A stretch of 63,618 nucleotides of DNA, counting the filler, from Folioceros fuciformis (Eukaryota), in the NCBI GenBank assembly GCA_049999805.1. It is 13 parts of 13 records of this genome, joined end to end, with 100 filler letters (N's around TTAATTAATTAA, not from the genome) between each part and the next. Parts side by side here need not be neighbours in the genome. Positions count along the whole stretch, not along the records: positions 58,010 to 62,404 come from JBNGIO010005309.1; 12 more parts are not named here. One strand, given 5' to 3'. The notes beneath the pieces were generated by a model. It did no database searches. It was not told the DNA's origin and saw only the letters and a list, made by a program, of their open reading frames with translations. Within the stretch, counting starts at the first letter, position 1. Each line of letters begins with the position of its first letter. Both the position numbers and the translations under genes were made by a program. Positions 1 to 63,618 of the stretch are shown piece after piece.

Positions 1-39
1 TTTTAGCGGCTGCCTCTACGGTGGTTTCCTCTCACGGAG

Positions 40-950
40 ACCAGCCTTATAGGAGCTCGCATCTAGGTGCAGCTCTCTTGTGGCATTGCCGGCTCGCGCA
101 CCTCAACCCTGCTCGATTGCTTGCCAACTCCCAGTAAGACTTGTACTAGGACAAACTTCCTAAGCTTCCGTCAACAAAGCCTCTCTGCGAAGCTTGTGTC
201 CTTGCTAAACAGCGAAGTTCCTCTTATCCTACTCTTCTTGCTCGTCAGTCTTTGGCACCTCTTGATTTGGTCCATGTAGATTTATGTGGTCCTCTCCCTG
301 TCTCGTCTTTAGGCAGATCACTTTATGACTGTTGTGGATGACTTCATTCGATATACGTTTACGTTTCCTATCCGTCTTAAGAGTGACTCGTTTAATGTGT
401 TCTCACCCTTTGTTACTATGGCTGAGTTACAAACTTGCCGTACACTTCGGTGTATTCGCTTCGATAATGCGGGAGAACTCAACAACCATTAGTTTTGCGA
501 CTTTTGCGAGCAGCGTGGTGTCTTGCGTCAATTTACAGTGCCCTAGACTTTTGAGCAGAACGGCGTTGCTGAGAAGGCCTATGGCGATTTGATGTCCATG
601 GCTCGTGCCATGTTGGCACAGTCTCAGCTACCCAAGTCCTTTTGGGCTTAGGCTATGTCTACTGCAGTGTACATTAAGAACAGAGTCCTCACCAAGTCGG
701 TTTATGGCCGTACTCCATATGAGTGTTGGCATGGGAGCAAGCCTTTAATTTCACATCTTCGTGTTTTTGGTTGCCTTGCCTATGCTCTTGTCCCATCATC
801 GCTTCGCGACAAGCTTGATGCTCGTGCTCNNNNNNNNNNNNNNNNNNNNNNNNNNNNNNNNNNNNNNNNNNNNNNNNNNNNNNNNNNNNNNNNNNNNNNN
901 NNNNNNNNNNNNNNNNNNNNNNNNNNNNNTCACCTTTGATGAAGCTAAGA
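40..950 (+). mobile_element. Ty1/copia pol remnant (GAG-pre-integrase and integrase core), decayed
   Basis: Manual translation gives LWHCRLAH, CEACVLAKQ, LDLVHVDLCGP, IRFDNAGE, EQNGVAEK and YIKNRV..TPYECWHGSKPLISHLRVFGCLAY, interrupted by stops and frameshifts. Confidence 0.93.
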
Positions 951-1036
951 TAGTGCCTGCTCTTGCGTTGTCATTTGAGCCTCCTCAGCTGTTTTTTTTA
1001 GCTTTATTTGCTTCTTCAATATTGACATAAGGGATA

Positions 1037-1545
1037 GAGGGATGTGTGACAAGGAAGGGCTGGGTGATAGAGGGATGTGCAACATAGAAGGGTTGGGTGG
1101 CAGAGGGATGTGTGATAGGGAAGGGCTAGCAGCACAAGGGTGTGCAACAAGGAAGGGCTGGGTGGTAGAGGGATGTGCAACATGGAAGGGTTGGGTGGCA
1201 GAGGGATGTGTGATAGGGAAGGGCTAGCAGCACCGGGGTGTGCAACAAGGAAGGGCAAGGCGGTAGAGAGATGTGTGAGAAGGAAGGGCTAGGCACGAAG
1301 AGGGGTGTGCAATAAGAAAGGGCTAGGTGGCACAGGGGCGGCATAGAGGTGTGCAACAAGGAAGGGAAGGGCTAGGCGAAAGAGGGGGCGGCGGAGAGGT
1401 GTGCGATAGAGAAGGGATAGACGATGGAGGGGTGTGCAATAGGGAAGGGCTAGGTGGTAGAGGAGTATGCAACAAGGAAGGGCTAGGAGGCATAGGGATG
1501 TGCGATAGAAAGGGTTATGCGACCGAGGGGTGTGTAACAAGAAAG
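1037..1545. repeat. Degenerate ~33-bp minisatellite with a ~98-bp higher-order unit
   Basis: Units resembling GAGGGATGTGCAACAAGGAAGGGCTGGGTGGCA start at 1037, 1070, 1103, 1135, 1168 and 1201; the block at 1070-1157 is nearly repeated from 1168. Confidence 0.9.
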
Positions 1546-1726
1546 GTCGACAAGTACTCTCCCATGTAGAACAACCATGTTTTCATTCTCTTTTCTCTTC
1601 GATCCCATGGGGCCATGAGTATGGACTTCCTAAAGCTTAACAAGAGTATGCAAAAGCATGTCATAGTCGTAGGAATGTAGCACCTTGTTCTTTTCTTCTT
1701 TCTTCAATATTAGACTTCTTTCAAGA

Positions 1727-2075
1727 ATGCATCTCCATTGCTCTACAAAGAGCACTAATGAATGCAGTTTGTAGGATAGTGATGAGGGAGAGAAGGCATC
1801 TTTAGTGCTCTTTGTAGAAGGCATCTCCGTTGCTCTACAAAGAGCATTGATGAATGCAGTTTGTAGGATAGTGACAAGTGCGAGAAGGCATCTTCATTGC
1901 TCTACAAAGAGCACTGATGAATGACAAGTGCAAGAAGGCATCTTCATTGCTCTACAAAGAGCACTGATGAATGACAAGTGCGAGAAGGCATCTTCATTGC
2001 TCTACAAAGAGCACTGATGAATGACAAGTACGAGAAGGCATCTTCATTACTCTACAAAGAGCACTGATGAATGCA
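1727..2075. repeat. 50-bp tandem repeat (about 4 copies plus two longer variants)
   Basis: GAAGGCATCTTCATTGCTCTACAAAGAGCACTGATGAATG... occurs at 1884, 1934, 1984 and 2034; a short inverted copy lies at about 1803-1818. Confidence 0.92.
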
Positions 2076-2530
2076 GGCTATAGGATATTGATAAGGGTGA
2101 GCTTTTTTTAGATCCATGAGACTTTAATTAAAGACAGAATGAAATGCAAAAAGTCCCTAAGTTCCTAAGAGGACGAGTAGCAACCTATGCAAGGCTAATG
2201 ACAATGAGACATAGGTTGGCACAACCCAAGTCTAAGGGACGAAAAAAATCAATTCTATGACATTCCAAAGAAACTCAGCGACTTGCATCTTGTCTTAATC
2301 TGAAAACGTGACCTCAAAGCTCTCTTGAAGTTGCCATTCTTGCCCATTCTGTGCACAATGAATACATGTGCGTATGCACATCAACCTTATGTTGGATTAG
2401 GTGGAGACCTCTTGATTCCCTTGTCACAGTCATAAAGGCAAGCTTGATAGCTTCATTGGCATTAATGGTAAGTAGAGCCTTCTTGATTTAAAATCACAAT
2501 ATCCAAAGGGCAATAAATAAACATTGGAGT

Positions 2531-4310
2531 TACAGTCAAACCCCTCTAATTGGGACCCCTATAAATGGGAACCCCCTTTAAATGGAACTCCCGGGCTTAC
2601 TTCCTTGAATGTGCTACATGCTAAATGGGAAACCTCTAATTTGTAAATGGGAACATGTCTCCCAAACATTCAATGCAAGTACACCTCTGTAAAAGGGAAA
2701 ATACATATTTAAAAATAAAAATAAAAATAAGGAAATTGGTTTATCGAGATTAAATCACGAGTTATTGAGATCATATCAAGTTAAAGGCTATTGAGATTAT
2801 ATCATAAAACATAGACAGTCATCGAGATTGGGCCTATATATGTAGTAGTTCTGTACACTATGCTTTGCGACCGGAAGTATTGTTCTCAGTACATAAGTTG
2901 TTTCATTATACAAGTTGTCTTATGGTGTTGTAAGTTGTTGTCTTGCTATGAGATATTTTGTATGCGTTCTCTTTGAGGTGTAGGAACAATGCCGCCCAAG
3001 CCGCTGCGCAAGCATGCAACCCTAACAAAGCAACAAAAGAAAGAGGTTTGCGAATATGATGTTCAACACTCTTGCACACTTAAGGAGTTGACTAGATGGA
3101 CAACAGAGAAGTTCTCAATAGCAACTTCTAAAAGTGCAGTGTCTAGGATTGTAAATGAAAAAGACAAATGGTTGGACCCTACCATTGGTCCAACAACTAG
3201 TATGGCAGGAATGAGGGATAGACCAGTCGTATGCTCAAAGGTTGACCACGCAGTACACGTTTGGGCTCTTGCGATCCAAGCTCTAGGTGCCACAATTTCA
3301 GATGACTTGCTTCGTGAGATGGCTTCCAAATTCCACGAGAGGATTCCTAAAGATGAGAGACCAAAAATGACATACCATAGAGGTTGGGTTGCTCGCGGGA
3401 AGAAAAGGTATAATTTTAAATTAGTTGTCAGACATGGAGAGCCAGGGAGTGTTGACAATACAAAAGCAATGAACGTAGCTATTAGAGAGCTGCAACTTCA
3501 AGTTCTTGATTATGAAGCTGCAAAGGTTTTTAGTATGGATGAGATTGGTCTTTTCTTCAGAGCACCACCAAACAGGACACTTGCAACAATGCGCGTTGTA
3601 GGACGGAAGCAGTTTAAGGACCGGTTGACAATTGGACTGACAATGTTGATGGATCTTGCAAGTTGCCACCTTTTGTGATTAACAGATATGTTAGGCCTCG
3701 TGCTTTTTCCGTCAGGAATGTTCAAAATCCCGAGAATTTGAATATTATCTGGTCTGCAAACCAAAAGGCATGGATCACAATAGAGCTGTTTGAGAAGTTT
3801 TTGCTAGATTTTGACCAGAGGATGGTTGCATCAGGGCGGACTAGAGTGTTACTTATAGCGGATGATTGTCTTGGGCATCGGTTTGATAATGCAGCTTAAT
3901 TGCGAGTTGCAAAGGTGGTTTTCTTTCCACCCAATGTGACAAGCGTATATAAACCTTTGGACTAGGGGATCATCCGTTCTTTCAAAGCTCAGTATCGCAA
4001 GTTGATGATTTCGTAGCAATGCAACCAGATCATAGACAATGCGGCTACAACTATTGATGTGTATCAAGCAGTGGTTATGCTGGTAAAAGCTTGGACTTCA
4101 TTTGTGAGTCCTCATACCATACGCAATTGTTGGAGGCATAGCACTTTGGATGCGGAATTGCGTGCACAAGATGCTTGATTCCGTGAGTCTTTGAATATAA
4201 ACAGCGCACCATATGATCCAGAGGATCCATTGTCGGATCCTCAAAATCACTCTAATTCGTTGAAAACGCAGGTAGAAGAGCTACAACAGTCCATGCGAAG
4301 CTTAGCATTA
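2531..4310 (+). mobile_element. pogo/Tigger-like (Tc1/mariner superfamily) DNA transposon, right end cut off by the scaffold edge
   Basis: TA followed by CAGTCAAACCCCTC at 2531-2546 fits a TA target site plus a CAGT-type TIR. Subterminal AAATGGGAA-like motifs recur at 2561-2700, and a transposase follows. Confidence 0.85.
2989..4150 (+). pseudogene. CENP-B/Tigger-type DDE_1 transposase, frameshifted and with stops
   Basis: N-terminal HTH region (LTKQQKKEVC..SKSAVSRIV), then FSMDEIGLFF, KAWITIELFEKFL, LLIADDCLGH and PPNVTSVYKPLD*GII. There are 32 codons between the second and third catalytic Asp (DD32D). Confidence 0.9.
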
Positions 4311-4410
4311 NNNNNNNNNNNNNNNNNNNNNNNNNNNNNNNNNNNNNNNNNNNNTTAATTAATTAANNNNNNNNNNNNNNNNNNNNNNNNNNNNNNNNNN
4401 NNNNNNNNNN
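4311..4410. other. Artificial scaffold linker (44N-TTAATTAATTAA-44N); identical linkers start at 14614, 16178, 26814, 29781, 31141, 36368, 49353, 50638, 55215, 57910 and 62405
   Basis: Twelve identical 100-bp blocks; the 12-mer places stop codons in all six frames. Confidence 0.99.
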
Positions 4411-4798
4411 TTACTTCCAAGGAATTCCAGTCCTATTGCGCTGATGAAGGCATAGGATGTCAGCTAACAATTGTATACACTCCCCAAAAAAATAGAGTAG
4501 CTGAGCACATGAACTTAACCTTGCAAGAGATGACATCCTCTTTGCTTCATCATGCTCACCTTCCTTTACCTTATTGGGCAGAAGCCTTGTCTACTGTAGT
4601 CTACTTACGCAACAGATTACCAACTAATGCAGTTGTAGGGATGACTCCCTATGAGGCATTTTCTGGACGCAAGCCTTTTGTCCTTCACCTTCGTACATTT
4701 GGGTGTGTAGCTTATTCCTTCATTCCTAAAGAGAAACGTAAGAAACTCTTAGACAAAGCCCAGAAGCTCATGATGCTAGGCTATACAGAAGGAATAAA
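4411..4798 (+). mobile_element. Ty1/copia integrase fragment interrupted by a nested element
   Basis: YWAEALSTVVYLRNRLPT..TPYEAFSGRKP..HLRTFGCVAY..MLGYTEG, after which similarity stops at about 4798. Confidence 0.9.
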
Positions 4799-6358
4799 TG
4801 TAAATTGTCGAGTGGAAGCGAGAATACTTGCTTAATCTCTTGGTAGATAAATTGAACAACGAATGTCAACAACCAAAAAAGTCTTAATACCATTCTAGGT
4901 AACGCTTGGCTAAAGGTCACCTTCATTAACCTAAACGACCACAGTCTACTTGACCTAATCTATAGGTTAATGTTTAATACAATATATGTATATCACCTAT
5001 ATATGTATATCTTATCTAACACCCCCTCTTAAGCTTAACCATTGATTGTCCTTAAACAATAGAAAACCCCTGCACGGGGCACCTAGACACGAGAAGTTGG
5101 CAGCAGTTGGAATCATCACGCGCCTTTATACCCGAGCACCGAGCACGCCCCATCCTAAGCCAGCTAAGTCCAGCTTACACTAGGAGCGTACACCAGTGGT
5201 ACAGATCGGGGAGCGCATCAAAAGCGCACTTCTCAAAGATGACGCTCACCCTTGCTACAGCTGTGACAAGAATCGAGCTGGTCATCTTCTTGCTTGCAAA
5301 CCTGTTCAGCTTAGCCACCATGAGAACTCGCAGTGGGAAGTGCTATCAGCGTGTGGGGACTCTGAGTAAGCGAGAAGTAGTGCGAAGGTCTGCCGGAGCC
5401 GCTAAGAAGGACCCGTCCAAGGACTTGCCCGATTCTTCTATCTCAACCGCGGAAAGGAAAGAAGATGCTGCCCGCGGCTGGGATTGGGATTACAAGACCG
5501 GATGGGGGCAAAGAGTCCACATAGGGGCCTTCAATCTCGAGCTGAGTGTGAGCCTGATCTTCGGAGTTGTGAGAACTGGAAAGGCTCGAGCTAACCTTCC
5601 TCCAGAAGCTATTGGGGAAGCTGGGAGGCAAACCCTCATTCAGCAGCTAGAGGAAACTATGAAACTACTTGAAAGGATCAAGGACGTGATGCCCAGGGAA
5701 GTTGAAGAGGAAGAGGGCTAACGAGAGGAGCCACTGCTAGGTGATTAGTTTTTCCAATAAGCTTCATCCACATAGCCTGGCCCCAGGGTTTCTTTCCTGC
5801 TGACTTCTGCATTTACCTGTGACAGACTGGGAAGAAGGCCTGCTGGACCAGAGGGCAGTGGTACCGTGCCATAAAACAACTGTGCGCCACATCCGTCTGC
5901 ATCCACGAGAGCCCCCCCCCCTTTCTGCCAGATAAGTCACTGATCAAAATGGATTGTGAAGTCATGTAGGCCTAATCCCTCCATGTGGGGATAGTGTGTG
6001 TTCTTAGGTAGGCCCTTCGTCAGAATATCAGCTGTGTTATCGTCTGTATTTATGTAATCAACCTTGATAACTCCACGAGCTACAACATCACGTATGTAAT
6101 GATGCTGCACCTCNNNNNNNNNNNNNNNNNNNNNNNNNNNNNNNNNNNNNNNNNNNNNNNNNNNNNNNNNNNNNNNNNNNNNNNNNNNNNNNNNNNNNNN
6201 NNNNNNNNNNNNNTACTCAGCCTCTATTGAGCTTAAAGCTATCGTAGGCTGTTTATTGCTGCTCCAATTCACAACGGCTGAGGCAAGGAGAAAACAGTAT
6301 GTCGAAAGGCTCCGCCTTGAGTCTGAATCTAAACCCCAGTCCGCATCTGTGAAGCCGT
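4799..6358 (-). mobile_element. 3' end of a Ty1/copia element: RNase H (5937-6358), ~900-bp post-pol region, PPT (~5022-5031) and 3' LTR (~4799-5021)
   Basis: GFTDADW..SRRS..IALSSIEAE and HYIRD..NTADILTKGL on the minus strand; AAGAGGGGG directly precedes TGTTAG at 5021. Confidence 0.8.
5320..5721 (+). CDS. Intact 133-aa accessory ORF, antisense to the enclosing copia element, function unknown
   Basis: GCCACCATG start context, no stops, basic N-terminus (MRTRSGK..), a Trp-rich centre (GWDWDYKTGWG) and a helical, acidic C-terminus. An alternative in-frame ATG lies at 5239. Confidence 0.5.
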   Translation: MRTRSGKCYQRVGTLSKREVVRRSAGAAKKDPSKDLPDSSISTAERKEDAARGWDWDYKTGWGQRVHIGAFNLELSVSLIFGVVRTGKARANLPPEAIGEAGRQTLIQQLEETMKLLERIKDVMPREVEEEEG

Positions 6359-9300
6359 TGCCACTAATATGTACTGATTTTGTCGGATCTTGGTCTTTGG
6401 CTGGATAGGTCCCACGAAAGTGATCCCCCATTTCTCAAATGAGGCCAAAGCCAGAATCGGGACCAAGGGCCACTGCGTTGTCGCTGTTGGTTTACCGACT
6501 CTCTAACACGCATCGCACTTCTTTACGAACTCCCTTGTGTCCTTGTACATGGTTGGCCACCAGTAGCCCATCTCCATAATCTTCTTACAGGTGATGTGCG
6601 CGGCAAAGTGCCCACCTACTTCCCCCTCATGCAACCCTGATAGTACTCGATCAATCCTCCCTTCCGTCACCCAAAGTTTCTCTCGCCCATTTGGGCCTAC
6701 TCGATACAGCTCATTCCCATTGCGAATGAATGGTCGTGCATAGCGCATGAATACCTGCATCTGCTGTCAGGATAAATCAACAGGAATGATGCTCGTTTCC
6801 AAGTATTCAGACACTTCCTGATAGGTGGGTTTGATGAAGCCGACCCTCCCCTTCTCATTTCATGCCATGCCTTCATCTTCACATCGTCTTCGGTTGGGCA
6901 CGGCCGCTTCGTCCTCTATCTCTGCCGTGAACAGAGTTTCATCGGGAAACTCATCCTTGTGATTCTGGATTACCTCCTCCGTCTGCATATGCGAATATAG
7001 TCTGCGTTCACGGGCTTACTGCCCTCCATCGTCTCCACCACAAAGGTGAACTCTTGTAACAGAAGGATCCACCTCGCGATGCGCATTGACAAGTCCACCT
7101 TGTTCACCACATGCTTAAGCGCAAAGTGATCCACATGAAACATGAACTCATACAAGAGTGGGTAGTGTCGAAATTTCCGGACTGAGTACACCATCCCCAA
7201 CGCTTCCCTCTTAGTAGTCATGTACTTCCACTCCGCCTCTATGAGTTGTCGCCCAACATAGTAGATGGGGTAATCACGCTTCATCTCATCTCACTGGCTA
7301 AGCACAACTCCAATCGCGAAGGCCGAGACGTCGACATACACATGAAACTTCTTGCTCTAGTCTAGTCCTTTGAGAGTTGGCGCCAAGATGAGCGTCATTC
7401 GCAAATCCTAGAATGCTTCCTCCCTCTGCGTCGTCGAATACCACTCCTGATCCTGTCGCAACAAACTGGTCAATGGTGCAGCCCTCTTGGCAAAGTTCTT
7501 GATGAACCTCCTGTAATAACCAACCATGCCTAAGAATCCTCTTAATTCCTTCAGTGTTGTCGGAGGTTGGAGAGCTGTGATGATTCTGACCTTGTCGGGA
7601 TCAACTTCAATGCCCCTCGTGGAGATACAATGCCCCAGTAAGATTTCTTCTACCATACCAAAATAACACTTCTCTGGATGCAGACATAACTTGGCCTCCC
7701 TGCATCTCTCCAGACACCTCCGCAAGTGTCTCAAGTGGTCCTTCTCTGCTCCGAACACACAAAAGTCGTCCAGGAATACTTCCATGAAGTCGTGGAGAAA
7801 ATCCTTGAAGATCTTGACAATCGCCCTCATGAAAGATCCTAGCGCTCCAGTCAAACCAAAGGCACTACGTTTGTAGGCATAAGTTCCCCAGTCGGTGGTA
7901 AATGCAGTTAGTGGCCAGTCGCTTTCCCGAAGATGAAGCTGATTATATCTAGAATACCTGCCACCAAGTCCACAATGTTGTCGATGAATGGTAGTGCAAA
8001 GTGATCTTTCTGGGTTACCTTGTTCAACCTCCGCCAATCTTGGCACACTCTGATCTTGCACAATTGCTTCTTAGGTACCACAACAATTGGCGCTACCCAC
8101 TCCGAGGTGACAATGGGATAGATAATGTCTTCCCTGAGGTACAGTTCTAGCTGCTCCTTAACCTTTAGTGAATACTTCGGGTTCAGCTTCAACTGTGGAA
8201 TTCTGACTGGCACCGCCCTAGGTTCCAATTCAATCTTATGCTTTCCACACTCCTTAGGTATTCCCTTCATGTATGTGACGTCAAAAGCAAAAACATCGAT
8301 GAACTCCGCTAACAACTCCTTCATCCCCTTTTTCAGTACCACGTCCAGCTTAGTGGAGAACTTGAGCACTTTCCCTGGCAACACTTCCACGTCCTTGATC
8401 TCATCTGCCTATACCCATTCTCGCTCCACAAGTGCCGAGGTAACTCCAAATCCTTCCTCCGGCCTTCGAGGTCCCGTCTCATTCCCCACTCATGGAAGAG
8501 TTCCTCTGAGGTGAAACGTGTGACGCCCTCCTGCGACCCCTCTAGCGTAGGCAACTCCACTCCTTGTTCCTCTACCTTTGGCTTCACAGATTCAGCTACT
8601 TGGGTAGTGGATTCTACTACTTCCAATTTGTCCTCAACTACCTCAGTAGCTGATTCCACTACCTCCGGTTCGGGTTCCTCGACTGTGCAGTCCTCTGTCA
8701 TTCGGTAGCAACTTACCAGGTGGGGTAGGTTCCGCTGGTAATCCTTCTCTTCATCTGACCAAGAGATATGAGCAAAAGGAAACCTCTCCTCCTCTTCAAT
8801 TCTCCCATCCGTATCTTCCGCAGAAGTGTACCCATCAGTCTCAGTAGGTGTCTCCCCAGCATACATGTCCTTGCTCCACGACAAGCAGATCCGTCCCTCC
8901 TTGGTCTTTGGGTCCCAATCCAACGGTTTGAAGCCTTTCGTCCCCACCTGAAGGTACATCTGGCACCATACATCCATGTCCTCCCAATCAACACTTTGTA
9001 TGCCGAGGCCTTCTCCTTAATCACAACGTAGTCCATGAGATACGGGATGGTGCCAATGTGGTTCAATACTCCAATGATTTCTCCCACAAGTGCCATCTTC
9101 GACATGTCTGCCAGTCGCAAGACCTTAGTTGTATGCTCGATTTCCCATCCCAGCTTTGGGGCTGTGTCTTCTGTCATGATGTTCACCCCAGACCTCGTGT
9201 CTAGAGGCACTTTCTTAGTCACACACCCTACAATTTCTATCTGTAACTCAGCTGGTCCTTGGTCTGCAATGGACACTAAATTCACAGTGTGGGCTCTTGG

Positions 9301-11670
9301 TCTTACTCTTGGTAAGCTCCGCTTCCTCTTGGGCTGAGCCGCCTTCAATGCCCTTCGTAACTGCTGTCTGTACCGAGGCGTGTCTCGGAGAAGTTGACCA
9401 AAAGTCACCATGAATTTCTGGTCCATGATGGCTTCTGCCAAGTCGAGGACCTCCTACACTTGCATCCTCCTCTTCTCAGCTTCTGCTCCAGGTTGGTCAA
9501 TCCTATTTCCAGGCCCCTCCTAGGTTCCAACAGTCACTGAGTCATGTTGCCCCTCGCCAACCATTGCTGGGCAAAAGGGGGTCTGATCCTCCTCTTGAAT
9601 CATCTCCATCACTTCCCTTTGGACGTCTGGGGGAAAACCAAGTGCTCTCAAATTTTCCAGCCGCAAGGTTCCCCCTGTTGCCTCAATTCCCTAGGTCGGA
9701 TCACCTTCTGTCCGGTCAGCCCTCTTTGCGCATGTCGCGGGATCAGCGGTCGCCTCGTTTTCTTCTTCAGCTCCGTTTTGGCTGTTTGGCGCTTCCTCCC
9801 GAGTCTACGACGATGGCGCCTCCTTCTCTTCCCCACTTGCAGAAGTCGAAGTGTCTCCTAAAGCTTCAGACGTACTGGAGGGAGCGAGTCGCCCCCTTTT
9901 GCTTTGCTTCTTCGGCGCTTCCTTCCTGGCTGGTTCGCCGATCTCCTTGCTACCCTTAGATGTCCCACGGGTTTGGACAGCCATGGCGGGCGCATCCTTA
10001 TAGTACTTCCCATCTAGGCTCCCCATACCCTCCAACTCTCTCAGCATGTTAGCTTTAGTTTCCTCCCATACTGCCGTGAGTGCGTCCTCCACTTGCACTA
10101 CAAGTGGTGCGTTTGTCCCAGCTGATTGAATCGCTGCAGCTGGGGTCGGAGGGATCCTCACGTGTTTTTTTGGCGCGGAACAAAGAATACTGCCAGCGAC
10201 ATGTCCTGTTTGCTTGCAGTCTATACACAACCTCTCATAGTTGCCGTTCCCTTGTCGCGTTGCTGAAGTACAACTGCTTGCAAAGTGGCCGATCCCCCGA
10301 CAGTTATAACACTGAATGGTGGTTAGTTGTCTCGGGCCCCTAGCCGGCTGATTTTGCATTCCCACGGAAGCATTGTTTTGGAGGATACGGAGTCTTCGGA
10401 TATCCAATCATCGACGTCGCTCCCTGAATTTGGTGGGTGTCTTCCAGGTACGTTTCCTCTTCTCCCTCCTCATAGTCCATCATCTGCACCTTCACTTGGG
10501 GACAACTCGCTCTTGAATGTCCCTGTTGTCCGCAAGTCAAGCAGTAGAGGTTGGCTCTTCCTCCTATTGTGACTCTCCGCCTCTCGTGGTCCTTTACAGG
10601 GTTGATGTGGAGTTTCTCCAACTTGGCCAACATTTCCTCCATCTTATTTCCTTGCTATTCCACCTTCTTAGCTGCCAACTCCACCTCCTTCCTCACTTGC
10701 TCAGCACCCCCTCCTTGCGCTCACAACCTCCAACTTCATCTTCACCAACTCCTTGCTCTTGGGTTGGCGCTTCCAACTTGACTCAAGCTTTGACAACTTC
10801 TTTTTTTTCCTCCTACTCCGTTCATCACCGGATGAGTCTTCTTTTGAACTGGGCGGATCCTCGGCCGACGAGCTATCTGAAAAATCTTGGGAGGAACTCT
10901 CCTCCTTCGTTGAGTCATCCTCTGAGGACGAGGAATACTTTTCCTTCTTCCTCCTCTAGTCCTTCTTCTTCCCATCGCGGCTTCGCCTCTCCCCCTTCCT
11001 TGGCTTCTTTTTCTCTTCTGCATTAGACTCCTCATAGTTCAATGCTGCCCATATTGCTCTCTCCAAGTCCTTCTCCACTTGCAAGCGCACATGTTTCCCC
11101 ATCACCGAGCCTAGACCCCTTGCAAACCAACGTATGCTATCATTTCCGAATGGGGTCTAGCTCGATCCCATAGACTGAGGAATCTCTCCACATAAGCTAG
11201 CAGTGTCTTGCTCTGCCTCCATCGCAGTCGCTCAAGTTTGGACAAAATGTATCCTTCTACATCCACCCCTTGGAACCTTTCGCAAAAAGCTATCTTGAGT
11301 GCGTCAAAGGTAGCTGGTGGAGTAGACGACTTGAGGTACTCTCGCTTGTACCACTTGGCTGCAGCTCCCCGCAAAACCCCATAAAACAACTGTACATGCT
11401 GCGCATCCCCTGCCTCCTGATTGGCAATGGTTAGCTGGTCAAAACGCTCAACAAAGTCGTCAGGGTCCTCATACCCTTTCTTCTCTCCATACAGTGGGTA
11501 AGACTGTTTAGTGGTCACGGCTACTAGGGTAGTAGTCATCGCTACCGTTGCTGCGTTTACAGCAACTAGAGTAGCGGTCACAACTACCACACCTAAATTG
11601 ACCTCTACCCCTACGAAGTTTGTCTGAATTAAAGCTGAGCAGGGGCGACTAGGGCATGACTCAACCACTT
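6359..11670 (-). mobile_element. Ty3/gypsy (non-chromovirus-like) gag-pol, decayed, integrase truncated
   Basis: Domains in order: gag (EDPDDFVERF..GAAAKWY), Zn knuckles CLTCGQQGHSRASC and CYNCRGIGHFASSC, protease (LDTRSGVNIM), RT (WVAPIVVVPKK, VFLDDF), RNase H (EALGMVYSVRKFRHY, RIARWILLLQEF) and integrase (GGHF..YWWPTM..CDAC, FEKWG). Confidence 0.93.
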
Positions 11671-11689
11671 GATGTGGGTCGGGAGGCGC

Positions 11690-12589
11690 TAGGCCTCCGC
11701 TGGGGACTTGGCGCCCCCCGCCTACAGCTAGGGCTGCCCGCCCTACGCGGGCTGGCCGTGCCCCGTGTTGAGTTATCGAGCTCTATATGAGCTAAACTCA
11801 TGTGGTGTTAGTTATCCCAGTTGGGTTCATACTAGACTAGTTCTAGTTATTAGTGAACTTAGGATAGTGTAGATTATCCCATATTGAACCTGGAAGTTGT
11901 GTAGCCCTAAATGTACTACTTAAATGGAGACCTCGGACCTCCATAGTAAGACAGTGGTGATGTGTATTGTTTTCATGGTTGTGGTCACCAATACCACCCT
12001 CTCTTCTCTCCTCTCCTCTCCTACACTTACACGTAGACTGGAGTCGATCCTATTGACACCCCGAGCCCGTGCGCACTGCTTGGCTGGCTGGGCGCTCTAT
12101 GCACCCGTGCCCGTCCTCCTACGGCTGGGTGCCCTAGGGCCTGGGGTCGCCCCGCTCCTGTGGCACACCCCACGCTCTGGCTTTCGCTCTCGCTCTGTTG
12201 CGGCCTCTGCCTAAATGCCCATCTTCACAGTCTTGCGCACTGTGTCTGCAGTTTCTAGAGCCAACACCCTTGCTCCACACTTGAGCTTTAATACTAGTTG
12301 AAGAATCGCTACAGGAGCTACACGGTGAAGGAGGAGAGGAGGAAGCAAGGAGGACAGGAGAAAGAGAGGTCACACTCTCACACAGAGTCTCTATAGCAAG
12401 GGAGCTCAAGAGAGTATTTATACCCTCTAAAAGAGCTCCCAAGGAAGCTTCACAAGAAGCGCATAAGAAGTTGCACAAGAAGCTTCCTACATATTAGCTT
12501 AAGCTAATCTAAATTAATGATACTTAACTAGACACTAATCTTAGACTAAACACATTAGTTTAAGCACATTGGGCTTTAATAACCCTAGA
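11690..12589 (-). mobile_element. Copia 5' LTR (~12298-12589), degenerate tRNA-Met PBS and GC-rich leader
   Basis: 12480-12589 is the reverse complement of the LTR starting at 36929; TAGTATTAAAGC (a decayed TGGTATCAGAGC) follows the LTR on the minus strand. Confidence 0.75.
11766..12058. mobile_element. Solo LTR (293 bp) with 5-bp target-site duplication CCCCG
   Basis: Begins TGTTGA and ends TTGACA; CCCCG sits at 11761-11765 and 12059-12063. Confidence 0.85.
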
Positions 12590-13244
12590 GGTACGGTGGA
12601 AGTTCGTGGATCCAAAAGAAGACGAATCCCAATAATGGAGGGGGGCCAGTAGCTCAACCTTCAAATTGTGCCTCCCTTCAGGAGCAATCCTAGCCACACC
12701 TTTTTGGAGAGAGGGTCAACGAATCTTCTACGGCAGCTCCGACAGTCCTAATCTTTAGTAGCGCACACTGCCCTAGCAATTATTGGTAGGACTTAGCTTC
12801 TTGGTAGGTGTGTGCAGTTAAAGTTGGTGGTGCCTAGTGTGAGAGAAGGGTAGCCCACCACCTACATGTAGGAGAGGGTTCATGTGTCGATCTCTCCTAT
12901 AAGGAGGGGCTACACAAAGAAATGAACCACCACATTCTTCACTCTTCTCATGGCAAGTTCTCATGCTTAGTAGAGCGTAGAAATCTCGCTGCCGACTGTG
13001 TGCCACCACAGCGCCTGGTTGTGGCTAGAGTTACAGTGGTCGAAGTGCTTAGCATTGGGCTTATATTTAGGGCTTATATTCTTCCATGGGCACCCCTGCA
13101 AGTTGCTTCCCTTTGTGAATGGTTGTTGTGCTACTATAGGTGTGTGGCAATACCTGTGTGATTGTTGGCTTGAGAGTAGACTCTAGGGGAAGACTCCTTT
13201 GAAGTTCTTGCTGACAGGCACAAGCACGCGGCAACCGGCCCAAG

Positions 13245-13755
13245 GAAAAACTTGTTGGTTGTTGGACGTAGGGAGACGAGCAGTTGGATCGTTGTGGAAG
13301 GTGTTGTAAGGAGATTTGTGAGGAAAGGGGTATTGGGTGTAGGCAATTAGAAATCGGTAGGGGGAGGTACTTTGGCCCTTCCAAGTGAAGGAATGGTGCC
13401 TTCCTACTGATTGGACGTGTTGAAGGTACGCACTAGGGAAGGTTGAATGTCGTAGGTGAACGATAAACACAATTGGTCGGAGCTGACCAGGCTCGGAGGA
13501 AAACTTAGTGGTCGTTGGACGTAGGGAGACGAGTAGCTAGATTGTTGGGTTGAGGAAGGCGTAGTAGGAGCCTTGTGAGGAAAGGGTATTGAGTGTAAGC
13601 AGGTAGAAATTGGTAGGGGGGAGGACTGGGGTCCTTCTACATGAGGGAATGGTGCCCTCCCACTATCCAGACGTGTTGCAAGATTGATAGCTACATGATT
13701 GGGAGTGTTGACTATTGTAGGGGAACGATGGACATAGCTGACTAGGCTCGGAGGG
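13245..13755. repeat. Diverged ~255-bp tandem duplication within probable retroelement LTR/UTR sequence
   Basis: GTTGGACGTAGGGAGACGAG, GTGAGGAAAGGG, AGAAAT.GGTAGGGGG and AGCTGAC.AGGCTCGGAGG each occur twice about 255 bp apart. Confidence 0.8.
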
Positions 13756-14714
13756 GAGCGATTCCGGGAAGCCTACAACGACTGTGGAATTGATGTGGCC
13801 AAGATACATGTGAGCAGGTGCCTGGTAGGGATACCATACCTGCTTGCCCACACACGCCTTTCTCTTTTGGTTTGTCCTTACTTACTCTGGGACTAGGGGT
13901 GGTGCCGGCTGTGTCTTTACATAGTGCCCAGTGGGATATGAAGTGTGGTGTGGTGGCCAGGGTTGAGGGGCTTGTCCTCAACTCTTGATTGTAAGGGATG
14001 CCATGTCTTGCTCTTCAAATCTGTCCATGCTTGGCGTAGGATAATTGGTGGTGTCGGTTGTGTGTTTACACAGCACTTGGTAGGATCAAGAGGTGGAGTG
14101 GCCAAGGTTGAGGGGCTTGTCCTCAACTCTTGATTGTAAGGGTGCATCTTTCTCTTGACCTATCCGCTCTTGTTTCCTTGGTTGGACGAGGGCTTGGTGT
14201 TGGCCATGTCACATGGTGTCTGGTAAAGTTGAGGGGTGGAGGTATCGAAGGGGGAGTGTGCTTCCCTCTTCATCTTTCTTAGGGTTAGTCTAGTTAGGAG
14301 GCTCCTACTCGGTGGGGGGGAGTCAGTAGAAGGAGTAGAGGTAGGAGTGTAGATAGGAAAAGCACCAAGAAGTGCTACTGATTGTCTATTCCATTGGCTG
14401 TGAAATAGGGGCCAAGATAGGATAGGGAGTTGACAAGATACTTGGGAGTTGAGGTAGTAAGATAGGTAGGCTCTCCATCCAGCCATCCATCCATTTGAGA
14501 GAAAGATAAAGGAACTCTTTTGTGGGAGCGAAACCCATCATCTTGACAGCAATGGGACAATGTGGTCAATATAGACAGCCCATGCCCCCCTCCTACGTGG
14601 TGAGGTGTCCGGGNNNNNNNNNNNNNNNNNNNNNNNNNNNNNNNNNNNNNNNNNNNNTTAATTAATTAANNNNNNNNNNNNNNNNNNNNNNNNNNNNNNN
14701 NNNNNNNNNNNNNA

Positions 14715-15206
14715 CCAGCTTTCCTCAATCTTTATTCCGGCATTCCAACCAGCATCACGTGGACCGATGCAGACACCAAGGCTGAGCGTGATCTCTTAAT
14801 TCTGGAGAATTATCGGCACAACACAAGCCGTCATAATCAGCATAATAGATCTCCTACAATTGGCACTGTTGTTCCGTGCTGCAACTGTGGGCATTTATTT
14901 AAGAAAGATCCTTGCTCAGCAGATCCATTTTTGAAACGACCAATTTCTGCACCGCATCCACGCACTGAGCCAGCCAGTACATCTGCAAGTGATGCATTGA
15001 ATTCTGAATCAGCGGTACAAATTCTAGAAGGTACCCTGAATGCAGTTTTCTAGTGACAAGAGACATTCTCTAAGCGTTTGGATTCTGCAGATTTTAAAAT
15101 TCAGAAATTAATCTCTAAATTTTCATTTGAAATTAGTCAATTTTCTAGACAATTTGAGATTTTGAACATTGCCCTTCGCTGCTCTGACGAGGAGCAATCG
15201 AATTGA
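14715..15206 (+). pseudogene. 5'-truncated unknown reading frame upstream of copia gag (CCNCGH motif followed by a coiled-coil-like segment)
   Basis: The frame is open from the scaffold edge to TAG TGA at about 15051-15056, then open again to TGA at 15206. Both internal stops are one C>T change from CAG and CGA. Confidence 0.45.
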
Positions 15207-15448
15207 ACTGACATTTGCTACCCTTTTCTAGTGTAGGCACTTTGCATTCAGAAGTCTGTTGATTTTCGTGGTTTTCAGGCCCCTTGCTTCTGCTGATTCA
15301 TTTTCATTGGCTAACCGCTTCACCTGAATCCAAACGTGCTCTACAAAAGACGGCAGTAGTTTAAGTTAGACTTTTTCTGTTGAAACCCTAAAAAATGTCT
15401 TTTCAGATCTAATTGTCCCTACTTGTTTTGTAGTGAATTCCCTCATGT

Positions 15449-16177
15449 ATGTCTACGAGAGACCATCTTTTAAATTTTCCTCTGTCACCTTATCTCCGTC
15501 GTCGACGAGCATTTGTGCATCCTTCCAGTCCACCACCTAATCCGGCCCCTATTCCCCCGACACCTCCACCTCTTCCTCCTGTACAGCCACAATTTGTAGT
15601 CAGCATGTCTTCCTCTACTCCATCCTTCACAACAGACCTTAGAGGCCTTGACAGGTTCAATGGAACTAAATTCGAAGTATGGAGAGTTTGAATGCAGACT
15701 ACATTACGTGCAAGAGGCGTGTGGACAGTTGTTGACGGCACATATGTGGAGCCTATGCTTCCTGCTGCTGGAACCACTACCACAATTGGAGGCACTCAAG
15801 TTACACAGGTTGATGTAGACAAATGGAACACAATGAACGAAATTGCTGTTGCCATCGTGATTACAGGTCCTTGACGAAGTGCTGATTCCTGATGTGGAAT
15901 ACCTTACCAAGGCACATCAGATTTGGAGTCAGCTCAATAATACTTATGCTGTCCGGACTATGATGACTAAATGCACAGTGAAACATGAATTCTATACCTT
16001 GAAAATGCGAGAGGATGATAGTGTGGCTGCCCACACCAACAAGTTTCGACAACTTCGATCCCGTCTTGCCTAGTTGAACTCGACTATTTCAGAGGAGGAT
16101 GTTGTGGCTCATCGTTTGCTCTCGCTCCCTCCATCATATCAGACTTTTGTATCTCTACAAAATGGTCCCTTGGCCAT
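15449..16177 (+). mobile_element. Ty1/copia gag, decayed
   Basis: RFNGTKFEVWRV*MQTTLRARGVWTVVDG, AHQIWSQL, FYTLKMREDDSV and LLSLPPSY. Confidence 0.9.
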
Positions 16178-16277
16178 NNNNNNNNNNNNNNNNNNNNNNN
16201 NNNNNNNNNNNNNNNNNNNNNTTAATTAATTAANNNNNNNNNNNNNNNNNNNNNNNNNNNNNNNNNNNNNNNNNNNN

Positions 16278-19050
16278 GAGGAGTGTACGGGGCAGTCAAT
16301 TCTCTCCTGATTCCCTTGGAATCACAGAATGATTGGAAAGCCTTCGAAAGATACTCTCCCCTATTGTTTGTCCTTAGACATTTCAATCGGCCATACTGAT
16401 TCTCCACAAGGGTGACGAATTTTTGAAACACTGTCAGAACATCATCCTATTCCTCAAAGGATAAACCCACACCTTGCGTGAGAAATCATCTATGAAAGTG
16501 ACAAAAAAAGATGCACCGCCTAACGATACAGTGGGCATAGGTCCACAAAGGTCACTGTGAACCAACTCAAGAGGTTTACTTTTGTGTGTACCTCTTGCTC
16601 CATGTGGTGACTTTGTTTGTTTCCTATTCAAATAGTGCTCACACACGGAGAAATCGGAGAAGTCAAAAGCAGGGACATAACCAAAACGAGATAAGATCTT
16701 CATTCCTTTTTGAGACATATGTCCTAACCGACTATGCCATAAGGAAACACTTGGCTGTTCTGTTACACAAATCACATGATCCTTGACAGTGGTTANNNNN
16801 NNNNNNNNNNNNNNNNNNNNNNNNNNNNNNNNNNNNNNNNNNNNNNNNNNNNNNNNNNNNNNNNNNNNNNNNNNNNNNNNNNNNNNNNNNNNNNNTTCTG
16901 TTACACAAATCACATGATCCTTGACAGTGGTTACATGAAGTGAGTACAAAGTGCCACACTTTGATCCACGAGCTAACACAAGAGAACCTTTGGAGATCTT
17001 CCAAGAACGATATCCAAACCAACAATGGTAGCCAGCGTCATCCAACTGCCATGCGGGAGATCTTCCAAGAACGATATCCAAACCAACAATGGTAGCCAGC
17101 GTCATCCAACTGCCATGCGCTAATCATGCTTTTTGTCAACTTTGGTACATGTCTAACATCTTTCAATGTGAATGAAGATTCGTTTTCGAACTTCAGCTAC
17201 ACATCACCAACGCCTGCAATCTTGCATGCGTAGTTATTTCCAAGCCGAACACATCCTTTCCTAGTAGCATCATAAGTGCTAAACCACTCCCTATGCGGAG
17301 TAACATGGAAAGATGCTCTAGAGTCAATTATCCAATTAGAGAATAAGTGACTCTCCACGGCTGTCAGTTATGCAGAATCGAAGGAAGAAGAGATAAGAAC
17401 ATCTCCATCGTCAATAGAGTTCACCTCATCATGCTTGTTACTCAGACTTGCCCTATTGTCGCTTTGCTTCTTCTCCCTTCCTCTGTCCTTCTTGAACTTC
17501 TCGCAGTCCTTCCTGATGTGACCCTTCTTGTGAAAATGGTAACACTCAACATTGTTATGACTATGAGATTGGCTACGGTAAGAACTTCGCTCCTTGTACT
17601 TCCCCCTTAAAGCGGACGCTGCTTGTACTTCCCCTTTGAAGTGGACCTTCCTCTCACCATGAGGGCATTGGAACCTTTCAAAGGTTCCATATTCTTCTTA
17701 TTCACCTCCTTTGTTAACAGGCTACCTTCTACATTTACAATGGTAAGACCACTGGCAGGAGCGGAATTACTCAAAGCTGTACAAAAGGTGTCCCAGCTCT
17801 CTAGTAATGTGACCAACAGAAACATAGCTCTCACGGAATCTGGGAACGAGATACCTTGAGATGAGAGCTAGCTGAAAATGGTATTGAACTCATTCAGATA
17901 ATCGGACATCCTCGTCCCTTCCTTCATCTTCAAGTCCACCAGCTGTTTCAACCAGTACACCAGAGAAGCCGCACTTTGCTTCTCGTATAGGTCACACAAC
18001 TTCTGCCATAGCAGTAGCTTGTGGTCTTTCACATTGAAGTAGACCAATTTCGATAATGTTAGCATGATGGTAGACCTAGCAAGCTCATCTAGATCCTGCC
18101 ACTCATCCTGAGTCATGCTAATAGGTTTCACTCCTAGCAGCTTGATGGGCTTGATTTGCTTCTTCTGTATTAGAACATTATACACTTGTTCTTTCCAGAA
18201 CGGGAAGTTAGCACCATCTAACTTCTCGATATTGAACATGACGTTTTCTGAGGACGTCATGTTTCAAAATCAATGCAAATCAACCAAAAGGCTAATTAAA
18301 AAGCGGTCAAAATGAAATGTAGATTTTGTTACCTTCACTCTTGTTTTGAATCGGCTGTCCACAAGCCGACTCGACGAGCCTAAATCCTTCGATTGAGATC
18401 TTGCTACCTTGCGGCCGGGACGGTTTGGAGCCTATGCTTTCACTCTTGGCGTCGGTGCTCACTACGCCCCTCGCTTCGGCACCCGTAGCGACCGCGGCCT
18501 AATCTTGCTCCGACGCCCGCAGTCTCACTGCGCTTTGGTGCCCGCAGCCTGAACACACTCCGGGGCCCACGTCCAATGGTGCCCTCGGGCTGGCTGTGTC
18601 GCGCCTGAACGGCGCCCGTGCGTCAGGTGCGGCGCTCTCACTAGGCTGGTGCCCCGGCCTGGGCAGGCGCCCGGGGGCCTGGTGCTGCCCCTGCCAGGCC
18701 TACTGCCCCCGGGGGCCAGGCTGGCGCCCGCATCGCTCGGCGCTTGCGGGATTAGGAGCCCCGATCGGTGGGCGGGCGGGCGGCCAAGCCCCGGATGTCG
18801 GGGGCGCACCACCGATCGGGGCTGGCTGTGGCGGACTGGTGCCCCCGCAGCCTGGGCGCCCAGCAAGCTGGGAGGCCCACGGCTTGGGCACCTCCGGTGC
18901 CAATGGTGCTACGGGGTAGATGCCCCTCGCAGTGTGGCAGCACCCACCCGGTGCCCCACGCTCCTAGCACCCCTGAGCTCCTAGCTCCCTCGTTCTCGGA
19001 GCTCTGTGCTCCTCCTAGAGGCCCTTTCTCACAGGCCTTTGTCCTCACCG
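16278..19050 (-). mobile_element. Ty1/copia (Tnt1/Tork-like) gag-protease-integrase with a very GC-rich 5' leader
   Basis: Gag starts at 18260 (IEKLDGANFPFWK), followed by a CCHC knuckle, WIIDSRASFH, LWHSRLGHMS and LELVHSDLCGP. It is closely similar to 53657-55214. Confidence 0.92.
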
Positions 19051-20289
19051 GACTACTCCTATCCTGTAGGCAACAAAAGTGATAGATCCACATTAGGTTC
19101 TATCCTGGGGTCAAGTGTCCCCAAGATCTCTTGTCTGTCGGATGTGCGTTTCACATGTGTCGGGCTGCCCCTGGCATCTTGGGTGAGCATAGGACCAGTG
19201 CTATTCATAGAGCCATTCCATCCTAACGTTAGGATCCGCAAAATAGGGACAGAAGTCCCACAGATCCTTGGGTGACACATGTCCTGCAAGGCACAAAAAT
19301 TGTATCTTCTCCTGCTTGGGGGCCTTCCTTGGTACTGGAGGGGCAGAAGTGGAATCCACCTATCCCTCTGTCTCACCCATGCCCTTCCTTGTCTTCATGT
19401 TTTGCTGGTTGAGCCCCAAGTCCTGCCACTGCTGACCACACTTCTATCCCTCCAAGAGCAAATCCCCTCAACGTTGGTGACTCCTACAGCAGGAGCCCAC
19501 AGCACCCTAAACCCCTCACAGCATTGCTTGCAGCTCCTTCATGAGCTCACAAACCACCCTTCATCACCCCCCCCCCCCCCTACAATTGCTAGATCACTTG
19601 CACCTAAGAAGGAAAAGAAAAAGAAGGGGGGGGGGGGGGGGGAAGAAAGAACAAGTGGCTAAGAGCCACACCCCCCCCTTTACACTCAGCCACAGCCCGT
19701 GGAGATTGAGGCACCTGCCTCACTCCCTGCCCCTTGCCTGTGAGTGAAAGAAAGGAAAAAAACACACAAAAAGACCAGGATATGCACCCCGTTCCCCTTT
19801 CTCACAGCCTAATCCATCAGCTCTTTTGGGCAGCCCTCCAAAGGGAACTTGGCTGGCTCCACACGTTGCTCTCCACACTAAACTCAGCAGATGAGGGGGG
19901 TGCAAAAACCCCCACTGAAACTCGCTCCCCTTGATCAGCAAATTAGAGAGAAAGGTGGAGTCTTGGGAGGCGGCTTGTCACCCCCTTTGCTCACAGCCCT
20001 CCTCCATGCTACTTCAGCCAACCTTGCATGCAGCCTAGGCCTCCTCCAGCTCACAGATCCCTAGGATCTTGCCTCTTGATCGCTCCTTCATCACAGAAAG
20101 GAAAAAAAAACAGAAGGAGGCGTAGCCGCCGCATTCCCTCTCCCCCTTGGCAGCCTCACTGCCTCTCCACTATCCAAGCTCATTGCCTCTCCACTGTGGC
20201 AGCCTCCTTGTCTCTTGCAACTCACAGATCCTTGCTGCCCGTCCGTTTGCTCACAAACGGCTACTTGCTCTAAGCTCCCAAGCACATGA

Positions 20290-20460
20290 GAACTTAGAGT
20301 GGCCGCATGTTGCATGGAACTTGCCTGGTGACTTGGAGCTCTCGCATGCCACTTGGGAACTTTGAGTGGTTGCATGCAACCTAGGAACTTGGAGTTCCCG
20401 CATGCCACTTGGGGACTTAGAGTGCCGGCATGCAATATGGGACTTAGGGCTCTTGCATGC
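20290..20460. repeat. ~28-bp tandem array, each unit with a GCATGC palindrome
   Basis: Units such as GAACTTGGAGTTCCCGCATGCCACTTGG alternate between two variants, about 5-6 copies. Confidence 0.75.
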
Positions 20461-21082
20461 AGCCCAGTTTAGCAGGTTCTTGCCCAGACCTCTTACCAAA
20501 CCTGCTGAACATAACCACTTCCATCCCCCTGACATATCCATAAGACTCCTATCCCTCAGACAGATTCTTCTCCTTACCATGCGTGAAAACCCCACTCACA
20601 TATATAGCCACTGAAAAAAAATAGAAAATAGAACCAAAACCAACTAGGAAGGAACCAACCTTCCCTATACTAGCCGCATTTGTACAAATTGTACCAAAAC
20701 TGGAACAATGGCCCAAAATTCTATGTTCCACATACTCCCCTGATCTGAACAAAAGAAAAGAGGAAGAGGTGAGCAACTGGTCGGCAATCCAACTTCAGCA
20801 CCAGCCTGGCATCACTAATGAATCTCGGGCCATAGCTGTTCAACAACAAGTGATTTGATTGCTTGCTTAAGCTTCGTCCACCTATTGTTGAAAAATGTGC
20901 TGTTGTCATAACCCTAACGCAAATTACTGATCACAAAAAGTATCTTCTATCGCAGGAGGCTGACAATGAGAAGCCCTTTGTTGAGGCTCCTATGAACACA
21001 AAGTCCTTCCTCATGCTCTTAGGCTGACAGACTAAAGGATTGTTATGAATCAAAGCCAGCTGCTAGAATCAAAGGGGAAAGG

Positions 21083-24000
21083 CTAAGTGTTTTGGAAATA
21101 GCTGTAGAAGTTTATCAGTTCTAAACCCTCCATATGCTGATAGTGTTTACCTTTTGGTAAACCTTTAGTTAAGATGTCAACAGTGTTTTCATCGGTGGGG
21201 ACATATCCTACTGTTGCTATTCCCCTTTCGACCACATCTCTAATATAATGATGCTGAATCTCAATATGTTTGGTTCTAGCATGAAATTTGGGATGGGCAA
21301 CCAAGTCAAGGGCAGACATATTGTCACATAATAAGGAAGTAGGCTCATCCTGAGTTTGTCCCAAGTCTACAAGAAAGGTTCTCTCCCATTCCAGTTCCTT
21401 TGAAGCTTCAATTAAGCTCTTGTATTCTACTTTAGTTGATGATAAGGCAACTGAAGCTTGTTTCTTGCTGCTCCGTTGATCGCAGCTGATGAAAGCATAA
21501 AATAGTATGCGGAGAGACTTCGTCTAGAGTCACTATCTGACGCCCAATCAGCGTCCGTGAAACCTGCAAGGATAAGTTTACTCGTCCCTATTGACTTGTA
21601 TGCTAGACCATAGAACTCTGTCCCTTTTAAGTACCTAAATACTCTCTTGGTTGCTACCCAATGTACACGACCAGGATTTTCCAGAAACTGAGATAATGTG
21701 CTAATCGCGTATTGTATATTAGGGCGAGTCCAATTCGCAATGAACAAGAGGCTCCGAACACCCTATTGATAGGGGACTATGGCCATTTCCTTAAGCTCCT
21801 CATGTCCTTGAGGGCATTGTAAGCTTGTAAGTTTAACCCCCAAGGATATAGGTGTGACTGCTAGACGTGCTTGCTCTAGCTTAAAACGTGTCAGCATTTC
21901 TTGTATGTATTGGTACTGATGTATAATCAATAATCCTTCAGCCCTGACTCTTAGTAGCTAAATGCCGAGGCAGAATCTCAATTCGCTTATGTCCTTCATT
22001 TCAAATTTGTTGCTAAGCATCTCCTTTACTTGTGCTAACAGTGACTAGTCATTTGTTGCAAGGATCACATCATCTACATATATGGCCAAGATCACATACC
22101 CTGAGCCTTTGGAGAGTTTGTAAACATTTCCATTAGCAGCACTTTGAACAGCAGAATGACTCAACAAGTGTTCATGAATGGTAAGGTACCAAACTCTACC
22201 ACTTTGTTTCAGCCCATAGATAGTTTTCGATAACTTCAGAACTTTATTTGGATGCTTAGAGTCTGCATAACCCTATGGTTGAACCATATACAAGTCTTCG
22301 CTCAGGGAGCCATAAAGATAAGTTGTACAAACATCCATTTGCTGCAAGTCAAGATTGAATTCGGCAGCAAGTGCGAATATCATCCTTATTGACTGTGCTC
22401 TTACAACAGGAGAAAATGTCTTTTGGTAATCAAGGCCCTCAACTTGGGTATATCCTTGTGCGACCAGCCTTGCCTTGTATCATGCTATTTCTCCTTTAGC
22501 ATTCAATTTCAGTTTGAAGACCCACTTACATGATATGGGTTTTCTCCCTTTTGGTAGATTAACAAGGATCCATGTGTTGTTAGGGAATTGTATTCGTCAT
22601 CAACAGCAAATTTCCACTTGTCTTTTTCAAGTCCTGAATAGGCTTCTGTAAGTGTCTTGGGTTCAAGGTGACTTGTGCTTGATGCTGAGTTACATACCTT
22701 AGCATATGATGTTCTGAAGTCAACTGACTCATATCTTGGCTCCCTCCACTGTTGAGGAGGGTTTCTTTGTCGAGTAGATCGTCTTAACGGAGGATCTAGG
22801 TCAGGATCAGGGACAACTTGTATGTTCTAAGGTAAGTCTTGTGTCTCATTTTCCAAAGGTATCTCCACTCCCTCTAAATCTGGAAAAGGTGGGTGATCCT
22901 GGTGTTCTATTGCAGGTGGAATTTGTGCAGCTTGAACATCATGATCTTGTTGATGCTCTTGAGTATTCCATAGAGGTGCTATGGTAGGAATATCCTCATT
23001 GTCAGTAGCATCATTAACTGGATAAACGGCATCAATAGGGTCTGCAGCAGAAGTAGAAAAAGGTAAGTCTCCTGATGGTGTGATATTCATCAAATGATCT
23101 CAGAGGTTTGGCTCTGTAATCTCTAGGAAAGTTACAGATCGTGCTAATACCACTTTCTGATTTGTAGGATCATATAACTTACATGCTTTGGATTGCTCGC
23201 TGTAACCCACAAAAACAAGGGCTTGGGCTCGAGGATCCAATTTCTGGCGTTTCTCCCCCACAACGAGAGCAAAAGCCTTGGAACCAAAGACTCTAAGATG
23301 TAGCAGACTAGGCTTGCAGTGCCACATTGCTTCATATGGTGTCTGGGAGGTTAGGGAACTAGTAAACAGTCTGTTCAAAATGTAGGCCGCAGAAACTATG
23401 GCTTCTGCCCAAAAGGTTTGGGGCAGACCAGCCCATAGTAGCATGCTTCTAGTCATGGAAAGAAGTGTTTGATTCTTTCATTCAGCAACTCCGTTTTGCT
23501 ACGGAGTATAAGGGACAGTAAGCTGACGCTGGATTCCTCGTTCCTGCAGGAAAGAATCAAAGGCATGGTTCACAAATTTGGAACCGTTATCAATGCAAAG
23601 ACATTTCAATTGTTTGCCTGTCTGGCGTTCAACCACCTGCAGCCAGTCCTGAAAAATGGTGAAGGTGTCACTTTTCAGGTGAAGTGGATATGTCCATGTG
23701 CATATGGAGAAATCATCTGTGAGACAAAGATAATAGATTGCTATGAAGCAACTTGGATCTTTCCATAAATATCAGCATGGACCAATTCTAGAATTGCAGT
23801 AGCACGATAAGATGCTGCTTGAGGAAATGGCAGTTCCCTCTATTTGGCCACAATACAAGCTTCACAAGGAGGTAGCTCCTTGAATACATGAGGTAAACTT
23901 TCTTCATGGCAATCCTCCAAGGACATGTCAAGTAAGTTACGTTTGTTCATGTGCCCTAACCTTGCATGCCATAGGACAGCAAGTTTCATGGACTTTTTTG

Positions 24001-24283
24001 TAACAGTGGCTGGCCTTATGCTAAACAGCATAAATATCCAGCTTATACAAACCATGTTCCACCACACCTCTGAACACTGTGAAGCCAAGTTTGTTTATGT
24101 GGTAGAACGAACAAATTCTGTTAGCAGCTTGCATCTCATACTCACTTGTTTGCGTGAGCTTGCTTAGGGAGAACAGGTTCTTAGCCATGGACGGAACGTA
24201 TAGTACGTCCTCCACTGTAAGAATAGAACCATCATGCAAGATGAATTTGCATGAACCACTCCCCTATACAGGTAGACTAGTTC
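21083..24283 (-). mobile_element. Ty1/copia pol (end of protease, integrase, RT, RNase H), decayed
   Basis: DVLYVPSMAKNLFS, LWHARLGH, CEACIVAK, FWAEAIVSAAYILNR, ISCKWVFKLK, YKARLVAQGYTQ, IYVDD, GFTDADWASD and TKHIEIQHHYIRD..DILTKGL. Confidence 0.95.
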
Positions 24284-24506
24284 TATTAGTTTCATCACCT
24301 AACAAGCTGAGATTATAAACAATACCAAAGAAGCAAGAGCAGAAAGGCAATAGCAATCATTATGTGTAAGAAGACCTACAAATATGTCAAGGGGCATAAG
24401 TAGTTATAACTGCTAGTCTATCCCTAACTACCTAAGATGTAACCCTAAGTACATACTAACAATGTATATAATAAGTAATTATTATTTTTCCTAACACTCC
24501 CACTCA
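24284..24506 (-). mobile_element. 3' LTR (24284-24496) and PPT of a nested element
   Basis: On the minus strand GAGTGGGAG precedes TGTTAG at 24496. The other end reads TATTAG (one change from TGTTAG), exactly where pol homology stops. Confidence 0.7.
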
Positions 24507-24720
24507 TTGTGTACGTATGTCTTAGCGATACGCCCACCGAACCTGTCCAGAATAGAATAACCCAAAATCGTCCACTCAAGTGTACCAGCAGAACGGGTTC
24601 TCTACACGCGTACAACAGTGACAGTCCTGTGCGACATAAAATTCACAGCGCCCAGCCGCAATTCGCATCCCTAATCTCGGCATCGGCTGGACAGAGTTGG
24701 AGCATCCACAGCTGGTGAAG

Positions 24721-25092
24721 ATGGCGAACGATGGCGCGTCCAGGACTTCTGCTCGTCAACAAGACACCACAGTCTTCAAAGAGGAGATCACAGAGAAACA
24801 ACAGCTGCCACACACCGCTACGTCGACTCCAGCACCACCTCGAAACACAGTCCAGGGGTTTGCATCAGCTGCAGAGGAGAGACTGCCCGCTCGAGTGGTA
24901 GAGTTCCTTGCACCATGTCCAGTTCAGCCAAAAGCTCCAGAGTGCATCTGTGAGGCCGAAGCTCTCTTGTGCCCTCGACACGGCAAAATTCCAAAATGGC
25001 TGCGACAGCCAGGCTTCAAAGGCAACTCAGCGCTGCTGGTTAACGAAATACGGCTGCCCTCAATATATTCCACTTCCGGCCGTAAAGCGTAG
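24721..25092 (+). CDS. 123-aa accessory ORF antisense to the adjacent PPT/LTR, with a CxC-x6-CxxH motif; C-terminus probably cut by a nested LTR
   Basis: AAGATGG start context, no internal stops, ECICEAEALLCPRHG motif. Confidence 0.45.
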   Translation: MANDGASRTSARQQDTTVFKEEITEKQQLPHTATSTPAPPRNTVQGFASAAEERLPARVVEFLAPCPVQPKAPECICEAEALLCPRHGKIPKWLRQPGFKGNSALLVNEIRLPSIYSTSGRKA

Positions 25093-26813
25093 TCCTTAGG
25101 GTTACTTATGCATAGAGAATATAAACAGGCACGAACCGTGCCCTAAATAACGATCACCCGTCAACCGTCGTACACGTTCACGGGACACGGCCATAAAGGC
25201 CCCTCACACACTCACCATAATTCTCAATTCTTTCCTACGCTATCGATCCTCTTTACTTTTTGGTATCAGAGCTTGGTTGACGGATTCCGCCATGTCGCCT
25301 CCTAGCCGGCGTGAGATCTGTAAATCATAGTCCTGCATTAGAACTCTGACACATGAAAATTTTCGTGCTGCAATTCATGCACTCAGACTCTCACTCACCC
25401 GGTTTGGCGTGATGGCGGAAACCTTCCTGGCGGAGGTTGTCAATCACTACTATGCTTAGCACTTGCGCACCTGGCGCTAAGAAGCATTGAGCCACCCTGT
25501 TGAACTTGCACCTCTAATTCGCTAGCCTGTCACCTTGGTTTCTGCCCTGCACAGCATGTTCAACCAAGAACACTCCTAGCTTGTCTTGCATCTAGTTCAT
25601 CATGTGTGTAAGACTCAATCTGCTGTAGGAAAGAAGCCTGTGTAGGAACACCAAGTCATCTATACGTCTTTCTTAGCGTTCTCATGTGCACTAGGAAATA
25701 TGTAATGATAACTTGGTGTCCCTGCACACAGGAGTCAGTCCACTGGCCTGCATTAGATAGGTAAATGACTAGACTGCTATCCTAAGCAATGCCTCGCAAT
25801 GGTCGCTCAAGGCGCACCTTCTATCCACACAGAGTCAGCATAGCGGAGGCCACACCGCGGAGTGCACGTCCACCACCCTGCACTTACCAAGCTGAGAGCT
25901 CTTGCAGCAATTGCGGAAGGAGTGCGCACCTGCATCCATCTGCGAGCGCGCCTGAGGTCGCACCTGACCTGCCACAGCCGGCATTGAGGACTCTTCACCA
26001 GCTGTTCGCTGAGGAGCGTCGTCACACACACGCAACATTGTGTGACTTTCGGCGAATGCGCGAAGTCCAGGATGAGCGCCTCCGTGACAAAGTTGACAAC
26101 ATCAACTGCAGAGCCAAACATCTGTCTCATGACCTGAATGCATTGTTCACGAAGGTAGCCCACCTGGAAGGAGTGATTAAGCAGCAGAGCGCTCAGCAAC
26201 TGGAAACTGAGCCAGAAAGAACAGCGTTCATCAATCTGCATCAAACTGTGCCAAATTTCCACTCAGAGCCGCCCTGCGTTCTACCTGGTGGGAGACCCAA
26301 GAACGACGTCATCTCTGAGGTGGCCGCATTCCTGACACAGATGACACTTGAAGAGAAATCAAGAAAGATGGTGGTTGAACATGTCGGAACCTTGGGATCC
26401 AAGCCCAGCCGGGAGGCCACCGCGCCGGATTCCTGCTAGACCCGGAACGTCGCGTCCAAGATCGAGCTCTGAAGCGTCACCTTCAAGCCCGAGATCTGGA
26501 ACGTCACCAGAAAGAGTCGGATCTGAAGAAGCACCTGAAACGCTGCCAACTGCTGGATTTGAAGTGGTATCCGAAGAGTCACCAATTTCTGGGTTTGAAC
26601 AGACACCTGTCCTTCCAGAAAATCCCTTCGACTACTCAGACGAGTACACCCTTCCAGATCCAGCATTAGCTTCTGTAAGCACTTTAGGCACGTTATCATC
26701 CGGTGTCATTTTCTCTCAGCCTCCCTCTTCTGGTAGCTCTGCCTCCACACCAAGGTCCTCACATAATTCACCAGCATCTAGTCACTCTTCTTCACTTCAT
26801 CTTGATCAGTTGT
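25081..26813 (+). mobile_element. 5' end of an LTR element: short LTR (~25081-25257), tRNA-iMet PBS (25261-25272) and successive non-gag ORFs
   Basis: Perfect TGGTATCAGAGC; inverted termini GTAAAG/CTTTAC; decayed ORF 25292-25579, intact ORF 25789-26439, and a Ser/Pro-rich ORF from ATG 26381 running off the scaffold. Confidence 0.75.
25789..26439 (+). CDS. Intact 216-aa accessory ORF (basic N-terminus, CSNCG, coiled-coil-like segment)
   Basis: From the ORF track; it lies downstream of the PBS, has a heptad-like segment LRDKVDNINCRAKHLSHDLNALFTKVAHLEGVI, and lacks gag motifs. Confidence 0.55.
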   Translation: MPRNGRSRRTFYPHRVSIAEATPRSARPPPCTYQAESSCSNCGRSAHLHPSASAPEVAPDLPQPALRTLHQLFAEERRHTHATLCDFRRMREVQDERLRDKVDNINCRAKHLSHDLNALFTKVAHLEGVIKQQSAQQLETEPERTAFINLHQTVPNFHSEPPCVLPGGRPKNDVISEVAAFLTQMTLEEKSRKMVVEHVGTLGSKPSREATAPDSC

Positions 26814-26913
26814 NNNNNNNNNNNNNNNNNNNNNNNNNNNNNNNNNNNNNNNNNNNNTTAATTAATTAANNNNNNNNNNNNNNNNNNNNNNNNNNNNNNN
26901 NNNNNNNNNNNNN

Positions 26914-27440
26914 ACAATCAAATTGTTATATGACTCCGGCAAGCTTGCAAGAAGAGTCATCACAAGGTCATCATCCGTCATAGGAGCTCCAATGACTGCC
27001 AATTGTTGGGAAAGACTCCTCACCTTGTCTACATGCTCAATCACACTATCACTCTCACCCATTTGAATGGAAAAGAATCTACGCCTTAAGAACAAGCGAT
27101 TCACAAGGCTCTTGTTCTCATACAAAGCCTCTAATTTCAACCAAGCCTCTCTTGCTGATTTGCAAGTGGTCACATGCATCAATTGTGCATCTTCTAAGTT
27201 GAAACAAATATTTGCAAAGGCCTTGCCTGCAAGCTCATCCCACTTGGGCTGTCTCTCCACTTCATTTGGACGCTCCTCGGTCCCCGACACAATTCCCCAA
27301 AGGCCTTTTTCAGCCAACAACATTTGCATCTTGAACTTCCACAAGTTGAAGTTGTCATCTCCAAACTTTGAGATAACTTGTAGAGTGACGGTCCCTTGGG
27401 TGTGTGGGCCCATAACCTGTTGAGATGTCACCCCCGCCAT
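26914..27440 (-). mobile_element. Ty1/copia gag
   Basis: KFGDDNFNLWKFKMQMLLAEKGLWGIVSG, SAREAWLKL and LLASLPESY. Confidence 0.93.
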
Positions 27441-29316
27441 GCTCAAAAGAGGTTAAAACAAGTTAGTTGAAGCAAGATGCATAATCCCAAAAATAAGAGC
27501 ACTATAACAAGGCTCTTAAACNNNNNNNNNNTAGATGCATAATCCCAAAAATAAGAGCACTATAACAAGGCTCTTAAAGTCAAATAAAAGGAGAATTACA
27601 AGAAACAACACAATACAAGTAAAGAGGGAGTTAGACTACAAATACTAGGTGGGTTCATCCCTTCTTTTATGGACCTATGGGTGGCACTTTCATTTCGTGC
27701 CCAGTATGGGATAAATGACCCCAAACCCTACAATACCTTTTTGCCTAACATAACAAAGTCTAATAAGCTATATATATATTAATCATAACCTTAATCACTC
27801 TTACCACTAATTAGTACAAACTCAATAAGCTGGATTAGCACTAATTAATCTCAACATTAATCATGCTTAACAATTAGGATGTGCAGCTAGTAATCTCTAC
27901 CCCTTCCTGTCCCAACCACTACATGCACATTTAGAGTGAGCACATGCTCAGCATGCAGGTAGAAGCTAGGGACATGAGCACCTTCATCCCTACTCCGCAG
28001 CACAATTCGCTCTTTTGCTAAAGAGGTCCTTACCCTCTCCTCTTGTTGACAATCTTGGGATGGCTGCTTCCTGAATTCCAAGGGAGTTGCACCCCCCTCT
28101 GCCGCGCTCTAGCTGGTGGCCGATTCCACTACTTTGGCTCCTTCTTCCGCAACGGTGGCCGACTCCACTACTGCGATGGTTGGTTCCATGACAGTGGCCG
28201 TTTCAGCCACCTTGGTAGTGACCCCCTACCCCTCTTCGATCGACCTGTTTCTCTCTTGACCTTATAAGGCCTCATCCCTTCTTGATAGTGATACCCCCGT
28301 CCTCCAGCACAATTGTGGACATGCAGAACCCTGAGGACCCTTGCTGAGTGAGTGGCCACACCCATTGTCATTGAAGGATTCCCTAGACCGCCCCCATGAG
28401 CGAGATTTGCTGCTTCTTGTGGCAAAAACTAACAGCACCACTAGTGAGATATCTGGAGTGAAGGGCAAGAGTGACAATTCCCTCAAGATGAAAGACTGAA
28501 GCCTTCAAAAACCAGCACAAAAGGAGCTTCACAGCCAATTCCAAAAACGCAACCCTAGGCTCCTTCAAAACACCAAATATCCACTCTAAGATGAGCAATC
28601 CTCAGCCCATCTTAGGCTAGAAGTATTAATCTCTTCAACAAAAGAGCGCTTCACTCCCTTGGATACCACTGTAGGAGGTTGAGGTGAGGCTGGATCACTC
28701 TGCAGAGGAAGATTCTCTGCTCCTTGGATCTCCAAGACAATCGACAGCACTAGCTGGCTGTCTTTCATTAGGTCTTGATCTTCTCCTCCCAAACACGTAG
28801 GGTCACTATTGGCACATGCAAGCTTACTCTCTGTCTACACAATTCTGTCCTCCTTTGCCTCTTGCACCTCTTCTCGCTTTCTTCCCTCCTCCGCAATAGG
28901 TTCTCCTTCCTTAAGTTGTTCGCCTCCACCATTCGTAAGTTTACTCTATTCTGTTTATGTAGGTGGTTCGGCAACAAGTCCCTCTTGCGACGATAGGTTC
29001 ACTAGATCAGTTAGCGTTTTGCCAGCTTATGTCGCCCACTCTTCTTCCTCCTGCTCAGGTACCTCCTCCCACTCAGAATCTTCTCCATCCATGTCACTGT
29101 CTTCTTTCCATTCTGACATGGGAGGGATGGACTTCTTCAACTCAGTTCAGTCATCATCATGAGGTTCAGTCATCATCATGAGGCTCAATAGTCTTCCTCT
29201 TGGCAATCTTCAGTGCACCCTTTCTTACTCCAAAGTTAACTCCAATTCCTCCAAATCCAGAGAGTCACCTTGTGCACCCTGCTAGTAGGCGTCTCTCTCA
29301 AGGGTCAGTCTGCCTT

Positions 29317-29780
29317 TTACACCCATTTACACCCAATGGCATTCCTTCCTGCGGGCAATGTTGTCAACATCCACGTATCATTACCTTCAACGGACCTCAT
29401 CTCCTCATCCATGGCTTCTTTCCAATGGGAGCAATCCTTCCCTTGTAGAGCTTCAGCCACAGTCAATGGTTCCCTTCCGTGTGTCATAGCAATGGAAGCA
29501 AACTCTGGTCCTTCTCTCCAATCCTTAGGTGGCCGTCGCTCCCTTGTCGGATACCTCTTTGGTGGAGGCGTTTCTTGCCTTTGTGCTTGCTCCTCTACTT
29601 CTCCTTCATCAGAAATCCCCTTGTTCTCTTCAATAGAAGCATCATCCCTTGTTGTTTCTTCTAGGGCCACTGTAAAGTCATCATCATCATTCACAATAGA
29701 CACATTTGGAATCTTAGTGATAGCAACTCCATTTTCCTCAAAAATCACATCCCTACTAATTATGACACGCTTCGCTCCCT
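29317..29780 (-). mobile_element. Ty1/copia integrase-RT linker and start of RT
   Basis: SRDVIFEE, RYPTRERRPP, EPLTVAEAL and WKEAMDEEM..NDTW..LPAGRNAIGCKWV. Confidence 0.9.
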
Positions 29781-29880
29781 NNNNNNNNNNNNNNNNNNNN
29801 NNNNNNNNNNNNNNNNNNNNNNNNTTAATTAATTAANNNNNNNNNNNNNNNNNNNNNNNNNNNNNNNNNNNNNNNNNNNN

Positions 29881-30325
29881 CATTAGTTCACTCCCTTGGG
29901 AGCGAATCATAAGACTGCAACGATAATAAGGGGAAGTGTGGCCCCTTGGTGGTTCTTGGGAGCAAGTTTCACTCCACAGTCTCCGAACTTATTGGAGCAT
30001 TGCTACAGGAGGAGGCAAGCAGACGTCACCATCACTCCAGAGCCAACAAGCAGGAGGTGATGTATTCACAAAGGGGTAGAGGAAGAGGATAAGGCAGAGG
30101 CCGAGGTTCTGCTTTCCAACGACCCCCATATCCTGCACATACTTTCCAAGATGGAGAGGCATCTTCTTCAACACCTATAAGAGGTAACAAGAAGACTGGG
30201 ATTATATGTGACTGGTGCAAAATCCCAAATCACATGGAAAAGGATTGTCGTAAGAAGAAGAATGGGGAACCTCGGAAGGAGGCCCCACCTGGAGCTAAAG
30301 TTGGAAGACTACATGCGGAAGCGTG
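29881..30325 (+). mobile_element. Retrotransposon gag C-terminus with CCHC knuckle, interrupted by a nested LTR
   Basis: SLPWE near 29890 and ICDWCKIPNHMEKDCRKKK at about 30200-30260. Confidence 0.75.
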
Positions 30326-31140
30326 TGTTCAATACAAAAGATAAATTAAGAATAATACAAAATACAAATAGTGTCCTTTTATAGGTATCACCCTAAAGGG
30401 TGTGACTTTTCACTAGCCTAGCAAATTAACATAACTCTTGGTTGGCTAAACTAGCATGACTTATGGTTACTTAACTCTAGTGGACTGGTACCCCTTCTAA
30501 CTCTCCCTCTCAGTCACGCAGAGGTTATGAGAGCTCTATTAGAGGTCAGTGCTTTGAAAGTTTGTAGCAAAGAGCTATCTACTTCAGCTCGGCTGTTAAA
30601 TCTTCTAGTCGCTGACACTGTCAAGAAGTCTGTCGCTGGCGACAACCTCCACAGTAGCGCACTGGTCATGACCAGAACAGAAGTAATACTCCATTTACAG
30701 CTACCCTTGCACTAGATGGAGCAAGAAGGAATATCATTACCACGTCTTCAAGTTTTCTTGAGTAACATAACCACTACAATCTACAAGGCCAAGTCCTTCC
30801 CTATGAAAACAGTGTCTAAANNNNNNNNNNNNNNNNNNNNNNNNNNNNNNNNNNNNNNNNNNNNNNNNNNNNNNNNNNNNNNNNNNNNNNNNNNNNNNNN
30901 NNNNNNNNNNNNNNNNNNNNCTACAATCTACAAGGCCAAGTCCTTCCCTATGAAAACAGTGTCTAAATTTAGGAAGTGACTTGGTCAGAACATTAGCTAC
31001 ATTGAGATCTGTAGGTACATACTGAATCTTTACTAAGCCCCTCTCAGCAGCATCCCTAACGCAATGATGTTGGATCTCGATGTGCTTAGTGCAGGCATGA
31101 AAAACAGGATTAGCCACCATAGCAATGGCTGACATGTTAT
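30326..31140 (-). mobile_element. Copia RNase H end, PPT and short 3' LTR (~30326-30502)
   Basis: NPVFHACTKHIEIQHH..ANVLTKSL; purine tract GAGAGGGAG at about 30503-30511. Confidence 0.8.
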
Positions 31141-31753
31141 NNNNNNNNNNNNNNNNNNNNNNNNNNNNNNNNNNNNNNNNNNNNTTAATTAATTAANNNN
31201 NNNNNNNNNNNNNNNNNNNNNNNNNNNNNNNNNNNNNNNNTGTAGGGAATAGGAATTCTTTCAGCGCGCATTGGAAGACTTGATGATGGGAGCTGCATAC
31301 CAGCCAGCACGCTCTCACCCACTACCACACTCTGCTCACAATCTCAAGCTAAGCTTCCCTCAGCCACTCACGCGTCCCTACGGTTCGGTCTAACTCACAC
31401 ATACCTACCACTTCTTCACTTCACAGCATCCCATCAGCACATAGTCACGTCTTGCTTCCGCGACCCCATTTCCACGGAGCACGCACTCACTGTCCCGGTT
31501 TTACGATCCCCAGCTCGGCTTCATCATACCACAAGCTCACACACAGTCGCTACAATCATTCAGGAACACAACTTTTCCCTTCTACCATCGTCACACTCAT
31601 AACTCTCACAATAGCAGTCACCAGCACCGCCTTCTTACTTTATCAACGCGAGTTCCTCAGCGCTCTCACTCACACACTCCCTTTTTCTCAGTCCACTCGC
31701 AACTCTCGGCGTTCCTCTCCAACTCCCCCGTCCAGGGCCTCCCCTTCTCTCTG

Positions 31754-33302
31754 AAATTGAAGGAATTGTAGGTCATCGGAGGCTAAGGGAAGGGGTATCC
31801 ACTTCCACTCTGAACTCGTGGATTCGGCCTCTAGTCCCCTCACCACTCCACGCAACCGTCACGGGAATAGCTGGGGAGCTCGTCTCCCACTCGNNNNNNN
31901 NNNNNNNNNNNNNNNNNNNNNNNNNNNNNNNNNNNNNNNNNNNNNNNNNNNNNNNNNNNNNNNNNNNNNNNNNNNNNNNNNNNNNNNNNNNNNTGTCAGG
32001 GGTCAGTCAGCGCTCTTAAATTTTGAGCGGCTTAGGTCCAAGCAAAACAATCTAAAAAAAACTAGTCTAGACTTTTATTACTATCGCCTCTCTCTTGGCC
32101 GCTAGCGCTTCCCTCCTGGTCCTTGCACCCTTTCCCCTATTGGTCCGCCTCTCGCCCTCCTACCCCGCCGTTGGTCAGGTAGATCCTCCCACAGGACCTC
32201 TACTTCACTGCTGCTGCTCCTGGCCCTTGCTAGCGGCGGCGCAGGTGGGTCCCGTCGTAGGGAATCCCTCTCCTCCGTCCATCGCCGATTGCTGAGGATA
32301 GGGACAGGCTCCTGCTCAACCCATTGCCGCGCCTCCTCCTCCATCAATTCCAGGACTGCCTCGGAATAGCAATGAGGCAGCCCCCATACTCGCTAGCGGT
32401 AGTATTAGATGCCCTTGCGGGTCCTCAGTTGCAGACCGTAGCCCCGCGTCCCTGCTAGCGGTAGTAGTAGATACCCCTGCGGATCTTCAGTTGCAGGCCG
32501 TAGCCCCGCGTCCCTCCTGTGCCCATACATACATACAAAAACAGCTTCAGAACTCGGGCCCCTTCCACATAGAGGCTCGGCACATAAGAGGCCTCCTCCT
32601 CATACTGTAGCATAATCTGACCCTCTATCGGAGGTGCTTACCCCTTCCTCCCTTGGGCTACTTCAGGCAGCCTGTCCCCTGTTCTCCTGGGGTACCTAAG
32701 AGTCCTCCATCCCTCCAGATACTGCTGCTTCCGACTTGGTCCACCTGGTGCAAGTCACCCTCCTGGAATGCCAGGGTACAGGTACCTCCGTCATCACTTC
32801 TTATGCTACCGAGGTTGTGGCCTCGGCTACCGGTGTCGTTCCTCCTTTACCGGTAGCCCCTTCAGCTACCTCGGGTGTCGCAAGACTACCGGTAGCCGCT
32901 TCAGCTACCGGAACTATTGCTCGTTGTGGGGGAAAATATTGCACCCGGGGGTACAGTGAGGTCCACACAAACCCTCTTTGTCGTTCTAGCACTGGGATTC
33001 AATCCTAAGGCAATGATTTGTGTCCAACTACACAGGTCTCCTCTCAAAATCAGTAACTACCTTAAGGGTACCTAACTCCTCGGGACCCTCACTTTTCACG
33101 CCCCAACTACCCAAGTCACACTCGGATGCTCCTACTCTTCCTGGCTCCTTGACGACCCCAGCTCCGGCCACTTCTTCAATCGCCTCGACCACTTCGTCGT
33201 CCTTACAACTACTTCTGCTCAGGACTACCTCCGTTTCCCTCCGGACAACCCCCGTTCCCCTCCGGATAGCGGTCGCCCATTCGGCTACTCCAGTGGGTCC
33301 CA

Positions 33303-33335
<33 letters not shown>

Positions 33336-35020
33336 ACCTAGATTCACCCTCTAATACTTACTTACCAATTCTTTGCCTTCTGAAACCACCAGCATCTTTC
33401 CCCTCGTCGCGCTCGCCTGCGAACTCACAGACCTCCGTCTTTACTCGCCAGTTCTCCCGTGCCTCGACTGAAACGCACCAGCGTCTGTCGTGGCCACATC
33501 GGCACTTAGAAAGTCGCGAATGGACCTCGGGCGGTACAGACCCCAGTCTATCCACGCAACCCCAGCCCGATCCTAGAACGTTTTACGCTCAATCGCCTTT
33601 CAGCTACACACGTACCTGGGTTCTGTCGGCGTTCAATCACTCCGACTCAGCGACTCCACTTCCATGAATCCTCTTTTCCTCTCAGTCTGGGCACTCGTCC
33701 ACGGTTCGCAGCACCCCATCCGCTGAGCCTCCAAAGGTTCCCTTTTCGATTATGGCCTCTAGTCCACTCCTCTCACATGGGCTTTGGCGGCTTCCACCAT
33801 GCAGCCATCTCATATTTCTGCCACCACTCTTCACCTCTCACATACATACCCCCAGTCGCACAGTCCTGTCCTGACGACCATTTAATGTCATGCACTCACT
33901 CTCGCTGTCCTTCTCAATCTCGCTTCTTCACCTGTTCACATTTTCTACACTCCACACTCGGACCTACCCCTCTGGGGCCTTCTCCTACGAAATTAAGGAG
34001 TGCTAAGACACCAGGGCTAAGGGAAGGGATACCCACTTCCACTCCGAACTCGCGGATTCGGCTTCGACATCTTCACCACCCCACGTGATTGACCCGAGGA
34101 TAGCTTGGGAGCTCGTCTCCCACTCGACGAGGTTCCACCTCCTGATTCCTCCCCTGGCTCAGTCACGGAGCGTCCACCACATGCACCCACACCCCCAGAT
34201 CACCACATGCGCTCACTTGCCTGGACTTCCTATCCAGCAACGGCCATTGCTAGTTTCCTGCAAAGTTGAGTGGTTGGGCTGATTTTTGCTAATTTCCCAG
34301 GCCTCAAACTGGCCTCTTACACACGGTGGTGGCGGTCTTTCCGCTATAAAGTTTGTCAGGGGTCAGTCGGTGCTCTTAAATTCCAAGCGGCTCAGGTCCA
34401 AGTAAAAGCATTCCAAAAAGAGCACTATCCTAGCCTGCAATTACTATCGCCTCTCTCCACGCCGCTAGCGCCTTCCCCCTAATCTGCACGCGCCTCCTTT
34501 CACTGGTCCCCCTCTGGCTCTCCTACCCCTCCGCTGATCGGGCAGATCTTCCCACAGGATCTCTACGTCACTACTCCTACTGGACCTTTCCGGTGGCAGC
34601 GCAGGTGGGCCCCACCGCTGAGAACCATTGTTCCCCCTCCTCCTCTAGTTACTGAGAATGGCAACAGGTTCCCGTTCTACCCATCATTGGGCCTCTTCTT
34701 CCGCCAACTCCTCCAGGACTGCCTCCGCGTAGCAATGGGGCAGGCATGTCATCCACCAACTATAGCGGTACAGTCCCTTGCAGGTCCTCAGATGCAGGCC
34801 GTAGCCCCGTGTCCCTCCTGTGCCCATACGTACATACAGAAATAGTTTAAGAACTCTGGCCCCCTTCCGCATAAAGACCTGGCACATACGAAGCCTCCTC
34901 CTCATACTACAGCACAACCTGACCTTTTGTCATAAAGGAGGTGCTTACCCCTTCCTCCCTTGGGCTACCTCGGGTTGTCTGCTCCCCATCTTTCTGGGGT
35001 ACGTGAAGGTCCTTCACCTG
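31754..35020. repeat. Two diverged copies (~31754-32720 and ~33990-35020) of a ~1-kb unit with a decayed minus-strand ORF
   Basis: Shared blocks GGCTAAGGGAAGGG..CCACTTCCACTC, GGGAGCTCGTCTCCCACTCG, TGTCAGGGGTCAGTC and GAGGTGCTTACCCCTTCCTCCCTTGGGCTAC; both translate to LPHCY.EAVLE and LWEDLPDQRRGRRARGGP. Confidence 0.85.
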
Positions 35021-35723
35021 GCCCACTATTGCTTCCTCCGGCTCTATCCTTCTGGTGCGCATCAATCTCCTGGAGCACCAAAGCTCAGGCGCCTTCGCTG
35101 TTTCTTCCTTGGTTCCCAGGGCTGGTCCCTCGGCTACTCTGGGCTCAGCCGGGCTACCGGTAGCCCTGGCGACTACTCGACTACCGGTAGTCCGCTCGAC
35201 TACCAGTAGCCCCTTCAGCTACCGGGGTTGCCGTTTGACTTGGGCGCCCAACCTTACCCTTCCCCTTCACTCTCTCTCGGGCTTCGTCTCGCTCCCACTT
35301 GTACCTTAAACCCTAAACCCTTCCTTTCCTCCGGCCTCGGCTTCCCGTTCTGCCTGCACACTCAGCCAGGTCAGTGCCCTAGCAGCCTGGTCCAGGAGAT
35401 CTGCTTGGGCCTGCACCAGTGCGGCAGTTAGCCCTGGCAGATCCACCTCCTGCGTTTCTCCAACAGTCATTACTCTCGCCGTAATCTACTGGCCCAGAAA
35501 CTCCCTCAGCTTCTCTAGGTCTCCCACCTGCAGCCTGTCCTTCTGAGGAATGCTCCTGAAGATTTCCTCCCATCCGGAAAAGCTCCTTGCGTCGAAATGT
35601 GCCCTAATTCGCTCTCATGCCTAGGAGGAATTAACTCGGCGGCTAACGTCTGCTCCTAAGCCTCCTATAGCCCTGCTTCATCCGGCCCCTGCTCCTCCAG
35701 TCCTTGATCCATGACTCCCTGGT

Positions 35724-36367
35724 TGTTAGCGGGTTAAGCTGTTATTCGCTTAGCCTAGTTATTATTTTCGTACCTTTTCATTTAGGGTTTATTTGATATT
35801 TAATGAACACACGTGAGACCTTTTTTGTATTCCATTCATTTTATTCATTCTTTTGAGTATACAAGTGATATATATGTCTAAGCCTTCAGGCTCTAGTCAA
35901 ACAGTCCAATGCTTATACATCTATAATTTGCATGGTATCAGAGCTTGTGCTCTGTATTTCAGCATTATCCATGCAAAATGCCTAGGCAGGGAGTGTCTGC
36001 TAGGAATGCACGTCATATAGGTGCTAACAAGAGGGATTGTCGTGAAAGACAAGTCCCTAGGCAGTATGTACCTATAGAAACCGTGCTAGACCTATATGAG
36101 CAGAACTACCCTGAGTTTTGTTTAAGACAATTTGCAGAGAATAATTCTTCTGGAAGATTGAGAGCTCGTTCTGAGAATAGAAACCAACTTGTTGATAGCT
36201 TATATAAAGTACGCTGTCAACAAAGAAGACAGAACCCCGATTTGCGTTACGAACCACGTGTACGGCCCCTTGTCGAATCTCTCTTCCAACCTAGAATTAC
36301 AGCGACACAAAGTGATTAGCGTTTCAGCAACAACACAAATTCACGTATAATCCAAGGCACTGCTGAC
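35724..36367 (+). mobile_element. Short 5' LTR (35724-35932), tRNA-iMet PBS (35933-35944) and a non-gag ORF from ATG 35978
   Basis: TGTTAG...TTTGCA is followed immediately by TGGTATCAGAGC; the ORF MPRQGVSARNAR.. has no gag motifs in the visible part. Confidence 0.8.
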
Positions 36368-36467
36368 NNNNNNNNNNNNNNNNNNNNNNNNNNNNNNNNN
36401 NNNNNNNNNNNTTAATTAATTAANNNNNNNNNNNNNNNNNNNNNNNNNNNNNNNNNNNNNNNNNNNN

Positions 36468-37186
36468 ACAAAAGGAGGTCCACATCAAGTTATGTCTTCA
36501 TGTGCACTGGAGGGGCAGTCTCATAGCAATCTCGTTTGCAATCGTGCATAACACTATCTACCACAAAGGCCGAGTATGTTGCAGCGTCTGAGGCGTGCAA
36601 GGAAGCCACGTGGCTTGCTCGTTTAGTGGGAGATTTGGGGATCAAGGTTGAGCTGCCAGTGTTGCATTATGATAGCCATAGTGCTATCCAATTGGCGAAG
36701 AATCCAGTGTTTCATGCGACGACCAAACATGTGGAAGTGAAGTATCACTTCATTCGAGAGGTGTTGGAAGACAAGAGGGTACAACTTGTCAAAGTTCACA
36801 CCAATCAGAACCCTGCAGATGTTCTTACCAAGGGGCTCTCTTTGTAGCAATTCGCACAAGCTCGGACACTCATGGGCATGAGGTAGACCACTCTCCTATG
36901 AAGGTAAATTGGCCTTTAACAGGGAGGTTGTAGGGTTATTAAAGCCCAATGTGCTTAGACTAATGCGTTTAGTCTAAAATTTAGTGTCTAGTTAAGTATT
37001 ATTAGTTTAGATTAGCTTAAGCTAATCTATAGGAAGCTTCTTGCACAGCTTCCTAGAGAGCTTTTTCATGAGTTCCTTTGCTTGCTATTGAAAGACTCTA
37101 TTGTGAGAGTGTGACCTCTCTTTCTCCTCTCCTCCTTGTCTCTTCCTCTCCTCTCCTTCACCATGCTCCTCTAGCGATCCTTCACA
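36468..37186 (+). mobile_element. Copia RNase H, PPT and 3' LTR (36929-~37186)
   Basis: LSTTKAEYVAA, SAIQLAKNPVFH..NPADVLTKGL; AGGGAGG precedes TGTAGGG at 36929. Confidence 0.9.
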
Positions 37187-37690
37187 AGTATGAGGCTCGC
37201 TCTTCGTTCTTCTCTTCACAAGATCAAAGCAAACTCCTGTGACCAATNNNNNNNNNNTCTTCGTTCTTCTCTTCACAAGATCAAAGCAAACTCCTGTGAC
37301 CAATTCTCCTCCTTGTCTCTTCCTCTCCTCTCCTTCACCATGCTCCTCTAGTGATCTTCACAAGTATGAGGCTCGTTCTTCGTTCTTCTCTTCACAAGAT
37401 CAAAGCAAACTCCTGTGACCAATTCTCCTCCTTGTCTCTTCCTCTCCTCTCCTTCACCATGCTCCTCTAGTGATCTTCACAAGTATGAGGCTCGTTCTTC
37501 GTTCTTCTCTTCACAAGATCAAAGCAAACTCCTGTGACCAATTCTCCTCCTCCTTGTCTCTTCCTCTCCTCTCCTTCACCATGCTCCTCTAACGATCCTT
37601 CACCATGCTCCTCTAACGATCCTTCATAAGTATGAGGCTCGTTCTTCGTTCTTCTCTTCACAAGATCAAAGCAAACCCCTGTGACCAATT
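37125..37690. repeat. 119-bp tandem repeat spanning the LTR end and flanking DNA
   Basis: Unit starts at 37304, 37423 and 37542; copy number is uncertain because of the 10-N gap at 37248. Confidence 0.85.
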
Positions 37691-38361
37691 TCTAACTTTT
37701 TCTTTTTCCATCTGGACCAACATCGATCTTGAGAAGCGACATACAAGAGGGAGTGACTGAATTCTAGCAACTGAATTGTAAATACCATGACATCCTGTTC
37801 TGAATTTTGTAGTACCTGTGGTGATAGGTGTAGTGATGAGAGTCGTCTGTCGGGCTTCAATTCTCGAAGCCTGGCGACATCTGATTTGCCGCAGCCCGAT
37901 TGTAGCAAGAAATCATAAATCAAACAGTATCGAGCCAAACTCGAGTTCCAAGGCTTTGGTCAGAAATCGTTGCGGAACATGGACCTCGCCTTTCATGGCA
38001 TTATCTGAAGCTTGCACATGTAATGCTTTCGGGGTTCGGGGCGCGGCCTTGGGCCTGCCGCAAGCATTCGAACTTCAGGCTTCCTTCCTTTAAACCGTAC
38101 TCGGTGCAAGGACGAGCCCGCCCCTGGCTCAATACAGGCTAAGGTACCGCGCAAGCTGCGTCCGACAAGGATCCCAAGCAGGAGATGGCTTCGACGATGG
38201 ACAGCAGGAAGGAAACCTCAAGCCGTTTCCAAGCGCGCCTGAAGTTCAGCTTCAAATGCTTGAGCAAGAAATGGCACAATGCAAGGCCCGAGTTACTCCA
38301 GGGAACCATAGGCGGTGAGACTTCCTACGATGAAGTTAGTTTCTTGGCTGAGAGTTTGATT

Positions 38362-38975
38362 GGACTAGTTCTGACACGGTTACGCGGGACTGGTTTCTCA
38401 CGCCGTAACTCATTCGGGACTAGTTTCTGACGCCGTAACTCATTCGGGACTAATATCTGACCCCGTTCCTCACTCGAGAGGAATTTCTGACCCCATTCCT
38501 CGCTCGGGACTACATACTGTAGTTCGTAAAGCCGCATCCCACCCGGACTAGTTTCTGAAACGATTCCTCACTGGGGACTAGTTTCTGACCCCGTTCCTCG
38601 CTCGGGAATAGTTTGTAACGCCACATCTCACTCGGGACTAGTATCTGACACCATTCCTCACTGGGGGCTAGTTTCTGACCTCGTTCCTCACTCGGGAATA
38701 GTTTCTGACCCCGCTCCTCACTCTGGACTAGTTTCTGACCCGGCTCCTCACTCGGGACTAGTTTCTGACCCCGTTTGTCACAAGAGACTAGTTTCTAATC
38801 TCGTTACGAGAGAGAGTTTTAGACGCCGTTACTCACTCGGGACTAGTTTCTGACCCCGTTACTAGAGATAGTTTCTGACGCCGTAACTCAATCGGGACAA
38901 GTTGCTGACCCCATTACTCGAGATAGTTTTTGATGCCGTAACTCACTCGGCGACTAGTTTGTGTACCCGTTACGG
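38362..38975. repeat. 30-bp minisatellite, about 20 degenerate copies
   Basis: Consensus CTAGTTTCTGACCCCGTTCCTCACTCGGGA repeats without unique spacers. Confidence 0.92.
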
Positions 38976-39574
38976 GGTACATAATGTGGCCTCACATCTG
39001 CAAACTCGCAGAGGTGCATATGGGGGGCACTTACGTCTTTCGTTTTGGTTTGAAATAAACAGCCTTCAACACAATGTTGACCTTTCAATCCCGCAAAAGC
39101 GCCCATCCGTACAGCTTTGACGGGAACGTTCTCCGCAACTTCCCTCGTCAGATACCTCGTACCTGTGGATGACTAAATTGTCCACAAACAATGAGGGCTC
39201 CTCTTCCCCCTACTTCATGACATGCCCCTGATATTTTCTCAGAATACAGTGCCAGCTCCTGAGAAGAACAAAGCCCCTTCAGAGTCCATTTCCCTGTGAT
39301 GCCGATGACAACAGACTTGAAACTGTTCCAAAAATTATCAGATTGCGACACTGCACCTGCTCCCTGACATAGAGAAACGTCTGCGACAACCTAAAGACAT
39401 CTCTGGCATTAGACCTGTTCACGCTTTTCCACATTTTGTTGGGAAGACATAGCTCCCTCTTATCACGTAGCCACGTCAAGCATGGGCAGCTGCAGTCCTC
39501 GCTCTGGTTGCAATCAAGCCACAGAGAAGACAAGGTCCTTATGCTCTCTGGCTACCTTCAGTCCAACGCAATGT

Positions 39575-41463
39575 TCACATTTGCAAGACTTCATCCTTGA
39601 GGAACTCTTCCAGAAACGACATAGCACTAGTAGGCTTGCGGCTGCCGGCCTTTGGGACACAGTTCCCACCAGTCTCAGTCAATGGTGGCACTGAATCATC
39701 TACCTCCTTGTTCAAGGTTGCCATCAGTAGCTCCATCGCACTCCCCTCAGAACCTCTACTTCTTCGCAAAGCAAGCCCACGATCTTGAGCAGCACTATGT
39801 TGTTCAGCAACAGCCGCTGCTGCTGCCTTCCTGGCAGCCACCAGCACAAAGTTCTCGTCTTCCCTAGGATGACCAACGTTTCCAGGGTCATCTGACTTTG
39901 AGACAACACTTGACAGGTCCTCTCCTGAAATGTTTTGCACATGACAGGAAGCCTCGTCTGAAACGAGGCTGTGCACCTGCTGGTTCTCAGAGACAGCTTC
40001 CACGTTGTTACCACTCTCTATTTGGACAGATGACAGGTCGTCAGAGAGTTGAGTGTATCCAGGAGGCACATCAGAGGCACCTGTTTCAATGGGCTTCTCC
40101 TGCAGAAGATGACGGTCCTTAGTCTCCTGGTCCACACGCTTCATTAACTTTTTGCGATCTTCTTCTGTGATTGGCTGCAGTCAGCAACACGATTCTGTTG
40201 AGCGATACGGCAAAAAGGAAACATTAATTGGACGCCAGCAAAGAGAAGCTGTTTCGCAGATCAGCAATACTAACCGCATGTGAGAAGCGGCATGTGACAC
40301 CATCAAAGCAGAACCCTCGAGTATGAAAGTACTTGCAGGGGAATGAAGCAAGATCGTGTGAGAAAGGGCAATCATCTCCCTTTAAACAACACGCCATGGT
40401 CAAAAACTTGCACGGCTACAGTCACAAAAACACTTGTGTCAGGGCCCCAGTAATGCTCAACCCAAGCACCACCTGCAAGAAACCTTCCAAGTTAACTAGG
40501 AGCATACCTCTGACTTCGTCACCGGAACACAGTCATGAGAAAAGGTGCAATCCTTTCCCTGCAAGGCGAACGCAAGATCCTGCACGTCAGGGCCCAAAGA
40601 TCTGCAGAGGCAAAACTCAACACCAGAGCAAGCCCTAAAGCTCCTGGGAAGAGATAACTGTAGCAAAGTGTTCACACTACCTCTCAATCATACCTTGGCA
40701 CACCTCCCCTTGAGAAAAAAGGTACAGAGTTTGCGCGGCGGCTCGCTTAATTTCACTCTCTTCGACGGCCTCAGGCCCATTTGTTTCTCCTTCTCGGCCC
40801 TCCGTTTTTTCCGATACAGAGCCTGCAGAAACAAGTATGTCACCACGGTGAGCTGAGCTGCATTGACGGCCGAAACAGGTTCCCGAAACCAGACTGCAGA
40901 GTCTGATTGCCAGATTCAGACACGGACTGATGCAAATTACCTTTTTCGCAAGCTTTCTCTGAAGTCCACCGCCCCGTTTTCCCTTCCCAGGATTTTGCGA
41001 ATCAAGCTGGAAAAGCCAGGCCAATCTGTCAACATAGCTGCAACCTCCACGATCTTAGGAAGACCCCCCCCGCAATTCCAGCAAACAGTTCATCCAGTTC
41101 GCAGGCACGAGCTGTTGCAGTACACACCTGCTCAATCTCCTCATCTCCGGCATCCGTGGTCCAAAGACCGACCTCGTCCTCGAGAAGACTTGCCAATCCA
41201 GACCTATCCTGCAGACGCATTACATCACGCTGTGAGACGTAGAAGTCGAAGGACCATCAAACGGACAGCCAAACGCTCCAAGCTGGATCGGAACGATCAA
41301 GAATCGCAGACTGGGAGCTCACCAGAAGCACCTCTCCTTCCTCAGGACCCTCGTCCTTCTCCTCTTCAGCTTCGGTGCTCAGATGCCGCGTGGTTGGGGC
41401 GAGAATCCCTGCGGTGTTCACCCGGCCCGAACCCCGACTGCTCTCAGTAGCGGGGCGGACCAT
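39575..41463 (-). CDS. Triple CCCH zinc-finger protein, C3H65/EMB1789 (ZC3H4/6/8)-like, 7 exons, about 402 aa
   Basis: Hand-spliced exons 41463-41323, 41208-41128, 41006-40941, 40822-40694, 40558-40508, 40415-40275 and 40174-39575, all GT-AG and phase 0. They give KKRRAEKEKQMG..CTFFLKGRCAKGKDCTFSH..PCKFLTMACCLKGDDCPFSHDLASFPCKYFHTRGFCFDGVTCRFSHAPITEE. The first exon is the least certain. Confidence 0.88.
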
Positions 41464-42619
41464 CACTAGGCACGGGAATGACCTGAGAAGCTTGCGCGTC
41501 ACCTCCTCTCGCACCCGACCTAATCAGGCACCTAGATCAGATACGACTCCTTTTCATGAGTGGTGCTGTCTATGGTGAGGAATAGTTTTGCGCTGGAGAA
41601 AACCATTCGCCGCTCCTGCTGGAGTTCCAGAATAGGCCCCGGCATGCAATGACAGGCAGCGCGTGGCGAGAGGAAAGGAGAGGCAGGAGCAGAAGCAGGA
41701 CGACGATCAGGCTTGGCAGAGCTGCCTGAATGTTCTTGGGAGAGGCAATCTCCAATCCGGCCCGGTCGGAGCACAGGCATCTGGGTTGCGCATTTCCCCT
41801 GGTTCGATCGGCCTACTATCGATCTTCGCTCCTACATTACCATAATGGTTTCGTCCCAGCCGCGACTGCCAACTCCAGGCCACGTTCCAACCGCGGTTAC
41901 TTGCTCCGAGCGCTGCTTGCAACACCAAATGGATATGGACACTACGTGATTTGCGAAGCTGGCACAGGTGTCCCAGCTGGCTGGGTTTTGGGTTTTGGCC
42001 CAGCGTACGGCTAGTGCACTTCGCTACAGGAGCAGCTTGGGCCCAGACATGTTCCCAGCGTGCCAAGACCGCTATGTTTGTACATGTGTACATACCTGTA
42101 TAGTACCGCCCTATATAGGGATAGGTAGTCAGTCCTCCCATTTAAATACATACATAGGTGCCTTTTACAACTTTTACCGAAGTGCCAGAGAAAGCTATGT
42201 ACGTATGTACGTTGCACAAGAACGTATTCGAATCTGGCATGCCCTCCCTACTTGCCATCTTCGAAGAGACAGCCAAATCGTTCCCAGGCAAGAATGCTCT
42301 TCGAGCCATGTAGCAATGAAGCTTGATGGGCAACGCCTACACTTCAGCCAGCTGGATTGTTTGCCCGCTAATGCACCTCACGGCTTACGTCTTCCACGGC
42401 GCAATCCAGTTCAAAGAAAGTTCTTCATTCAGTGCCAAGATGGTTGGTCCACAACGCCGATCCACAGACTGGGGCCATGGATGCAAGACACCAACCCTCT
42501 TGAGTGGTGGGGGTGTGGCACCCAAGCGTGTGAAAGGGGAGTACAAACAACGTCGGATTTGCAACGCGTTTGTAGCTAGCAGGGCTGCCGGCCACACTGA
42601 ACTCCATACGTGATGGAAT

Positions 42620-44433
42620 GAAGGCAAAGAGAGCTAAAGCCTTGTCCACTTGTCCTGCACGACCTGGCAGATCGACCATAAGTGTAATGGTCTTCAGTCG
42701 GAGGGATGGCATAGTGTCTCGTCATAGCCTCAAAGTACTCTTGCCCCTTGTCCACTAAGCAATCGTGACTGCATACTGTTGTTAACAGCACACTAAGGAA
42801 TGTGACGCCGTCTGGCTGAATGCCACTCTGTGCCATTGTGAGAACCAAGGCAAATGCCTCCTCACTGTCTCCTTGCCGCGTGTATCCTGCGATCAGAGAA
42901 ATTCCAGGCGACACAGTTTCTTTCGTCCAGTCCCAAACACCTGCCATGCGTCCACCATGCTCCCACACTTCCCGTGCATGTTTATCAAACTTCCAGCGCT
43001 TGAAGTCCCTCGTGTTTCTTTTCTGCATGAAGCTGCATTCCCACCTTCAGAGCTGCAACAAGTGCACATGCCTGAAGGAGGCAGACCAATGTCACTGAAT
43101 TGGGTGAAATGCCTTATTCATACATGGCCCGGTAAAGACGAAGGCCTCCCTCTCCCATTCCCTGCTGGGAACACGCTGCTGTCATGACAGTCCAGTTCAC
43201 CACATCCTTCTGAAGGAGTCTGTGAAATACGCCCGGAGCATCCTGTAAACTGTCGCAGTTTGCGTACATGTTCACCAAGCTGTTGGCTACAAACAAGTCA
43301 GCCTCAAGCCCCTGTACTTTAATTTCTGCATGAAGCTGCCGTCCCAGACCCTGGTGAGAGCGCGCTCGCCACCGGCACTGTGGGTGCCGAGGGAGGGAGG
43401 GAGGGCCGCGTGGGCCGTGGCGGCCCTCGATCCCGGCCGCACCTTCCTTTCTCCAGAGCAAGGTTGCCCACACTAGCATATGCCTGCAGAAGGGAAACAA
43501 CTGTCCCAGCATTAGGTCCAGCAAGGCCTTCTTCGTGCAAAGCACTTTGGAGACCTTCGAAGGGGTTGCTGCCCCTTGCCCTGCTGGAACTATCTTGATA
43601 CCGTCACACTCCAAGTCACCACATTGTTCTGACCAAGGCCATCAAATGCGACACGTCCACCACTAGGCTGCCACACTTCGCATACATGTCGACCAAACTG
43701 CTCGCGAGAAATACATCACCTTGAAGTCCTCGTTCTCCCATTTGCGCATGAAGCTGCTTGCCCTTCTCCAGAGTCGGGCTGCCCACCCTTGCACAAGCTT
43801 GTCCAAGGCATACAAATGTCACGGAATCAGGTCCAACTATGCCTTCTTCTTCCCTACCCGTCACAAGATGAAGAATCTTCCTGCCTCATGCCCTGCTGAG
43901 AATATCCTGTGATCATGGCATTCCACGTCACCAAAGTTTTTGGACCAAGCCCCTCGAACGCGCACACCGAGCATCCTCCAGGCTGCCACGCTTTACGTAC
44001 ATGTTCACCAGGCTCCCAGCAACAACTACATCGCCCTTGTATTATCCGTTGTTTACATGCACAGATGTTCTGGCACCCCACGTGAAGGCATCTGGTTCAG
44101 CAACCGCTGTGAACACATCCATAACTTCCTGCAAACTGTTATGAGAAGTGTACATCGCAGAATGTGGTTGCAAAAGAACGTGTCCGAATCGTACCCGTAT
44201 TTGACCGTGAGAGCATGAACTCTGCGGCCTAGAGCCAGATCCTTCTTAGCCACACACTCCTTCACCACCGTATTAACCAGAGAGTCGGATACTGTTGGGT
44301 GTGTAAGCACCAGAAGTCCTAAAGCCTCAACGGTGTCCGTGAGCTGTCCCTTCTGGCATAGCTCGCTCGCAGATGCGTGCATGGGAAGGCTTCCTTCCAA
44401 CGGCGCTGCACCTGGCAGCTTCTTTGCTACCAC
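42620..44433 (-). pseudogene. Degraded PLS-class PPR gene, tandem paralogue of the adjacent gene
   Basis: Fragments SELCQKGQL..LGRRVHALTVK.GY.SDTF.CNHILR, VTWNAMITGYSQQG, SLVDMYAKCGS, QPDGVTFLSVL and MVDLPGRAG are spread over several frames. Confidence 0.9.
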
Positions 44434-44549
44434 TTTGCTGGCTGCACAGCACCCCTCCCCAAACCGGCTCCTGTTGCCACTTACATGAGGGAATTGCAGC
44501 GCTGCCGACAGACATTGGCCTTCAGAAGAAAAATCGGGATGACCCTACT

Positions 44550-47549
44550 TCAGCCTTGCTTCACGCTCAAGATGTGGGGCGCCTTATCCCCGACTTTGAA
44601 GCTGTGCACCAGCCCGTCCATGTCTGCCCACCAGCTCTGTCCTGGCTGCTTCCATGCCCCGTGTCGCATTCGCTTGGCCTGCAGTTCTTGTGCCTGCTCC
44701 CACATCTGAGCACCGGTGTATATGCTCGACATCAACACGTACGCTGCTGCATCTTTCTCGTCCAGCTTGACTGCTTCATCAAACGCATGGCGAGCCAATT
44801 CCACGTTGCTCCACTTTCGACACGCGCCCAACAGAGTATGCCAAATTGCGAGATTAGGCAGCAGAGGCATCGTCCCCACCAAGGCAAGTGCCTCGCCCAG
44901 TTCTCCTGCACGACCTAGTAGATCCACCATGCACGTGTAGTGATCAGCAGTGGGAGAGAGGCCGTGGTGTTGGCTCATAGCCTCGAAGTACTCCCGTCCC
45001 CTTTGCACAAGACCCGTATGACTGCACACTGTTAGGACACTGAGGAACGTGATGCCGTCTGGCTGTATGCCATCGTCTCTCATTCTGACAGCCAGATGAA
45101 AGACCTCTTCACTGTCTCCATGCCTACTGTATCCTGCTATCAATGCACTCCACGTGAAAATATCTCTTTTAGGCAATGCCTCAAACACTTGCTGCGCGTC
45201 AACCATGCTACCGCACTTCCCGTACATGTTCACCAAGCTGCCGGCTACAAGCAAGTCCGCTTGAAGACTTCGGTCTTTGATCTGTGCATGAAGATGCCTG
45301 CCCAGATGCAAAGCTGCCACACTCGCACATGCTTGAAGGAGGCAAACAAATGTCACAGAATTGGGTGCAACCAAGCCTTCTTCTTGCATAGTACTGTAAA
45401 GTCGGAGGGCCTCCAGACCCATACCCTGCTGGGAATATTCTGCTATCATGGCACTCCATGTCACCACATTTTTTTCATCCAGACCGTCAAGCAGGCCCTG
45501 AGCATCCTCTAGGCTGCCACACTTCGCATACATATCTACCAAACTGCTAGCGACAACTACGTCTGCTTCTAGCCCTCGTTCTCTAATCTCTCCATGAAGC
45601 TGCTTCCCCTTCTCCAGAGCGAAGGGGCCAACGGTTGCACATGCCTGCAGCAGACACACAAACGTGACTGCATCGGGAGCAGCCATGCCTCCTTCTTGCA
45701 TTGCCCTGTAAAGACCAAGGGCTTGATGGCTCAGTCCTTGGCGGGAATATCCCGCTATCATGGCATTCCACGTCACAACATCTTTCTGGGTCAGTGCTTC
45801 AAACACATCGCGAGCATCCTCTATGCTGCCACACTTTGCATACATGCTTACCAAACTGTTGGTTATAAACACATCTTCAAGTCCTCGTTCCCTGATTTGT
45901 GAATGAAGTTGCATTCCCTGCTCCAAAGCAAGGTTGCCCACACTTGCACATGACTGGAGGAGGCACACAAAGGTCACAGAATCCGGTGTAATGACACCTT
46001 CTCTTTCCATAACGCCATAAAGCTGCAAAGCGTTCTGCCCCATGCTCTTCTCGGAATATCCTGCTATCATGGCATTCCATGTCACCACAGTTTTCCTACC
46101 AAGACCCTCAAACACGCCCAAAGCATTTTCCACGCTCCCACACTTGGCATACATGTTTACCAGGCTCCCACCTACGACAACATCAGCCTGAATCCCTCGT
46201 TCTGTGATCTTTGCATGAAGCTGCTTCCCCACCTCCAAAGCCGAAATGCCCACACTTGCACATGCTTGCAAGAGGCAGACAAACGTCACAGAGTTGGGTG
46301 TAGCCAAGCCTTCCTCTTGCATTGCCCGGTAAAGACGAAGGGCTTCCTGACCCATGCCCTGCTGGGAATATCCTGCTATCATGGCGTTTCAAGTCACCAC
46401 ATCCTTTACTGAAAGCCCGCCAAAAACTCTTTCAGCATCTTCCAAGCTGCCACACTCTGCATACATGTCTACCAAGCAACTACACACAAATAAGTCAGGC
46501 TCAACCCCACTGCCTAAGACATCAGCATGGATTTGCTGCCCAGATTTCAGGTCTGCTCGCCTTGCACAAGCCTGAAGGGCCACTACAAACACCTGCCCGT
46601 TCGGATTCACACTTGACCTGCGCATCCGATGATACAATTGTATGGCCTGCTCATCTTGACCGTGTCTGACATGGGCAGATATCATCGCACACCACGTGAA
46701 AGCATCTGGTTTGGTAACCACCCAGAACACATCCAAGGCTTCCTGCAACCTGGCATGAGAAGCATACATTCGCAGGATGTGATTGCACAAGAACGTGTCC
46801 GACTCATACCCCGTCTTCACGGTGAGAGCGTGAACACGGCGACCCAGGGGCAGATCCTTCTCAGCCACGCATCCCTTCAACACCATGTCAAAGAGAGATT
46901 TCGAAACAGAACAGTCTATTTGCACCAGAAGTCCCAGAGCTTCCACGGCATCAGGCACTAGCCCATGCTCACAGAGCTCGCTTACGGTTTCAACCGTCAC
47001 ACAGTTGTCGTATCCTGCAAGCCTGCAGCCATCCAGGTCGCTCCAGTGGGATGTATCACCCATCGGCATACCCGGATCAGCAAGCTGCGTATTTATCCAA
47101 GCTGACGTCTGGAAGTTCCAGAGCTCTTTATCTCGCAATTCCGGCGGACGACAGCTCCCCTGGTGTAGAACCACAGAGTGGAGGGCATGTGAATGAGTCT
47201 CGCTGGAAGTGACGTCCCCAGCCACGCATCCGCCTCTTGGAGCGATGCTGCATCTCGCAGCTCCTTTGATTGCCAGGGGTTGGTTGGTAGAATTCGCAGA
47301 CGCCGAAGCTCTACCTACAGTGCCTACTAACCTCCGCACAGACGTCCACGATTGCTGTAACAATCTGACTTCCACATGGCCTGATACTACAAGTAGAGCA
47401 ACTAAGGTGAGGCATTCATGTTGCCCGTGCTGTGGACGACGCGTGGGAGGAAGTTGGAGTAGGATTGAGGCAGTTAGACCTTGCTTCGCGGGCAGAAAGT
47501 GTGCGGCGCAAGTACCGTAGGAGGAAGTTTGGCTGGCCGGTTGCTGCAT
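44550..47549 (-). CDS. Intronless PLS-class PPR protein (about 20 motifs, E1-E2, WW-type PG box, no DYW core) with one in-frame TGA at 46389-46391
   Basis: The 386-aa and 610-aa ORFs share a frame: GTG GTG ACT TGA AAC GCC ATG = VVT*NAM, where sister motifs read VVTWNAM. The C-terminus is WKQPGQSWWADMDGLVHSFKVGD..*. Confidence 0.92.
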
Positions 47550-48119
47550 CGATCGACCACGAGGAGCTAGAAGCTAGCTGTGCACTGGTGCGCAGGGATA
47601 TGCATTAGTAGCGTGTGCTCATTCTGAGGGTCCAGGGTTGGACTCGGGTCGGCCCTGTAGTCTCCAGCTAACGATTTCAGGTGTGGCACTTGCTTCTTTA
47701 TTTCAGATAATAGGGGGATCAGACTTGGATACAAAGCCACGGCTCTCAGAACCCTCGTCATCCCAAGCAAAAAGAAGTTCGTCCATCCACCAGCTCTGGC
47801 TCTGGCCTGGCTGTTCCACGCCCCAATTCCGTTTCTCCTTGCCTGCATACCGGAAGGCTTAAAAATGGGGCCCTACGCAAGATCAAGCGAAACGGCAGGA
47901 GAGTGGCTAGTTTTATTGTGCTAATCATGCTTGTCTCTAGGGAAGATAGTTTGGCTCATGAGGCTATTAGTCTCGGTCAAGTAGGTACAGAAATTGGAGT
48001 GGAAAGTCCTCACCAGCAATGGCACAAGTGAAATAAAGAGAAAATTAAAAGTAAAAAAGTGAAAGCTAAATATAGAGCAAGAAGAAAATGTGTGTTTTAG
48101 GCAAAACTCTTAAGAAGTT

Positions 48120-49352
48120 GAAGCACTTCCCAATACCTTAAGGATTGTCCCCAAAGTTAAGACCTAAGTATAGAGGTCCTTTTGTAGTTCTGAAGCACGT
48201 TGGGAATGTGGCTTACAAACTACAACGGCCTAATTGGATCTTCTCTCATGGTATGTTTCATATGTTTCATGTCTCTTTGCTGAAACCTTTTATGATTTTA
48301 AAAGAGAATGAAGACATGAACCAGAAAGACTATATCATCATGGTTTAATATAACCATAGTGTGCAAGAGATTGTTAAATTCCTAGCAGAGAGAGAAATGC
48401 CTTCTATTCATGGTAATGTTCTAGAGTATCCAGTAAGGCTTTATGATTTTGCAGATCTTGTTTGGGTTTCACTTTAAGATGTGCAACAAGGATCATGGAT
48501 GATCTCACGTTATACTGCAAGGTATCATTGAGGACAATGACACCTTCCTAGTGGAGGAGAGAGTAATAGCACAAGTGAAATAAGGTGAAAATTAAAAGTA
48601 GAAAAAAGAAAGCTGAATCTGAAGTTGTCTTGATGAAGAAACAAGTATGCTTCTTGCTGCCTTTGGAAACAAGATATGTGTTCCAATCAAAACCTTCTAA
48701 GAAGGATGGAGTTGTAATGACCACTAGTATTCTAAGATGAGTGGTGTGTATGATTCCCAACTTTAGCAATGGCTTAGCTGTGGAGTATAAATAGGCCAGT
48801 GCTAAGGTCTTGAGAAGATACACAGAGAGATAGAGAGAGGTAGATAGTGAGAAGTCTAGCATTGAGACATAGTTGTGGAGGGCTTGAACAGCAAGCTTGT
48901 CAAATTGAGTCAAGGGTAGTAGCTAGTAGGGCGTAGATCGCCAGACTCTTTTGTAAGTATCTTGAATAAAGAGCAGCACCTCGAGGACGTGGTCTACAAG
49001 GCTCTTGAATAAAGAGCAGCACCTAGAGGAGGTGGTCTACAAGTCGTCAGTGGACGGCAGGCTACTTGGAGCCTAATGCTCCTCTAGGTGGTCTACGAGT
49101 CGTTAGTAGACAGCGGGCTACTTGGAGCCTAGTACTGAGTCGTGTGAGAGGGAGTGAATGATTTGTAAGTGGAGCACTGCGGAGTGAATAGACGAGATTC
49201 GAGGCTGTTGATTTCTTTTTCGCTGTCGCTTCCTTTTACGCTGTCGCTTCTTTTTACGCTGTCGCTTCTTTTTACGCTTCTGCTTCCTTTTACGCTTCTG
49301 CTTCCTTTTACGCTTCTGCTTCCTTTTACGCTTCTGCTTCCTTTTACGCTTC
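48120..49352 (+). mobile_element. Ty3/gypsy (chromovirus-like) integrase C-terminus, PPT and LTR
   Basis: KLRPKYRGPF..VGNVAYKL..FHVSLLKPF; purine tract at about 48552-48562, followed by LTR-like sequence with internal duplications. Confidence 0.75.
49216..49352. repeat. 18-bp tandem repeat (CCTTTTACGCTTCTGCTT), about 7 copies
   Basis: Directly visible; runs into the scaffold edge. Confidence 0.9.
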
Positions 49353-49452
49353 NNNNNNNNNNNNNNNNNNNNNNNNNNNNNNNNNNNNNNNNNNNNTTAA
49401 TTAATTAANNNNNNNNNNNNNNNNNNNNNNNNNNNNNNNNNNNNNNNNNNNN

Positions 49453-50637
49453 CCTCACCTGAGCTAGCAGGGCCCCCTGTTGCTCTTTCAGCGCCTGCAC
49501 TTCCGCCCTCGCCTCGCGCGCCTCTTCCTCAGCTTGAGCCTTCTCCCTGTCCAGAACCTGCTGCTTCCCCTCCAGCAGTTGCCGCACTGTCTTCGACTCC
49601 GCCAGTTGCCTTCTTACTTCAACCTCTCGCTCACGAGCCTCCTCTTTCTTCACCTGACCCTTGGTTTCTCGCTCGGCTTGTACACTTAACCAGGTCAGGG
49701 CCCTAGCAGCCTGATCCAGGAGGTCTGCTTGGGCTTGTACCATTGTAGCAATCAATCCGGGCAAGTCCACCTCCTGCACCCCTCCAGTGCCCATTCCTCT
49801 CGCCGTGATTTGTCTGCCCAGGCGTTCTCGCAACTTGTCCAGGTCCCCCACCTACAACCTGTCTCTCTGAGGCCTGCACCTGAAAATGTCCTCCCACCCT
49901 GAAAAACCCTCCTGTGCTGTAACGCGCCCTAACTTNNNNNNNNNNNNNNNNNNNNNNNNNNNNNNNNNNNNNNNNNNNNNNNNNNNNNNNNNNNNNNNNN
50001 NNNNNNNNNNNNNNNNNNNNNNNNNNNNNNNNNNNTCATCCCGCTCCCGCTTGTATCTGTCAGCTAACTTCTGAGCCTGCTCTACAGCAGCTATCTCCAT
50101 CTCCTGTGCCTTGGCCATTTCCTGTTGCAACTCCAGGTTAGTCTCGTGAGCCTTCCTCACCTGAGCTAGCAGGGCCCCCTGTTGCTCTTTCAGCGCCTGC
50201 ACTTCCGCCCTCGCCTCGCGCGCCTCTTCCTCAGCTTGAGCCTTCTCCCTGTCCAGAACCTGCTGCTTCCCCTCCAGCAGTTGCCGCACTGTCTTCGACT
50301 CCGCCAGTTGCCTTCTTACTTCAACCTCTCGCTCACGAGCCTCCTCTTTCTTCACCTGACCCTTGGTTTCTCGCTCGGCTTGTACACTTAACCAGGTCAG
50401 GGCCCTAGCAGCCTGATCCAGGAGGTCTGCTTGGGCTTGTACCATTGTAGCAATCAATCCGGGCAAGTCCACCTCCTGCACCCCTCCAGTGCCCATTCCT
50501 CTCGCCGTGATTTGTCTGCCCAGGCGTTCTCGCAACTTGTCCAGGTCCCCCACCTACAACCTGTCTCTCTGAGGCCTGCACCTGAAAATGTCCTCCCACC
50601 CTGAAAAACCCTCCTGTGCTGTAACGCGCCCTAACTT
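49453..50637 (-). other. Repeat-family coiled-coil ORF fragment; 49453-49935 duplicates 50155-50637
   Basis: Glu/Arg/Gln-rich heptad ORF; a diverged homologue (QAQADLLDQAARALTWLSVQAERE) lies at about 35340-35420. Confidence 0.6.
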
Positions 50638-50737
50638 NNNNNNNNNNNNNNNNNNNNNNNNNNNNNNNNNNNNNNNNNNNNTTAATTAATTAANNNNNNN
50701 NNNNNNNNNNNNNNNNNNNNNNNNNNNNNNNNNNNNN

Positions 50738-52377
50738 CCAGGGTCGGATGGCGGAGGAGGGAGCCAGGGACCGGGGTGGTCTCTGGAGGCGCTGGGGCTG
50801 CTGGATATGGTGTTCGAGGACGACACAACTGCGGAGGCGGTTGTTGTGGAGACGGTGATGAAGATTAGGGGAAGCTTGGATGCATTAGCGGACAAGGTGG
50901 AGGATTCCCTGTCGGAGGAGGAACGGAAGAAGGTGCTGCGGATGATAGCTGAGGAGCAGGAGAGGGAGCGGGAGGAGAATGTGAACGTGCAGGCTAAAAT
51001 GTTGCGGTGGCTGGAGAACCTTCCGGACACCAGTGCTGTAGTGGATCGCCTGATCAAGCGCATTGCGAACGTTGCCTTTATCAAATGCGAGGGTGAGACT
51101 CCCAGTGTGGATTTGCTTTCCATTCAGAAATCAAGTCAGCAGCTCTACCAGGCTTTAGGGGAGACGTGGAACCGGTTGAATGGACATCCCACAGCGACTT
51201 CCTCCGAGCCTATAACCGCCAAGTTGCCTAGGCCTCCTCCTTTGAGGCCGCAGCTAGAGGAGAAGAAGCTTGGGCTCATCTTGCAGGTGGAGGCGCTAGA
51301 CAAGAAGCTTGGAGATGCCAGTAGGGGCAGGGAATCTAGGTTGAGGCAGAAGAATGTGCTGCAGCGCACNNNNNNNNNNNNNNNNNNNNNNNNNNNNNNN
51401 NNNNNNNNNNNNNNNNNNNNNNNNNNNNNNNNNNNNNNNNNNNNNNNNNNNNNNNNNNNNNNNNNNNNNGGGGCTTAGATGACGAGGTGAATGAGCTGAG
51501 GAAGATACTGGCTGTCAGGACTCTGCAACTGGAGATGCTGCTCATATACATGTATCTCGAGGAAGATGTCATGCAGATTTTGGATGACGTGCGGACTGAC
51601 GAGGAGGAGAGCCTGCTGGTGGCAGAGTTTGGTCTCCTGGATGCGGATCTATCCAAGCTTCGGCTTGCTATCGACAGCAGCCAGGCTGGAATGATTCAGG
51701 ATGAAGAGCTGGAGGATCTAGTGGCTGACATACTGGACCTTAAGAATAGGCTGGGCATTGTGGAGGAACCATCCATACCCTTTGCTCAGCGTATGCAGCT
51801 CTCCATAGCGGAGGCTCGATTGAAGTTCAGCGAAGGGGCATCCTTCTACTGGCGAGGACTTCAGCTTCTTGGTGGAGACCTATCGTATGCTGGCCGCCTT
51901 TTCTGGGCAGCTATGTCAGGAACTACTCTGAAGCCTAGAGAAGTGCAAACTGTTCGACGCACAGCAAGAGATGTTCTCACCATGGTTCCTTTCACCATCA
52001 TCCTCATTGCTCCGCTCACCCCAGTGGGCCATGTTCTTGTGTTCTCCTTCATCCAGCGCTACTTCCCTGGATTTTTCCCAAGCTCCTTCTCTACGAAACG
52101 GCAGGAGGTGATGAAGCGGTACGAGCTGATTCGGGAGCAGGAGCAGAAGGCTCGCTTGCAAGGGTTGGATGCCCAAAAGGCCAACATTTTGGCAGCTCGT
52201 TCCGTGGCCAAGATTCTGAGAACCTCGCTCGGCCCCAAGGGCATGGACAAGATGCTGCAGAGCCCGGACGGCGATGTCACTATGACAAACGATGGGGCTA
52301 CAATACTTGAGCAGATGGAGGTTGAGAATCAAATTGGGAAGCTGATGGTTGAGCTTTCGAAAAGTCAGGATTTTTGA
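50738..52377 (+). CDS. Intronless LETM1-like coding sequence fused in frame to the N-terminal part of CCT5
   Basis: [56 protein letters not shown] (LETM1-like domain) continues without a stop into [30 protein letters not shown]. The 5' end is cut by the scaffold edge, and there is an internal N gap. Confidence 0.8.
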
Positions 52378-52779
52378 GATTGGTGACGACACAACTGGGG
52401 TTGTAGTTACAGTAGGTACACTCTTGGAGTAGGCAGAAGAGCTACTAGATCGGGGCATCCACCCCATTCGGATCGCTGAGGGGTATGAGATATTGTCTAA
52501 GGTCGCCACTGAGCACTTGAATCACATCGCGCACAAGTCTGACTTCAGTGCACATAATGCTGAGCCTCATTCAGACGTGCATGACGATGCTATTTTCCAA
52601 GATAGTGGGTAGGTGCAAACGGATACTGGCAGAAATTGCAGTGAAAGCTGTGCTTGCTGTGGCGGATTTGGAGAGACGTGATGTCAACCTTGACTTGATT
52701 AAGGTTGAAGGAAAAGTTGGTGGTAGGCTAGAGGATGCAAAGATTGCCATTCTGACCTGCCCATTCGAACCACCGAAGC
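52129..52779 (+). pseudogene. CCT5: Processed fragment of chaperonin TCP-1 epsilon
   Basis: [57 protein letters not shown] and [12 protein letters not shown]. No introns; a frameshift at about 52372, a stop at about 52429 and an internal deletion between LED and AKIAIL. Confidence 0.92.
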
Positions 52780-53656
52780 GTCCCCAATAGAGTTGGGTAG
52801 TTAGGATCTGACGTGGTAGAGGGGGTAGTTTAAGCGTTTAAAGACACTGTTTAATGAGCTTAAGCGCTGTGGCAGGTGAGAGACCATCAATGGCTGCCTA
52901 CCCGACCAACCATCCCAACCGATAGTAGCCAGGAACTCTATAAGAGTCATAGGGCTCAACAGATAAAGTGGTCGTTCCCCGTTGTTCACCAAGCCTGAGC
53001 ACACTTGTTCGTGTTCCAACGAGTGCGCTCCTGCCGGCTGCGTTGTCTGTAGTATCTAGTAGCTTGGTGGGGATCGTGACGGCCCAGACGCCTGGATGTG
53101 AGGTGCCGTGTTTCGCACGCACGCCTGCGGTGTCCGACCTGGGTGAGTTTGTCAAGAAGGGCCCGGGTCTTCGAGCTGACTAGAGATCTTCGCTACCACC
53201 GCATCAGTGGTCCTCCTCGTGAACGAAGTCAGGTAACCACTCTCCTGACGAAGGAAGAATGCAGGAGTTGCATAGGTGGGTATGGAGTCGAGGAGTTGAG
53301 GGAGTTGAGTTGAGAAGGGAAGGCTGGTCTGGGAGGATTAGATCGAGGAGAAGAAAAGACGAGAGCAAGAGAGGAAGTGTTGGACTGGACACAAGGAAGT
53401 AACCGGGGAAGAGAGTGAGGAACGTGGGTGTCCTACCTTAGTGAGTCGCTGACAGCAGAGGCGTGGTTGGCAGGCAGGAGGTGTATTCAGGCTCTCAAGG
53501 GTCGTGGTAGAAGAGAGGTACGAGTAGAGTCGTTCACACACACAATTGGGATAGGCCCTCCTTTGAGGGAACGAAACCTGCTAGACTACATGACAGCAGG
53601 ATAGGTGTGGCCGCTAGAGGAAAGCCCCTAGGTGTCCCAGGGTTTTTTCCACCACA
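52780..53656 (-). mobile_element. Probable gypsy-type LTR with a degenerate PBS, nested in copia pol
   Basis: TGTGGTGG begins at 53656, exactly where copia homology stops; AACTCTATTGGGGAC at about 52780-52794 resembles a GACTC.GCTGGGGAC-type PBS. Confidence 0.55.
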
Positions 53657-55214
53657 AAGTGCCATACTTCGATCCACGAGCTAACACAAGAGAACCTTTG
53701 GAGATCTTCCAAGAATGATCTCCAAACCAACAATGGTAGCCAACGTCATCCAATCGCCTTGTGCTAATCATGCTTTTGGTCAACTTCGGAACATGCCTAA
53801 CATCCTTCAATACGAATGAAGATCCATTGTCGAACTTCAGCTGCACATCACCAATGCCTGCAATCTCGCATGCGTAGTTATTTCCAAGCCAAACACATCC
53901 TTTCCTAGTAGCATCATAAGTGCTAAACCACTCCCTATGCGGAGTAACATGGAAAGATGCTCCAAAGTCAATTATCGAATTAGAGAATAAGTGACTCTCC
54001 ACGGCTGTCAGTTGTGCAAAATTGAAGGAAGAAGAGGTAAGAACATCTCCATCGTCAACAGAGTTCACCTCGTCACGCCTGACACTTGGACTTGCCTTGT
54101 TATCGCTCTGCTTCTTCTCCTTTCCTTTGTCCTTCTTGACCTTCTCGCAGTCCCTTCTGATGTGACCCTTCTTGTGACAATAGTAACACTCAACATTGTT
54201 ACGACTACGAGACTTACTACGGGAACGACTTCGCTCCTTGTACTTCCCCTTTGAAGTGGACCTTCCTCTCACCATGAGGGCATTGGAACCTTTCGAGGGT
54301 TCCATATTCTTCCTGTTCACCTCCTCTATTAACAGGCTACCTTCTACATTTACAATGGTAAGACCATTGGCAGGAGCAAAATTACTCAGAGTTGTACGAA
54401 AGGTGTCCCAGCTCTCTGGTAATGTGACCAACAGAACATAGCTCTCACAAAATCTGGGAACGAGATACCTTGAGATGAGAGCTGGCTGAAAATGGTATTG
54501 CACTCATTCTGATGATCGGACATCCTCGTCCCTTCCTTCATCTTCAAGTCCGCCAACTGTTTCAACCAGTACACTTGAGAAGCCGCACTTTGCTTCTCAT
54601 ACAGGTCACACAACTTCTGCCATAGCTTAAAACTTATGGTCCTGTCTTTCACATTGAAGTAGACCGACTTCGACAATGTTAGCATGATGGTAGACCTAGC
54701 AAGCTCATCTAGATCCTGCCACTCATCCTGAGTCATGCTAACAAGTTTCACTCATAGCAACTTTATGGGCTTGATCTGTACTAGAACATTATACACTTGT
54801 TCTTTCCAGAACGGGAAGTTAGTACCATCTAACTTGTCAATATTGAACATGACGTTTTTTGAGGACGTCATGTTTCAAAATCGATGCGAATCAAGCAAAA
54901 GGCTAGTTAGAAAATGGTCAAAATGTAAAAAGTTACCCTCACAACGAAATGGCTGTCCACAATTTAGGCTTCGGTCGCTCACAACTGGAATATCTCCCGT
55001 CGTCCGATTGAGATCCCGACTTCTACGGCTGGGATCGGTTTGGTGCCCACACTCTTGCTCTCGGCGTCGGCACTCTGGCGACCGCGATCTGGCGTTTGCT
55101 CTATGGCGCTCTGGCGCTCTGCCTCTCCTCGATATTTACGTCCGACGACACCCTCGGTGCTCGCCAGCCAGATCCTCGCCGGCCGGGTCGTCGCCCATCG
55201 GCCGCGTCCTCGCC
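53657..55214 (-). mobile_element. Ty1/copia gag-protease and GC-rich leader, same family as 16278-19050
   Basis: Near-colinear nucleotide similarity; CYYCHKKGHIRRDC and IIDFGASFHVT. Confidence 0.93.
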
Positions 55215-55314
55215 NNNNNNNNNNNNNNNNNNNNNNNNNNNNNNNNNNNNNNNNNNNNTTAATTAATTAANNNNNNNNNNNNNNNNNNNNNNNNNNNNNN
55301 NNNNNNNNNNNNNN

Positions 55315-57909
55315 GGATGGGTCTCCAGCTTGAGTTAGGAGAGCATGTGCCATCAATCCCCGAGAAGATGTAAAAGTTAAGTCATGAAATTTGACAACAG
55401 GGATGCCACGGTTGGATCTAGATGAGTGTCTTCCAAGAGAAGGTATGGATTCAGAGACTCCCTCCGTAGATACACCTGAAGTTGACAAGTGTGGAGGCTG
55501 AGATGAACCAGATGATAAAGATNNNNNNNNNNNNNNNNNNNNNNNNNNNNNNNNNNNNNNNNNNNNNNNNNNNNNNNNNNNNNNNNNNNNNNNNNNNNNN
55601 NNNNNNNNNNNNNNNNNNNNNNATACGGTGAGAACCATGGCCTCTGCTGTGACGTTGCCACAGGTGGTGTGGGTGGATAGCCAATAGGGGGGGCAGGAGC
55701 ATTAGGAACAATGGCCTGTTGTGAAGCTAGGGGGGTAGGTGAGGACGGTGTGGAATCGTCACCATCATCGAAAGAAGCCACCACGCCATGGGAGGGATCA
55801 GCAACAGGAGAGGCCACGGAGTGAGAAGGGGCGTCCCTGTGAGAAGTGAGGACGGAATCTTCATCAAAGCGCACACTACGGCTGAGAGTGACACGCCGAG
55901 TTTGTCGATCCAGTAACGTGTAACTCTTCACACCATGGAGCTCACCATAACCAATAATGGTAAGTTGCTTGGACTTGGGATCAAGCTTCTTCCGTTGTTC
56001 ATCTGGAACATGTTGGTAAGCCACACAACCAAAAACTCTAAGATGCTGCAAATTGGGTTTATGTCCTGTCCAGATTTCAAAAGGAGTTTTGCCCTACAAC
56101 GCAGATGTGCTACATCTATTTTGAACATAACATGCTGTAGCCACAGCATCTGCCCAAAGGAAATGAGGGAGATTTGCAGCCTATAGCATACTACGAGCAG
56201 AAGTCAGCAAGTCTTGGTTCCTCTTTTCAGCTTTGCCATTCTGTTGAGAAGTGTAAGGAGTGGTATGTTGGAGTTGAATCCCAGCTGTAGAGAGAAAGCT
56301 CCGAAAATCCCCGGAGGTAAACTCACCACCCCCATCAGCTCTGAAAATCTTGATTTTGTGGTTGAGCTGATTTTCCACAAGTGCCTTGAATTGCTGAAAA
56401 TAATGCAAGGTTTCGAACTTGTGCCGTAGAAAATATACACTCGTGAAGTGACTGAAGTCATCTAGAAGGACAAACATGTATAATTTGCCGGCCAGGGATT
56501 GGGTTTGCATCGGACCACAAAGATCAGCATGAATTAATTCTAACAAGGCTGTACTTTTGCTAGTGGAAGCTGAGAACTTATGGACACGGTGCTTCCCTTT
56601 AAGACAGCCTTCACAAAGAGGAAGATCTGTCAACCTGCTAGGAAGACCAACAACCATGTCTAATCTTTGCATCTGTTTGATAGAATTAAGATTCAAGTGA
56701 GCCAACCGATGGTGCCACAAAGTGGTGGTTGCTTGGGCAGGAGCTGTAGAGGCTATAAGGCTAACAGCAGAGCCTGACCCTGTAGCAACGGGGAGACCTC
56801 TACCAAGAGGATACAACCTCCCAGATTGGGAACAATCAAAGGAGAATTGCTGACCAGAGGGTGTAACAGAAATAACTTTGCAATGATTATGGAAAAATTG
56901 CTTACTGCTGCCGCTGATCTTTGTAGCCTCATGTACAGAGATGAGATTCTTAGCTAGACCAGGTACATGAAGCACATTATCAACAATGATGTGCTGATGG
57001 TGGGGAGAACCAAGCTGTATTTGAACAGAGCCTACACCAGCAGCAACGTGAGAAGTGTTATCACCCATGAAGACTGGACGAGGTTGAGAGAGGGGTTTAT
57101 AAGTAAGAAACCACTCCCTTTTTGGAGTCATGTGCTCCGTGGCACTAGTATCCAGATACCATGTGTCCTGCAGATATTCGTCACTTGTAGAGGTGATAGA
57201 GAACAGATGGATAGGAGCTGAGCAAGCAAGGTTTGCTTGAGAGTTTGAGGAGGAAACGCCAGACGATTTGTCCCGTTTCTTCTTCCTACAATCAGGAGCA
57301 ATATGACCTTTCTTTTGACAATAATGACAGATTTTGTCCTTGTGAGCGGGGTTGGATGGAGGAAACCTAGAGGCAGACGGTGGTCTACCAGACGGCTTCT
57401 TCCAATGCTTAGAACCCCTAGCAAAGAGAACAGTAGGACCCTTAGCAGATTAAGTAGGATCTGACCTAAGGACTGCATTATGCATAATCTTCGAGATTAA
57501 TACTGTCAATGTTAATGGATTGGCAGGTGTATACATACTAGATTGAGTGGATACGAAGGGTTGCCACAAGGGTGGCAAAGACCGCAACAAGTGCATGACT
57601 TGTTCTTCTTCATCAATCTTCAGCCCGGCGGAAAGGGCCTCATCCAAAACACCTTGCCAAGTCTCCAAGAAGTCAAGGGGAGAGTCCCCTTCTTGCATGC
57701 GGGTGGCTGCAAGTTTGTCCTGTAGGTGAAGTTTGGAAGCCATGCTGACGGCTTGATAGGTGCTAGCCAGCTTGTCCCAAACTTCCTTGGAGGTTGTCAA
57801 CTTACTAAGAAAGGGTATTTGACGATCTCCCACATGGAGAATCAGATCGGAAAGTGCTTTAGAATCGCGTTGTAACCAAGCAGGCTCATCAGCATGGCCT
57901 GCTGAAGGT
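55315..57909 (-). mobile_element. Ty1/copia gag-protease-integrase
   Basis: TSKEVWDKL, LLRSLPPLW, CHYCQKKGHIAPDC, WYLDTSATEHMT, LWHHRLAH, LELIHADLCGP, RADGGGEF, QQNGKAEKRN and HLRVFGCVAY. Confidence 0.95.
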
Positions 57910-58009
57910 NNNNNNNNNNNNNNNNNNNNNNNNNNNNNNNNNNNNNNNNNNNNTTAATTAATTAANNNNNNNNNNNNNNNNNNNNNNNNNNNNNNNNNNN
58001 NNNNNNNNN

Positions 58010-59953
58010 TCCCAGCGGGCAGCAGCAGTGGCTGCGCCTCCCTCTGAGTTTCTCTGGCTTCACGCACCTGAGCAACATCGATGTTGAAGGCTGCTGCTGC
58101 CACTTCCTCCGGAAGCCTGCGCAACACGGATGTACTGCCTGCAAGAGCTTCCACGAGGGGCCTGCAATGCAAATGCGATGTACCTACCGTAAGCGCAACG
58201 CCAAGCGAAAAAGCCGAAGTCTGGATTTGTCAGGAGGAACACTCACTGGTCGGTAGTGTAGAAGCTGATCCATTCCAAACCCTCGCTGCCAGCCTGCACG
58301 CCGTGGGCATGGAAGCGGGGAATCACGTACGCCTCACCTTCCCGCAGTTCCCTATCCACAAGCTGCTCCCCATTGTGACTAACCACCTGCAGGTTGCCGC
58401 TGCCTCTCAAGATGTGCACCACCTCATGTCCCGTGGGCGACCACTGCGGAGCCAAAATAGCGTTCTGCAAAAATCCACGAGCGGGTTCCGTGAGCGATCA
58501 CAAACAAACTGCGAATATCTGCATGCAGACAAGACCAACAAGAAAAACAAGTGTGACATACGTCCTCCAGACGGCCGTAAGTAAGACCCAAGTCGACAGC
58601 CCTGAGGATGGGCAGCTTGAACCTGTTAACGCTGTTGTAAAAACCAGCATCGCGGACGCGAACATCAGCTGATCCCTCGCGAACGTTGAACACGAACTCT
58701 CCGTTAGCCAAGTACTCGCGGAGATGAGCATCGGCTCTCTCGGCGGAGCGGGAGATGCTGCGGCCCTCGTCTCTGTTGACATCCTGCTCCTGCTCCTGCT
58801 CGAACTCGGGCAGCCTGATGTCACGATCTACCAAGACGATAGCCGAGCCTCTCTGATTGTCCAGCAGCTCATCTACTCTGGCCTCGTCCAGATCCCAAGC
58901 CTCAGCCAGAAACTCCCTCCTGAAACCTTGGAGAATTGAGCCATACTCCTCTTCCTGTTGCCGTCCGCGGCCTCCGCGCTTGCGATCTTCGCGCTCCCTT
59001 CGACGCCGTTCCCGTTCTCGCTCCTCACGTTCCTCACGTTCGCGCTCCTCGCGTGATCTGCCTCGGCCATCGCGTTCGCGTTCGCGTTCCTCCCGTTCTC
59101 GCTCTCGCTCCTCCCGTTCCTCACGCTCGCGCTCCTCGCGTGATCTCCCTCGGCCATCGCGTTCGCGTTCCCGTTCGCGCTCCTCCCTTTCCCGGCGCTC
59201 CCGTTCTTCCCGCTCCCGGCGCTCGCGTTCGCTCTCGCGGCCTTTCCCTCGGTTCAGCCTCCTCTTGCCTTCTCCTCGGCCTCCGCCGGCCAGATAGAAC
59301 GCCTGCGCAACCAGCATACACAGACACATTCACGCCCACGAAGACCGTTCCCCAGGGTGCACAACTTGTGGCTCGAAGTCTGGATCCAAGACACCACAAG
59401 AGCTTACGTTGTATTCCCCGTTCTCTGATGCGGATGTGTCGGCGAAGCCAAGGATGCGGAGCTCCTCATTGCCGCTGTTGTACCACCATGAAGCCACTCC
59501 CCGAGGTAAGGCGACGACATCGCCGCGCCTAACCCGACGGATTCTCGAGCTTTCAGCGTACCCACTGAGAACGCCCACAATGCCCTCACCTGTCGACAAA
59601 ACACCTTTCAGCTCGACCTTAAATCAGGACAACAATCACCAACAGACATCCATGCTGCTGCACAGACGTCAGAAGCAGCAACCTTTGGCTCTCCCCTCAC
59701 CTTCTTCCACATATCCCACGGCCGCGGCATCAGAGTACTTGGGCAGGAACAGACCACGTTGCTTGAGAATGATTCTGGCGGATGCAACGTTAGCGTCTCT
59801 CAGAGCCTGGCTGTCGGGCTGCCATTGCTCGAGCCGACCTCCGTCGGTGCGCAGCACCTCCTCGGGCTCTCCCAGCCGAAGCTCTTCACGCTCGCCGGTC
59901 GCGAAGGACGCGACCAGGAGAAGCCCCAAAACCCAGAACACGGAGCGACTCAT
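58010..59953 (-). CDS. 11S globulin/legumin-type bicupin A: signal peptide, ~110-aa Arg/Glu insert, 5 exons, 3' end cut by the scaffold edge
   Basis: Exons 59953-59701, 59589-59408, 59302-58562, 58464-58247 and 58161-58010, all GT-AG. Motifs LPKYSDA, GDVVALPRGVASWWYNSG, FYLAG, ILQGF, ANGEF, VNRFKLPILR, NAILAPQW, LEWISFYT and LAGSTSVLRRLPEEV. Confidence 0.92.
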
Positions 59954-60740
59954 CGCCACACCACTGCACATGCCTTAATACAAAATCTCGGACACGACCA
60001 CACGCCGAGTGCTGAGAAACGCAGCGAAGGGAAGCCGCATTTGTACTCCTCGCAGCCTTTCGGATGTGGCAGCTGCGAATCTGTCTTCACCAGTCTGCCG
60101 GACTGCAGCTCCCAACTCCCACTCGCGCGTAACTGCCAGTCCGTCACAATCCCACTCGCCCCACCGTGCCAAGAGACGCAGAATGTGCGGCGTGCAAGCG
60201 GGGAGGCGATGCATTTGGTCCAGCGTCACGTCCATCTCCACATTACTCTCCACGGCTTCCGTTTCCGCAAGCTTTGCCTTCACACTCGTTCGTTCGTTCG
60301 CCCGAGCGTGCCAAGAGACGCAGAATATGCCGTTTGCATGCGGCATGCAAGCGGGAGGCGCTGCATCTGGTCCAGCGTCACATCCGTCTCCAGATTCTTC
60401 TGCACGGCTTCCGATCCCGCAAGCCAGCCTTCTCTTACTCGTGCCGTACTTCACAGCCACAAGTGGCAGGCATCTGGGCGTGGCGACAAGACACCGCTAA
60501 TGTGTCGGCGGCCATCAGACTATCACACCCTGCCAGTGCTGGCACCCTACTGCCACTTCCCTCCAAATTGGACGCCCACGGCCAGTTGCACTCCGACTCC
60601 ATCCCCGCCTGTCCCGGTTTGCCATTTACGTCACATTTCCCCTCTCCACTAGTAAGCACCAGGTCTCATTCGCAGTCTCCAATCCGAATCTGTTTGGTCT
60701 CAACCGGTATCGTGGCGGCTACGCATCCTTGCTGAGCGAT
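59954..60740. promoter_or_regulatory. Bidirectional promoter between the two legumin-type genes, with a central inverted RY pair and a ~100-bp internal duplication
   Basis: TTGCATGC-G-GCATGCAA at 60334-60350; blocks at ~60165-60260 and ~60307-60412 are similar; ACGT cores at about 60228 and 60628. Confidence 0.65.
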
Positions 60741-62347
60741 ATGGGTTTATTGGGGAAATGGGCTCTCGCCCTGGTTCTGGCCTTCGCCTGCGTCGTTGCA
60801 GCGGAGCGCCACGAGCTGCAGCTGGAGGAGCCCAGGGAGATCCTGAGCACCGACGGCGGCCGGGTAGAGTCCTGGTCCAACATCCGGGCGCTCAGGGACG
60901 CCGATGTAGCCGCAGCCAGGATCAGTGTCCGCCAGCGCGGGCTTGTTCTGCCCAAGTATTCTGATTCTGCTGCGATCGGATACGTGGAAGATGGCGAGGG
61001 CTATGCCGGCATTCTCACCGGGTATTCTCTAGGAGAGGCGTCCGGTGTTAGACGTGTGAGACGCGGTGACATTGTTGCCTTCCCCCGCGGCGTTGCGCAC
61101 TGGTGGTACAATTCCGGCAACAGCGAGCTGCGCATCATCGGCCTTGCTGAGACGTCGGCGGGAGAGGAGGCCGGCGAGGCTGGAGTACGGATTTGGGAGC
61201 TGGATTCGTGTGCATTATTTCTGCGGGAGGTTTCGCTTGTTTGCTGAGCGATGTGACTTGGTTTGCGCTTGCGATTTGCAGACCTTCTTCTTGATCGGAG
61301 GAGGCCGGGAGGAAGGAAGCGAGCGCGAGCGGGAGCGGGAGCACGGGTGGAGAGGGCGTGGGGAAGGCCAGCAGGAGTTCCGCGGAGTGCTGCACGGCTT
61401 CAGGCGGGATTTCTTGGCCGATGCTTGGGACGTTGAAGAGAAGGTGGTTGATGCGATCCTCGACAACCAGCGGGGAGTGGCCATCGTCCAGTCGGAGCGC
61501 GATGTGAGGATCGAGGAGACGAACGCGCTTCAGGGACGGCAGCGGGAGAGTCTGAGCCACTTGCGCGAGCACATCGCCAACGGGGACTTCGTCTACAACA
61601 TTCGCGAGGGCTCCGCTGACGTGCGCGTTCGCGATGCCGGTCTCTACAATACCGCGAACAGGTTCAAGCTTCCCATCCTGAGGAACGTGAACCTTGGTGC
61701 CTCGTATGGCCGTCTTGAAAAGGTTCGTCAGGTTTCGGGGGAAACAAATGCATGCATGATCCATGACGCGCTCGCTTTGTTCTTGAAATCGGTCCATGTG
61801 TCGGTGACCACCTGGTTGTGTGCTGTCGCAGAATGCCCTCCTCGCTCCCCAGTGGAATATCAACGGCCATGCCATCCTGCACGTCCTGAAGGGCCGCGCA
61901 AGACTGGAGATCGCTAGCAGCAATGGAGAGCGATTGGCGAGCCAGGATATCACGGAAGGAGAGGCGTACGTCGTCCCGCGCTTCTACCCGCACGGCATTC
62001 AGGCTGGAGGGGAGGGCTTCGAATGGATCGCCTTCCATACAACCGACCAGTAAGCCGCATGCTGTACACAACAGGCCTTTCCTGGAGTCGCAGAGTCGCC
62101 CTCGCTCTTACTCTCGCCATTCCATCCGTGAACTTGCAGGCCATTGGTGGAGGCTCTTGCAGGCAGGTCCTCTGTTTACCGCCGACTGCCGGAGGAGGTG
62201 GCAGCTGCGGCCTTCAATGTGGACGTTGAACAGATCAGGAAGAGCAGGGAGCGCCGGCAGAGGGCAGCGCTCATCCTGCCTGAACGTCGCCGCGAGAGCA
62301 CCAGCTTCGACTTGTCCTTCCTTCGCATGCTCAGAGGCAGGAAATGA
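60741..62347 (+). CDS. 11S globulin/legumin-type bicupin B: signal peptide, 4 exons, 436 aa, complete
   Basis: Exons 60741-61184, 61282-61722, 61832-62049 and 62140-62347 splice to 1311 nt in frame. Same motifs as gene A (LPKYSDS, AHWWYNSG, ANGDF, NALLAPQWNINGH, FEWIAFHT, LAGRSSV). Confidence 0.93.
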
Positions 62348-62504
62348 AGAATGAATTCAATGGAGGACAGCATAACTTGTACATAAACTGAGTCGGTTCG
62401 GTTANNNNNNNNNNNNNNNNNNNNNNNNNNNNNNNNNNNNNNNNNNNNTTAATTAATTAANNNNNNNNNNNNNNNNNNNNNNNNNNNNNNNNNNNNNNNN
62501 NNNN

Positions 62505-63618
62505 TTGAAGATTTTGGCATATGCTCAGCTTGCTCACTAGCTAAGAGCCAAAGGTCTCCTTTCCTGAAGGGCCCTGCAACAAGAGCCACCAAACGGCTCC
62601 AATTAGTCCATTAAGACTTGTGAGGACCCTTAAGGAGGTCCCTCCATGGCTACCTGTACTTTATGCTCATCATAGATGACCTAACAAGATTCACTATCAT
62701 ATGTTTCCTCAAACAAAAAAACCAAGCATTGACATGCTTTAAAGACTACAAGACATGGGCTGAAAAACAAACAGGTGACTCCATCCTTTGCTTACAATCT
62801 GATGGAGGCAGCGAGTATGGCTCTAGCCCATTCCAACAATTCTGCAGGGAACACGGGATCAATCGTCAAGTAACCACTCCGCACACCTCCCACCAAAATG
62901 GAGTGGTGGAGAGAATGAACCAAACAGTTCAGAATTGTGGATTGTCTAGGCTTATACACGCACAGCTTTCCAAAAGTTACTAACCAGAGGCCATGGGACT
63001 CGCTATGTATATTATCAATAGGACCCTCACTACAACACTACCTCAAGGTACTACATATGAAGCTTGGATGGGGCACAGGCCAAATCTCTCTACCCTCGGA
63101 GTTTTCGGCGCACCTGTTTACGTACACACACCCAAAGCAGTTCGAACAAAGCTGGATGATAGGGCCAGCAAATACCTATTTGTGGGATTCACTGACGCCA
63201 TTAAAGGCTATAAACTCATCCATCCATAGACACACAAACTGACCTATTCCCGAGATGTAACATTCCTTGAGGACATGCCGGACAACCTTGTAGTGGGAGA
63301 ATCCTCCAGCCACACCACTGCACAGCCTGAGGATAGTGACGAAGATGAGTCCAAACCACCCAATCTCCTAGCTCCTCACCAACAGGCTCAACCACAGCCA
63401 CCTGCCCAGCCCGTGCCACCAGCCACACCTGCACCAAAGCCCGGCCCTCTGCCTTAGCCTGCAGCAGCAACTCCATCAATCTTCTTCGGCGATTTTATGG
63501 ACAACGAGCTCGACCCCTCCTTACTTGTAGAAGCGTCCTCGACCTCTAGCATCTTCAGCTCCAATCGACATGGGGAATAGCAGGCCCGAAGCGCTCCAGG
63601 ATGAGGATAGCCAACGAC
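62505..63618 (+). mobile_element. Ty1/copia integrase, decayed
   Basis: CSACSLAKSQR, IIDDLTRF, LQSDGGSEY, HQNGVVERMN and TKLDDRASKYLFVGF..KGYKL. Confidence 0.93.

Follow-up and report, generated by a model that had tools for sequence, protein, structure and literature searches.

Head-to-head legumin-like bicupin genes from Folioceros fuciformis, candidates for secreted arginine-rich globulins outside the seed 11S clade

What would a pair of genes of the seed storage globulin type do in an apparently seed-free plant, and how do they relate to the 11S genes of seeds? The question is raised by a scaffold of Folioceros fuciformis on which two legumin-like genes lie head to head. The window, meaning the whole stretch of DNA that was analyzed (63,618 nucleotides), consists of 13 scaffolds with N/TTAATTAATTAA linkers between them. 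The scaffold that carries the pair occupies positions 58010-62404 (4395 b, GC 0.593, no N inside). A sequence-only reading had proposed a secreted 11S-type pair that could serve as storage proteins of spores or gametophytes and lie close to the ancestor of seed legumins. An Rfam scan of the entire window gave 0 matches and hence no RNA marker of the taxon.

Gene A (58010..59953, minus strand) is a legumin-like bicupin gene of five exons (59701-59953, 59408-59589, 58562-59302, 58247-58464 and 58010-58161). Its 3' end is lost at the scaffold end, where the reading frame is still open, and the protein is therefore at least 515 aa long. The four GT-AG introns (59590-59700, 59303-59407, 58465-58561 and 58162-58246, minus strand) measure 111, 105, 97 and 85 nt and have phases 1, 0, 0 and 2. 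They lie after YVEEG, before (A)FYLAG, before NAILAPQW and near the C-terminus, all four where the sequence-only reading had put them. Gene B (60741..62347, plus strand) is also a legumin-like bicupin gene and is complete, with four exons (60741-61184, 61282-61722, 61832-62049 and 62140-62347) encoding 436 aa; its GT-AG introns (61185-61281, 61723-61831 and 62050-62139, plus strand) measure 97, 109 and 90 nt. The two genes are divergent, with start codons 787 bp apart and facing away from each other. Gene B has no counterpart of the first intron of gene A, a point absent from the sequence-only reading, and the pair clearly shows how recent duplicates can come to differ by the loss of an intron. 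The first three intron positions of gene A are presumably those of seed 11S genes, and the C-terminal fourth is one that we take to occur in gymnosperm genes only. An angiosperm legumin gene is given four exons and three introns in an excerpt of PMC11187137.

Both genes are real, spliced and transcribed. Contigs of X3, an independent run that carries this species label, skip all seven introns of the pair (four of four in gene A) exactly at the modelled borders, and from this it follows that both genes are transcribed and spliced; X3 is not on record as RNA and was taken as RNA by guess, and its contigs are spliced. The X3 contigs of the pair have word depths in the thousands, although the depth of contigs says little about expression. 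An X3 contig of gene B extends upstream to 60397, into the 787 bp region between the start codons (59954..60740) that is common to both genes. This region holds a direct repeat (60156-60272 and 60298-60424, copies 85-86% alike) and two CATGCA motifs of the RY type (60335-60340 and 60344-60349). The motif pair is a hint only, since CATGCA occurs at chance level over the whole window (45 found, 41.7 expected). We also noted DNA-run contigs paralogous to the pair, which point to a gene family here too.

The Cupin_1 domain (PF00190) was found twice in each protein, in exons 1 (E 1e-21) and 3 (E 2.6e-15) of gene B and in exons 1, 2 and 4 of gene A (E 2e-6 to 1e-14). Thus the head-to-head bicupin pair first read from the sequence stands, with both gene models on divergent strands. 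Against solved structures, canonical seed 11S proteins (legumin, glycinin, cruciferin and prunin) are the best match for both domains. With exon 1 of gene B, the best 20 of 35 rows are of the 11S type (E 1.3e-18 to 2.1e-8); vicilins begin at 3e-5. The C-domain exon has 34 rows, of which the top 21 are 11S/12S proteins. The claim that the pair is of the 11S rather than the 7S type is borne out by these top matches. A 7S vicilin identity was rejected: vicilins score far below 11S proteins in the N-domain, and none is among the 34 rows of the C-domain. A word-based homologue search with gene B exon 1 ('longer' lengths) gave no match among 3772 candidates, and the same search with the closest relative, P0001, as query returned only P0001 itself.

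Weak matches to enzymes are present in the same comparisons. Bacterial oxalate decarboxylases match the C-domain exon (E ~1e-5) and a germin oxalate oxidase matches exon 1 (~3e-4), as would be expected of metal-dependent cupin enzymes of the oxalate decarboxylase/oxidase type. Compared with the 11S matches, they are weaker by 8-14 orders of magnitude. The cupin metal-binding motif is a His-X-His-type motif 1, and when this stretch was inspected by eye, neither domain of A or B had a complete His-type metal motif there. We regard an enzyme of this type as extremely improbable.

Both proteins begin with a hydrophobic leader, as had been claimed. The predicted signal peptide of gene A (aa 1-20; 59894..59953, minus strand) has a hydrophobic core and small residues at -3 and -1, and that of gene B comprises aa 1-21 (60741..60803, plus strand); both were judged by eye. 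Mature 11S chains of solved structures align only from approximately query residue 23. A leader is also present in canonical seed 11S proteins, as is a variable insert in the same loop as that of the pair (see below). The pair is unlike these proteins in three respects: it lies outside their crown clade, its mature chains are free of Cys, and it has no Asn-Gly at the homologous site. There is no Cys in gene A and one in gene B, which is inside the leader, and the pair thus lacks the Cys residues of both the acidic-basic inter-chain and the intra-chain 11S disulfides. The conserved 11S Cys column is Ala in the pair, and only a short segment aligns where canonical 11S proteins have the PGC-containing loop. 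Because the mature proteins are Cys-free, the 11S inter-chain disulfide is impossible.

The sequence-only reading had pointed to an Asn-Gly between the cupin domains as a possible processing site. The dipeptide is present in both proteins (Asn345-Gly346 of gene A, 58700..58705, minus strand; Asn248-Gly249 of gene B, 61579..61584, plus strand), but relative to the canonical 11S site, which precedes the EETxC segment, it is displaced downstream by 8 residues and falls just past the conserved-Cys position. In three independent alignments the canonical Asn-Gly aligns to Ala-His in gene A and Ser-His in gene B. Given this shift, it is not the homologous 11S processing site. There are three NG dipeptides per protein, and a lone NG is expected by chance.

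To place the pair, we used a careful tree of 46 rows and a wider FastTree of 103 rows. In the 46-row tree, the crown 11S clade, a clade of leaderless cupins and the pair itself each have 100/100 support, and the pair lies outside both of the other groups. The crown 11S clade without the pair has 100* or 100/100 across trees. Named angiosperm 11S proteins are inside the crown clade, and the lycophyte and liverwort proteins form a grade with the pair. The pair thus belongs with the secreted legumin-like proteins of seed-free plants and not in crown seed 11S; the grade is not a supported clade, and the pair was flagged for odd amino-acid composition, which can disturb tree placement. The proposed closeness to the ancestor of seed legumins is neither borne out nor rejected: holding the pair with crown 11S was not rejected (p-AU 0.572), but neither was holding it with the leaderless clade (p-AU 0.21).

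The leaderless proteins are short (~350 aa) cupins of the same superfamily, called cytosolic from their length and absent hydrophobic N-terminus, and the pair is ~36-39% identical to one of them, P0155. Conceivably, the pair could belong to this clade and have gained its leader later, and the AU value just given leaves room for a sister position. However, the clade has its own 100/100 support without the pair, its members lack a hydrophobic run at the N-terminus, and their FYLAG insert site is 2 residues long, compared with 28 and 115 in the pair. A late gain of the leader is thus hardly credible, and the separation of the pair from cytosolic-type legumin-like cupins agrees with the earlier reading: the leaders are present, and the 46-row tree does not nest the pair among the leaderless proteins.

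The nearest named relatives are from non-seed plants, as would be expected from that reading. These are the Selaginella moellendorffii '11S globulin seed storage protein 2' (P0152), Diphasiastrum complanatum O6H91_10G079800 (P0151) and the Calypogeia fissa proteins P0005 and P0154. Together with the pair, they have a leader, two Cupin_1 domains, the FYLAG-type and GF motifs and an 11S-like C-terminal tail, and all are without the 11S Cys pair and outside crown 11S. Identity to the pair is 36-46% only, and none of them groups with it. Tandem bicupin arrays are described in a hornwort, Anthoceros angustus, in the available part of PMC7027989. The arrays and the pair have in common clustered bicupin duplicates in a seed-free plant, a likeness drawn from the description of the arrays.

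A scaffold with seed-type genes might also be foreign to the organism that the other scaffolds represent, and derive from a seed plant or a contaminant. Its GC content of 0.593 compares with 0.44-0.58 for the other scaffolds of the window, the GC3 of the gene pair is 0.66-0.74 against 0.54, and an identical spliced contig is present, at low depth, in a run labelled as another organism (B). On the other hand, the intron GC of the pair (0.45-0.57) is in line with the other scaffolds, both proteins are outside the crown seed 11S clade, and the Atlas look-alikes are Streptophyta clusters. Moreover, 0.97 of the scaffold words are present in a DNA run (2025) and 0.67 in an RNA run (2017) with the same species label, which come from separate studies. 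A foreign origin is accordingly very unlikely. Two further runs with this label, X9 and X10, contain next to none of the scaffold words; both are tiny. Another scaffold of the window carries a PLS-type PPR gene, and no DYW-type domain was found beside it in the 5 ORFs scanned. The seed-free status is drawn from the relatives at 36-46% identity and from this PPR gene. The host of the pair is a land plant and most likely not a seed plant.

A charged insert behind the FYLAG-type motif was seen in the first reading and is confirmed in both proteins. In gene A it extends from the FYLAGG motif to GSILQGF (58946..59281, minus strand) and comprises 112 aa by direct slicing or 115 aa by alignment columns, with 41% Arg and 37% Glu. 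Three tandem units of 87 nt make up positions 58988-59248 (minus strand), and length variants of this insert occur in X1 and X3 contigs (joint 59105/59226). In gene B the insert is 25-28 aa long. The corresponding stretch of crown 11S rows is 11-57 aa long, and the insert of gene A is the longest among the 52 rows compared. Selaginella P0152 has a 63-aa insert here with R+E of 0.59, and Arg/Glu-rich stretches are found at the N-terminus of both P0151 and P0152. In comparison with these named relatives, including those of Calypogeia, the pair has much higher Arg. Arg makes up 17.4% of the mature protein of gene A and 12.8% of that of gene B, against medians of 8.8% for 38 rows of crown 11S and 5.6% for 33 other secreted rows.

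On the strength of this Arg content (17% and 13%) and of the missing complete metal-binding motif, we favor a nitrogen-storage role, a reading from sequence. Secretion or vacuolar deposition, the storage role, the oligomeric state and cleavage are all properties that we infer; canonical seed 11S globulins go from trimers to hexamers in storage vacuoles once cleaved. A somewhat better than even reading, taken as a whole, is that the locus arose when a legumin-like (11S-type) bicupin gene was duplicated locally and in inverted orientation, and that its products enter the ER by a leader, fold as two-domain cupins and serve as secreted, non-enzymatic, Arg-rich globulins that form a nitrogen reserve. 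In this scheme the leader would be cleavable, and the very Arg-rich globulins would accumulate during dormancy or desiccation, with vegetative tissue as another possible site. The Arg/Glu insert, sitting in a loop that is also variable in seed 11S proteins, would supply nitrogen-dense, probably disordered sequence able to grow by tandem duplication. The proteins would not form the disulfide-linked acidic and basic chain pair of 11S globulins, and if asparaginyl endopeptidase cuts them, it would do so at a non-homologous Asn.

The pair could instead encode secreted stress or defense bicupins, apoplastic or vacuolar, that protect during desiccation or pathogen attack and are not mainly a nitrogen reserve. 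The expanded arrays are treated as stress/desiccation genes in the part of the hornwort genome paper available (PMC7027989), the RNA run is probably from vegetative or mixed tissue, and Arg enrichment is absent from most secreted non-seed relatives. Set against this are the 13-17% Arg and the 112-aa insert at 41% Arg, which look like nitrogen storage, and the closest similarity, which is to storage 11S globulins. A protective role is possible and, to our judgment, unlikely. Since most secreted non-seed relatives are not Arg-rich, the storage role that we favor for the pair may not be ancestral to the secreted seed-free group.

A bolder reading makes the pair a seed-free sister lineage of seed 11S and a major Arg-rich reserve of spores or dormant tissue, cleaved by asparaginyl endopeptidase at the shifted Asn-Gly into chains that start with GEFVFN or GDFVYN and stay joined without a disulfide. 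We consider it doubtful at best. If it is true, two-chain processing would be older than, and moved relative to, the disulfide-locked design of seed 11S. The novelty implied by the first reading was overstated: proteins of this kind are already catalogued in Selaginella, Diphasiastrum and a liverwort, and PMC7027989 describes bicupin arrays of a hornwort. As the kind is known and the pair lacks the defining features of seed 11S processing, the locus is useful for comparison rather than surprising. The origin of the seed 11S storage globulins is an old question, for which expressed seed-free genes with mapped introns are material, and to these the pair contributes a divergent lineage whose Arg/Glu insert is extreme.

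The two divergent legumin-like bicupin genes, called gene A and gene B here, lie on a scaffold of 4395 b (58010–62404; GC 0.593) without an internal gap. It is one of 13 scaffolds chained in the window, with N runs and a TTAATTAATTAA linker between them. The genes were modelled from stop-to-stop ORFs and hand-built exon models. Gene A, on the minus strand, comprises exons 59701–59953, 59408–59589, 58562–59302, 58247–58464 and 58010–58161. Its four introns are all GT-AG, measure 111, 105, 97 and 85 nt and have phases 1, 0, 0 and 2. The product has at least 515 aa, and the scaffold end interrupts the reading frame. Gene B, on the plus strand, comprises exons 60741–61184, 61282–61722, 61832–62049 and 62140–62347; it has three GT-AG introns (97, 109 and 90 nt) and encodes 436 aa. 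Elsewhere in the window, we saw no further cupin genes.

RNA confirms that both genes are transcribed, with the modelled splicing. The sequencing run X1 (DNA, 2025; it may be the source) contains 0.97 of the scaffold's words, and X3, a 2017 run from a separate study that shares the species label of X1 (organism A) and was typed 'RNA?' by guess, contains 0.67; two additional runs have small shares. Because the X3 contigs skip 7/7 introns, with the modelled borders matched exactly given the cut offsets, X3 is RNA. The gene pair noticed in the sequence-only reading is correct and now backed by RNA. Word depth in the X3 contigs ranges from thousands up to ten thousands in the case of gene A and is approximately 1300–3500 for gene B, values that do not rank the genes. 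X1 also includes contigs that are 85–95% alike but differ in intron length; being paralogues or alleles, they point to a gene family. X4, a run with the label organism B and typed 'DNA?', gave an identical gene A contig without introns 1 and 2 at a depth of approximately 8.5 (59224–59993), and a run of organism E from the study of X3 (X8) gave two short identical pieces at depth 3–4. We infer that these matches are inter-library carry-over of an abundant transcript.

The A and B proteins are 62% identical over approximately 385 aligned columns, and their exons form inverted repeats that are 71–78% complementary. For these reasons, we read the locus as an inverted local duplication. Intron 1 of gene A (59590–59700, phase 1, after YVEEG) is missing from gene B, where the coding sequence is continuous (60990–61010). 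Judged from the two sequences, this is a clean loss (or gain) between neighbouring duplicates. Intron positions in the legumin genes of angiosperms and gymnosperms were reportedly compared by Häger et al. in 1995.

The start codons are separated by 787 bp. This region contains a direct repeat (60156–60272 and 60298–60424; 117–127 bp), and the second copy carries two CATGCA motifs 9 bp apart (60335–60349); in the first copy these motifs are degenerate. CATGCA is the core of the RY element, which B3 factors of the ABI3 type recognise in promoters of seed legumins. The outermost end of the X3 contigs for gene B (60397) lies approximately 50 nt downstream of the motif pair. Since CATGCA occurs at chance frequency across the window (45 vs 41.7 expected), the motifs as candidate RY elements are a lead only. 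The RNA contig of gene B begins at least 344 nt 5′ of the start codon (60397–60740), and this leader contains an out-of-frame upstream ORF of approximately 50 codons, from near 60500 to 60652.

Cupin_1 matched twice in each protein. When exon 1 of gene B was compared with all solved structures, the best 20 of 35 rows were all 11S-type globulins, with E values between 1.3e-18 (cruciferin) and 2.1e-8 (glycinin G1), and vicilins began at 3e-5. For the C-domain exon, the first 21 of 34 rows were 11S/12S proteins, followed by bacterial oxalate decarboxylases at approximately 1e-5; none of the 34 was a 7S globulin. The linker exons matched 11S globulins only. On these structure matches, both proteins are assigned to the legumin (11S) type and not the vicilin type.

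The defining features of seed 11S globulins are another matter. An Asn-Gly between the cupin domains, which the sequence-only reading had pointed out, is present in both proteins, but the canonical Asn-Gly (then EETxC) aligns with Ala-His in A and Ser-His in B. The pair's own Asn-Gly lies 8 residues downstream, directly past the position of the conserved Cys, where both have Ala. Three alignments agree on the site: HMMER to amaranth 11S, HMMER to pumpkin 11S, and a 33-row L-INS-i alignment. Mature A and mature B contain no Cys; the sole Cys of B is in the leader. The 11S signature (PROSITE pattern) is lacking, and with these alignments and Cys-free mature chains, the disulfide-linked two-chain design is absent as well. 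Each protein has three such dipeptides, so the Asn-Gly close to the border of the domains carries little weight alone. It is kept in both paralogues, and the differences listed for paralogous contigs include no variants at its codons. PMC4544213 gives Asn-Gly as the regular 11S cleavage site, describes deviations in certain 11S globulins of Amborella, Ginkgo and Metasequoia, and places vacuolar processing enzymes of seed-free plants outside the seed-plant clade. A and B may thus be cleaved at some Asn.

Mature A contains 17.4% Arg and 16.8% Glu, and Arg makes up 12.8% of mature B; the corresponding medians for Arg are 8.8% in 38 crown-11S rows (the canonical seed clade) and 5.6% in 33 other secreted rows. 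Past FYLAGG, gene A has an insert of 112 aa (41% Arg, 37% Glu) encoded by three 87-nt tandem units (58988–59248). In X1 and X3 contigs, 120 nt (59105–59226) are swapped for 33 other letters, so the insert length varies between alleles or paralogues. In a single alignment of 52 rows, this loop measures 115 residues in A, 28 in B, 11–57 in crown 11S rows, 6–8 in most secreted seed-free rows, 63 (R+E 0.59) in a Selaginella '11S globulin 2', and 2 in the clade of leaderless, cytosolic-type legumin-like cupins. By eye, neither cupin domain showed a full His-type metal motif in its motif 1. Taken together, the composition, insert, leaders and absent metal motif favour secreted, non-enzymatic, nitrogen-dense reserve proteins. 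Their secretion, their deposition in vacuoles, their oligomer state and any cleavage are predictions, and a storage role is plausible from composition. Globulins are recorded in fern spores (PMC8585027, citing Templeman et al. 1987), and ABI3/LEC2-type genes are expressed in maturing spores of one lycophyte and one fern (PMC5379062). Text searches of literature other than the older subscription journals turned up no description of processed 11S-type proteins from the spores of bryophytes or lycophytes.

With exon 1 of gene B as the query, a full HMMER scan against 1.84 billion representatives gave 193 matches at E≤1e-3, 51 at ≤1e-10 and one at ≤1e-30. The best match (P0001; 61% identity over the N-domain) has a run assembly as its only source. 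It has an Arg/Glu-rich stretch directly after the leader, and its gene call seemingly enters an intron past the first cupin domain. The matches ranking after it are secreted bicupins of 400–450 aa with 33–40% identity. From the best 150 of the 193, 101 matches of at least 330 aa were combined with A and B (103 rows) and given simple motif labels. In FastTree, a crown clade of 47 rows (support 100) contained 38/38 rows with 11S motifs, 17 short, mostly leaderless rows formed a second clade (100), and the window pair (100) fell outside both. We then ran IQ-TREE (LG+C20+F+G4; 409 columns) on 46 of the 103 rows, hand-picked to cover every cluster. Crown 11S (14 rows; stem 0.75) and the window pair each received 100/100; the pair joined the Calypogeia fissa protein P0005 weakly (45/34), and the remainder was without resolution. 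The leaderless clade (8 rows) also received 100/100 and excludes the pair, so the nesting among cytosolic proteins that would have counted against the sequence-only reading was not found. AU tests rejected the pair neither with crown 11S (1.86 log-likelihood units above the free search, p 0.572) nor with the leaderless clade (7.71 units worse, p 0.21). A position closest to seed legumins, as in the 'ancestor of seed legumins' reading, is therefore allowed but not shown, with the caveat on placement that the amino-acid make-up of the window rows was flagged as unusual in three trees.

A profile of 12 relatives, searched in a word-indexed collection, returned 12 proteins. Among them, the liverwort Calypogeia fissa contributes two (including P0005), the lycophyte Diphasiastrum complanatum one, and the lycophyte Selaginella moellendorffii three (one called '11S globulin seed storage protein 2' by NCBI). 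Four more are angiosperm proteins; three of these were placed in a 52-row quick tree, where they belong to the crown clade. Identity of A and B to the named relatives is 36–46%, the best being Diphasiastrum (45.8% and 41.2%). The 52-row tree, built without the long-branched P0149, unites the lycophyte rows (93) and joins the two liverwort rows to each other (100); the window pair falls in this same grade on its own, and the host organism has no close kin among the named species. PMC9023351 describes a phylogeny of legumin-like and vicilin-like storage proteins across land plants.

The following observations speak for host origin: X1 DNA and X3 RNA come from two studies under one species label; intron GC (0.45–0.57) is similar to that of the other scaffolds (0.44–0.58); and the Atlas look-alikes are Streptophyta clusters. 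A land plant is indicated by a PPR gene of the PLS type, with an E motif, on another scaffold of the window. This gene, of the land-plant RNA-editing-factor type (44553–47573, minus strand; approximately 1000 aa), has one in-frame stop between two ORFs. Judged only by tree position and named relatives, the host is most likely not a seed plant. Introns that are short and GC-rich, numerous PPR genes and bicupins in clusters would fit a hornwort, a lycophyte or a fern alike. Intronless PPR reading frames cluster at 41707–47573. An Rfam scan of the whole window and a DYW-type domain scan of five ORFs by the PPR gene gave no matches. Retrotransposon remains occur at 7408–11782, 16434–17123, 53628–57449 and 62505–63618, several with stops; their domains are reverse transcriptase, gag, zinc knuckle and copia-type gag-pre-integrase/integrase. 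The DNA-binding domain of a Tc5-type transposase is present at 2977–3678.

The A and B proteins are legumin-like but do not pass three of the tests that define canonical 11S globulins. From the named relatives and the 52-row tree, we conclude at the level of sequence that legumin-like proteins which are secreted and Cys-poor characterise seed-free land plants. The window pair belongs to a kind already annotated in these plants.
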